Assembly (NCBI RefSeq): GCF_016433145.1
Contig: NC_058131.1
Coordinates: 601,381,775 to 601,445,774, forward strand
Length of the DNA stretch: 64,000 nucleotides
Origin: Gracilinanus agilis
Lineage: Eukaryota
Reading direction: 5' to 3'
Numbering within the stretch: the stretch's first letter is position 1; every line of letters starts with the position of its first letter. The position numbers were made by a program, and so were the translations under genes. Below are positions 1-64,000 of the stretch, piece after piece. The notes under the pieces are model-generated. The model saw nothing but the letters and a program-made list of their open reading frames with translations. It searched no databases and had not been told where the DNA came from.

Positions 1-334
1 CTGGGATTGGGAGAAACTTGAGGTGAGGCTGGGGGCCGGCCCGATGCCTCATTTCCTGCTGATGTGGGCCCCGGGCCCCCCGGGTTGGACGAGCAGGAGC
101 ACCCCTCCTCCCTGTGTCAGCGTCACCAAAGGACCCAACTCAGTTATTTCTGGGGCAGCCCGAAAGGCCTCCCCTCACCTGATCTGAAAGTAGGAGCGCC
201 ATTCCAGGGGAACCAGAGCCCGGCCAGGCCCCTGGGCTTCCTGCTCCCATCAGCATTCCCCAGATAAGACGCCGGCTTGCTCTGGGCCTGGACTGAATTA
301 ATTGTTAATAATCACTACAGTGAGGTGTTCTGGT

Positions 335-530
335 AGATGGAGGGAGCCCAGAACTTGGGATTCAGGAAGATCTAGGGCTGAAACCAGCCTTGGGCATTCA
401 CTATCTGTGTGTGTGGCTCTGGTCAAGTCATTGAAGCTCTCCGAGCTCAAGTTTCTTCATCTGTAAAATGGGCATAGTAATATCTGTAATACTTCCCAGG
501 ATTTCCGTGAAGATCAAATGAGTTCATGAT
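335..530 (+). mobile_element. MIR-family SINE fragment
   Basis: MIR core: ...gtcaagtcattgaagctctccgagctcaagtttcttcatctgtaaaatgggcatagtaata...; boundaries approximate. Confidence 0.75.
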
Positions 531-595
531 ATAGGGTGTCCTAAAAGTCTTGGTTGGATTTATAGCTTTAAAACTACATTAAGACTTCTGGGACA

Positions 596-596
<1 letters not shown>

Positions 597-631
<35 letters not shown>
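597..631. repeat. (CA)n microsatellite
   Basis: Uninterrupted CA run read directly. Confidence 0.97.
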
Positions 632-633
<2 letters not shown>

Positions 634-639
634 ATTGTG

Positions 640-1630
640 ATATTATATGAATATTATATATGTATAATATATAAATGTAGTATTAAATATAAATTATAAT
701 ATACAACATAAATATGGAAATATTCATATATTATATAAAATAGTAATAGAAATAATTATATAAACAGATCATATTTATACATAATGTAACTCCTATATAA
801 TATGTTATATGTAATTTACATATAATATACAATATAATTTAAAATATAGTTATATAATATATAAATATGGAATATAATTTTATAAATAAATATATATTAC
901 ATAGCATTTTTATACTTTGGCACATATTATATATATGTAATATAATATAATTCATAAATAAAATATTTAATATGAGTATAGTTATACTATATGCATGTTA
1001 TACAAATATATGTATGTATAATATACATGTAAATATTTCTATATAATATGAATATATTTACATTATATATACATATTATATAAATATGTGCAATATAATT
1101 TAGAAATAAAATATCTAATATGGGTATAGTTACATTATATGCATATGTTATACAAATATATGTATGTATAATGTAATTTATACATAAATGATTTCTATAT
1201 AATATGGGTATATTTACATTGTATACATATATTACATAAATGTATGTAATATAATTTATAAATGAAATATTTATATGAGTATTGCATTAGACATACACAT
1301 AGAAATATATGTATATGTAATGTAACTTATAAATAAAATATTTTATATAATATGGATCTGTTTATATTATATATACATGTATTTATATAATATGTGTATA
1401 TGTAATATAATTTATAAATGAAATTATAATGAGTATCATTACATTATATATAAATTGTGTAAATATATGTACATGTGTTATAATTTGCATATATAAGAAC
1501 ATGGGTCTGTTTATATGATATATGTACATATATTACATAAATATATGCAATATAATTCATCGATAAAATATTTCTAGATACTATGGATTATTACGGTCTA
1601 TATATAAATACACATCCATATATATAAACT
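640..1630. repeat. Very AT-rich degenerate tandem repeat (~75 bp unit, ~150 bp higher-order dimer)
   Basis: Recurring aatatg(a/g)(a/g)tat anchors at ~969, 1045, 1117, 1201, 1272, 1349, 1428, 1498. Confidence 0.8.
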
Positions 1631-1694
1631 TCTTTGCAAACCTGTCCAGGCTCTCCAACCTTGAAGTGCTTTGCTTAAAGTCAGTGATTGCTGC

Positions 1695-1780
1695 AGTCAA
1701 TCATTCAAAGAAGCATTTATTAACTGCCTACCGCCGTGCCGTGTGGCAGGAGCCGTGTTAGATGCTAGAGATACCGTCTA
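1695..1780 (-). mobile_element. L2 LINE 3' end fragment
   Basis: tcaatcattcaaagaagcatttattaactgcctac...gtgttagatgctagagatac is the reverse complement of the L2 tail. Confidence 0.65.
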
Positions 1781-2179
1781 ATGATTGTTTAGTGCTTTAC
1801 AATTTACGAAGCTGTTTTGTACTCATTATCTCATTTGATCCTCGCTTCCATTCGGGGAGATAGGGAATACAAGTGTTATTATCCCCATTTCACAGAGGAA
1901 GGTAAGTGCGTCCTTAATGAAATAACAGAGAAAGGACCCTGGACTTCTGGTGCGTCCACCCATCGCTTCTTTTTTCTGCTCCCCCACATTTATTCTGTTC
2001 TGTTCCCAGAGGAGGAAGTGAGGTCACTCCACCAGGATGGATGGGTTTGGGCTTTTCTGGAGGACAAAACGGAGATCTTTGGTCCAGACGGGAACAAGAT
2101 CCTCAGGTCTTGCTGCTCTTCTCCCCCCACCTCCTCCCTAGCAGAAGTGGGAAAACTGGCCCCAGCCTCAGGCAAGCCA

Positions 2180-2500
2180 CGTTCCCGGGAGTTCTGGACA
2201 AACCCGTCCGAGGTATCGGGCTCTCGGGTCTCGGTGACGAGCTCCCATGGGCCTGGAGGGAAGAGGAGGGATCCCGACGCCCCCCCCACGCACAGGCACG
2301 CGTCGTGAGCTCCGGGAGGGACGCGTGAGGATGGACACACCGTCGAGAAAGGCTGCTTGACCCCCAGATAGACTCTCTACAAATGAGAATCCAGATGGAG
2401 AACACGTACAAGTACAGACGTGCACGAGGGCGTGGGCACACACACATGCAAGAACAGGTAGTGAGAGAGACACTGAACCGTCGCCACAGACACGAGGATG
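2180..2500. promoter_or_regulatory. CpG-rich intronic patch in SEMA4B intron 1 (candidate enhancer, RCGTG motif cluster)
   Basis: Locally dense CpG in an otherwise CpG-poor intron; several ACGTG/GCGTG motifs on both strands. Confidence 0.35.
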
Positions 2501-3970
2501 CTTCCATAGGACCAGGCTCCCTTGATTCCTGTTGTCTGTTATTGTAGAAACAGACATCCAGGCAGAGAAAAAGAGTGCTGGGTTCAAACGATCCTTTTTG
2601 GTATTTATTTGTATAATCTTGGGCAAATCACTTCATCTTCCTAGAGTCCGTTTCCTCTTGTTTCAGCCGATGAAATTGGGTTTGGATGGCCTCCAGGGTC
2701 CTCTCTAAATGATGCAGCCAAAGGGACGGACTCATAGAACCAAATGGTTTTTGGACCAAATGCTCTCTTAGGTCTCTTCTAGCTCTAAATCTCTTGGATG
2801 GTAATGACTGATCCATCCCAAAGTGAGCCTCCAAACATGGCAGGATGAGCCTCGGTCTCTGAATACCCAGACTCTCACTGTGGCAGGTGGTGCTGCCCGT
2901 TCCTATCTGACCCTTCGTGACCCGGCGGACCCTGTCTGTGGCAGGTAGAATAGAACCAAGATTCCTTCAGGGCTCTCAGGAATTGGAATTTCCATTTTTG
3001 AAAGGCCAATATCAAAATCCAATATTCACTGTTGAAACTCAAAATATATTAAGAAGTGAGAAGCCTTCTCTGGCCACCAGAATTCAGCTGGAGGTAACCG
3101 ATGGAAAATAGTAAGAGAATGGGGACACTCTGGCTGTCTGAATTTCGGAGCTGGGCAGGGGTGGGGAAATAGAGAAGAATCTTCTTTTGACACCGAGAAC
3201 CTTTATGGGAAGGGTTAGATCTTTCAGTGAGTCCGGCTCTACCCTCTTCCTTGGGGCCAGTTACAATTGTTGTCCTGCAGTGGTTTCATATATCTCTTTA
3301 CTCCTCTGGTGAAGAAAGGATGGACTGGCTAACTTGGGAGAGAAAGTTGTCTTCTTACAGGAAGGGAGAGCTCGGGAGCCTGGGTTCTCGCTCACTCAGG
3401 CTTACCTTGGCCAGCTGCCCAAGAGGGACGGTGAACTATTCACCGCACTCCTCTTTCCAGTCTTAGTTTCTCCAGTGTGGCAATGACTGCCCCACCCCCT
3501 GAGTTTCTCTTCTATAATACTTCAGACAGTTTTATCCCTAGAGGCGTAACTAAAGATTTCCGGGTTTGGTGGGAAATCTAAGAGCTTTGCCTCACCCACT
3601 TTAGTTTATAGAACTAGACTATAAGAAAATAACAACGCACGTTTATATAGCACTTTAGAGTTTGCCCATTGCTTGAGGAAAGTAAGGAAATATTCTAGAG
3701 ATAAGGAAACTTGCTCAGAATCACATAACTAGGTAGTGAATATCTATAGCAGAATTTAAATCCAGATCTTTTCATATTTCAGGTTTAATATTCTAGCTGT
3801 TAACCTACCACTTCTAAATTCTCTCTTCTCTTAAAATTAGGACAAATTATCGAATTCCTATGCAGTCAGCGTATCCTGAGGGCCTGCAATGGACAGAGCA
3901 TTGTTGGGGGAGGAGAGAGGAGAGAAAAAAATACAAGATGTGGTTATTGTTTTTAAAGTGAAGATTGAGG

Positions 3971-4130
3971 GAGCCAGGTAGGTAGCTCAGAGGATAGAGA
4001 GTCAGGAAGACCTGGGTTTGATACTTCCTAGTTATGTGACCCTGGCAATTTAACCTCAATTGCCCAACCCAAACTACTCTTCTATCTTGGAACCAATATT
4101 TAGTTTCTATTCTGAGATAGAAATTAAGGT
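3971..4130 (+). mobile_element. Older marsupial tRNA/CORE SINE (SINE1_Mdo-like)
   Basis: ggagccaggtaggtagctcagaggatagag...gtgaccctggc...cttggaaccaata. Confidence 0.7.
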
Positions 4131-4134
4131 GGTG

Positions 4135-4137
<3 letters not shown>

Positions 4138-4198
<61 letters not shown>
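4138..4198. repeat. (GT)~30 microsatellite at SINE tail
   Basis: Read directly; Z-DNA-prone. Confidence 0.97.
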
Positions 4199-4200
<2 letters not shown>

Positions 4201-5004
4201 TGAGCCTCCTTCCATTGTCATACCTTGGGGAGCTGTACCTGTCATCACCCTTATCTCTATCCAAGCCCTTCCTAGAGTACAAAGGTGGAATGGGGCAGGG
4301 AGCTCATTCCAAGGGCTGATTGGCAAGTGGGGTTCAAAGTACAAGGAACTGATCAATAAAAAAGTAATTAGACATCAACTCATTGGGAAAACTTTCCATA
4401 ATCAGAGAGGCTGGGGAAGGCAGAGAATTAGCGCTGGAAAATTTATGACTCCCATCTGGAACTATGAAGTGCCAACAGGAATGTAGAATGGCCCCATGAA
4501 GCCAGAGGGGCCGTAGTTCTGTCATGCAACATTTCCCACAAAGTCCTCCGGGTCAGTAGATGCTGTAGAATCACTTAACCCCTCTGCAGCCAAAGTTGGC
4601 ATCCAAAGCTTTTTAGTGCCAAGGTAGGATAAGGATTTTAGGATCATTGATTTTAGACCCAGAAGGGACCTTAGAGGCCATCTGATCTGACCCCTTCATT
4701 TTATAAATGTCATTCCTGAACTCTATTTTGTCAAAAGACCCAATCCCTTTTCTGGCTTATCATGCAGTAATTGAATTTTAGAGTTGGAAGGGACCCTCGT
4801 GACTTTCTAGTCTAACCTGTATCTGCTCATTGGTCGTCCAGCTGTGCTTTGCAAATCTCCAGTGAAGGGGAACCCATTACTTCCCAAGGCAACTAGTTTG
4901 TCCTCCCTGAGATTGCTCCGAGCTAAAGATCCTCATACCCCCTCAACTAATCTTCATATGGCACGAACTCAAGATCCTTCACCATTCTCGTTGCCTTCCC
5001 ATAA

Positions 5005-5230
5005 ATGTTGTTGTTGTTTTGCCATATCCAATTCTTCTTGATCCCATTTGGGGTTTTCTTGGCAGAGACACTGGAGTGATTTGCCATCTCCTTCTCCAGC
5101 TCATTTGACAGATGAGGAAACTGAGGCAAACAGGGTTCAGTGACTCTCCCAGGGTCACCCAAATCATAAATGTCTGAGGCTAGATTTGAATTCATGAAGA
5201 TGACTTCCTGATTCCCAGCCCACTCACTGC
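5005..5230 (-). mobile_element. MAR1 SINE (CORE + RTE tail)
   Basis: gttgttgtt...ccatttggggttttcttggcagagacactggagtgatttgccatctccttctccagctcattt matches the reverse complement of the MAR1 3' end. Confidence 0.85.
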
Positions 5231-5329
5231 CTTTCCTATGTCTGCTGTCCAGCTTATCCATGTTGGGGCCTCTTTGCTGTTCTTAGAAGAAGACCCTCCA
5301 TCTCCTGACTGGGAGAATTTTCACTGACT

Positions 5330-5590
5330 GTCCGCCATGGCTGGAATGCTCTCCCTATTCCTCTTGACTTCTTGGCTTCAAGTCCTGGCTAAACTCCCAC
5401 CTTCTACAAGAAGCCTTTCATAATCCCCTAAATGCCTTATGCCTTATCTCTCATTTATCCTGTTTGCATCTTGTTTGTACAGAGTTGTTTTTATGTCTCT
5501 TCTCCATCAGACTGTGAGCTTCTTGAGAGCCGTGTCAGCATCCCTTGTGCCTGGCCCAGAAGTAGGTACTTCATAAATGCTTGTTCACTG
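5330..5590 (+). mobile_element. L2 LINE 3' end
   Basis: gctggaatgctctcc...agactgtgagcttcttgagagc...gtgcctggcccagaagtaggtacttcataaatgcttg. Confidence 0.7.
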
Positions 5591-5691
5591 GCCTTGCCTT
5601 GATTTCCTAAACGTCGGCACCTAGAGCCGAGCATCGAACGGCAGATTGTGGTGAGGCTGAGACAAGAGTACAGACACTCTCTCTGAGAAGC

Positions 5692-5950
5692 TTGTTGCCT
5701 TTCAGGCATTTTCAGTTGTGCCTGACTCTTTGTGACCCCATTTGGAGTCTTCTTGGTAAAGAGACTGGAGTGGTTTGCCATTTGCTTCTCCAGCTCATTT
5801 TACAGATGTGGAAACTGAGGCAAACAGGGTGAAGTGACTTAACCAGGGTCACACAGCTTAGTCAGTGTTCAAGACTGGACTTGAACTCATGAAGATGAAT
5901 CTTCCTGACTCCAGGCTTGGCACTCTATCCACTGTGCCATCCCGCTGCCT
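5692..5950 (-). mobile_element. MAR1 SINE, near full length
   Basis: RTE-derived tail plus CORE plus tRNA-like head (ctatccactgtgccatcccgctgcc) in reverse orientation. Confidence 0.88.
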
Positions 5951-5994
5951 GTCTTAATGATTATTTTTAATAGAGAACTCACTGTTAAGAGAGC

Positions 5995-6325
5995 AGCAGA
6001 GTTGCATGTGTAAAATCTATATGAGATTGCTTTCACGTCTCAAGGGAAGTAGGGAATTAGGTGAGGAGGGAAAGAGAGAATCTGAGACTCAATATTTTTG
6101 AAAAATGTTGTACATGTATAAACCCAAATCAAATTGCCTGCCAGCACCTAGAGGGAGAAGAGGAGGGAGGGAGGGAGATAAGTTCAATCATATAACTTAG
6201 GAAAATTCATATGGAAATTTATTATATATTATAACATATATAAGTATATTTTTTAAAAGAAAAATGTTGGAAACTTTTTACATGTAATTGGGAGGGAATT
6301 AAATGAAAAATAAAAATATATATAT
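5995..6325 (+). mobile_element. Marsupial L1 3' UTR fragment(s)
   Basis: acatgtataaacccaaatcaaattgcctgcc...ggagggagggaggga...tttttacatgtaattggg...aaaaataaaaat. Confidence 0.7.
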
Positions 6326-6862
6326 AGTCAAGAGAGCATCAGAATAGGATTCTATCTTTCTTCTGGGGAGGTGAAGGTCAATATATTCTTCAAGTCAACT
6401 CTTGTTACTATGAATAGCGCATAGGCTATCTTGCCACTCTCTCCAAGTTATCAATCAAAATAGCATTGTAGGTTAGACCTGCTTCTTCTTCACCAAAATC
6501 CTTATATCTTCTACATTGCTTCTATGGTCCCATTAGGCAGGTATGTTCATGGCTGTGCATGCCAAGTCTTCTAATTTGCTTTTCTTTTCAGTGATCTGCT
6601 TAGGATTTTTGTACAAATTAGATTTCGGATGTTTCCAGAAAAATATAGGTCACGAGGAACACCAACCCTACCATGATTTGTCGTATTGTGATTCTCAGTG
6701 GTTATTCTCCCTGTCCCTGCTCTTGCCCCATCGTTTCCCTGTGGATTCTGTACGATGGGGGCCCTCACCGATAGTTCAAAAATTGCTCTTCCACTCTGGC
6801 AGGTAGATAGTGAATGAAGAGCATTTGGCAGCCCCTAGTGATGGCAGCGTATCTCTCCCCAG

Positions 6863-9800
6863 GCTCACAGGAGCGGACGGTGCGGAGGTTTGAAGCAGAG
6901 GGCATCACCAACTACACAGCACTGCTGCTGAGCAAAGATGGGAAAACCCTATTTGTGGGGGCCCGAGAGGCCCTCTTTGCCCTCACCAGCAGTAGCAGTT
7001 TCCTGCCCGGGGGGCACTACCAGAAGGTAAGAGAGTCAGGGGTTGGGGTGTCTGGGGGCCAGTGGATAGGGGGAAGGAAAAGAATGGGTGGTGGGCAGGC
7101 CAATTGGACCATCGGTCTTCTGGGATAGAATTTGTAGGCCATGGAAGGAGAGAAGAAATGTTTTTTGTTGTTCTGTTGATCCCTTTCAATAGTAATGACA
7201 ACAAAATGAGTTGTGAACTCCCAGAGATCACGGAGAAATTTCCTATATTTTGATTTAATATCCCAGAGTAATTTAATATATTATTCGTAATATTCTTTAT
7301 AGCCATTTACTGCTTAAGGTGCCATTAAGGAATTTTTAAAACAAACCTCCTAGACCATCATGGCAAACCCCCAATCTTTATCCTATCCTTCCTCTTCCTT
7401 AGTATTAACCTTGTTCTTTTGTCGGGGACCTTCTAGCTGATATGGAGTGCCGATCCAGAGAAGAAGCACCAGTGTGTCTTCAAGGGCAAGGACTCACAGG
7501 TGAATTGATTGGGGAGCAAAGGGGTGCCTCTAGGCTGAAGAAGGAACAGCAGGTTGTGGGAGGGTGTTACCCCCAAATAGAGTCTTCCTGGAAAAAGCAG
7601 CCCTAATCCCTTTTCTGATCTGAGATAAAGGGACTTTAACCAGTTGTAATTGAATATCCATTGACCTCTACCTTAGCCAGCTGCTGTGGGAGGAAGAATG
7701 GGTGACTCAGAGGGGAGTGTTCCTTTCTAGAGGGGAGCAGATCTTATCTCTGGTGGTCTTGAGAGACTTGGAGCCATGAGTAGCAATCCCAGCAAACATC
7801 TGACTCATGACATTTCTGAGACCCCTTCGTTTTGGGACCTGTAGTTTGTTGGGATTGAGGCAATACTGGGAATTCCTTTGAGGATCATGTTCCCCTCCCC
7901 AGAGGTCCCAGAAGATGCTCTCTGGTCTTGAGAACCTCGAAAAGATGGTGTTGCTCTGGAGAACTCCGTCTTCCCCCGTCTCAGTCACTTCAGTGCCATC
8001 TGGGTGTCTAATTCAGTCTAAGAAGCCCGAGGTCCCCTCAGGTTCATGCAGCTGTCTTCCTTGGGACCCCTAGAGCGGAGCTACATTTTTTCTGTGGGAC
8101 TCCGCAGTGTTTGTATGTGATGATGAAAGAGGGAATGAGGGGAGTGTGCAGGATGCTAACGGTTGCTTTTTCCTCCTAGAGGGACTGTCACAACTACATC
8201 AAGCTTCTCCAGCAGCTCAATAGCACCCACTTGTACACCTGTGGCACGGCTGCCTTCAGCCCCGTCTGTGCCTACATAGTAAGTGACAGCCCTAGCCAGC
8301 CACCCCACTTCCGCAGGCCCCATGAGGGCTGCCTCCATTCTCAGATGGGCCAGAGGAGCTCTAAAAAGCTGCCCAGTGCCTTCAGCTCTGGTCATTTCAT
8401 GTAGGGAAGTTGGTTTTTTCCAGTTCTTAAAATTACTGGGGAGAGGAACATAAGATCACAAACTGGGTTGGAAGAGACCTCAGAGTCCATTTAATCCATC
8501 CTCTCCAATTTTTTCCCTCTTTTTTAAAATTTTATTTTTTGTTATACAAAACACACTTCCATATTGGTCGTTGTTGTAAGAGCACACTCCTAGAAAACCA
8601 AAACCCCCAAATAAAACCATCAATACAACTGTGAGACGACTCCAACAGTTGGCACCCCACTCCTCTTATAGCTCATAAAGAGGAAATCAAGGAGTTTCAG
8701 GGACCTGAAGTCACTTGCTTATGGTCATGTAAGTGGTAAGCAGATATGCAGCTAGGTGGAACAGTAGATAGAATATTCAGGCTTGGAAGACTTGAGTTCA
8801 AATTTGACCTCAGACGTTTCCAAACTATGATCCTGGACAAGTCACTCAGCCTCTTTTATTTGTCTCAGTTTCCATAACTGTAAAATGGGAATCATAGTAG
8901 CACCCACTTTCCAGCAGGGCTTTTGTGAAAATCAGGTGAAATAACATTTCTAAGCACATAGCCCCGTGCCTGGCACATAATTGGTGCTTAATCAACGCTT
9001 GCTTCCTACCTTCCTTCCAAGGAAAGTCTTCTATGCATAGAAGATTTCAGTTTCCTCATTTGTAAAACAAAAGGGATAGACTAGTTGAGCTGTCTGCTTC
9101 AGCCCTAAAATTCTAGGATTTGTCTAAGAATTGAAAAATTACCTCATGAGGGGGCAGCTGGGTGGCTCAGTGGATTGAGAGCCAGACCTAGAGATGGGAA
9201 GTCCTAGGTTCAAATTTGGCCTCAGACACTTCCTAGCTGTGTGACCCTGGGCAAGTCACTTGACCCCCATTGCCTACCCTTACCACTCTTCTGCCTTGGA
9301 ACCAATACACAGTATTGACTCCAAGATGGAAGGTAAGGGTTTATTTAAAAAAAAAAAATTACCTCCTGTGCCCAAGGCCGACCCTTATATCTTAGTATGG
9401 CATGTAGGCAACACTACATTCCTGAATGCCAATGCCAGTGGGTTACGGGAGATCTTACCAGGTGGGAAAGACTTGAATGATAGACTTAACAGCCCATTTG
9501 GGGTGGTTGACTGCATAAAGCCTGGCTTAGCTCTGTCCAGAAAGGTTCAACACCAAATGGGCTAAAAACATTAGGGGTTTTTTAAGTTAGAACAACTCCT
9601 AAAGACCATTTATTAATAATGGCATGCAGGGGCAGGTAGGTGGCTCAGGGGATAGAGTGCCAGCCCTGGGAGAGGGGAAGTCCTGGCTTCAAATCTGGCC
9701 TCAGCTACTTCCTAGCTGTGTGAACAAGTCACTGAGGCCCAATAGCCTAGCCTTCATTGCTCTTCTGCTTTGGAACCAATACTTAGTGTCGATTCTAAGA

Positions 9801-10394
9801 CAGAAAGTAAGGATTTAAAAAAAAAATAGTGGCCTAGAAGGATATGCTCAGCACTGATAAAAGAATAACCTCCCTCTTTTAGCTTCCTAAAATTTCCCTT
9901 GAGCCAGAGGCCCTTTGTCAATCCTTAAATATTCTACAACTTAGTCTTTATTGCCTGGAGCACTATGAAATTCAATCAATCAATCAATAAATAGATAAAT
10001 AAATAAGCATTAAATCACTTTCTGTGTGCTCGGGCAGCTAGATGGTTCATTGATAGAGTGCTGGGCCTGCGGTCAGGCAGATTCATCTTCCTGAGTCCAA
10101 ATCCATCCTAAGACATTTTCTAGCTACGGGACCCTGGCTAAGTCCCTTACCCCTGTTTCCTTCAGTGTCTCATCTGTCAAATGAGCCAGAGAAGGAAATG
10201 GCAAACCACTCGGTATCTCTGCCAAGAAAACCCCAGATGGGGTCATGAAAAGTCATCCATGACTGAAAAGAACGGAACAACCATAACAAAACTATGTTCC
10301 GGCACTGCTCTAAGCGATGGGGTACAAAAAGACGTAGAAGACAGTCTCTGTCCTGAAGGAGCTCACAAGTCTAGTGGGAAAGACTGCATACAAG

Positions 10395-10428
<34 letters not shown>

Positions 10429-13400
10429 AGGAGACAGGATAAACAGGAAATAATCACAGGAGGAAGGCACTAGAATTGAAGGGATCCGATGATTTGCCCA
10501 GGGTCACCCAGCTGGCATGGGAGACTTGAATCCAAGTAGTCCCAATTCCTTTGCAATTGCTTATTATTTATTAGCCCATCATCTAGCTGCCGTACCCAGC
10601 TGCCTCTTCTCATGACTTTGTCACATAAATCTAGCCTGTTCCCCAACATCCTTGTTGACTCATGTGCCCCTTGGCTGCGGGGGTGCTGCTCCAGGGCTCT
10701 GAATGGTCTCATTTGTCTTCACCTCAGAACATTCAGAACTTCAGCTTGGAGCAAGATGGAGCAGGGAATGTCCTGCTTGAGGATGGGAAGGGTCGCTGTC
10801 CGTTTGACCCAGAGTACAAGTCCACAGCTATCATGGTTGGTAAGTGTCTAGAGCCTCCTGGGGGCAGAGGATCCCTCCGAGCCTTAGAATGGGAGCATTT
10901 GGTTCCCTGCCACTTGGGGAGCTCAGGAAAAACCGTTCTGAGGAACATCCAGGCAAGGCAGAGTCGGGACCCTGCCGAGGAGCTTCATAGGAGTGTATTC
11001 CCTTCCTCCTTCTGGTCCCATTGTTGCCCATTTCCAGGGTCTCCTCTGTGGGCCGTGGAACCCTAGAGCTTGTGAAAGAGTTTGTGCCGTGGGGTCAGAC
11101 ACACTCAATGTGTCGTTTGGTTCTGCTTAAGAGGATGGCTTGGCTACAAGGAAGGGAGCTACTGGCCAGGTGGGGGGACGGTTGGAGGATGGGAGATGCT
11201 GGGAAGTGATGGGGATGCTTTAAAAGGGGGGGGAGAGTGGCAAAGAACTTTTTCCCAAGTTTTTGCTCCATCCCCCTGGGGTTTGACTTCTTTGGGGCCC
11301 ATTGTGCTCCTAGGGCCAGCCTTAATGTAGAGCATATGTGCCCCAACACTAAGACAGAAGAACCTTCGAGTTCCTTTCCAAGGCTCCGCTCTACAAAGGA
11401 CAGCTTGAGAGCTGCCCTAGGCCCGGCAATGGGGGCCGCTCTGGGGCTGTTCCCATGGGAATGTTTCTCTTGGCAGATGGTAAGCTTTATGCCGGAACAG
11501 TCAGCAACTTCCAGGGGAATGAGCCAACCATCTCCCAGAGCCAGGGGAATCGCCTCACCCTCAAGACTGAAAACTCCCTCAACTGGCTTCAAGGTGAAGA
11601 TGCCCCCCTCGCCTTGAGCCATAGCCCCGGGGGGAGCCCGACCCCCGGAAGCAGGGCCTGCGAGAGAGGGGCCGGACGGAGGGATGGCGGAGCCGGTGGC
11701 ACGGGCCCAGCGGGGGAGGATTTTCCCCAAACAGTGTGACTCTGGCGAGGCCCTTGAGAGCCGAGAGTGCTGCTTTCTCCTCGTGGGCTCGGGGCCACGG
11801 GGCTCCCCTTGGGCTTCCTCCAGCGGCTGACTCGGAGCCTTTTCCCACCCCACACAGACCCGGCCTTTGTGAGCTCCGCTTACATTCCCGAGAGCCTGGA
11901 CAACCCTCGAGGGGACGATGACAAGATCTACTTCTTCTTCAGCGAGACCGGAAAGGAGTTTGACTTCTTTGAGAACACCATCGTGTCCCGGATTGCCCGT
12001 GTGTGCAAGGTGCGGGCCAGGGACCGCCGAGAACGGAGTTCTCTCGGGGAGCACGTACTTCCTCCTCCCCAGCCCGCAGCGCCCCGGCTCTTAGCTCTGG
12101 CTCTCCCACCTTTTTTCAGGTTTTTCTGTGTCTCCATCACATTTCAGGGGCTGTTTTTCTTCTCTATCCTCAGTGCCTGGCACGGTGCCTTTTGTACAGC
12201 AGGTGCTTAATAAATGCTTTATTGTGCTAAAATAAAGCAGGAATGCCTGAGGCGGGAATGGTCAGCAGACCCCATGGGCCTTCCCTACAGGCAGAAATGT
12301 TTCTGGGTGACCTCCTGTGGATGCTCAGAGGCTGGGGGAGGTCAGAACTGGGGAGGGGGGTGCCACGCAGTGTTAGAGACTCTCCTTCCCCACGTGGTTC
12401 CACAAAACCCAACCTGTTTCCTCTCTCCGGACAGGGAGACCTGGGTGGGGAGAGAGTACTGCAGAGACGCTGGACATCTTTCTTGAAAGCCCAGTTGCTT
12501 TGCTCCCGGCCATCTGACGGCTTCCCCTTCAATGTGCTCCAAGATGTCTTTGTGCTGAGCCCTGGCCCCAAGGACTGGCAGGACACCCTCTTCTATGGCG
12601 TCTTCACTTCCCAGTGGTAGGTCCTCAGGGGCACTAGGAGACTCTTATGCCTGGCTGGCCACAACCCAGAAGACTTGCCGTTGTTCAATGAGGAGGAAGT
12701 TTGGGGAGGGGGGTGAAGCCAGCTGGGGGAGGAGGGGAGAGGCCCTTCTGCAGATCCTCCTCTTGGACTCTTAGCCATTTAGAGAGCTCTGAGGGGGTCT
12801 TTGGTCGGAGCCAGGCCCTCGTGAAAAGCTCCGCTCTTCTCTCTCTCCATTGCAGGCACCAGGGTGCTGCGGGGGGCTCAGCCATCTGTGTCTTCACCAT
12901 GCAGGATGTGGAGAGTGCCTTCAGCGGCCTCTACAAGGAAGTAAACCGAGAGACCCAGCAGTGGTACACAGTGATGGATTCGCCTACACCCCGGCCAGGA
13001 GCGGTCTGTAACCCCCGTACCGCTCTGTGTCCCCTGTACCGCTGTGTCCCATGTACCTGTGTCCTCCATACCTCTCTGTGTCCCCCCTACCACTGTGTCC
13101 CATGTACTGCTGTGTGTCCCCTGTACCTCTGTGTCCTCCATACCTCTCTGTGTCCCCCCCTATGGCTCTGTATCCCCCGTACCGCATTGCCCTGTTGTTG
13201 AGGCCGAGCCCTCTATAGCCTCCCTAGGGAAAGCAAAGGCCACCTGGCCTCAGTCCATTCACCCTGGCACCAGAGTCAAAGCTCCATCGATAGCTTAGAC
13301 CTTTCAGTGTGTATAAACATAGAACAGACCTAGAAGAGATTTTTGAGAAGTCAAATACCCCTTAAAGGCCTGGCGCTTTATCCTGCCCTGATGGACAAGC

Positions 13401-15970
13401 ATTTCCCCTGCAGGTGTACTTCTGTATGTTATTCTTTCTTACATTTCCTTCTTTGCTTACGTTTTTCCTCTTGGCTGTTTTTTTCCTCCAGTGCATTACG
13501 AATAGTGCCCGGGAAAAGAAGATAAACTCCTCTCTGCAGCTCCCTGACCGGGTACTCAACTTCCTCAAAGATCACTTTTTGATGGATCGGCAGGTCCGGA
13601 GCAACCCGCTGCTGCTGCAGCCCAGGGCCCGTTACCAGCGCCTCTCGGTGCATCGAGTGGCGGGCCTGCACCGCTCTTACGACGTCCTCTTCCTGGGCAC
13701 GAGTGAGTTCCCTGGGCTCTAGGATTAAGGGAAGGGGCCGCTCTGCGGGCGGCCTGAGGAGCGGCAGGCCTTCCTGTAGGAAGAGGAGCTGAGCTTCTCT
13801 GTCATCCCACAGGTGACGGCCGCCTGCACAAAACTGTGCATTCGAGGCAGAGGGTGCACATCATCGAGGAGATCCAGCTCTTCCCACCTGACCACCCTGT
13901 CCAGAATTTACTGTTGGACCCCCAGAGAGTAAGCAAGGATACACTTGAGAGGAAGGGATGCAAAGCTCGGGGATTCCACTCTGGGATTAAGGGGAATTGT
14001 GGGCCTGGTATCCCAGGATTCATCCCAGATTTCCCTGTCCTGGGGCCCCCGCAGATACAGTTTATTATTTCTCTCTCCCTCATTCCTGGGATTAGGAGAG
14101 AGCATTTAAAGCCTGCTACCAAATCTGGATTGTATAGGACCCAGGCGTGTCCAGAAAAGTGCCCTCTGGAGCCCACGGGTTGGCTGCTGTGCCCCGTGGC
14201 AGCCCAAGTCTCATCGATGATATCAGAAGCCTCCAAAGCAGAGCTGGGAGGGTCCTTGGCCAGGAGCCTGTCATCACTCGCTTCTCACAGCCTTTTGTCT
14301 TGTTCAGGGACTGCTCTATGCTTCCTCCTACTCGGCCGTGGTTCAGGTGTCTGTGGCTAACTGCAGCGTCTACACGAGCTGCGGGGAATGCATCCTGTCT
14401 CGAGACCCGTACTGTGCCTGGAGCGGCACCGCCTGCAGGGACGTCAGGCACTACCAGCCTGATCTGGCCTCCCAGTAAGAACGCCCCCGCTTCCCTCGGG
14501 CCGTGCTTGGGGTGGGGGGCCCTGTGTTCTGGGGACCCTGGAAAGGCCTGCGGGCCTTCTGCCTCTTATTCTCCTGCATTCGCTCTGGAGGAAGCAACAC
14601 TGAAACAAATTCCACCCTGATCTCAACTAGCAATAGTTCACGCTTGTATAGTGCTTGCTGTGTGCGCTTTTCAATTGTTATCCCATTTGATCTTCACCAC
14701 AACTTTGGGGGATAGGATGGGACAACGGAGGCAAAGAGGGGTTAAGTGACTTGCCCAGAATCATGCTTAGTTAGTGTCTGAGGCAGGATCTGAACTCGTC
14801 TTCCTGAGCCCCGGGAAGTGGGTTTTCTCCCAGAGTCCCAGAGGGCCGAGTCCTCTAGCTTGCCCGAACCCCGACGGCAGCGGTCCTGACTTTGCTCTCG
14901 TCCTCAGGCCATGGGTACAGGACATCGAAGATGCCGACACGGAGCAGCTCTGCAACGGTTCTGCCGTCAGCCGCCGGCCTTCTGCGTTCTCAGGTGAGGC
15001 GTTCTGTTCTCCTTCAGAGGGGAGAAGGGGAAGCCGCTGGGCCTCGGGGAGCCCGGCCACAGCACAGGGGGCGGCCCGTAAGGGCTACATCTAGTGTGAG
15101 GTACTACGTCGGGGCATCGGAACCGACGGAGAACCAACCCTTTCACAGCCCGGAGTCTCTGGAGCCACGCGCTGGGGCGGCCCTGCTCCAGCTCCGGATT
15201 CTTCGGCCTTAATAACTCTTGTTTCCTCTGCAGACAAGACATCGTGCAAGCAAGTACACTTCCAGCCCAACACAGTGAACACCCTGACTTGCCGGCTGCT
15301 CTCCAACCTGGCATCCCGGCGCTGGCTCCACAACGGGGCGCCCGTGAACCACTCTGCCTCTTACCGCGTGCTGCCCAGCGGGGACCTGCTCCTGGTGGGC
15401 AGCCAGGACGGCCTGGGCTCTTTCCAGTGCTGGTCCCTAGAGGAGAGCTTCCAGCAGCTCGTGGCCAGCTACTGCGTGGAGGCCACTGAGGGGGCAGCTG
15501 ACGGGGAGGAGGGCTCGAACATCCCGTTCATCATCAACACGTCCCGGGTGAGCTCCCCTGCCAACGGCAAGGCCGCTCTGGCCCCTTACAAAACCTACTG
15601 GAACGAGTTCTTGCTCATGTGCGGTCTGTTTGGATTTGCCGTCGTGCTTCTCGCCCTCTTCTTCCTCTACCGCCACCGGGACGGCATGAAGCTCTTCCTC
15701 AAACAGGGAGAGTGTGCCAGCGTACATCCCCGGACCCGGCCCGTGATGCTTCCCTCAGAAAACCGGTCCCTCAATGGGGGAGGCCCGCCGAGCGCCCTGC
15801 CCGACCACAAAGGTTACCAGGCCCTGGCCGACAGCTCTCCAGGGCTCCGGGCCTTCACCGAGTCGGAAAAGAGGCCACTCAGTATTCAGGACAGCTTTGT
15901 GGAGGTGTCTCCCACGTGCCCCCGGCCCCGGGTACGGCTGGGCTCTGAGATTCGTGACTCTGTGGTATGA
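6863..15970 (+). CDS. SEMA4B: Semaphorin-4B, 5'-partial (signal-peptide exon 1 is upstream of the window)
   Basis: Exons 6863-7026, 7437-7499, 8180-8278, 10728-10839, 11477-11593, 11858-12009, 12435-12616, 12856-13003, 13492-13702, 13813-13928, 14308-14474, 14908-14993, 15234-15970. All junctions GT-AG and in frame. Sema domain ([33 protein letters not shown]), PSI ([15 protein letters not shown]), Ig-like, TM ([21 protein letters not shown]), C-terminal PDZ motif EIRDSVV*. Confidence 0.97.
8750..9010 (+). mobile_element. MIR/MAR CORE SINE
   Basis: gacttgagttcaaatttgacctcagac...gtctcagtttccataactgtaaaatgggaatcatagtagcacc. Confidence 0.75.
9149..9353 (+). mobile_element. Young full-length SINE1_Mdo-like element with 15-bp TSD
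   Basis: ggggcagctgggtggctcagtggattgagagccagacc...ggtaagggttt + A tail; TSD aaaaattacctc(a/c)tg at 9134-9148 and 9354-9368. Confidence 0.93.
9628..9828 (+). mobile_element. Marsupial SINE (older SINE1_Mdo-like copy)
   Basis: Same consensus, more diverged; imperfect TSD aata(a/g)tggc. Confidence 0.85.
10032..10290 (+). mobile_element. MAR1 SINE nested inside a minus-strand L2 tail (L2 remnants ~9970-10031 and ~10291-10380)
   Basis: L2 tail sequence stops at ctgtgtgc and resumes at ctatgttccggcactg after the MAR1 3' end. Confidence 0.8.
10396..10425. repeat. (TA)n microsatellite
   Basis: Read directly. Confidence 0.95.
13012..13185. repeat. Minisatellite, ~17-19 bp unit (ctctgtgtcccctgtac), about 10 copies, SEMA4B intron 9
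   Basis: Repeated tgtgtccc...tac units directly after the exon 9 donor. Confidence 0.9.
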
Positions 15971-16363
15971 ACCGAGGAGATGGCTCACAGCTAACCCCGG
16001 CTCGAGGGACTGTGACTCCGTGTAGAATAACCAGCCGGACCTCTCTTCCTCATCAGACAGCACCCAGAATCCGGAGAGCGGAGCGAGCTGGGCAGCTCCC
16101 TCCCACTTCCTTCAGGACCAGCCAGAGGGAAGAGGATCATCACTCCTCTATAAGTAGGACTGTGGGGCCTCTCCTCTCAGCCAGGAACGGAAACATGGGG
16201 GGTTTGCCTGGCCCTGGGGGGGTCACCTTGGAGCTCCGTACAGGGAAGCTGCAGCCAGAAGCTGCCTAGAGGCAGTCCAGGCGCTCAGTGACCTCTCATT
16301 CATTCTCAGACTTTGCTGCAGGACTATTCTGACTCCTGAGCCCTTCTGAAAACATTTTTCTTT

Positions 16364-16385
16364 AAAAAAAAAAAAAAAAAAAAAA
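16364..16385 (+). repeat. Genomic A22 tract in SEMA4B 3' UTR
   Basis: Read directly. Confidence 0.95.
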
Positions 16386-17149
16386 GAGAAAATGTGAAAC
16401 AAGCATGAGGAATGAAAGGTGACCCAGACAGAATTCTTCTTCAGCCTTGGTCTGGAAGGGATTCAGTTCACAGACTCTCCTCCCTTACACACAATCTCCA
16501 TGGGGCATTTTGGATGCATTAGAACAATAATATGGATGCCTGAGCCTGAGGGAAATCCATCTCCTCTTCCACGGGCCTCGTTCGCCTCACGTTCTGCTGC
16601 CAAAGTCATTGCAGAGGCCTAGGGCCAACACAGAGGCCTCCAAGGAGTTTTGGCTTCTGCTGTGCCAAGGACCCCTGACAGATTGGAAGCCAACCTAGGG
16701 CACGCTTCCTCCCTACCTCCATAGAACAATCAGGCCACGGACAACAGGAGGGTGGTTGTGTCACTGCCATATCCTGTCCAGCCACAGGACTAGTAGTGGC
16801 TCTCTTGGGACACTAGAGGGCTGGTTTAAGGTTGGTTTGTTCCCCGTGTTGAGAGGATAGAAGCACATTCCATTTTTTATGGAATTCACATTGAACATCA
16901 AAGACTAGATTTACTGTCTTCCCTTCCTGATAATCTAAAAGAACCACTGTGTCCCTACCCTCCTTTGTCCTTTGGCCCTTTTGGACTTCCTCCTACTTTC
17001 CCTAAATAACTAACTTCCTCAAGCTTGATAATTCTCTGGCCCCTTGTGCTCTTTCTGCCCAAAGGGACATTGACACTGCCCAGTCCAGGGGCCATATAAG
17101 TCTGTTTTGTATAACTTTTTTTATAAAATGCACTTTACATTTTTTTTTT

Positions 17150-17155
17150 AATAAA
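17150..17155 (+). terminator. SEMA4B poly(A) signal AATAAA
   Basis: First AATAAA after the stop, in a U-rich context ~1.2 kb downstream. Confidence 0.7.
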
Positions 17156-17797
17156 ATTGGAAATTGAATTTTAAAGTCTATGCAATGTGCCTTTCCTCTC
17201 ACCCTGAATGCTGTTATTAAAAACTGGCTCTGACTGCCTTGGGCATGAGAGAGCTTCAGGAGAAAGCTCAATCTTCTATCCATTTCCATTTCTCTTAATG
17301 TAGGCTTGCCTCTACTTACACTTTCATTAAGCTACTTCATCTCAGTGACTTTCTTCTGGTGGGGCAGTGGTCAGTGGTCGATTTATCATGGCTAAGCAAG
17401 ATTCAGACAGGAAAGGGATGTTAGGAATTTTAACAGTTAGTTTGTTCTGTAACTAAGTTACAAGAATGAGGTGAGATGGAGACCATCAGCAGTCTAAGTT
17501 TTTACAATTTAGGATGCAATCTCCATGTACTGGGCAAAAGATAGCCTAATAGGAAAAATGTGCTGAGCACAAATAATTCACCCTTCTCTAAGTAAACACA
17601 GAACAAGAAGTTCATTTTGTATCCTGCACGTTCCTACTTTTAAAAGAACTATGTATGACCTGACTCTACTGTAGTTCAGAAATTTTCCATTAGTCCCTCA
17701 GTCTTCTTCTTATTAATTTTATAAGAGACCTCTCTGCCCTGCCTCAAGCTTGGTCCAATGTACCCACTGAAACATGCATGAGCAAAACTTCCAAATA

Positions 17798-17803
17798 TTT
17801 ATT
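17798..17803 (-). terminator. CIB1 poly(A) signal AATAAA
   Basis: TTTATT on + strand ~230 bp past the CIB1 stop. Confidence 0.65.
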
Positions 17804-18032
17804 ATTGATTAGTATAAACATGAACAGTGTTGTCATAATGGCAGTGAGGAGAGGAGAGGCCATGGCTTGGAAGTACCTTCCCTGCCCAGGGGACTGGACT
17901 GCTTCATACAAGCGCCAGGGCTAGCCCAGGCATAGCGACCATTTTCGAGGAGTTGGCACTGCAGGTGAGGTCACTGCATAGAAGAGAATTTCTCAAAGAG
18001 AGGTTGGTGCAGCCAGACACTGCAAGTACCCA

Positions 18033-21000
18033 TCACAGGACAATCTTAAAGGAGCTGGAAGAGATGAAGATATAGGGGTTACTGATCCGCTGTAGAATTG
18101 GCATGTAAGCACAGGTCAGCAAATGAGGCCCAGATCAAGTAAACTCAGAGAGAAGTTGGTAAATGTGTTCCCTTAAAACTCATTTGTGGGAGCAGCTGGA
18201 TGGTTCAGTGAATTGAGAGCCAGGCCTAGAGATGGGAGGTCCTAGGTTCAAATCTGGCCTTAGACACTTCCCAGCTGTGTGACCCTGGGCAAGTCATTTA
18301 ACCCCCAGTGCCTACACAGTATTGATTCTAAGACAGAAGGTAAGGTTTAAAAAAAAAAAACCATTTGGAATTGGCTTAGTCCCAGAGGATATTGGGGTTG
18401 ACTCTGGTCATCCCTAACCCAAAGCCACTTATCTAACGCGTCCTCCTCCTGCCCTCCTTCTTCTAGCAAGATTCTAGGGTGCCTAAATCACCAGGTGGCC
18501 CTGGTTGTACCTGGTGAAATCAGGTGAACGGGAGATGACATGTTGGAACTCTGAGAGGTTGATGGTGCCATCCCTATCGATGTCAGACTCTTCTAAGATC
18601 TGCCCAGGGATAAGAGATAGAAGTTTAGTCAAAAGCCCCAAATACTTTCCCTTCTTCTCCCTTTCTCTTCCTTATACTGTCCAGGCTTACATTCTGAATG
18701 AGCTGATTCATCTCAGAGGGACTGAGTTGAGTGTCCTCCTCTGCCCCAGTAAGGCGGTTCACTAGCTGCTTCAGATCCTCTTTGTTCAAGGTCCCATCAT
18801 CATCAAAATCTAGTTAGGAAAGACCAAGACAAAAAATTATTCCTGCTGAAAAAGACCATAATGCTACCCCTTTCCACTCAGTATATGCCCTAGTCCTTCA
18901 GTCCTTACCGAAGATGCGGAAGGCATAGTGGGACTTAATGTCAGGGGTAGCTGCATCACTGAAGACACTGAGGAGGTCCAAGAAGTCCTCAAAGCTCAAG
19001 CTGTCTCTTTCTGGTGCTGTGGAGAACACACGGCAAATACGGTCCTTGAAGGGGTTGGCCTAGAGCAAGAGAAGCTCTTGTAAGCAGAAGGACACTGGGT
19101 TTCTGATAGGGAATCAACCACTACACTCTGATTATATGTGTACTTTGTCTAAAGCCCTGCCCTGGGAACTACAGAGGACAGCCTATATCACTAGAAAAAC
19201 TGGAATAAGAAGGGGTTAACAGGTTGAGAAATATTCCAGAGATCCCCAAAGTGACAGTAATGAACTATTGAATGAAACACTGTGAGAGGGGTATCACCTT
19301 GAGCTCTGGAAGTGTTAGGACCTTCTCGGTGGGTACCCTGGATACCTGGGCCGTCAGAGAGTCCACCACATTCTGAGACTCTGGAGGCAGCAGCTCATTA
19401 AATGTCTTGTGGGCCCTGTTAAGAAAAGCAAAATTCATTCAAGCAACTCATAAATATTTATTCAATCCACCAACCAAACAAATACAATGCTTGAAGTTAT
19501 AGTTTCTATTAAATGTTTAGCACTGTGGAAAGCTACCCTATAGTAGCCTACTGTTTAGTTTGGGAAAGTGGAGAGGAGGGATGTAGGGACACTGGAATTA
19601 AAAAAACAAACAAACAGATAAAAAGTCACAGGATCCTATGAACCAAAGGCAACAAAATATAAGAGCTATCACAAAGTATACGACTGGGGTCAAATAATAG
19701 TACTGATAAAAAGCAATGAGGCTTCAAAGGAAAGAAGAGATTACTGTGGGCTAGAGTCATCAAAGAAGCCTCCATGGAAACAGGAAGCTCTTGAAAAATG
19801 GGAAGGATATGGACAGCTAGAGAGTGGTAGGAAGCAGTCAGTCAGTCAACAAGCATATATTAAGTCCCTGTTATGTGCCAGGCACTGTGCTAACTAAACA
19901 CGAGGGATAAAAAGAAAAGGGAAAACACAGTAGTTGCTCTGAAGGAGCTCACAGACCAATGGATTATCCCCATTTCACTGTCTGCACCAAGAATCACAGT
20001 CTCTTCCAAAGTCCTTAAGGCTCACCCTAGATTCTATTCATCAAAATTTTTCCCAGATGCTTAGTCAATATAGCTCCTTGCCCCTCCCTCAGGCTGCCCC
20101 GGCCAAGAAGGGTCTGGAACTTCCATTATTGATAAGTTCTCTGAAAAAGCTTTATCCCACAACCTAGATCTCTAATCATGTAAAACAAGCACAAATAGTC
20201 AGAGCTGGAACAAACACTCCAAGCTGAAGAAGTGCTTGAATTTCCACACTTTTTTACTCGGAAACAGCACCACCCCTTGGACAGCAAGGGCAGAAATCTA
20301 AAAGCAAGGAACACAAGAAGCAGTGATCAAAGCCAAAGAGGATTCTGAATATCCCACTTCTGGAGCCTCTCTTTTCCTGGAACACTTTGGGCCAGCTTCA
20401 AATACAGGTTTATTTATGGCTGACAACCCAGCAGCGTGCATGAGACCTGATTCAGGACAGGACAGAAAGAGAAGGCATAGCAAGGGAGAGTAAAAGCAGC
20501 ATGCAATAGAGGGAAAAGCACTGAACTTTGGAGTCTGAAGACTTACATTCTAGTCCCAGTTCTGCTAACAGAGTAACTGTGTGACCTTGGACTAGTCACT
20601 TCAGCTCTCTGGGACTCAATTTCCTCCTCTGTAATATGAGGAAAGTGGCCTCAGTCTCCAAGGTTTCTTTCAGTCCTAACACTCATCATAGCACTAGATG
20701 ACCTCGGAGATAGTATAGTCCAACCCCTTCATTATACGGGGGAGGAGACTGAGGCTCAGGGAAGGGAAGTGACTTGCCTAAGGTCACACAGTCACTCAGT
20801 GGCAAAGCCAGGCCAAGTCTTCTGGCCATAAATCCATCTGCTAAGTCCAGCTGCCTCCTGAGTAGTGTGGAGGCTGGAGGGGTACTTACAGGAGAATCTC
20901 CTGCTTCGTCAGGAACGTTAATTCCTGGAAAGGAAAGTGAGAGTTGATCGTTAGGCGTCAATCAGCACAAGCAGGACAAGAGCTCCCCTCACCCCCTTGC

Positions 21001-21323
21001 TTGCATTCCCCCCACCAGTCTGAAGGAACCTTGCACTTGGAGCCTTCTCGGGGCCCCCCATCCCTCAAGGGTAGGAGAAAATCAATGGGGAGGGGAAGGA
21101 AGAGAAGGGCTAGGCTGTGGAGTGGAGGGGGAGACGGGCCGTGCATGGCCAAGGGCCGTCGCCCCCCAACCCCATGCCCATGGGTCCAGGGCCCAAAGCC
21201 GCCCACCCTGCCCGGGGAAAGCACTGCCCCGGCCAGAAGCAAGCCTGGACAGATCTGTCGTTTCCACCGCACCTGGTACTCCGACAGCAGCTCCTTGGAG
21301 AGCTGGCTGGTCGAACTGCCCAT
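18033..21323 (-). CDS. CIB1: Calcium- and integrin-binding protein 1 (194 aa)
   Basis: Exons 21273-21323, 20890-20924, 19298-19415, 18909-19059, 18691-18809, 18511-18599, 18033-18054 (585 nt). MGSSTS myristoylation motif, EF hands [12 protein letters not shown] and [13 protein letters not shown]-terminus SFKIVL*. Confidence 0.98.
18189..18360 (+). mobile_element. SINE1_Mdo-like element in CIB1 intron 6 (internal deletion)
   Basis: gggagcagctggatggttcagtgaattgagagccaggcc...; A tail; TSD-like aaaac(t)catttg. Confidence 0.88.
20510..20830. mobile_element. Two MIR-family fragments in opposite orientation
   Basis: + core 20510-20680 and - core 20690-20830 (gaggagactgaggctcagggaagggaagtgacttgcctaaggtcacacag). 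Confidence 0.7.
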
Positions 21324-21870
21324 AGCCTTGCTACACCCTCCGGGTCCAGACCGAGCGACTCCGCCAACTCCGATCCCGGACAGCAACAACTTTCCCACTC
21401 ACTTCCGCCTTCCGCGTCACCCGCCCCGGCCGCCCGCCCAGTCCCCGCGGCAACGGAGGCAATTCCGACCACCCCGCCTCATTTGCCGATAGGCTCCGCC
21501 TCTTTCTTAAAGGGCCGGAGGGCCAGTTCTTAATTCCCTGGGCGAAATCCAAGGAGAGCGTTACCAAAATCCGGCGTGAGGCGGGTTTAGCCAAGGGGTG
21601 TTAAGAGAGTTTGAGCTGGAATCATGGGACCTGTTGCAGCTGCACCTTAGAAGACGGCCCTTCATTCCCACGCCTAGAAGAGAGAGAGGCAGCGGGATGT
21701 TGGGGAGAAAACGCGAATCTTGAACGAACAGGTCTCTGGGACTCAGTTTCCTCGCCAGGTTGTAGTGGGCCTGAACCCAGGACTTCATTTCCCACAATAC
21801 GTAGGGACGAGAAACCCTAGCCATTGGGAGTCTCTGAACTACATCTCCCGGAGGACCGTGCATGAGACTG
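21100..21870. promoter_or_regulatory. CIB1 CpG-island promoter
   Basis: CpG-dense; ETS cttccg repeats ~21401-21413, E2F-like gggcgaaa 21540-21547, ZNF143-like acttcatttcccacaat (~21783) and actacatctcccgg (~21838). Confidence 0.8.
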
Positions 21871-22079
21871 GAAAGATCATATAATTTTATTGGTGGTGCT
21901 TACACCATTTAAAGCGGGAGGTTTTAAACTACTACTGCTTTTCAAGGGAACTCTTCGGTTAAACAAAGGAGCGGGCTAGTTGCTTCACCCCGACTCCCGG
22001 ACCCTCACTCTCGAAGTGAGGTAACTATTCCCGGTTCACTTCTTAAAGCGCAAGTAAACTCTTGTCGCCTCCCTAATTC

Positions 22080-22590
22080 AATAAAACCCAGTGGTTCCCT
22101 ATCACCTCTCCAGGAGCAAATACAAAAAGTTCTGCTTGGCGTTCAAAACATTTTACCTATCTCCGTCCTACCTTTTCACTGTTCTTACTCTAAACTCTCC
22201 GACTCGTACTTTTCGATCTAATGGCACTGGCTGTTCAACGAGCAAGACATTACATCTCTTGAGTCAAAGAGTTTTCTTTGGCTGTAGCCCATGCCTGGAA
22301 GGCTCTCTCCTCCACTCCTATTACTGACCTCTCTTGGCTTCCTTTAAGCCCCAACTAAAAGCCTATCTTCTAGGAAGCCTTCTCAAGCCCTCTTCATTGC
22401 CTCTCTTATTTCCCCCCACTCCATTTATCCTGTATGTAGCTTCTTTTTAAATATTTGGCAGCTTGTCTCCCTCTATAGAGTGTGAGCCCATTTAGACAGC
22501 AGGCGCTAAATTTTGCTTCTTTTTGTCTCTCCAGCGTTTATCACAGGTCCTGGCTCATAGCAGGAGCTTAATTCATATTTATTGACTGAC
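22080..22590 (+). mobile_element. L2 LINE 3' region
   Basis: Typical L2 3' text ending cctggctcatagcaggagcttaattcatatttattgactgac. Confidence 0.7.
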
Positions 22591-23179
22591 CTTGAGATTC
22601 CGGAGCCTAGGTGAGAGGCGACTTGAGCCCACTTTCTTCGGTATACATACTGCCGAAGCAAGTACAGCCCATTTTCCTCAAAGACCCTCTGCAGGGGGCA
22701 GAAGAGTGACACCCTTATTTAACTCCTGGGACCTCGAGATTATGGAGTGATTGTGTTCTTCTGGTTTCTTCTCCAGAGATTACTGGGGATTAAAGGAGAA
22801 ATAAATTAATTTACTAGAAGAGTGGGAGACAGAGATGGGTTCAGAGAATATTTCTCAACTTGATCCCCTAATTTGTACTTATGTTGCTTTATGTCTGACT
22901 GTAATGTTGTTGATATGTATGTATTAGATGTGTGTGTGTCTTCTACGGTCTAGCAAGAGAGCATTTACCTGAAATGAGGGTTCGAGCCAGGAGCTGAGAA
23001 ATAAATCACCCCTAAAACAGTGCATCATTTCAGGAGGATCGAAGCTCTGTGTAAAATGAGGATAATGGACAAGATAATTTCTCCAGGGTCCCTTCCAGCC
23101 CTGAATCCTGGGATTCTAAAACCTGACTGAGTTGGGGTACCGGGGAGAAGAATCCAGGAAGGGATTGCCTAGGCCTCTT

Positions 23180-23388
23180 AAAACGGGGCGGGGCATTATG
23201 CCCCGCCCACTAGCTCCTCAAGAAGGAGGTGGGGGATCTTTTCTCTACCTCATAGTTACTCCTGTCCTTTAAAAGGGACGCATGCGCATTCGTGACCGCC
23301 GAAGCGTTCAGGAAGTCAGACTGCCAGCTTCCTCTCCTCGGGAAAAGGCACCTGTGCCACCTTGGACAGCCTTGAGGGAAAATCCAAG
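23180..23388 (+). promoter_or_regulatory. Putative GDPGP1 promoter and non-coding first exon
   Basis: Palindromic double GC box 23186-23208, NRF1-like acgcatgcgca 23278-23288, ETS caggaagt, strong donor AAG|gtgaga at 23388/23389; matching acceptor at 25353. Confidence 0.55.
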
Positions 23389-23729
23389 GTGAGAAGTGGA
23401 GGGGAGCGAGGGGAGAGAGGCGGTGCACTTACTCTCTGGAGGAAAGCAGAAGGGGAAGGGAGAAAAATGTAGTCGACAGTTATTTGGAAGCATCTGTGCT
23501 GGGAAGATTGAAATCTGGAACCTCAGTAGGAGAAGGAGAGACTGAGGGGAGGGTGGGCACGCAGGAAATTTTCATTTGATAGTCTTCAACCCACAAGTAG
23601 ATTTCTCCCTCCTCTAAACTCCCTTGCCTCCCCATTCTCTTTTTTTCCGACATCTTTAACGGAATTTCTCTGGTTTGCCCATGGAGTTTTATTTGGAGTC
23701 AAAAAGGGGAGGGGAGAGGAAATAAGCAT

Positions 23730-24120
23730 TTATATAGTGCCGTCGATGAGCCAAGCACCAACTTGAACAACAACAACAAATTACCCTTTGGTCCTTATGA
23801 CAGCCCCACGAGTAGGGTGCCATGATTATCCCCATTTTACAACTGAGGAAGCTGAAGCAAACAGAGGTTAAGGGAAGTCGAATTTAAATGCAGGTCTTCC
23901 TGACTCCAGGCCAAGCACTCTAACCACTCCCGGGTTTATGCCTTGGTTCCACCACTTACTGGCTTTGTGACTTCTATTATATGTCACTGAACTTCAGATT
24001 CTTATTTGGTAAAATGAGGACACCTGTCCTAGCTACCTCATGGGACTGTTATGAAGTTCAAGTATTGATATGTATGTGCTCTTTGAAAACTTAATTCACC
24101 ATCTACATGGTAAGGTAAAA
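23730..24120. mobile_element. Adjacent MIR-family fragments (- then +)
   Basis: ccccattttacaactgaggaagctgaagc (reverse core) and aacttcagattcttatttggtaaaatgagg (forward core). Confidence 0.65.
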
Positions 24121-24636
24121 ATATGTGAATGTTAATTTCTGTAAATGTTTTATATATCCCCTACTACACTGTAAAACCAAGGACAAGAGTTTTTTCTTTG
24201 AAGGACAATGACCATTGCTTATTTCCTCATTGTATCTTTCAAATTTGCATATTAGAGTGGGTAAATAAATATTTGATGAATCAGTTATTTGGCATCCAAC
24301 CATGGCCTTGTCCTCTCCACTACTTTCTAGATTCTCAGGCCTCATTGCTGACTTGTTTAGGAAGAAGACAACGTCCCAAAGCTTCAACTAATTGATTTGT
24401 ACTAACCAGAGATGGCTAGGAGCCTGCTATCAGGAAACATATATAAATTTAACCCTCCCTCTTTCTATTTCCTGACTCACTAGAGGGACATGGCACTAAA
24501 AGTAAAAATTTCAGAGGGATTGGTTCAATGGCAGATGAAAAAGATGTTATAGGACAGGCCTTATAATCCTTATCAAGTCAGTTTTCCTTTGTGTATGTTT
24601 GGCCTTGCATACATTTTGAGAGATTATAATATTATA

Positions 24637-24893
24637 TGTTGTGTAATTAGAATCTGCACCCCTGGACTCTGAATCCTAGCATCCCACTTTCATTCTCAGG
24701 TTATGTCCTAACATTTTGGAGATAAAGTTTGTGTGTAACCCGGGCTCTCATCCCTCCCACCCCTAATGTGACTGGGAAAACTTCTCTTTACTCAGGCTTT
24801 TACATTTGTCTTTTTATTTCTTCTACTTCAAGCGATTATTAATAAATCTTATAAAATATACTTGGAGTTATTGGCTATTTTAATCTTACAACA
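24637..24893 (+). mobile_element. Short solo LTR-like element in GDPGP1 intron
   Basis: TGTTG...CAACA termini, AATAAA at 24841-24846 followed by a U5-like tail, near-TSD tattat on both sides (1-bp offset). Confidence 0.55.
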
Positions 24894-25011
24894 TATTATG
24901 GGGCATATATATATATACAGTTATATATAGAGACTGCAGGAGCGGGAAAAGTTGTCTTTAGAAAAGTAGATGTTAAGCAATATTTTCCCAGAAATTTAAA
25001 AGTTATTTTTG

Positions 25012-25217
25012 GGGGCAGCTAGGTGGCTTAGTGGCTAGAGAGCCAGGCCTAGAAAGGAGAGGTCCTGGGTTCAATTCTGGCCTCAGATACTTAGCTCTGC
25101 AAGCCTGGGCAAGTCACTTAATCTCACACTGCCCAGCCCTTACCACTCTTCTGCCTAGGAACCAATACACATTATTGATTCTAAGACAGAAGGTAAAAGG
25201 TTGTGGGTTTTTTTTTT
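25012..25217 (+). mobile_element. SINE1_Mdo-like element with TSD aaagttattttt
   Basis: Consensus match; TSD on both flanks. Confidence 0.9.
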
Positions 25218-25406
25218 AAAGTTATTTTTAAAAGCAATTAAAAAAAAAAAACAAATCAAGGAGCCAAAAAAGTTTTAAAGTTCAATTTTAAAGTCCTTAG
25301 AAATGTGATATATCCTACTTTATGTTCCTTCACTTCTTGTTATTGTGTTCCAGGTGACCTGGAGGAAACCCTGCCTGGTAGAACTTGGGATTTGTACCAT
25401 TATCAT

Positions 25407-26570
25407 ATGGCTGTACCACAGAATATAAATGAACCTTCAAATTTACCACCTCTGAGCAATGGCTGTGATGAACAGTCAAGACTCTCGGTTGGGCTGGGAG
25501 TATTAGATTTTGTGTATCGCCAGGAGGAGCTGAGAGTGAAAGGGATACAGTGGCAGACTAGTGAGTCTGGTGAACTGTGTCCCCCTTTGCTGTCTCGCTT
25601 TGATTGTGTCCTCCAGTCATCTTGGAAACAACGGATGGAACAAGGATTGTTTCGTTACTGCCTTGGGGAACTGCAGACCCAAATCCTACCTGGCCCTCTG
25701 GGTTTTGTGGCTCAGCTGAATGTGGAGCGAGGTGTACAGAGAAGACCCCCTCAGAACATCCAGAGTGTGAGGCAGGCATTTGACCCTCAGCAGTTCCATT
25801 TCAATAAGATCCAACCAGGAGAAATCCTCTTCCACCTGTGCCGAGATCCAGGCTTTCCAATGGCTCTCCAGTGCACTGAGGTCCTGGTAATTATCAATGT
25901 CAGTCCCTTGGAATGGGGACATGTGCTTTTTGTGCCAGAGCCCACCCAAGGGCTACCACAGATTCTCATGCCAGACCCATTACAATTTGGGATAGAGGCT
26001 GTCATGCTTAGCACTCACCCAGGCTTCCGTGTGGGCTTCAACAGCCTAGGTGGCTTGGCTTCTGTCAACCACTTACATCTGCATGGCTACTATCTAGCCC
26101 ACAAACTGCCAGTAGAGACAGCTCCAAGCCAGCCACTAGATCCCAATGGTCATATCCACCTACTAGAAGGACTCCCAGCCCCTGGCTTCCTATTTTTTGT
26201 TGATGAGCCAGGACCAAAGTTGGAGGCATTGGTAGGCAGGGTCTGTCAAGTCACCAACTACCTGGCTGACCAGGAGATTGCACATAACTTATTTGTGACC
26301 CGAGGGGCCCCGCCTGGAAACCCACCATCCTCATTGACCTATTCTGGTATCCGGGTCATCCTTTGGGCCCGGAAGTCCAGATTTGGAGTTAAGGAAGGGG
26401 AGGCTTTCAATGTGGCACTTTGTGAACTGGCAGGACACCTTCCTGTTAAAACTTCCCAGGATTTCCACAGTTTGACTGAAGCTTCAGCTGTGAATCTCAT
26501 TCAGCAATCTCTCCTGCCTCCATCCCAGTTTTTACAACTTCAAGAAGCTCTGGTGTCCCTCCTGGAATAG
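25407..26570 (+). CDS. GDPGP1: GDP-D-glucose phosphorylase 1 (387 aa, single coding exon; HIT family, VTC2 homolog)
   Basis: ORF 25305-26570 with true start MAVPQ at 25407 after acceptor 25353; HIT motif [36 protein letters not shown]. Confidence 0.96.
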
Positions 26571-26639
26571 TAGGTGTTTCCCCAGAATGATATTTATTTT
26601 CTAATTTATTATGCCTTTTAGAGGGTTTCTTTTCCAAGT

Positions 26640-27110
26640 CATGAAAACTTTCAAAAAAATTTCAGTTGCCCCCTATTGTTTGTAAAGGGTAGTACAAGCT
26701 CCCTAGAGGTCTGGCATTCAAAGCCCCTCTACATTCTCACTTTTCTTTCAGACTTATTTCATATTAATTCCCTACATGCCTTCTACATGTCAGCCAAACT
26801 GAACTACTAAACTGCTATTCTTAAGCTCAGAGTTCCCAACTTCACATTTCCAGCCATTCCCTCAATGCCTGCAATACTTTCCCATTAATGGCCACTTCTC
26901 TGTTTTCCTGTACTTTAGGTGTTGTTAACTCTGTGAAACCTTTCCTGACCCATCTCCCACCCCTAGTTTGTGGACTCTCCCTCCTCACCATTATTTTGTA
27001 TTCCTATTTATTCGTTCATAATATAAGTTCCTAGAGGGCAGAGACCAGCTATTTTTACAGTACCCTGCACCTGTAGATGCTTAATAAATGTTTCTTGAAT
27101 TTTGTTGCAG
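26640..27110 (+). mobile_element. L2 3' end in GDPGP1 3' UTR, supplying AATAAA at 27083-27088
   Basis: aagttcctagagggcagagacc...gtagatgcttaataaatgtttcttgaat. Confidence 0.65.
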
Positions 27111-27379
27111 TAATACATCTATATGTCTATAACATGTATATATATATGCATATGTACACATACAACACGCATTTTAAGTGGTCTCCATCCAGAGAGGAGG
27201 AATCATTCTGTCCAATATACCCTCACAGCAATTTCCACATTTGAGACTGCTTTCCAACTGATTTTCTGGAGATTTAGGTGGGGTGAAGTTAAGCAAAAGG
27301 CACAATATTAAGGATCTCCGAAAGGGCCTGGAGCTCAGTTCTTCCCTCCTGCAGCCCCGTATTTGACCAAGTAATTGAC

Positions 27380-28150
27380 AAGGAGCCTTTACCCAGGCCT
27401 GGGCTCTTCCCGCCAAAGTTCGTTAAGCAGCCAGGGCCGCGAGTGCTCTGATGATTCATACAATGAGCCGCTTCAGGACCTTCGTGACGTTCTGGAGTTT
27501 GGCTCCCTAGAAACTATAAGTTCTAGCGTGCATTGTAGGCAGTTCGGAAGGAAGACTGGGTTCGCGAGGCGGTAGCTTGAGGCCCCTTTGTTGTCGCGAC
27601 GGCCCCGAAGTTGAGGTGTCTTTCTGCCCCGCCTAAGATGGCCGCGGCGAAGCCCAGGGTGGGTGTGGCTGCAGGGAAGAGGCCCCGCCCCTCCAGAATG
27701 CTTCTCCAAGGCGTGTCCATGGCGACGGCAGCGGTGGCGGCGGCGGCGGCGCTGCGAGCCTGTGGAGGCGCCGCCGCCGCCGGGGTCTCAGTGCTAGGTG
27801 AGAGCCCCGGGAGGGGAGCCGGCTCCCCTCCCGATCAGCAGGATCAGCCTGTCCCCTTGGGCGAGGTGGTCGACCCCCATAGTCGGAAAGACTAGTCGAG
27901 CGCTGGGCGAGGGGAGGGGCTGAGTGCTCGGCCAGGCCGCTTCTAGGCTCTAGGGGGCGCAGCAGCTGTGCCGGGACCGCCCCCCACCGAGGCTCTGGTG
28001 ATTAACTTTGTTTCAGCCCTTCCTATTAAAAATTGTCCGGCCCTTCCTCGCCTCCCCTGCCCTGGTCGGCCGCGGGGAGGCGCCCCACAGTCTCCGCTCC
28101 CTTTTTCCCAGCACTTTTTGGTCCCTGGCTCCCAGGAGTAGAGAGAGCGC
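27380..28150 (+). promoter_or_regulatory. TTLL13 CpG-island promoter with first exon ending at 27797
   Basis: ZNF143-like actataagttctagcgtgc (~27514), YY1-like aagatggccgc (~27635), GC box ~27681-27691, RFX X-box-like GTGTCCATGGCGAC 27713-27726, donor TAG|gtgaga 27797/27798. Confidence 0.7.
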
Positions 28151-28351
28151 GCAGCAATGGTCCCATCCTTCAGTTTGCAAGCAGGCGTCCCTCTATACAT
28201 ATCTGTCTACCTGAATCTATACCGTGTCCCTCTGTGTGCATATAGAGAAAGTAAGGCATGGGACAGCTGGAGACAAGTGTCAGAGCCAGGGCAGTCCTTA
28301 CTAATCCCTTGCCCTGGGTATTTTGCCTCTGCTGCAGAATCTAGAAGAAAT

Positions 28352-31300
28352 ATGGAGACTGCTATCAGCAAAACCAGTGAATCAGAGGAAGACTATGGCG
28401 AGGAAGAGGAGTCAGAGGAGGAAAGTGTTAAAAAGGCTACAGACCCCTCTAATGCTTCGCAACAGAGCAGCACAGAGGCAGGTGGGAATGGGGTCCCCGC
28501 TTCCACTGTCAAGAAGTCTCCGAAGAAAGTAGCAGCCCCATCTGAGCCAGAGGACTCTGATATTGGGAGGAAAAGGAGACGTCGGAAGCGAAAGTAATTA
28601 ATAGTTCCCCACAACCTCTCCGTACTTGCTAGGCTTCTGGGGATTTCTGTAGTAAGGTGACTTGAAATCAGCTATTTATCCCTTACCCTCTCTAGGGAAG
28701 TAACAGGGAAGACAGAAACCTAACTGACTTTTAATTTTATTATCTTTATTTTCAGAAGAAAAACTGCTTGAATACAATAACCATTTATTTTGTGCCCAGC
28801 ACTGAAATACTCCAGGAAATTGGTGACACAGATACTTGATTTGGGCTTTGAAGAGTGGATAGGAATTCAAAAGACAAAGGGGAAAAAAAGGAGTATTTCT
28901 AGGCATTGGAAATGGTTTGAGCAAAGTCTTGATTTTGAGTGGTGAGAGTAGCCCGGTTTCTCTAGAAGAGAGTTCAAGGGAGTAAAATTAAATAAAACAA
29001 GGAAATTTTAGTAATTTTAAGATTAAGGAGAACTTTAAATGCCAGGTAATGAGTTCAAGCTTTTTTCAGTTCAATTTAAATGCTTATCGAATTGAACTTT
29101 TAACTTTATTTGGTCCGCAATGGAGAACCTAAGGATTTTTGAGTAGATGTGTAGTGGGATCAGACCAATGCATAAGAAAGATTATTGTGACAGTGTTATG
29201 ATTTGAAAGAGGGGGGAAGACACATATTAAGGAGTTATTAAAATAGTCTAGACAGGTGGTGATGTGGGCCTGTCCTCAGGAAGTGATTAATGGTAGTGGA
29301 GGGATAGGTGGCAGATGAAACAAATGATGTGGCCATAGTAGAATTAACAAGCTTAAGTAACTAATTAGTTATGAGCAGTGATCAAATCTGAATTTTCCTT
29401 CATTGGCATTCTGGTCTTTCTCCAGTGGCTTCATTATTGGTAAAAGAGAATCACACAGATTTTGGTTAGCTCTTCAGGTGTCCTATTTGGAGACCACATC
29501 TACCCACTCAGCTACCCCAGGATTCAATTTTCCTATCTATCCTGTTTTAAAATTTCACTTGATTTCTTACCTTCCTCCATTGTAGGCTCCTGACTATCAA
29601 CCTGACCAATTGCAAGTATGAAAGTGGTAAGAACTTTTCCTTTTTTCTAAAAGAGAGCCTTCCCAGTATGCATATTGCTACTATAAATACCCATCATAGT
29701 TTCAAAAAGACATGGTCTGTTAGCAGTGAGCTTCCTTTTGTGGAACATAGTTAAGCTTAGAAGGTATGTTTCTACTAAGTTGTATTGGCTAACATCAGCA
29801 TTGGTTTATAACCTTGATCTCTTGGTATGCTTCAGCTTTCAAGGTCTACTGAATCATTCAATAACATTAAAGCAACTAAGTATAAAATACTGGGCTATTT
29901 ACTGGGGAAAATCCAAGAATGGTCTTTGACTTGTAAGGAATTAAATTAAGGGTTTGACTAAACATGTGAGAATTCTAAATTAATATTGTGGTTGCTGATT
30001 CAAAAACATTATAACCTAAGTCAAAATGATTTTTGGTAACTTTTATTTACAAAGAGGTGTGGAAAGAGTGAAAGTAGTGAAATACAAAAAGGAGGATAGA
30101 GAAAGATGTCTAACCTATCACACTAAGTATTGCTCCCAGTTTGGCTCAGCCCAGCAGATCTTGTTAACCCTCCAGGTCCTCCAAGCTCCAAATTCAGGCT
30201 GGAGACCAGTCTTAGCTGAAGCCTTTCAGGACTTTTTATAGTCACTTCTTGTCCCTTCCCCCTCTTCACAGGGGCCAATCACAGCTTCCAAATTGCCTAG
30301 CACCGCCCAGGGGGCAGTGTATATGGGATCCACTTCTCACCCTCTAAAAGTGTCAACTCTTATCAAAGGATTCATAAGTTTCTGGTTGATTAGGTTAAAA
30401 GGGTGGAGCTCTTCAAGTAAGTGACTTGTGAATTCTCTTACTTCTTCAAGTAAGTGACTTATGAATTCTTTTACTGCTTCAAGTAAGTGACTTGTAAATT
30501 CTCTTCTTCAAGTAAGTGACTTGTGAATTCTCTTACTTGATGGCTAACGAAGTGATAAATAGGGGTTAAGTTGAAAAATTAGACAAAGAGAATAAAGAAT
30601 TCCCTTTCACAGTCTTTTGCTTAAAGTGTAGGAGAAGAAAGGAATAGACAAGTAATTATAATACAGAATATAAATTTAAAAGAGAAATACAAAAAAAGGG
30701 ACATAGTTCATAGGAGGGAGAGGTCACCTCTAACTGAAACCATGGAAAACTTCATTAAGGATATGGTGTTTGACTTAAGCTTCAGTAAGCTCAGGATTTC
30801 ATCAGATGGGTTGGGGGGGGGGGGGTCAGAGAAACCATCAGCATAATAGAGATCTGCAAGTTTTCAGGTAGAAGTCATTGTTTCTTGGGGACAACTCTGG
30901 AGAATTAAGACTTAATTCACTGGTTGGGATAGGTCAGAGATGACTAAAGTTAAGCCAGGTTTTTTATTTCTGTGCTGCAGAAAGATCTTGCAAGTGAAAT
31001 GTTCTGGTAGAATAATCAACACAGGAGTATCATGTGTTAAAGTATGAAATACTCTTCCCCTCATCCTAGGTTAGATAATCTGCTCCTCACCCATAGCAAG
31101 TATTTTTATTCTTCAACATACTGAGATTTGGGCTGTGGCCATAGTCTCTTCTTTCTGTTCTCACATGGTATGTACCTTGAAGGTCAGGTGTCAGGACTTT
31201 TCTGCCTTTTCAGTTCGACGAGCAGCCCAGCTCTGTGGCCTGAAGGAAGTGGGGGAAGATGAAGAATGGACAGTTTATTGGACTGACTGTTCTGTCTCAC

Positions 31301-34300
31301 TGGAGCGTGTTATGGACATGAAGAGGTTTCAGGTATTAACTCCTTGGGAGGAAGAGTCCCTAAGGGAAGAGGACCAAGGTCCCATTAGAGTACCTACCCC
31401 CATAGGATAACTAGGAAACCATTTTTCTTCCTTTGTTCAGTACCTCAAAGATTAGAGTTTTTCAAAGAAGACCTCTTCCAGAAACTTCTGGAGAATGAAT
31501 CTTTGTTCACCAGGGATTCTGTACATCATAATGAGGTTTGAATGGGGAGACACAGAGAGAACAGATAGAGAGATGGATGAAACATTAGGCAAATACTAGG
31601 AGCCATGAAATATCAGTAAAGCATTTTGTTAACTTTTAAAATATTGCATAAATTCTAGCTATTTTTATTACATCCATCTTTACCTCTAAATCCAAGCATC
31701 TGTTTCATTTATTTCATTGTTTATATGTCCCAAATTATCACTCTACCCCTGTTCCCAATGCTTGGCATTATTTTTGGCACACTGAATACCATTTTCTCCT
31801 TAGATGATTGGTGGTATTATAAAATCCCTTTAGCTATGGTATTCTTTTCCTGTTTCCTTCTGAATTCATAATCTGCTCTGTGTTTTACCATATACTGACA
31901 GAACCAGTCCATTTTAGGACCAGTATATTGGAAGATGGCTAGAGGGACTAGAGTAATATATGTTAAAGGGATTATAATGGATCTAGGCCCCTTCACCAGA
32001 CATTCCCTAGTCTTATCATATGCTCTAGGCAGCATGAGTTCTTTTTTTATTTACTAATCTTTATTTTATTCCAATAACAAATTTATACATAAGTTTTCCA
32101 AAGTTACATGATTCATGTTGTCTCTCTCCCCCTTCCTGGAGCTCTGACAAGCAATTCTACTGGGTTATACATGTATTATCACTCAAAATATATTTCCATA
32201 TTCATTTTTGTAAGAGAATAATCTTATAAAACCAAAACCCCAAATCATATACCCAGATAAACAGGAGATAAGTCATATGTTTTCATCTGCATTTCTATTC
32301 CAGTAGTTCTTTCTCTGGGGGTGGATAGCATTCTTTTACATAAGTCCCTCAGAATTGTCCTAGATCATTATATTGTTGTTAGTTACAAAGTCTATCACAT
32401 TTAATCATCCCACAATATTGCAGTTATAGTGTATAATGTCCTCCCAGTTCTGCTTATTTCACTCCACATCAGTTCATGTAGGTCTTGCCAGTTCTTTCTG
32501 AAATCATCCTGTTCTTTATAGTACAATATTATTCCATCGCCATCATATGCCACAATTTGTTCAACCGTTCCTTTTAGTTTCCAATTCTTTGCCAACACAA
32601 AAAGCACAGCTATAAATATTTTTGTACAAGCATATCCTTTATGGGTTCTTCCTTTAGAAAGTTTCTGAAAGAGACACCTACCTTAAAGGACGTCTTCTCA
32701 TAATACTCTTGGGGCACTGCTCCCTTTGCTGTACTCTGTATCTGTGTTCTCACCATTTTCCTTTACTGCTTCTGCTAATGTCTAAATCTGGGGAGTTAAT
32801 GCCCACTTTGTTTAAATGAACCTGGCTGGCTCTGTCTTTTTCAGAAAATCAACCACTTTCCAGGAATGACAGAAATCTGTCGCAAAGATCTGCTGGCCCG
32901 GAATCTCAACCGCATGCATAAGCTCTATCCTTCTGAGTATAACATCTTCCCCCGGACCTGGTGCCTCCCTGCAGAGTGAGTGAAATTTGGCCTAATGTTG
33001 AGATAGACTGATGGTAGAATGTAGTTGTCTGTGCCCCTTTCAGACTCCTATTGCTATATCAGAATGGTACATGGGATAAAAATTAGGAGGGGAATTCAAC
33101 TGACCAAAGGAAAACTGATATGAGAATGGGTGTTTGAAGGAGGGTCACACAGTGAATAATGGGAAATGCTCAGAAGATCCTATGGGTGAGCAGTGACCAT
33201 GATGCCTTAGAAGCTTTCTGACCACTGCCACTGTGCCAAACAGCTATGGGGACTTTCAGAACCATGGACGTCAGCGGAAAACTCGTACTTATATCTGTAA
33301 GCCAGACAGTGGCTGCCAGGGACGGGGTATCTTCATCACCCGGAATCCTCGGGAGATCAAACCAGGAGAGCATATGATCTGTCAGCAGTATATATCTAAG
33401 GTGAGTATGATTTAGAATCCAGAACATTGGTCTCTCATAAACCCTTGATACTAGTTTTTTCTTGAAAAGAAACTGAATCTGATTGCATCTTCCTAGAATC
33501 AGTGGGAGGGGACTGGTTTGGGCACCCTTTTACTCTCCACTTTCCTCAGTTCTAGTTCCTACTGCTTGTTTCCCTCATGGGGGTCACTCTTTCTCAGCCC
33601 TTCCTCATCGATGGCTTCAAGTTTGATATGAGAATCTATGTCCTGATCACATCCTGTGACCCACTTCGTGTCTTCATGTATGAAGAAGGCTTAGCCCGCT
33701 TTGCTACCATGCCGTACATGGAACCCAGCATCAACAATCTGGTATGAGGACTTAAAAGGGATCCCTGAAATAGAAAAGTATGTATGTATATATATACATA
33801 CACTCAGCAGTGCTCTAGTGTTTCTCCATCCCCTTCTCAATAAGTCCTTACAACAATATTGTAACGACAGCTAGAGAAGCTAGGAAAAAATTAACTTTTA
33901 ATTCCTGCCTCATTTCAAGAAAGGATGCCAGAGGGAAATATTCATAATTTTGACTTGAGAATTTTTCCCAAAAGTAGTTTTGGGAAATGTCATAGTTGAA
34001 AAAAATAGCTTGAGGTGAGATGGAACCATTAAAGCTTTGGGTTTTTTTAAACCCTTACCTTCTGTCTTAGAATCAGGATAAGAATTGGTTCCAAGACAGA
34101 AGAGCAGTAAAGGCTAAGCAGCGGGAGTTAAGTGACTTGTCAAGGGTTACACACAGCCAGGAAGTGTCTTGAGACTAGATTTGAACCTAGCATCTAATGT
34201 CTCTAGGCCTGGTTCTCTACTGAGCCACCTAGCTGCCCCCATTAAAGATAAGTTTAGTAGAATTCAGTGTCATCCTCTTGACTGAGACCTCCTTTCTTCC

Positions 34301-37300
34301 TAGTGGAGAGTACCCAAGGAAAGGGAAACATAGAACTTAAATGAGGGCAGGGTCCTTTGGTGAATTTTAAAAGTCATTCGGGAACCCATGATATATGAGT
34401 AAAGGAAATATGGCAAAAACCTTGGGAAGGAGTGGAATGTAGGAAAGAGTGCAGGATGGGATTAGGAATATACCTCCTTATGATAACCTGAGAATACAGA
34501 ATTTGTCCTTTCACAGGACGATGTCTGCATGCACTTGACCAACTATGCCATCAACAAACACAATGAGAATTTTGTCCGGGATGAGACTATAGGCAGTAAG
34601 AGGTAATTCTCCTTTTATCTCCCCAACTTCCATTTTTCTCCTGCCCAGCCCAGCCTAGCCCAGCCCAGCCCTGCACAAGCACTGTGAAAGTCTCAGTTGT
34701 CCAGGCAATTGAGGGTCCTCTTTGGAGTCTGGTTTCTCTTTAACATTCAGGAACAGTTCTCCTATCTCAGGCTCTCTGGACTCTTGCCCATGAATCTTTG
34801 TCTCCAACTCAGAAATCATACTCAGATTCCAATCTTCCCTCTAAAGAGTAATTTTCTTTGAAACCAGAAGGGTATGGGGTTGGAGAGTCTCCTGCCTATG
34901 GCAAGACCCAAGAGCCATGGGTATTAGTCTTCTGAGTACTGGGTCTCACAGGAAGCTGTCAACACTCAATACCTGGCTGAGGGACCACAGCTACGAGCCA
35001 AGAGAACTGTGGGGGGATATCGAGGACATCATCATCAAGACTGTAATCTCCGCTCATTCCGTCCTTCGACACAACTATCGAACCTGCTTTCCACAGTATT
35101 TGGGTAGTGGTACTTGTGCCTGCTTTGAGATCCTTGGCTTTGATATATTACTGGACCACAAGCTGAAGCCCTGGCTGCTAGAGGTGAGGATAGTCCCCAG
35201 GATGTTGGAAAACCAAGATCAAGGGAACAGTCAAATTGAGACCTCTGTCCCTGGGTGAACCAAAGCAGTGAACCCCCCCTGGTCCAAGATATAGTCATGA
35301 TTTCTTTGCCTTGTCCTAATTTGTGAAATTTGCAGTGACCTTTATTACAACCTGTTTGTAGATTAGACAACATAGGTTTAGTCTATTCATCTTTAGCCAC
35401 TGAGAGAGATATCTCTGTTAATGATATTTCAGTTATCCCTAATTTATCAGCTGCAAATGATCACTAGCACTTTGGGGGGACTTAGGCAGGGGATAAATCA
35501 TGATTCTTCCTGATAGGTAAATCACTCTCCAAGCTTCACCACAGACTCATGCCTTGATCGGGAAGTGAAAGATGCACTTCTTGGTGATGCCATGAACCTT
35601 ATCAACTTACGAGGCTGTGACAAAAAGAAGGTGCTAGAAGAAGATAAGCGGAGAGTTAAGGAACGACTTTTCCAAAGTCATCAACAGCCACGAGAATCCC
35701 GAGAATCCCGGTATTCTGATGTTTTTTTGTGTACAGTTATTTATGTCTGTTAAACCATGAATTTAGCTTACCCCATTGTTTTCTTTCTAAGAGTAGAAAT
35801 TCCTAGCAGGCAGGCACTGGGTCTTGTTTATTTCTTTTTTTACAGTTTGGCACAATTAATAATTTCTGATGATAAAGCTTAGTAACACAGAAAACGAAGC
35901 CATGAATGATGCTGCTGCTATCCTGAAACATAAAAAGTAGCAGAACATGTGTTTTCTGGTGTACCCTTTGTATTGGGGAGGAAAAACTGTCAAAAGCTAA
36001 GTAGATTGGCACTGTTACAATAAATAACTTCAGCTGTACCAACTGTGGATGAATTTATAATCTCAACTAGGATTGGATCACAGAGGGGTTTTCTGTTAAG
36101 AAGCACATTGGTCTGGTTGACTTGAAGTTATCTTTGAGGTGGTTCTGACTAAAGTTTCAAAATGACAAGTTGGAAGTTGGGGAGAAATGCCTTTCAGGCT
36201 TACACTCTGAATCAAACTCTCTCTCTCTCAACCCCACCCCTTCTCTCCCCTTAACTAGGCATGATTCCTACAAGCGAGAACAATTGGAGTCAACAAATGC
36301 GGCATTGCTGGATCAAGAGAGGTATGAGAACTCCCACCTAGGTGGCTATCGACGTATCTACCCTGGGCCAGACACTGAAAAGTATGCACCATTCTTCAAG
36401 CACAACGGCTCCCTTTTCCAGGAGACTGCTGCCTCCAAAGCCAGGGAAGAATGTGCCAGGTACATTGCCCAATTTAACTTTCATCTTAAACTTCCAAATA
36501 GAACCCCAGGTGATTTTAACTAACACAAACTTTTTATTTTCTTCTTCCATTTTCTGATGCTTATTGACACCTAGTTCCTTTCCAATGGCCCAGCATTCCT
36601 GGTCACCATTTCCAGGATCGGTTGTACTTTCACTTATACTCTTCCCAACATTCTTTCACAGTTCTTGGCTCATATTGGGGAGTCAGAATATTCCTTATTG
36701 TCCTCATTACTACTTATAATCTCCCTCTTTCCCAAGCTTTCAAGCTCTCTTTTGAGGTTCATTCAATACATAATTTATCATCAAATGAAGATTTTGGTAT
36801 TTGTTATCTACCCAGCCCCCTTAGACATTCTCCCTCTTTCCTTAATGAGTTCAGTATCCTGCTCTATGATCTCTCTGTCCTCCTCAACTACTGCCCCTCT
36901 TATTAGGGGAATTATCCATATTGATATATCTGCAAACACCCTAATTTCCTTAATTTACTAATTTCCCATTACCTGCTCCCCCACTTTAGCTATAATATAG
37001 AGATGGGTCATTTTTTTGATCTTGTCATCACTAATAAATGTTCACTTTCATGTTCAGGAACTTTGAAACTCTTTTATTTGAACATAGTTGTTTATCATTC
37101 CACCTTTCCATCAGCCTTACAATACCTAACCCTGTGAACCAAATCAATGATACATATATTGCCCTCTATAGAAATCCTGGTCCCCCTTATCCTTTCATCA
37201 GTCAGGCCTTGCCAAAGCCCCAATCTTGGATTATTTTCATTATCTACTGCCTTTGCCTCCTATTCATGTGCTACTGAAAAGACCTGTAGAAAATCAAGAA

Positions 37301-40300
37301 ATTTATGACTACAAATTTGTGTTGCTCCCACTCTGCAGCAAGGCAATCCTTTTATACTCCCCTAAACAACTAAAGTGGATAGAGCACTGGGCCTGGAAGA
37401 GTTCAAATTAAGTCTCAGACACTTACTAGCTGTGTTACTCTGGGCAAGTCACTCAACTCCATTTGTCTCAGTTTCCTCATCTGTAAAATGAGCTAGGGAA
37501 GGAAATGATAAACAACTCCAGTATCTTTGTCAAGAAAACCCCAAATGGGGTCATCAAGAATCAGACATTGATTTAAACAACTGAATAATATATATTCTTT
37601 TGCTTGGTAATCTCATTAGGTCCCATGAATTTAATTTTCCATATGCAAATGATTCTCTAACATTTTACCTGGCCCTAAATTTTCCTAACCTTCAGTATTG
37701 TTTCTTCAACTGCCTTTTGGATTTCTCAAACCATATGTCTTATAGGCATCTCAAACTAAACATGTCCAAAACAGAATCTTTCCCTTAAAATTCTCTCCTC
37801 TTCTATTATTTCCTTCTTCCTCAGGCTTATAATTTTTGTGGTATCTTCAATTCATTATTCTCATTTATTCTTGATATATATATAAAGTAATAAGACTTGA
37901 CAATATATATAGTCAAGTTTTATTGTTTCATCTATCACATCCTCTTTTCTCTGACATAGCCACAACTCTGATGTAGGCCCTTATCACCTTAATTTGGACT
38001 TTTGCAATAGCTTTTTGGTTGGTCTCCTTGACTCAAGTTTTTTCATACTCTACTTAGCTGCCAAAGTGATCTTCTTTAATTTTTTTTTCAGTTACACATT
38101 GAAACAATTTTGATGATTATTTTCTGACATTTTGTGATTGAGATTCAGATTCTCTTTTTCCTTCCCTTCCCCTCCCCAAGGTAGTAAGTAGTGTGATATA
38201 GGTTAAACCAGTGTTTTATGTAAGTGAGGTTCCCATTGGCTTTTTTCCCTCCTTTTTATCAATTCCCAGCATAGAGTCTCTATAGTCCATTCCTCCCACC
38301 CTCTATATTGCTCTAGTACCTGAGAATGCTTTGTCCTGCCAGGCAGCAACTGGAGGAGATCCGCCTGAAGCAGGAACAGCTTGAGGCCACAGGCAACAAT
38401 AACGTCAAGAAGAGGAAAGAAAATAAGGATGTCAACCAGGGTGAATCAGCAGGAGAGAAGACCAGGCCCAGAGTGGGGCCCAAGAGCCTGCCCTCTCGTC
38501 TGAGCTACATGAGGTCTAGGAACCAAGAAAAGCAGGTATCATTGGCTTTAAACTGAATCACAGAATCATTTTATTCAGAGAGCTGCAAGAGACTTGGAGG
38601 AGGTCATGTAGTCAAAATTTTCAATTTTACAGATAAGGAAACTGAGGAAAGTAGAAAGGTTAAATGATTTGCTCAGATGTCACCACAAATAAGCAGCAGA
38701 GATGGAAAGAGAACTTGGGTTTCTTGGCCTTCGTATCACTGCTCTTTCCGATATACCAGGCTCCCTTTTCAGTAGTGAAATTGGGGAGCACAGGAAGATT
38801 TTTAGGAATTCTAACAGAAGGAATATATACTGTCCTATATAAAATAAGTTTTAAACATCTAATTAATTTAGTATATTGAGCTTGGCCTCTGGAAGAGGAG
38901 ATTTCATCAGATATAAGAAAGCAACGAGGGAGGGACATTTAAATCAGAAGATAAACTTAAATCAAAAAACTTAATTTCCCCATTATTAAGGGAAAATTTG
39001 GGTATTATATGAGTAGCATGTTATATTGGAACTTAACAGAGAAAGCAGACAAGTTGAGTGGACAGCCAACCAACAAGGAAGATGGTATGGGAGGGGGGGA
39101 GAACAATGCAAGACCCATTAATATGAACATATTTTACTGCCAGTTTGGGGCCTTCCATTTATCACTTGTGTTTTCTGTAGCTGCCAACAGTACAGGTGGA
39201 CACCATGCAACCTCAAGATATTGTGGAGGAAGAGGAGCTGGAGCGGATGAAGTCCCTTCTCCAAAGGGAAAATCTTATTCGTAGTCTGGGTATTGTAGAT
39301 CAGCTTACCCGTTTGCTGCACCCTACTCAACGATCCCAGAACAAATTCCCTTCAAATCGGGTGAGAGCCCCTTCACACTATTACATAGCATGGGAAGAGG
39401 GTGCTGTAAAATGTGTCAGGGGATAATGCCATCAGTTGTTTAGTTCAGAATTGAGCCTGACACAGTTGCCCACATAAAGGCAACAGTAAAAATTAAAGCC
39501 TTACTAGCTGGGGCCTGAATGGGGGTAGGGGGTGGGGTTGGGTTGGGCTTACACTGAAATACAGTCAGGGATATGCAGTGTCACAGCTCATGAGCTAGCT
39601 GGTCTGGATAATGTTTGTTATTACTCTCATATTTGGAGAGGTGTGGGATATTACTACAAATACTCCTGCCACACTAAAATAAAATGTGACTGTCACATAA
39701 CTAAAGCCAAAGCCATAAGTATTTAAGTCCTCAGTGGCTTCTGAATGGCTTTTTCCAGAATTTCTGGGGCTCAGAGTCAGGACTGCTAAACAAAGTAGAT
39801 AGCCAGCTAAAATACCACATCTTTGGGCCGGGGGTAGGAAGTGCAACAAAAAACATTTAATATTGTTTTTAAATAAATACATATAATTGCAGAAAAATCT
39901 GCTTTTTGTGGCATGTTGATATTTTGTCAAGTTGTATGATTTACAGCAGTGGAACCAAACTCAAATAGAAATGGTCAATGGCCACATATTGACTTAGAAA
40001 AACACAAATTAGCATAATCTGAGCTATACTGTATTTTTATTTATTTTGTTAAACATTTCCCAATTACATTTTAATTTGGTTAGAGCTACACTAGGGACCT
40101 GCTAGTTTGATATCTCTGATTTACAATACAGGTTCAAATCCTCTGATGGACACTAATTTCAAATGCAGGAAAGTATAATTTTCAAGCTTTGCCTAGAATA
40201 CACCAATGCCTTATCTTGATTCCGTTAGAGACTACATGGAAAGATAAGTGGGTGGGTAAATTAGCAAAAAATCTTCTTTATTAGACCTACCTGAGTTGTC

Positions 40301-41955
40301 TACTTTTGTCAAAGCCCAAAGGAAAAGCAGGTTAAATAGTGTGGTTCTTCTAGAAGAAACAATTTTGGCCACCCATTTCTCCCCAAATCTTCTTCCTCCC
40401 AACAAAGGTAGTAAGGCATTACTCTTCTTTTAGGCTAGATTTCACCAGGACGGACTTGGCAACCGAGATGTGCAGTCTGTGAATTTCGTCCCTTTGTCCC
40501 TTCTAAGAGAAGGGTCCATCACAGAACTGGGTCCCAACTTCATACAACCAGTCCGGACTCACACATTCATCCCCAACATCTTGGGCCCATTGTCAAATAT
40601 GAGGGCAACCATCCCCCACCCCTCCCAGTGCCAGCTGCAGCCCAAGAACCTCAACTGGTTAGGTACCTCTTCTACGTTAGGTACCTCTTCTACAGGCAGT
40701 GGTTCGAACTCACTTACAATGAAGAAGTCAGGCAGACGTTATTTTTCCAGTGCCCGATGCAAGCATGAGAGCCGTAAGTACCCAACTATCTCAAATGAGA
40801 AATTAACAATAAAGGGCTCTTTGCAGCTCTTCCTAAATGTCTGGTTTGGCCACTCTCTTTCCCACTTAAGCTGCAGGGTTGTAGTCATCTCAAGTAATTT
40901 AGCCCCTCTCACCTTGTCTAGTTCTAGTAAATACCTAGATAAAATGCCTCAGCTAAAATCCCAAATCACATCATAGGGAATCTGCAGGACTATGGGAATA
41001 GGAAGTCCTTAGGCATTAGGAAAAGTGGTTTGTAATAACCACTGAGCACAGAGGAAAAGGCTCTTGAGGAAATTTCTTAAAAACTAAAGTAGCCTGTCAT
41101 TTAAGTAGTGGAATGAAAACATCTAGGTGAGGCTACAGAAATGTGAATTAAAAAGTCAAAAGTTAATGGGTATAATTACATCCAGGGCTAAAAGAATACC
41201 TCAGGTGAAAAGGGAGTCTTTTCACTTAACACAAAAAGTAAAATTATTGGGGAAACTTGGACTCCTTGCTCCTAGCAGAATTTGGATGATGGATGAAAGA
41301 AAATATATGGGTGCTGTAAACGTTTTTTCCAAATGCTTCTTGGGTCCCATATTCCCTATTTTGATAGGTGGACCAGGGTTGGGGAATGAAGAGTTTCAGA
41401 TTAACAGACCTGGAGTCATGAGCTTGAGCTCTACCATATCCTCAGGGCCCTATGTTTCTATTTTAGAGGGCCAAACAAACAGAAGGCTAGAAGCTATGAA
41501 CCGGGCATTGGCAGGATCAGTGCCACCCTCCCTAACCCCAAGGCAGGGCTACCTTCTGCACCCTGAGAGAGAGGCAAGTGATTCCTGGGCTGGCTGCAGC
41601 TTGCCCTCCATGACAGAATCCAGGCATAGAGCCACAACCCGGGAGCTGACTTTGTGTCCTGCCTCAGCACCCCTTCTCCAGCACTCTACTGCACTGGGTC
41701 TCCTCAACATCAGCAGCCACCACAGGTAAGAGGGGCTCACCTACCCCAGGGGGCTGAGGGAGTGTTACGGTTAACCACCAAGCTGCATTTAGTAACACTG
41801 CTGTGGGGGAAAAAAGGATGAGGTCACGAGAAATCGAGCGTCCCCTAAAACCCTTGGGTTCCAGGGAGGGCAGAAGGACAGCAGGCTGAAGAAAAGCGGC
41901 CGGGGCAGCACTAGTGCGAGCCTCCAGGCTCAGGCCCCCTCTGTCCCCCAGGTGA
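28352..41955 (+). CDS. TTLL13: Tubulin polyglutamylase TTLL13, intact ORF (840 aa)
   Basis: Exons 28352-28593, 29586-29626, 31214-31332, 32845-32975, 33244-33400, 33598-33741, 34517-34602, 34952-35183, 35517-35710, 36259-36459, 38343-38535, 39181-39360, 40434-40773, 41467-41725, 41952-41955 (2523 nt). TTL motifs ICKPDSGCQGRGI, QQYI, KFDMRIYVL, HLTNYAINK, FEILGFDILLD, WLLEVNHSPS. Confidence 0.93.
29987..30585 (-). mobile_element. LTR-like element antisense in TTLL13 intron
   Basis: On the minus strand: U3 tandem repeat, CCAAT box (30275-30279), TATA CTATAAAAAG (30232-30241), AATAAA (30042-30047), TG...CA ends; no clear TSD, so boundaries are uncertain. Confidence 0.5.
30411..30538. repeat. 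Four-copy 29-33 bp tandem repeat (cttcaagtaagtgacttgtgaattctcttactt)
   Basis: Units at 30411, 30444, 30477, 30506. Confidence 0.95.
32040..32640 (-). mobile_element. Marsupial L1 3' end fragment
   Basis: tttttttattt...aagttttccaaagttacatgattcatgttgtc...cacaatttgttcaaccgttcc...tataaatatttttgtacaag. Confidence 0.85.
34034..34220 (-). mobile_element. SINE1_Mdo-like element, reverse orientation
   Basis: aaacccttaccttctgtcttagaatc...gagccacctagctgcccc; TSD-like attaaag. Confidence 0.88.
36560..38090 (+). mobile_element. Degenerate L2 ORF2 fragments (endonuclease region onward)
   Basis: Translation YLPSPLRHSPSFLNEFS resembles L2 endonuclease YRPPGHSPSFLDEFS; interrupted by a MAR1. Confidence 0.7.
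37385..37590 (+). mobile_element. MAR1 SINE
   Basis: gagttcaaattaagtctcagacacttactagc...aactccagtatctttgtcaagaaaaccccaaatggggtc. Confidence 0.85.
39947..40118. mobile_element. Old hAT-type MITE
   Basis: Degenerate TIRs cagtggaaccaaac / gtttgatatctctg with AT-rich interior. Confidence 0.4.
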
Positions 41956-43060
41956 TGGTCCAGAGCCCAGGGCCGGAAGAATGAACCCACTGGTCCTTGG
42001 AAATCAGCGAGCAGACGTTAACATCTGGGCCGAAAAGAGAGCAGGTGACTACTCCCTAGGTCCGACCTCGGACCCGAGCACAGCGCGTAGGAACACAGAG
42101 CCGGGTGACCGGGCGTGGGGCTGCCAGCGCTCAGGAGGATGTCGGCGTGCTGCGGTGTGACGTGAGGCCTGGAGTGCGTGCGCCGGCCGGGGTAGGGGCG
42201 CGCCGCCGCCGCCGCCTAGCGACCGCCCCTAACCGACTGGGGCGGTACCAGGGCAGCCACGGCCTGGGCCGAGACTTAGCTCTTTGCAATTGTATTCGTC
42301 TTTTTATTAAAGTTTTATAGCGTTTCCCTTCCTGCCTGTCACTTCCCCAGCGCCTCACGCTTCAGGGACTGGACTAGGGGGCCCTAAGCCCCTGAGCTGT
42401 TGTCCCCTCACCTGTCACTCGAAACTGGGCTGGGAACGACCCGACCGAACCCCAGCCTCTCTCTAGGACGTCAGGGAGACACTGGCACCAGGCCCCGGGA
42501 CGCCCCGGATTTCCTCCCGTCGTCCCGATCGCTCAGAGTGGAGCCAGCCCCTTCCGTTTCCTGTCCCGACGGACCGAACCGCTGTAGATGGCTCGGGTCG
42601 CATTCCTCCACTTCCTCCACATCGGTTCGGCCTGACTTTTCTGACGTCATGGCCGCTACCTCTAGCCTCTTGGCCATCTCGCGGCTCCTAGTAGCCGCTG
42701 CGTGGTCTCGGCTTGTGGTACGCAGCATGGCGAAACTGCCCGGAACCGGCCCGACCCTGGGTCCTGGCCCAGGGGACTGCGAGCACGACCCGGATTCGGA
42801 TTGGGAGCCGGAGCGGGAGCTGCAAGAGTTGGAGAGGTACCGAAGTCGCGGCTCTTGCCTTCCCCTCTCTGGGGGGGGGGTCTCCTCCCAAAAGCCCAGG
42901 GATCCCACTACCGTGTCTTGCTCCCCTCGGATTGCGGACCAGCCACGGCTTCCTTCCTCATAACGAGCGATGCCTCGGAGCAGCCTGGTAGCGGGAGGCA
43001 GGGTAGCGGAGGGAGGATGCTCGGGCAGCTACGTGATGGTCGACGGTCAGACTGATAGAC
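41880..43060. promoter_or_regulatory. CpG island covering TTLL13 terminal exon and NGRN promoter/exon 1
   Basis: CpG-dense; TGACGTGA 42158-42165, ETS cttcc motifs, full CRE TGACGTCA 42642-42649. Confidence 0.85.
42306..42311 (+). terminator. TTLL13 poly(A) signal ATTAAA (overlaps minus-strand AATAAA 42303-42308)
   Basis: AT-rich island inside the CpG island; upstream TGTA and downstream U-rich element. Confidence 0.6.
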
Positions 43061-46000
43061 TGACGGACTGTACTGACGATTCCAAGTTCAGATCAGCCAC
43101 GCTGTGTGAGGACTTGGCTCTGAGGAAAGACGAAGACCAAGTGATGAGAGGCCCCAGTTTTCGAGGGACCTGCAACGTATTCGTCTGTGGCCTCGACTTG
43201 TCCACCACCTCCCATAACCTGAAATCTGGTTCTCAGCCTCCTCCAGGACAGGATGTTCACCCTACTTTCTGGTCCTCACCGCTGCTTCCCACTCTAGAAG
43301 TAGCTAGTCTTCCTGTCTCATTACAGATATTTCCAATCTCTATATTTCTCCATCCTTGATGCTGTTGAACTCCCTTTAGAGGAGAAAGTATAGGTTTCTT
43401 CATAGGGGTACAGACTTTTTCACCTCCATTCCCTGCAATATTCAGGTGAGGACTTTGAAATTCTGCTTTTTTGGCCCAACTTCATTACCTTCCTCCATTC
43501 CCATTTCCTCTCTCACTAAAACCTACTCCTTGCGTTTAGTGATCACCAGTCATTTACCTATTCCTATTTTAGTTCATCTCTTCTACTTTGACTTCATTTA
43601 CGTCTCTAGGAAGCTGTTGCTAATAGCTATTATCCATTGCCTAACACTTTAATATTTTATAAATTAGTATTCTGTCCCAACCTGCAATTCCCCACTGTTG
43701 TTTCCAGGCTAATTACAAAATTAAGTTTATTTTAGCCACTAAAGATTTATGATACTTAACCTTAGCTATTGTTCAACAGCTCTTTCTGTGTCAGCTTCTC
43801 TGACTTCATTTTCATTGACTACTGCAAACTCCTTTTTCCCCTTCTGGCCTCAATTGTACTCCCACTTCCCATCCAGTTTCCTACTAAAGCAGAAAGATTA
43901 AAGCCATTCAGTGTCAGCTCTGTTTGTCCTCTCATTTCTCATAATTTGTCAACATCATAATTCCTTCTGGCCATAGAGTAAGGGTTATCCCTATTCCTCA
44001 TTAAGACTTGATTCTTCTACCACCTCCCTTGATCTTATTCCTATATTTTTTCCAGAACTTTGTGCCAGGAAATGCTCCCTTGTGTGTCATCATCCTTTTC
44101 TACTGGCACTTTCCCATCTACCTACAAATCTGTTCAGTCTCTAAATCCCTTTTTAAAAAAGTTTTCCTTTGACCCATCTTTTAACACCCTAACTTTTCAC
44201 TGATAAGATTCTGGAAAAAATTGTCTTCCTGAACCTGTCTCTTCTTCACTATCCACTTTGTTTACATCTTTATAATCTCACTTTAGCTCCCACACCATTG
44301 TAATTGAAAGTCCTCACAGGTTAACAAAGATTTTTCTAATCACAATTTTTTTTTTCAATCCTTGACCTATCTATAGAGCATTTGACACCATTGATATATG
44401 ATACTCCCTGATTTTCCTCCTGTGTTTGTTTTCAACTTTCTTGGATGCTTCTCTAAAACCTTTAATGTGCATATGTCCCCAAACAGCTATCCTCCTATCT
44501 CTTACCTTTCCTCTCTACATTTTTTTCCCCTGGGCAACATTGTTCTGCACCTTTGTGATTTTAATTAGCACCCCCTCTTCAGAGATGATTTACATTATCT
44601 CTAGCATCTGACCAGTTCTCTGAGTTCCAAACTCTACAATCCCCTTCTGGATAAATATTTTGAATTTCCCATGAGTACTATAAACTGAGCATTTCTAAAA
44701 TTGAGGTTACTTTTTCTGTCAAATGTTTTCTCCTTCTGACTTTATTGTTTTTGTTTGTGGCATCATCATATACTCACTTAAAATCCTTGGAATCTTATGA
44801 CTTTTCTCTCCTCTCACCTCTTATAACCAGTTACCAAGTCCTGTCAATTCTATCTCATGAACAGATCTCTTTGTTCCTTTATTCTCACTGTTACCTCTGT
44901 AGTAGAGGCTGTCCTTACTACCTTCTTGGACTATTAGTTACCTCTTAAAATGTTTATTTTGATGCTTTTGGTTTTCTATACTACAGTATGCTTCCTCATC
45001 CAAAGAACCCTTTCATTTAACAGAAATTATTTTTTTTAAGCAATCCAAATAATACAACTGCGTTTGATGACTTATGCAACATTTTATAACAGTAGCCTTC
45101 CATCACTTTACTGAGAGGAAAAGTACTGAGAACCAAAAATAATCAGTTCATTCTGAATTCAGGTGCTTTTTAGTGTTGTTTTCATTTACATATCACCATT
45201 CTCCTATTTTTACTTTGTATAGTTCATGCAAGTTTTCCTGTGTTATTCTGAATTCTTCATACTTATCTTGTGGCATAATGAATATAATGGAATACAATCA
45301 CATACCACAATTTGTATAAAAAGTGCTTCAAAAAGTGCTTTTATGAATATTTTGGCATAAAAGCAATAGCTTTACAAAAATCTTCCAACATCACTTCTCC
45401 AATTCATCTCTCTTATCACTGTCAGGATAATTTTATTTCTAGATCGTCATATCATTTTTCTGTTGAAAAATCTAAAATGGCTTGTGAGAGCCTAATGAAT
45501 AAAAAGTTCATACTCTCTTGTTTTGAATTCAAGGCCCTCTATGATTTGGTGCCACCCCTCTTTCCAAGGCTCATCCATGTATCACTTAGTAGCTAGCATG
45601 TCGATAGTCCTACCAACTGAGCAATTATCCATCTCCCTTCTAAAATATGCTTTCTTACCTCTGTATTTACTTATATTGTTACTTTTGCCTAAAATGTCTT
45701 CTCTTCACCTGTTGAATTTCTACTCCAAAGAAAGAGTGCTTGACTTGTAATCAGGAGACTTGGTTTCAAATATATGTGACCTTGGTCAAGTCACTTACTC
45801 TCTAGGTCTTAGTTTCCTTAGTTCGTGGTTAGACTAGAGCCTAATTTTAGTTATATACATGTAATCTTTGGATTGTAATTTAAATCCCAATTCAATTTCA
45901 CTTCCTACATTAAGCTTTTTTCCTTCCTGTCGTAGGTAACAACTTTGTGCTTCATATAGTACTTTATTTTACAACTCTTATGTATTGGCAACATGGAAAA

Positions 46001-48243
46001 AGTTCTGGATTTAGTGCTAGAGGGACTTTACTTTAAATCTTGGATTTGCCACTCATTACCTGTGATCATAAGCAAGTCACTTAAAATCTCTGGACCTGTT
46101 AAGTTCTTTCGTTTGTAAAATTAGGAGGTTGAGTTAGGTGACCTCTAAAGGTAATGTTTTTAGCATTCTTGTGCTAAATACAATCCCCTACTAAGTTTTG
46201 AGTTCCTGGAGGCTAGGTACTCTGTCTTAATTGAACTTTATTTCTTCTTAGTACCAAGCACAGTGTTGTGAAAGCACTTAATAAAGGTTTGCTGAATTAG
46301 TTAATGAATAGGGAAAATGGCAAAGAGATCCAAATCAATATCAGCATACAGCCATCTGTAGAGTGCATGGAGTCATCAGGGATGAGGCTGGAGTTCAAAT
46401 AAGAGAGCTTGTTCTTTCTGACTGGAAGAATCCTAGGGGGGAATTTCCATGGGGAAAATGGCATTTGAATTGGGTTTTGACAAATAGATAGAATTTCTAT
46501 AGGCAAAAGTAGGTAAAAAAGGGTATTTGAAATATAAAGAGCGGGTTCAACAAAGGAAGATACTTAAGTCAGTTCTGGATGTGCTTTGAGAGTCTAGTTA
46601 GCTATATAGCATGGGGTACCTGAAGTGGGGAAGTGAGTTGGCACCAGATCTTGGAGAACCTTGAAAGAGCCAGAAAAAGTTTGGGTTATATTCTTAAGGT
46701 TTTTTAGCAGGTTAGTGACCTGTGCAAAAAAAAAAAAAAATATGAAGTAGCTTGCAAAAATATCAGGATTCCAATAGCCTAGGAATTAGGGAGCAGAGAA
46801 ATATGATGAAGTCTGATTTAGAATTGAGCGTTAACAGGGCAATAGCAACAAAAGGCATGGGGTATTTAGGAATTCCAAAACAGGTAGCAAATGGTTGAAT
46901 ATTGGTTAATACAGACATCCAGACTGAATGGGGGAAACAAATGAAGCTAGAATAGGCAAGATAGATTGGAAAAATAGGGAAGAATTATGAAACTAGAGGT
47001 TTATAAAGGTGAATAGAAAACTTAGAAAGGTTGTAATTCATTATGGAGAGGCAAATGCAGATTCTCTCTACTTAACAGAATTAGTTAAACAAATGTCAGC
47101 TTGGTATTTATTGTACAAGAAATCATGTTAGTTTTTATAGAAATACAATTATTGTCCCTAATTTTTCTTAACATGTCTGGGTAGCTGTCTGGTAACCTGA
47201 TTGTGTGAGGTAAATAGTCCTGAGGCATGAAAGGAAATGGATTAGGGATTCCCAAAGGCAGTGCGTTGTTCTGAGGGTGTACCACTTAATTTGTCTTTTG
47301 CCATCTGTTGTTTTCATTCTAGATGTCTGAAACAACAGAAAAAACAAATTCTGTTCCAGAAAATTGGGAGAGAGATGATGGCCTCAGGTGCCCCACAAAG
47401 GATCCTGAGCAGGAATGCCATGGTGCAGATCAGGTAAGAACAATTATATTCTCTTGTGGAGTCTCATATCCTAAGAGTAAAAATCCTGATGAAAAACCTA
47501 AAGCTCCTCATAGCCAAGGTTAGGGTAAGGGACAGCTCTGGGGGACTATGGAGCTAAAACCTTTTAGGGCCTCAACCTATAGTTAGTCATTCCTTGTTGG
47601 AAGCAGCCTTAAAGTTGAGATTTGTGTATCCTGAGGCTGTAAATTTAGGTGATACCATGTAAGGTCCAGTCCATTTCTCCTCACTGAGCCAATTTGGTTG
47701 TGACTATTTATAAGCATCCTATTTTGTGCTTTCAGAAGTCTTATTCGTTCTTTAGCTACTGCTGTTAGGAATGAATTTTGCTGACATTCTTCACAGCTTA
47801 GAATCTGATCCATTCTCTCTAGGTATTTACATAAGGAATTCTCTAAGGATTGGTCAGTTTCCAGATTAGCTGAAGGCTTTGGAGTCAGCACTGATGTGAT
47901 CAGAAGGGTTTTAAAGAGTAAGTTTGTTCCCACATGGAAGCAGGAAATAAAACAAGATCAGAAGATTCTCAGCAAAACTAGGATCATCCACCATCCACAG
48001 CAGAAACTGACCTCACGGGAGCAGCCAATACTACCAGCTTTTACAGGTTACCTGGTCTCAGGATCTCGGCTAAAGTCAGGATGTGAGGCTCTGCCACCAT
48101 GTGTCCATCGAAAAGGCCAATATTACAATTCAACTTTACCAGAAATGGAGAGGAATTCTAAAGCTTGGAAAATCAAAAGAAGCCAGAAAGTTAGGGGCAA
48201 AGTATCTCAGAGATTGGGGAGGGAGAAGTGGGCTGGCTACTAA
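42649..48243 (+). CDS. NGRN: Neugrin (mitochondrial ribosome assembly factor), C-terminally truncated as assembled (239 aa)
   Basis: Exons 42649-42836, 47323-47433, 47823-48243. DPDSDWEPERELQELE, QKKQILFQKI, YLHKEFSKDWSVSRLAEGFGVSTDVIRRVLKSKF. Confidence 0.92.
43330..45720 (+). mobile_element. Degenerate L2 ORF2/3' fragments in NGRN intron 1 (L1 3' fragment on - at ~45020-45320)
   Basis: cttgacctatct...gcatttgacaccattgat resembles the L2 RT motif LDLS-AFDT-D; pyrimidine-rich L2 composition. Confidence 0.7.
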
Positions 48244-48363
48244 GTAAGGAGAAAGAAGAGGAGGTGGTAAAGAAACCAGAGACAGGTGGTGAGGAATTCA
48301 GCAGCAAAGTATTTCAGAAAGGGAAGAATTTCTTTGATAGCAAACTTTCTTTATAGGATCTGA
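48195..48363 (+). other. Out-of-frame remnant of the NGRN C-terminus (EEFSSKVFQKGKNFFDS / NFLYRI*)
   Basis: Matches the human FSSKVVQRGREFFDSNGNFLYRI but in shifted frames beyond the TAA at 48241. Confidence 0.85.
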
Positions 48364-48377
48364 GCAGGAATTTATCA

Positions 48378-48396
48378 TATATATGAGATTATATAA

Positions 48397-48427
<31 letters not shown>

Positions 48428-48450
48428 TACACACACATATATATATATAT
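48378..48450. repeat. (TA)n/(CA)n compound microsatellite in NGRN 3' UTR
   Basis: Read directly. Confidence 0.93.
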
Positions 48451-48694
48451 AAGCAGGAAGGAAGAACAGTGCTACAAGTTTGGTATTTTCTTTGTACCTG
48501 AATATATTCCCAAATTGCTGCCTATTATTTAGCTGTCCTGAATTGGGAAGTGCTGTAGTTCTTGGAGTAAGAGAATATCCATGAGATTCTGGACTTCCAT
48601 ATGCCAAAAATGGTAAGTCATGCATGGCAACTATATGATGGAAAAAAACTGTTGCTGCCTCTCGTTTCTTGATCTCTTGGCAATAGCCATTGAG

Positions 48695-48930
48695 GTGGTG
48701 CTATAGACAGAGCACTGGACCTGGAATTTGGAAGACCTGAGTTCATATCTCACTTAGACACTTTCTACTGGTGTGATCCTAGTTAACTCTTTTCTCAATT
48801 TCCTCATCTGTAAAATAAGGATAATAGTAGCACCTACTTTTCCTGGGTTGTTGTGACAATAAAATAAGATAATATTTGTAAAGTACTTTGCAAACCCTGA
48901 AGTGCTACATAAATGTTGTTATTATTATTA
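48695..48930 (+). mobile_element. MIR SINE, near full length
   Basis: gacctgagttcatatctcac...caatttcctcatctgtaaaataagg...aaagtactttgcaaaccctgaagtgctacataaatg. Confidence 0.85.
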
Positions 48931-49070
48931 AACAGTGCTCTAATTACAAAATTAGTAGAGATTCTGTAGAACAGATGTGCATCTTCAATTGAAGATTCTC
49001 TGAATCACATTCATCATTACTGAGGGGCTATCAAAGCAGAGACCCAGGAACTTTATCCATTTCATGTTAC

Positions 49071-49076
49071 AATAAA
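49071..49076 (+). terminator. Candidate NGRN poly(A) signal AATAAA
   Basis: AATAAA downstream of the MIR; other sites are possible. Confidence 0.35.
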
Positions 49077-49804
49077 GCCACTTAACATTGTGAAGGGTTG
49101 TCTTCTGGCTTAATGCACAGCTTTAAGAGTCTGGTCCTGAGAGATGCAGTTAAGGAGTAGTAGAAAGTTGCCTTTTGGCTTGATAGCCCAAGCAGCCTAG
49201 AACTTAGAAGGAACAGGTTTCCTTGTATGAAAAATAAAATGCCTCAATATTTCAATGCATTGTTTTGTATGAAAAACTAAATGATATATAATTAGGATAA
49301 TCTGTCAAGAGTGTTACTGGGATCATGAAAATGGGTTCCTTATGCACTGAGAAAGTTGGAGGCAGGCAGGAGGAGGAAAAAACAGAACAGAGAAAAATCA
49401 CCAGTTTCTTAGGTATTTGAAAGCAAATTTAGAGTTTCTCCCTTGGGCAATGCCACCATACCTGTGAGATACCCTTAGATTTGTTTTAAGTAGGGTAGGG
49501 CATGAATAAATCCCTAAATATTTTCTGCAAAATAATTTAGCTAACAAAGCTAAGAAACTAATGTGTTTTCTGTGACTGCAATTTGACTATTCTGTTATAC
49601 TGAAGAAAAATGTCTAGCGTAGAGGATTTTGAGGGAAAAAAGAAATGAAGGTAACTTGAGAAAAAGTAATCCTGGCAGAAGCTCCAGAATTAGAATCATC
49701 AGTAAAAATTCTTGTCTTATACTCCCCTCACCCCCAGGCTAAATAGTTGTCTATTGAATTTTTCAAAAATACTTCATTTTACTGAATTAAGTTGGCCTCT
49801 ATAT

Positions 49805-49977
49805 CAGTGGTTCCCAAACTTTTTTGGCCTAACGCCCCCTTTCCAAAAAAGATATTACTTAGCCCCCTGGAAATTAATTTTTTTTTTAATTTTAATAGCA
49901 ATTAATAGGAAAGATAAATGCACCTGTGGCCATCACTACCCCCTGAATTGCTGCAGCACCTACTTTGGGAATCACTG
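49805..49977. mobile_element. Young hAT (Charlie-type) MITE
   Basis: TIRs CAGTGGTTCCCAAA / TTTGGGAATCACTG (13/14); 8-bp TSD ctctatat vs ctct(t)atat. Confidence 0.88.
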
Positions 49978-50349
49978 CTCTTATATGAATAGATGAATCT
50001 ATTTATTTTAGTCCAGTTAGTATATAGGATCTAAATTAGATCCTACCAGCAAGCTTGTGGCTTGATGCCCATTTGTAAACAAGTTATTGTCTCACTCTGA
50101 TATGCTAGTACAGATTAGAATGTGGATGTCCAATATTTAAATAAATATAAGGTTTTATTCTTAGATAAAACATTTGGGAAACCAATTCAGGAGTAATTGG
50201 AATGCTCATTGTTTTGTTTTGGATTTTTTTTCCCCCTGCAAATGGAGTCTATAATTTGAATACAAATTCAGTTATAGACCAGTTATTTTATTTTGTTTTG
50301 AAGTTAGAAGTGCTTTCTTCAAGTAATATACAATAGCTGGATAGTGATT

Positions 50350-52330
50350 TAAGCTCCTCTGCTATATGCAAAAGCACCAGTGCTGGATCCTGGGAGAGAT
50401 ACAAAAGGTAAATGAAGATATTTTCTAATTTTAAGGGATTTAAAATCAAATGGTGATAAGAAGGGGGCACAGATAACTTTAATACAAACATAGAATATGA
50501 TGAGTACATCAGAAAGATAGAAAGTACTAAGAGAGTTGAAGATTTAGCAAAAATTTCCTGGAAGTAACATTTGAATCTTGAGGCTTTTAATGGATGGTAG
50601 GATTTCATCAAGTGGAAATGAGTATGAAAGACATGTGAGGTGTAGGCAACAGAAAACAGGATATTTTCCTGGATCAGTGAGACCACATGGCTCAGAACCT
50701 CATGCTAAATAGACTAAGAAATATAAGGACATGAATTTAGTATACATCAAATTCTATTGTTTAAAGAGAGTTCAGGATTATCATAAAATTGTCATAGGAT
50801 AGCTTTGTAATGAGTACTCCTTTATTTTGGCCATCCTTTGAATGGGGGGGAATACAATAGAATAAATAGTTTTAGAACCCCAAACTTATAAGGTACTATG
50901 CTAGTCACTATGGGAAATACAAATAAATTTAAGATAATTCTTGCCCTCTGAGAGTTTACTTTCTCACTCTTGGGAGTCAGAAGGGTTTTAATTTTTGCCA
51001 TTTTATCTCTTATCTGGGGCAAATCATTTTACCTCTCTGAAATTCAGCTTTCTTAGCCTATTAAATGATAGTTGGATTATGGTCTCTAAGGATCTTTATA
51101 TTTCTTAAGAATTCTGATTCTATTATTCAAGTTGAGACAAGATCATATATGTATGAAAAGTTAACAAAATATTTAAGTCCAAGGTAATAATCCAGTAATC
51201 TTACATTTTAGAATTTGAAGGTCATAAGGTCATGAGATAATCTGGCCCAAATGTATTTCTTTCAGACAATTGTTATTTCTAATTTTCAGAGGAGGAAATT
51301 AAATCCCAGATAGGTTAATGACTTGCCTTGAGGTCATAGAGATTTTTAGTAGCAGTTACAACTAGAATCCAGGTCTCATGATTACCCAGACAGGGCTTTT
51401 TCCCACTATACTACTTTCCTATAAGAAAAAGATGAAGGATAGTTAGTTGTTTAAAAATAGTTTTAAAAGTGAATGCTAATTTGGCCTTCAACATTTCCTA
51501 TAAAGTAGAAAAGTAAATAATACAATAGAAAATTAGTAGTAGTAATGAAGGGCTACCTTGGTTTTTGAGAAAACATTTAGTCAATAAATATTTATTAAGC
51601 ATCTACTATGCCAGGCATTGTGCTAGCACTGAGGTTATAAAAAAATCAAAAGATGGGAGCAGCTGGGTGGCTCAATGGATTGAGAGTCAGACCCAGAGAC
51701 AGGAGGTCCTGGGTTCAAATTTGGCCTCACACACTTCCTAGCTTTGTGACTCTGGGCAAGTCACTTAACACCCTCATTGCCTAGCCCTTACCACTCTCCT
51801 GCCTTAGATCCAATACCCAGTGTTGATTCTAAGAAGGTAAGGGTTTAAAACAAACAAAATGAAAAAAAAAATCAAAAGAAATATTGTCCTTATCCTCAAG
51901 GAGCTTACAATCTAATGGAGGAGGCAACATGCAAAGAAATATGTTCAAACAAGCCACGGGATGAATACAAGATTATTCAAAAAGGGAAGGGGTTCTGGAT
52001 TTAAGAAGGGTAGGAAAAGGCTTCCTGTAGAATATGTGTTTTTAGTTGGGACTTAAAGGAAATCAGGGTAGCCAGTAAATGGAGATAAGGCAAATCATTC
52101 CAGGCATGGGGGACAGCCAGAGAAAATGTTCATAGCTAGGATATGGTCTTATTTGTGGAATAGTTAAGAGGCCAGTGTCACTGGATCAACAAGCCCATGT
52201 TAGGAGAGTAATCTCTTAGAAGACTGCAAAGGTCAGAGGGGGCTGGATTACTGAGTAAGGGAGATGATACAATTTGGCCTACACTTTAAGAAAAATCACT
52301 CTGGTGGCCAGATAGAGTTAGGATTAGACT
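50350..52330 (-). mobile_element. Several degenerate L2 fragments
   Basis: Repeated reverse L2 tails such as aatatttattaagcatctactatgccaggcattgtgctagcactg. Confidence 0.6.
51656..51862 (+). mobile_element. SINE1_Mdo-like element with 14-bp TSD aaaaaatcaaaaga, inserted in L2
   Basis: Consensus match; TSD on both sides. Confidence 0.9.
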
Positions 52331-52769
52331 GGGGAAGAGTCTCAGGATAGATCAACTTATCAGCAGGCTCTTGCAAAAGGTATTTTTGTATATTTCAGTG
52401 AGTGGAGGACCTACTAAGCATCTAGACAAGCCTTTAAAGGCAGAATGTACCCTATATTGATGAATAACTGACTACTGCCTTTCAGGGGACTCCTGTCAAT
52501 ATAATACATATCTAAGACAGATATTCCTTCTCACTTCAGTATGCCAAAATCTTATCTGAGTATTTTATTTATCAATGTCTGTCTAGATCTATGTGATCTA
52601 TAAATAATTTATTATGCTGTGGTTAACTAGATGTTAAGCCTCTGAGCTAGGCTAGTCACAGTAAATGATTAACACTATTTGTCCAACTTTAGGCTTGTGC
52701 TCCACTAGTATAGCCTTTGAAATCCCAGAATCAGCCAAAATGTCAACATCACTCCATATCCCATCAGTC

Positions 52770-52990
52770 CAAAACAACATTTATATAGCATTTTAAAATT
52801 TGCAAAGCACTTTACATTTATCATTTAATTTGATTCCCACTACAACCCTGTGAAGTTGCTGAAATCTCCATTTTATAGAGGAGGAAACTGAGGTTTAAGA
52901 GTTAAGTGATTTGCCCATGGTCATAAAACTAGTAAGTGTCAGAAAAACAGGATTCAAATTTAGTTCTGACTCCCAAGGCCAGACTATCCA
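52770..52990 (-). mobile_element. MIR SINE
   Basis: ccattttatagaggaggaaactgaggtttaagagttaagtgatttgcccatggtcat. Confidence 0.8.
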
Positions 52991-55236
52991 CTCAACCCCC
53001 TAGCATTAGATATATAATAATGTAGACTGAAACAAGAAGTGATAGAAAATTCTTCCACAAAATGCCTTTTGAAATAAGAGCAGAGTGTCATGGGATTCAC
53101 TAATTACAACTTCACACCAGTGACTCAACAGATAACTTTTGAGCTTTGGCTGCAGTAGCTTTTATCCTTTTATTTCATCAATAGCTTAGTTTGAACCCTT
53201 CCACACATACTCACACCATCCTTACTGAGGGAAGAGCATCAGACTTGCCTAGACCTATGAGGACATGGCTCAGCAATTATAGAAGAATGGGAGATCCTGC
53301 AGTGATGAGCTGCCTTGAAAGGAGTAGGTTTTCATGCTGATGATGGAAGCATGGGGGGGAGTAGAAATTCAGCTTCAGTCCTCTCTAGAATTTTCACAAG
53401 AGAGGGGGATCTAGTAAAAACCAGCTCAAAGGGTTTGTAAAGGTAGAAATAGGTAGCAATAGGATGGGGAAGGGTCAAACAGTGAAGATGTCTTAATATA
53501 ACATTAATTAGAGGAGGATAAATATCAAGAAGGCCAGAGAAGAATGGGGACAAATTATTGAGACTTTTAATAAAGAAAAAGAAAAAATGAGTAACTACAA
53601 AAGGACCCAACCCAATGAATAATTATTTAGTTAAGCAGAACCATCTAATAAAAAGGAAAGCAGGACAAATTCTGTGAGACACCTCCTAGAAGTAATGGAA
53701 CACAATAGGAAGGCAGAATGGTTCAAAAGAGAAATTTTTTTTTTAAATGAAATCAGAATGAGAGGAGAAACTAATAATAAGACAAGAATAAAAAATCTAG
53801 GACATATGGCATAGAATCTCTCCAAAAACAAAAATTGCTCTGAAAAAAGAGTAATAGATTTGAAACCTTAAATGTATAAAACTGACTGAAGAAATTTGGA
53901 ATATAACAGTAGGGACCTGCACACAGACTAGATCTGGAAACCAAATGCTGCTTTAGCCTCCATTCCAAATAAGGAACTCGGGGAGACAGGAGAAGTCCAA
54001 AACTATAAGCCAGAGAATCCCATTGCTGCCCAGGAGAGTGGGGAGAGGGAATGATAACACAAATGCTTCTAACTCGCCAACATCAAATTCTGGCACTTCA
54101 AAATAACTGGCAGCCAGCATGATGTAGTGCAAGTAGAAAATTCAAGTAAATCTCAGGCAACTTAAGACTCCATAAATGTGTGTGATTTTACAAAAAGCCA
54201 TTTTGAACTATGGTTTTAAAAAAAAAAAACTCCTATATAGTTAATCATTTTAATAATGCTGTCCCAATCTCAAACTATGGAGCCTCTTTAATTAAAGAGC
54301 AGGAGAGGAACTGGTGATGAACCATTTGTTGTGGCAAAATGAAGTTCAAATTTTCCAAAAGGAATGGTTGTCTCTTGTAAGAAATGGCAACCTATCTTTG
54401 TAAATGTCTAGATTTCACATTTCCTAAGCAAATCCGCAGACATAGCCCCATTCCTACATAGCAGGTGATGTTTTGTTTAGTGGAAGTATTCTGAAAAGCT
54501 GTGATGGGGAAAGAAATAATCCCTCTCCTTTGGAAATAATGTAAATAATTTTGTTATAAATTATTTCTGACATTTATTGTAAAAAAATGGACCAGTGAAT
54601 AAAGAGAATCTAAGGGTTTGTATGACATGGAATCCAAATGCTCTAAATAAATGTTATTGTTTAAACAAACAAAAAAAAGCTGACCTTTAAGACAGGAGGT
54701 GAAGAAATAATTTAAGAGTTTTTGAAGTCTCCAGGAATGCACCAGAATTTAAAAGTCTATATACCATACTAGAAAAAATAACAAAGTTAACTGCCTGGAA
54801 AGTATTAAAAATGACAAGACGATGCTGAAAGTGATAGATCACCAATAGAGAGATACCTCAAGTTTAAATCAACAGGGAATATGATTAAACTTTTTTTAAT
54901 GTCAAATATTATAGATAACCAAAAGAAAGACTTTTAGCTATCAAACAAAATTAACTCAAAGAGGTCAGAGGTCTACTACCTGATAAATAAAATTCTGATA
55001 AGCCATTGAAAAATGTTCCAAAAAGTAAAGTTGAATGGGATATACTCTAAAATAACATTCTGCAAATCTTAGCATGGTCATCACTGAAACTTCAACACAG
55101 AGAAGTTTTTGGATCGATTCCTCCAAAAGAAATCAGGAGAGTAGCTTATCTGACATGCAAACACTTCAACTGAAAAACAAAAAAATGAGTACACTTAAGG
55201 CAGAAAAAAAATACAAACAACTGTTAGCTTCTAGAG

Positions 55237-55449
55237 CAGAGATCCTTCACCTAGGGTCCACAAACTTGGCACCTTTGTGTGTATATGTATGTATGTGTGT
55301 ACATTACAAATATGTACATGAACAGTATTTTTTAATGTTTTCCTGTGTAATCCTGTATATTTCATGCTTTTAAAATATTTCAAGAAGGGCTTCAAAGGCT
55401 TCACTAAATTGGTAAAAGGGCCTGACACCACAAAGGTTAAGAATCGCTG
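55237..55449. mobile_element. Older hAT-type MITE
   Basis: TIR-like cagagatcctt...aagaatcgctg; flanks ttctagag / ctctatgg resemble the Charlie NTCTAGAN target. Confidence 0.55.
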
Positions 55450-56351
55450 CTCTATGGGAAGACAACACCTTTAAAAAAAAATTCACAACAGTTGGAAGCC
55501 AAAAAAGATTATCTAGAGAGAAGAGAAAAAGGCTAAAAGATTTAAGGAGATTTAAAAAGGAAGGAGAAATGAAGGGGAAGAATATGATTACAATGGGAAG
55601 AAAGTGCTTGGGATTTGGAGGCAGAGCAATGAAGTTTGAATCCCTTCTTTGCCGTTTATTGCCTGTGTGACCTCAAACAAATCATCTTTTGGCCTCATTT
55701 CCCTCATCTGTAAAATGATTGAGATGAATTTAGTGATCTCTAAGATCCGTAATAGCTGTAAATCTGTAGTCCAATCGATTTAATCTGAGATAGGAAATTA
55801 TGATGTTAGGGTTTTAGTAAACTTTTTAAGGATTTACATCTAGGTCAACAGAATTCAGCTTTAAGTTGTACTGCTTTAATGCATCTGCAATCTTGTCAAC
55901 ATGGGCACTCTTCACCAGGGTAAATTGCAGACTATTCATACCATCTCATCCTGTGCAATTATGTTTTTCCATAAATTCTCTATAAAAAAAATATTTTGCA
56001 TGCTAGTGGACTCTTTCTAGGTCCAGTTTTCCTATCCTAGGATACATGAACTTAAAATTTTTTTGATATTTCATTATAATTGTTTTCCTTTGTAATTCTG
56101 TGTGATTTATTTTATGCATTTAAAAATATTGTTCAGACACTCCACTAGACTGCCAAAGTGGTCCATGATACTCCAACTTGTTATCTTTTATGATTACCAA
56201 TGTAACAATATTGGTGTTTATTGTCATTACATGATTGGCCTACTTCCATTTCCAATGAAATATACAACCTAATGGAGTCTTTTATGCCACTTCTTTTGCC
56301 CAAGCCATCATTGGTAATATGATATAGCTTACATGTCTTTCTTGTGTTTAA

Positions 56352-56510
56352 TTTTTTTTTTAAACCCTTACCTTCTGTCTTAGAATCAACTAAGGCAGAA
56401 GAGGAGGGGTAAGGATTAGGCAACTGGGGTTAAGTGACTTATGCAGGGTCACACAGCTAGTAAGTATCTGAGGCCAGATTTAAACAGTGGGTGAGGTACC
56501 CAGCTGCCCC
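56352..56510 (-). mobile_element. Marsupial SINE, reverse orientation
   Basis: ttttaaacccttaccttctgtcttagaatc...cccagctgcccc. Confidence 0.85.
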
Positions 56511-56589
56511 CATGAAATGTTTTTAAATGTAAAAAATAGTAAGATTGCCAAGGAAAACAATTATATTTAAATAGTTATTGAAATTGTTT

Positions 56590-59150
56590 TGTTTTATCTT
56601 TATTTATTTTAATAACATTTCTACATAAGTTTTCCAAAGTTATATGATTCATGTTGTCTCCCTCCCTTCTTCCCTCCTCCTTCCCTCCCTCCTCCCTCCC
56701 AAAGTTGATAAGCAATTCATTCTGGGTTATACATGTATTATACAGCAAAACATTTCTATATTATCCATTTTTGTAAGTAAATAATCTTATAAAACCAAAA
56801 TCCCAAGTCATACACTCAAATAAACAAGTGATAAATCATATGTTTTCATTTGCATTTCTACTCCAATGGTTCTTTCTCTAGAGGCAGATAGCATTCTTTT
56901 CCATAAGTCCCTCAGAATTGTCCTGGATTATTTTATGATATTAGTAACAAAGTCTGTCTCATTTTATTGTTTCACAATATTTCAGTTACTGTGTATAATG
57001 TTCTCCTGGTTCTGCTCATTTCAGTCTGCATTAGATCACATAGCTATTTCCAGTTCTTTCCAAAATCATCCTGTTCATAATTCCTTATAGTACAATAGTA
57101 TTCCATCATCATCATGTACCACATTTTGTTCACCATTCCCCAATTGAATATCCCTTTCATTTCCAATTCTTTGCTGCCACAAAAAGAGCAGTAATAAATA
57201 TTTTTGTACAAAAAGGTTCTTTCCCATTTTTAAAAAAATCTCTTTGGGATACAGTCCTAGTAGTGGTATTGCTGGATCAAAAGGTATGCATTCTTTTATA
57301 ATCCTTTAGGCGTAATTCCAAACTGCTCTCTAGAATGTTGAATCAATTCACAACTCTACCAGCAATGCATTAGTGTCCCAATTTTGCAATATTCCCTCCA
57401 ACAATTTTTTTCCTTTACTGTCATATTGGCCAATCTGATAGATGTAAGGTGGTGCCTCAAAGTTGTTTTAATTTGCATTTCTCTAATTAGGAAGGATTTA
57501 GAACATTTTTTCATATGATTATTGATGGCTTTCGTTTCTTCATCTGAAAACTGCCTATTTATATCCTTTGACCATTTATCAATTAGGGAATGACTTGGAT
57601 TCTTATAAATTTGACTTAATTCTTTATGTACTTGAGAGATGAGACCTTTATCAGAGGACTTTTTAATAAAAATTTTTTTCCCAGTTTACTTCCTTTCTAA
57701 TCTTGGTTGCATTGGCTTTGTTTGTACAAAACCTTTTAAATTTAATATAATCAAGATTATTCATTTTACATCTTGCAGTGTTCTCTATCTCATTTGGTCA
57801 TAAATTCTTCCTTTCTACATAGATCTGGCAAATAAACAATTCTATGTTTCTCTTTACTTATAATATCAGTCTTTGTGTTTAAAGCATATACTCCTTTTGA
57901 CCTTATCTTGGTATAGGTGTGAGATATTGATCTAAACCTGATTTTTGCCATATTGTTTTCCAATTTTCCCAGCAGTTTTTGTCAAATAGTGAGTTACCAC
58001 AAAAGCTGGGATCTTTAGGTTTATCAAACACTAGATTGCTAAGGTCATTTACCCCTAGTCTATTCCATTAATCCTTCTATTTCTTAGCCTGTACCAAATT
58101 ACTTTGATGATTACTGCTTTATAGTACAGTTTTAAGGTCTGGTACTGCTGCTAGGTCACCATCCTTCATATTTTTTTCATTAGTTCCCTTGGTATTCTTG
58201 ACCTTTTGTTCTTTCGGATGAATTATTTTTTCTAGTTCTGTAGTTATTTCATAGTTTGATAGGTATGGCACTGAATAAGTAAATTAATTGAGGTTGGATT
58301 GTCATTTTTATTATATTAGCTCAGCCATCCATGAGCAATTAATGTTTTTCCAATTGTTTAGATATAATTTTGTGTGAAAAGTATTTTGTAATTGTGGTCA
58401 TATAATTCCTACATTTGTCTTGGCAAAGAGATTCCCAAATATTTTATATTGTCTAGTGATTTTAAATGGAGTCTCTTTCTAATTCTTGTTGCTGAGTTTT
58501 GTTGGAAATATATAAAAATGTTGATTTATGTGGATTTATTTTGCATCCTGCAACTTTGCTAAAGTTATTATTTCAACTAGTTTAGTTGATTTTCTAGGAT
58601 ACTCCAAGTATACTATCATATCATCTGCAAAGAGTGATAGTTTTGTTTCCTCATTGCCTACTTTAATTCCTTCAATTTCTTTTCTTCTCTAATTGCTAAA
58701 GCTAACATTGAGTACAATATTAAATAATAGTGGTGATGATAGGTATCCTTGCTTCACTCCTGATTTTATTGGGAAGCCTTCTAACTTATCCCCATTGCAG
58801 ATGATACTTGCTGGTGGTCTTAAATAAATACTTAAAAATACTTTCCTTATTTTAAGGGAAAACCCATTTCTATGCTTTTCTATTGTTTTCAATAGGAATG
58901 GGTGTTGTGCTTTATTCAAAGGCTTTTTCTGCATCTATTGAGATAATCATGTGATTTTTAAAAATTTTTGATCTAGTTTTTCATTATTGACATAGTCAAT
59001 TATGCTGATGGTTTTCCTAATATTAAACCAGCCTTGCATTCCTGGTATAAATCACATCTGGTCAGAGTGAATAATCCCTTATGATAGTCTCTTTGCTGGT
59101 ATTTTATTTAAGTTTTTGCATCTATGTCCATTAAGGAGATTGGTCTATAA
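56590..59150 (-). mobile_element. 5'-truncated L1 (3' UTR plus ORF2 reverse transcriptase), degenerate
   Basis: ORF 58689-58934 (-) AQHPFLLKT...IICNGDKLEGFPIKSGVKQGYLSSPLLFNIVL matches the L1 RT; L1 3' UTR text at 56590-57300. Confidence 0.93.
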
Positions 59151-59864
59151 GTTATTGAAATTAAAAAAAAAGTTTACAGACCTCAGATTAAGAACTCCTG
59201 TCTTAATATAACATGTACAATATGCATTCCTTATTCCGTTGCATTTTAATAATGTTTTAGTATATTTTGGTTTGGCTCAAAAATTACAACCTAACAAAAA
59301 TTAAAGCAAATTCCTTAAAAAGCATATTCCCCAAAGAAAGTTAAGCAAGGATGTGTCAACTTTCCACTTTTATAGTTTACCTAACAAGGGATGTAGGTTT
59401 TAAATCTGATATTTGGTACCAACATCATTGGTTGCCTTTACACATAGCTTTGCTGGCTGAGTAGGACTAGGTTCAAATTTCATCTCTGACCATGATTAGC
59501 TGAGTAGCCTCCAATAAGTTGTTGACATTTGCCGTGGTGGAAGAAGTTCCCCAAACTGAAGATCATGAAGTCACTCTGTATATTTTTCCTTTGGCTTTTC
59601 TTTCTTTACTCTGTATCATTTGATATAAGTATTCCCATGTTTTTCTGTAATCTTTATAGCCATTCTTCCTTATAATGCAGTAATATTACATGACATGCAT
59701 ATGCCACAGTTTCTTGGATGGCAATAGTGGGATTCAAACCCAAAGAGACTGCAGCCTTTAATTCAGCACCTTAAGACTATGGCAATATTTAGTTAGAAGA
59801 TGGAGGATTGAGTTCTAGGAATAACTAAGAATATTTCTGACTGAAATACAAACGTCTAGGAACA

Positions 59865-60095
59865 CCTAAGAGGTGCAGTGGTTAGATCATTGGGTCTGGA
59901 GGCAGGAACAGTTGAGATCAAATCAGGCCTTATATAACCAGCTGTGTGATCCTGGGCAAGTCACTTAACCCTGTTTGCCACAGTTTCCTCATCTATCAAA
60001 TGAGCTGGAGAAGAAAATGGCAAACCAATCCACTCTTTACCGAGAAAAACTTTAATGGGCTTGAGAAGAGTCAGACAGGCCTGAACCATCACCAT
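59865..60095 (+). mobile_element. MAR1 SINE
   Basis: gtgatcctgggcaagtcacttaaccctgtttgcc...gagctggagaagaaaatggcaaacc. Confidence 0.85.
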
Positions 60096-60119
60096 AATCA
60101 AGAGTGTTCCTATGAAATA

Positions 60120-61330
60120 AGGCGGGTAAGGTAGGTAGGAGTCAGAGTGTGAAAGACCTCAAGTACTTAGATGAGATTTTATTTTGTATTAGAGGCAGTG
60201 GGAAACCAGTGAAAATTTTTGAGCATGAGAGTGTCATGGCACCTTCTTCCTCAGGCAATTTTGGTTACTACGAGAGTAGAAAAACTGGAAACTAGAAGAT
60301 CGATTACATTGATGCCAATTCAAGAGAGAAGTTATGAGTGTCTGAATTAGAGTGGCACATGAGTGGACCTAAAGGGATAGATGAGTGCTGATAAAGAGGT
60401 AGAAATGACAAGATTTGACCACTTGTTTTATGGAGGATACTAGTAAGAGAGAAGAAACAATGACTCAGAGGTTATCAACCTGAATCATTAGTAGAAAGAT
60501 GGTAGAAATAATTTTTTGGCAATTGTTATCAGACATTTTGCCATTCAGTTCCTCTCCTTACTTCTTCCCCCTTTTCAAGAGGTAACTAGTCTGATAATGT
60601 TATACCAGTCCTGTCATGAAATATTTCCAAATCCCTCATGCCGGGAAAGAAGACACATATCACACATACAATTAAAAAAAAAACTCATTTAGGAAACAAA
60701 GTGAAAAATGGCATGCTTTGATCTTCAATCAGACTCCAACAGTTCCTTCTTTGACTGTGGATAGCATTTTTCATCATGAGTCCTGGGGTTTATCTTGGAA
60801 AATAAGAGTTTAGTCTTTCACAGTTGATCATTGTACATTTCTGTTACTCTAAAATATTCTAGGAGGAATTGTTCCACCAACAGATGATGCATAGGAGGAG
60901 TACAAGAGATTACAGTTGCGTGTAGAGATTTGTATTGTGATGACACTTAAATTTATGGGAGTAGATTAATCCAAACCCACGTTACTAGGTACATATTATG
61001 TGTAAGAAGAAGGGATGCTAAGACAAATGGAAAAATAGTCCCTGGCCTCAAGAAGCTTATATTTTGGGGAGCTATAAAATGTAAAGAGATGAATTGGAGA
61101 ATGCTATGAAGAGTTATTGGCCAGTTTCCTCATTAAGCAGATAAATACATAAAAGTTAGAGAAGAGTGACCCCTAGGGAGATAACAAAACATTCTTCATC
61201 AGTGGTGGCACCTGAACTGAGCCTTGAAGGAAGTTAGAGATTCTAGAAGATAGAAATGAAGAAGTACATTCCGGGTTGGGGAGGGGAGGGGGACGACGAC
61301 TGCTTGCTTGTACGAGGCTAGATCTGGCCC
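60120..61330 (-). mobile_element. L2 fragments with an L1 3' fragment (~60500-60870)
   Basis: Reverse-oriented L2 and L1 3' text; boundaries approximate. Confidence 0.55.
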
Positions 61331-61559
61331 TGGAAAAATGACCATTCTACGACAGCAGGAGGTGGGGAATGACCCCTCGGAGAAGACGGAGGAATGGTGG
61401 GGAAAAAAAGAGCTGGGAGAAAGCTGTGTTCTAGAACCGAGGGAAGCAGTGGAGACAGCTATCATTTTAAAGTGGGTTTCCTAAGAAAACTCCAATATGG
61501 CAGCACTTTCATTAAGAGGGTTCTCTTCCTCCACCGCCACCACCGGGGAAAAAAAGCCA

Positions 61560-62330
61560 GTGTGGAGAGTATCCAAGAGTGCGGTCTCTTTCAGGTCCAC
61601 ACAAATCTCCCGCCCTCGCTAGACGCTTTTTTCCGGTTCCCATAATCCCTACGGGACTGCCCCCTCGGCCCCACCTCGGCTTCGGCACTCGCACCCCTGT
61701 ATATCCTAGATGACTTCGGTCTTTCCGTGTGCACGTCACATTTCTCTTGGGACAGGCTGGGCTTTGCTTCTCTGGGACACCATGGGGTGCTGATGGGAGT
61801 CACGCGCGGCAGGGAGGGTGCCCTGACCCCGCAACAGCCCAGTTCGGGGCCGGCCTCCGGGGCGTGGGGGGGCGCTGTGCTCGGCGAGGACCGCCTCCAG
61901 CGGGGACCGCACCTAGCCGGAGGTCTCCGCGATGAGCTCCGATGTGGCCCTGCTGCTAGAGGCGGTCGACTTCGCCGCCAGGAAGCACAGCAAGCAGCGG
62001 CGGAAGGACCCGGAGAAGACACCGTACATCAATCACCCAATCGGTGGGTCCCGGATCGGGGCGGCGCCGCCGCTTCGGCCAGCTCAGCTTCGGCCTGACC
62101 TCTGTCTGCTCTGCTTTGCCCTGCAGGTGTGGCTCGCATCTTAACCCAAGAAGCAGAAGTTACGGACCTCCCAGTACTGCAGGTAACGGGGGCCCGGGGA
62201 AGGGGGAGGGGAGGCATTGCTCCCCTCGCCGCGGTCCCTAGCTCCCCAGAGTGCCTGCCCAGCAGAAGCGGGGGTTGCCCCTCGGCACAGCCACGTTTGT
62301 TCTTGTATCTCCAGGCCGCCTTGCTGCACG
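61560..62330 (+). promoter_or_regulatory. HDDC3 CpG-island promoter
   Basis: CpG-dense; ETS ttccgg ~61631, ZNF143-like ttcccataatcc ~61637, cacgtca ~61732. Confidence 0.8.
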
Positions 62331-63046
62331 ATACTGTGGAAGACACGGATACTACTTTAGAGGAGGTGGAGAAATATTTTGGGGCAGAGGTGAGAAACAT
62401 CGTGGAAGAAGTGACAGATAACAAAGCACTATCCAAGCTAGAGCGAAAGCAGCTGCAGGTGAAGAACGCTGCACACAGCAGCCGGCAGGCCAAGCTGGTG
62501 AAACTTGCAGATAAACTGTACAATCTTCGAGACTTGAAGCGGTGCACCCCAGTCGGTAAATATATTCAGGAGACATATGGGTCAGAGAGGGACAGAAAAC
62601 CCCTTCTGTGGGCACAGGCCAGTCACTTGACCAAGGAAAAGATTTTATTAATTTAATTGGCATTTCAAGTAGGGTTCTAACTTGACACAACATACTTTGT
62701 GTCTCCTTGACCTCTTATTGAAAAAAGTCATCCAAGGAGAGAGGTTCTTTTTAACAAGAATTGTAGCATTTTGGGATGACCATATATATCTGTGCCCTTA
62801 TTACTTTATGCCATGGCCTACACCAGTCCTTCCATGGATATGAATGGCCTGGTGCAAAACCACATTTAACTAATTACTTATGGTCATGAAAACAACTCTT
62901 TCTATCACTCTGCAGGATGGTCTGAGCAGAGGGTTCAGGAGTACTTTGAGTGGGCAGCACAAGTGGTAAAGGGCCTTCAGGGCACAAGTCCCCAAATGGA
63001 AGAGGCACTGCAGCAACTCTTCCAAGAACGAGGCCTGTCACTGTGA
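61932..63046 (+). CDS. HDDC3: HD-domain protein MESH1, (p)ppGpp hydrolase / NADPH phosphatase (179 aa)
   Basis: Exons 61932-62043, 62127-62182, 62315-62555, 62916-63046 (540 nt). HSKQRRKD, TPYINHP, AALLHDTVEDT, LVKLADKLYNLRDL; same length as human. Confidence 0.98.
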
Positions 63047-63393
63047 GCAGCAGGGGGGAAACCAGAAATGCTGTCAAGAGTTTGGCCTAATTTAGGTCAA
63101 GAAGAGGATTCACCAATCAATTCTGAAATTTGTGTTTTGGGTTTGTTTTTATAATTTTGAAACCCATCTCAAAGCATATTGGTTCCTTTGATAAAAAAAT
63201 TTACAAACGGGGAGATTCTTGCATTCTTCATGCTCCTCGAGTTAAATACTGATTTGTGGAAATCAGAATGCCTTTTATCCTTTATAATGTACAGTGATCT
63301 TGGAGATTGCACTCAGGTTCCCTTTGCTTCTTTCTAAATTGGGTTCACTGATAATAGTGGTGACATAAAAACTTTTTTTTGATTTACAAATTC

Positions 63394-63399
63394 AATAAA
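63394..63399 (+). terminator. HDDC3 poly(A) signal AATAAA
   Basis: First AATAAA ~350 bp after the stop. Confidence 0.65.
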
Positions 63400-64000
63400 A
63401 ATTAAAAAGGCCTGCAGAAATACTTATAATCTTTCCATACAGATGTACTTCCTGTTCATTGAAAGGGAATATGATATAGATTATAGAGGAAGGAGCCCTG
63501 GGTTTATAGGCAGAGGGCTTCATTTTGAACCTTAGTTGCCAGTACTTGTGGGAGTTTAGACAACCATTTAATGTCTCTGTCTTAATTTTTCATCTATAAA
63601 ATGAAAGAATTGGACAAAATTAAATCTTAGCCCATTTCCAGCCTTTTTTTTTCTGTTGCCAATTTTTTAAGTTGGATTAGTCAGAAAAGGATAGTTAGCA
63701 TTTAAAGGCAGTTAAATTAACTTTTCATCTGGTCTAATCAAGACCTTCTGGAATCATTTTCACTTTGCCCTGTATAAAATTTTGACTCAGCAACCACGGA
63801 TATTTATGGACTTGCCATCAAACTGCAGACTGTTTACCTCAGAGCCATTCCTAGCCTTCCTCCCTGTGAGAGAGGGAAGCCCCAAATTTTTGCAAATTGA
63901 ATCAACCAACAGGTAGCACCCAGCCATGCTGGGAAGAGATACCTAGATGAATAAAAGTCTGTCCTCCAAAAAAGTTAATGATTCTAGTGATTGCCATAGG

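Follow-up and report, generated by a model that had tools for sequence, protein, structure and literature searches.

The TTLL13-NGRN gene pair of Gracilinanus agilis and a phase-matched route to a possible read-through fusion

The TTLL13-NGRN gene pair

The window (the whole stretch of DNA analysed, 64,000 nucleotides of Gracilinanus agilis contig NC_058131.1) contains TTLL13, whose product is a TTL-family tubulin polyglutamylase, and NGRN, coding for neugrin, a mitoribosome large-subunit assembly factor. Both genes lie in tandem on the + strand with a short gap between them (TTLL13 stop at 41955, NGRN ATG at 42649). The gene order GDPGP1-TTLL13-NGRN is shared by the window, possum, wallaby, human and mouse. 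Positions of the features are given in Table 1.

Table 1. Features of the TTLL13-NGRN locus in the window
Feature	Position	Strand	Basis
TTLL13 coding region, first ATG exon (METAISK...) to stop TGA 41953-41955	28353..41955	+	tblastn, Pfam, RefSeq CDS
Last large coding exon of TTLL13 (259 nt), phase 2 end, donor CAG/GTAAGA	41467..41725	+	direct reading
CpG island over TTLL13 3'UTR, NGRN promoter and NGRN exon 1	41950..42950	.	base composition
TTLL13 terminal exon, one coding base and TGA, then 3'UTR; 3' end approximate, placed just past the poly(A) signal	41952..42330	+	spliced RNA contig
TTLL13 poly(A) signal (ATTAAA), 338 bp 5' of NGRN ATG	42306..42311	+	hexamer scan
NGRN exon 1 coding part, 188 nt (62 codons and 2 nt), phase 2, targeting-type N-terminus	42649..42836	+	RefSeq identity
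NGRN exon 2, 111 nt, phase 2 in and out; would-be acceptor of the read-through splice	47323..47433	+	RefSeq identity
Coding part of NGRN exon 3 with the Neugrin domain; stop TAA 48241-48243	47823..48243	+	Pfam, RefSeq identity
Remnants of the conserved C-terminus of neugrin, out of frame and 3' of the stop	48232..48363	+	tblastn, three-frame reading

In tblastn every TTLL13 exon is collinear with the possum model P0114, at 85-98% identity and without an in-exon stop. The Pfam TTL profile (PF03133) matches exon pieces at 33577-33744 (E 2e-18) and 34917-35150; both the TTL/ATP-grasp domain and the orthology thus identify the gene as TTLL13. Its RefSeq product in G. agilis has 769 aa, with a CDS end that maps to window position 41955. 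Read directly from the sequence, the last large coding exon terminates CCACCACAG/GTAAGAGG, and the donor at 41725 is in codon phase 2, as the sequence-only reading had proposed, in the frame of the ORF 41127-41729. The translation of this exon is 89-95% identical to its counterpart in wombat, Dromiciops, possum, glider, koala and wallaby. When the donor is joined to the acceptor at 41952, the reading AG/G TGA makes the product terminate with R and a stop. Canonical marsupial TTLL13 proteins finish ..HHR.

The translations of the three NGRN exons, with an R at each junction, reproduce the RefSeq neugrin of G. agilis (P0147, 239 aa) exactly; exon 1 is identical to residues 1-62 and exon 3 to residues 101-239. 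Exon 1 was claimed to end in AG/ in phase 2, and this is what we find at 42836. Its donor, GAG/GTACCG, is weak; the acceptor at 47323 is preceded by a long pyrimidine tract. Pfam Neugrin (PF06413) matches exon 3 with E 5.6e-28 and 98.5 bits against a gathering score cut-off of 24, the match spanning only profile positions 21-147 of 218. The conserved C-terminal motif of neugrin, ..FFDSNGNFLYRI, is absent in frame: the ORF ends at 48243, and the RefSeq protein likewise has 239 aa. Past the stop, a tblastn HSP of the neugrin C-terminus (48276-48341) lies in another frame than NGRN; when all three frames are read, ..FFDS stands in one of them and NFLYRI-stop is again in that of NGRN. Unusually fast evolution of NGRN in this species was considered and rejected, as its identity to australidelphian sequences, 66-75%, falls only a little short of the 74-78% between marsupial orders.

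In the interval between the genes, the ATTAAA at 42306 is the sole + strand AWTAAA from the TTLL13 stop to the NGRN ATG; its distance from that ATG, put at about 340 bp in the sequence-only reading, is 338 bp. The CpG island has a GC content of 0.64 and a CpG o/e of 0.80, against 0.16-0.36 in the flanks. An Rfam scan of 41000-49000, meant to account for odd run matches and an intronic contig, gave no match.

The splice route and the transcripts of G. agilis

Joining 41725 to 47323 skips the terminal exon of TTLL13 and the first exon of NGRN and keeps the frame, both sites being in phase 2. In the native frame of NGRN the joint is translated as ..HH-R-CLKQQKK, and the claim that the join introduces no stop holds on the sequence. 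The frame is open automatically, because the native frame of NGRN is entered. For two unrelated introns a phase match is expected by chance in one case out of three. The phase match is therefore real and statistically unremarkable. The length of the fusion, given earlier as about 1016 aa, is decided by the choice of 5' exons: it would be 945 aa with the 769-aa RefSeq product, or about 1010 aa by analogy with possum. We agree that the fusion would lack the mitochondrial presequence of neugrin, since NGRN exon 1 is skipped. In G. agilis its neugrin part would, in addition, lack the conserved C-terminal motif.

Splicing from an upstream gene's penultimate exon to the second exon of a downstream one is the textbook pattern of read-through chimeras, e.g. 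GALT-IL11RA (PMC6862657), and the route from 41725 to 47323 matches it. In conjoined genes (cis-SAGe) of the GALT-IL11RA type, however, the chimeric RNA has been shown by RT-PCR or RNA-seq, whereas the TTLL13-NGRN pair described here is competent by its sequence only. The gene arrangement is ancestral, fusion-competent and of a well-known read-through kind.

According to the explanation that we find fairly likely, the locus is an ordinary tandem pair, and a low-level read-through chimera arises as a by-product of proximity, with no dedicated gene behind it. TTLL13 and NGRN are intact and separately annotated, and the phase 2 of the last TTLL13 intron and of the first NGRN intron is an ancestral therian feature. 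RNA polymerase would run past the single ATTAAA, which is located within the CpG-island promoter of NGRN, and the strong donor at 41725 could then be spliced to the acceptor of NGRN exon 2 at 47323. The outcome would be a chimeric mRNA with the frame kept, as in read-through (conjoined-gene or cis-SAGe) transcripts. This splice should mostly lose to the acceptor at 41952, because that acceptor is strong and only 226 nt from the donor. By analogy with the models of other mammals, G. agilis probably produces small amounts of the fusion isoform, and we infer that the chimera is transcribed there. Its translation or function is unsupported.

The RNA data comprised four runs, as assembled contigs from small runs, with one informative run of 100 million letters. 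Run X20 yielded one spliced contig, in which 41657-41722 is joined to 41949-42196 with GT..AG borders and the cut shifted by +3. This contig represents the canonical TTLL13 junction 41725 to 41952 and agrees with the end of the RefSeq CDS. The contigs thus show the canonical joint, but not the fusion joint: none of the contigs of the four runs joins 41725 to 47323, an absence that is weak given assembled contigs of small runs. Nor does any contig in these runs link 42196 to the NGRN exons. The X20 contigs end at 42196 and none lies over 42267-43266; gaps in contig cover carry no weight. When public run assemblies were queried with the junction of the possum model for ORF fragments spanning it, all 75 of the 75 matches were NGRN-only. 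In the RefSeq set of G. agilis, TTLL13 and NGRN are annotated separately and no fusion isoform is present.

Fused gene models in other mammals

At least 13 mammals have RefSeq/Gnomon models in which TTL and Neugrin domains are combined, and public models with both PF03133 and PF06413 form ten clusters of 949-1255 aa. A TTLL13-NGRN fusion is thus already present in the public gene models of other mammals and is not new. The predicted junction, ..HHR/.LKQQKK, is used exactly in Trichosurus, Petaurus, Notamacropus, Macrotis and Dromiciops and, among eutherians, in Condylura (star-nosed mole); in all six, a single junction residue stands between the TTLL13 exon and NGRN exon 2. With exact-junction models in five australidelphian marsupials and Condylura, the expectation that the phase match is kept across therians was borne out. 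The human TTLL13-NGRN read-through model mentioned in the sequence-only reading was not found: the fusion-model matches included no human, other primate or didelphid entry, no fusion cluster was human or primate, and the name was absent from the papers searched. A literature search for TTLL13-NGRN or TTLL13P-NGRN read-through returned no paper on it; the four papers that name both genes merely give them as neighbours.

The marsupial models are XP_036590614.1 (Trichosurus vulpecula), XP_068954727.1 (Petaurus breviceps), XP_072474610.1 (Notamacropus eugenii, isoform X4), XP_074090163-6 (Macrotis lagotis) and XP_043840273.1 (Dromiciops). They correspond to the window in their orthologous genes, in the phase 2 donor after ..HH, in the acceptor of NGRN exon 2 and in the resulting ..HHR/xLKQQKK; moreover, those of possum and wallaby lie directly downstream of GDPGP1, as do the genes of the window. 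They differ in being predictions in other species, while the annotation of G. agilis has no such isoform, and in keeping the full neugrin C-terminus (..NFLYRI), whereas NGRN of the window ends about 70 residues short of this. In Dromiciops the model extends beyond TTLL13 and two NGRN exons into HD-domain sequence, apparently of a third gene, putatively HDDC3-like. Over the NGRN exons of possum and wallaby no model other than the fused one is listed.

Eutherian fused models (Zalophus, Callorhinus, Vicugna, Smutsia, Cricetulus, Galemys, Condylura and Dipodomys) also contain TTL and Neugrin, in 949-1255 aa. In most of them the NGRN 5'UTR and exon 1 are included by read-through, so that the presequence becomes internal; this is the form of the pinniped, alpaca and pangolin models. 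The Dipodomys model joins TTLL13 directly to NGRN exon 3. Identical loci go by 'neugrin' or by 'TTLL13', depending on the build.

These models could instead be annotation artefacts, with no fusion mRNA in G. agilis and a phase match that is coincidental and without consequence. Prediction may chain across reads of read-through pre-mRNA or across overlapping UTRs, or a fused protein may be propagated by homology. The run of the Dromiciops model into a further gene resembles a prediction chimera, and the varied form of the eutherian joins and the build-dependent locus names point the same way. So do the separate RefSeq annotation in G. agilis, the lack of the fusion joint and of a read-through contig in four contig-only runs, and the lack of junction-spanning ORF fragments in public run assemblies. 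On the other hand, species from three marsupial orders, annotated independently, share an identical junction, and several fused models are numbered alternative isoforms beside the canonical ..HHR isoform. Real spliced reads explain this recurrence and numbering more easily. Read-through chimeras between such close genes are also common (PMC6862657). We consider this explanation rather unlikely.

Interpretation of the locus

The fusion could also be a selected, translated germline protein, in which a presequence-less neugrin core has been carried on a polyglutamylase since the therian ancestor. The phase compatibility and the junction that marsupial models share with one eutherian model are in agreement with this, and the fusion stop lies in the last exon, so that the mRNA would be expected to escape nonsense-mediated decay. 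However, the phase match has its one-in-three expectation, each intron phase being set by the coding needs of its own gene, and the eutherian joins differ, so that no single fusion protein is conserved. In G. agilis the neugrin part is truncated at its C-terminus. Neugrin works inside mitochondria on 16S rRNA (PMC8067846), which would be unreachable without the presequence. No transcript, peptide or literature support for such a protein was found, and the suggested function, a link between glutamylation and ribosome assembly through a germline chimera, is unsupported. We regard this explanation as highly improbable. Marginally less credible still is its extended form, a therian-old, testis-expressed and translated chimera with an extramitochondrial neugrin core; in the possum lineage, an intronless NGRN retrocopy located elsewhere may have freed the parental exons for this use.

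A low-level by-product of the proximity of two ordinary genes, our favoured explanation, has little biological weight as it stands: read-through of close genes is frequent, and the fusion is already modelled in many mammals. It is of use for annotation, since the TTLL13/NGRN locus is prone to gene merging, and the possum and wallaby annotations call for caution in use. Were the chimera shown to be abundant in testis and translated there, it would represent a rare conserved conjoined-gene protein and a hint of a non-mitochondrial role for the neugrin fold.

Gene arrangement and the proposed splice route

GDPGP1-like, TTLL13 and NGRN genes lie in tandem on the + strand of the window. The sequence-only reading proposed that the TTLL13 donor at 41725 can be spliced to the NGRN exon 2 acceptor, giving an in-frame fusion. 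All its coordinates and phases are correct as read in the window sequence, and the phase match on which the splice route rests is confirmed there. Since the terminal TTLL13 acceptor gives AG/G TGA, the terminal exon contributes one base and the stop, the remainder being 3'UTR. This 3'UTR and the poly(A) site lie within the NGRN promoter island, as the CpG island spans them.

Features of the TTLL13-NGRN locus (window positions; / marks the exon boundary)
Feature	Position	Strand	Details
TTLL13 coding region	ATG exon 28353 to stop 41953-41955	+	tblastn with the possum TTLL13-NGRN model P0114: all exons found, in order
TTLL13 exon pieces	33577-33744 and 34917-35150	+	Pfam TTL matches
Last large TTLL13 coding exon	41467-41725	+	3' end CCACCACAG/GTAAGA, codon phase 2
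TTLL13 terminal exon	acceptor 41952	+	AG/G TGA; acceptor preceded by C/T-rich tract
TTLL13 poly(A) signal ATTAAA	42306-42311	+	sole + strand AWTAAA ahead of NGRN
NGRN exon 1	ATG 42649 to 42836	+	188 nt, phase 2, donor GAG/GTACCG
NGRN exon 2	47323-47433	+	111 nt
NGRN exon 3	47823 to TAA at 48243	+	Pfam Neugrin match, E 5.6e-28
CpG island	41950-42950		GC 0.64, CpG o/e 0.80

Two further observations concern the upstream part. A CpG-island exon (27720-27797 and 28340-28352) codes for MATAAVAAAAALRACGG..VSVL ahead of a GT donor, and the N-terminal extension of the sugar glider and wallaby TTLL13 models matches it, so this is a putative alternative first coding exon that would make TTLL13 about 30 residues longer. 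At 25305-26570 there is an intronless 421-aa ORF (counted from GTG), in the place held by GDPGP1 (387 aa) in possum and wallaby; it has no match in the local Pfam copy, and the precomputed matches of the orthologues are GDPGP1_N and GDPGP1_C.

The public annotation of Gracilinanus agilis keeps the two genes apart. RefSeq neugrin (P0147, 239 aa) equals window exon 1 + R + exon 2 + R + exon 3, residue for residue, and the NGRN CDS spans 5595 nt in the RefSeq assembly as in the window. The RefSeq gene directly upstream, in the place of TTLL13, ends at window position 41955, and its longest recorded product has 769 aa and no Neugrin domain. Hence the annotation takes the canonical TTLL13 stop and contains no fusion isoform.

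Fusion models in other mammals

A search of 1.8 billion representative proteins with the NGRN exon 3 peptide gave one long match, Dipodomys ordii XP_012867320.1 (949 aa), in which TTL and Neugrin domains are both present. When the Neugrin part of this protein served as the scored region, which restricted candidates to fusion-size proteins, ten clusters (949-1255 aa) containing both domains were found. They represent alpaca, sea lion, fur seal, giant pangolin, Chinese hamster, star-nosed mole, Pyrenean desman, kangaroo rat, brushtail possum and bilby. Further fusion models among the cluster members came from sugar glider, tammar wallaby and Dromiciops. The ten clusters included no fusion from human or any other primate, such as the human read-through model named in the sequence-only reading. 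Queries in all searches were individual window exons or public proteins. The name TTLL13-NGRN was not found in the literature searched.

Alignment of single window exons to these models revealed the predicted junction (e.g. ..SHHR/ALKQQKK) in possum, glider, wallaby, bilby, Dromiciops and mole, where a single junction residue (R) separates the TTLL13 exon end ..HH from the start of NGRN exon 2. The C-terminus of the canonical TTLL13 isoforms in wombat, koala and wallaby is ..HHR, as in the window. The same junction occurs in marsupial and mole models, and the phase match is therefore ancestral to therians. In contrast, the models of pinnipeds, alpaca and pangolin continue through the NGRN 5'UTR and exon 1, and the Dipodomys model joins TTLL13 straight to NGRN exon 3 rather than entering at exon 2. 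Public annotation already contains models of the fusion, but not in a uniform form.

Over the NGRN exons of possum and wallaby, no gene other than the fused model is listed, which means that the annotation pipeline merges both loci. The Dromiciops gliroides model (XP_043840273.1) passes from TTLL13 through NGRN exon 2 and a portion of exon 3 into HD-domain sequence, which we take to be HDDC3-like; this model looks like a chimera of three genes produced by prediction. The parental possum NGRN exons are annotated solely within the TTLL13 fusion model. An intronless gene of 927 nt encodes the Trichosurus vulpecula 'neugrin' XP_036620705.1 (308 aa). As this gene and the TTLL13-linked NGRN exons lie on different chromosomes, it is a retrocopy with an intact ORF.

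RNA evidence in Gracilinanus agilis

Four sequencing runs, all in the form of assembled contigs, were placed on 41467-47466; one of them, RNA run X20, carries the organism label of the run containing the whole stretch. One spliced X20 contig joins 41657-41722 to 41949-42196, which after a +3 shift to GT..AG is the canonical 41725 to 41952 junction, and an unspliced contig (41809-41970) crosses the terminal-exon acceptor. The joint between 41725 and 47323 was not present among the contigs of the four runs, where X20 has only 100 million letters, contigs lose rare forms and silent filtering is possible. Likewise, in the assembled contigs of X20 at this size, none covers NGRN exons 1-2 or links 42196 to NGRN. 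The X20 contigs confirm canonical TTLL13 splicing, and a minor fusion stays compatible with the contig data. That Gracilinanus agilis makes no fusion RNA at all, the models elsewhere being prediction artefacts, we consider rather unlikely.

NGRN intron 1 harbours a 595-nt X20 contig (46399-46993, 100% match) of word depth 15, exceeding the depth of the TTLL13 exon contigs (2.7-4.8), while NGRN exons 1-2 have no contig. Rfam gave nothing in this interval; the contig could stem from a transcribed repeat, a retained intron or an unannotated transcript. For 41467-42836, the share of sampled words present is exactly 0.30 in each of more than 20 runs from other coded organisms, a few as small as 22-56 million letters. 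Despite this share, three of these runs (X1, X23, X24) had no sequence placeable on 41667-43266. An index floor or silent filtering may lie behind this.

Read-through as the probable source of a fusion

A fusion transcript could arise by the standard read-through model: the lone non-canonical ATTAAA lies 338 bp ahead of the NGRN ATG, within an active CpG-island promoter, and the strong donor of the penultimate TTLL13 exon together with the strong acceptor of NGRN exon 2 would permit the join. GALT-IL11RA resembles the predicted case in its exon join, second-to-last exon to second exon (PMC6862657). Database models of orthologous loci already contain the fusion, and events of this kind are known. 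Because an excellent acceptor just 226 nt from the donor must be skipped, only a small share of the product should be fused.

The neugrin portion of the predicted fusion is C-terminally short in Gracilinanus agilis. NGRN here has 239 aa vs about 308 aa in other marsupials. Remnants of the conserved C-terminus follow the stop in two frames (48180-48370): one frame carries ..KVFQKGKNFFDS, and the other, again the NGRN frame, carries NFLYRI-stop, with about 40 residues missing between. Either genuine decay or an error in the assembly may account for the shortening.

The interpretation in the sequence-only reading is partly supported: on paper the splice route exists, and it agrees with the orthologous public models; the functional reading is speculative. 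Neugrin is a mitochondrial factor required for 16S rRNA stability and assembly of the mitoribosome large subunit (PMC8067846). The predicted fusion protein lacks the neugrin exon 1 sequence, and a presequence-less neugrin attached to an enzyme of the cytoplasm or axoneme is implausible in this mitochondrial role. Two introns match in phase with a 1-in-3 chance and the phase of each intron is set by its own gene, so that conserved compatibility is no evidence of selection on the fusion; a selected TTLL13-NGRN fusion protein is highly improbable. TTLL13 and NGRN are probably separate genes, with the fusion as a minor read-through by-product.
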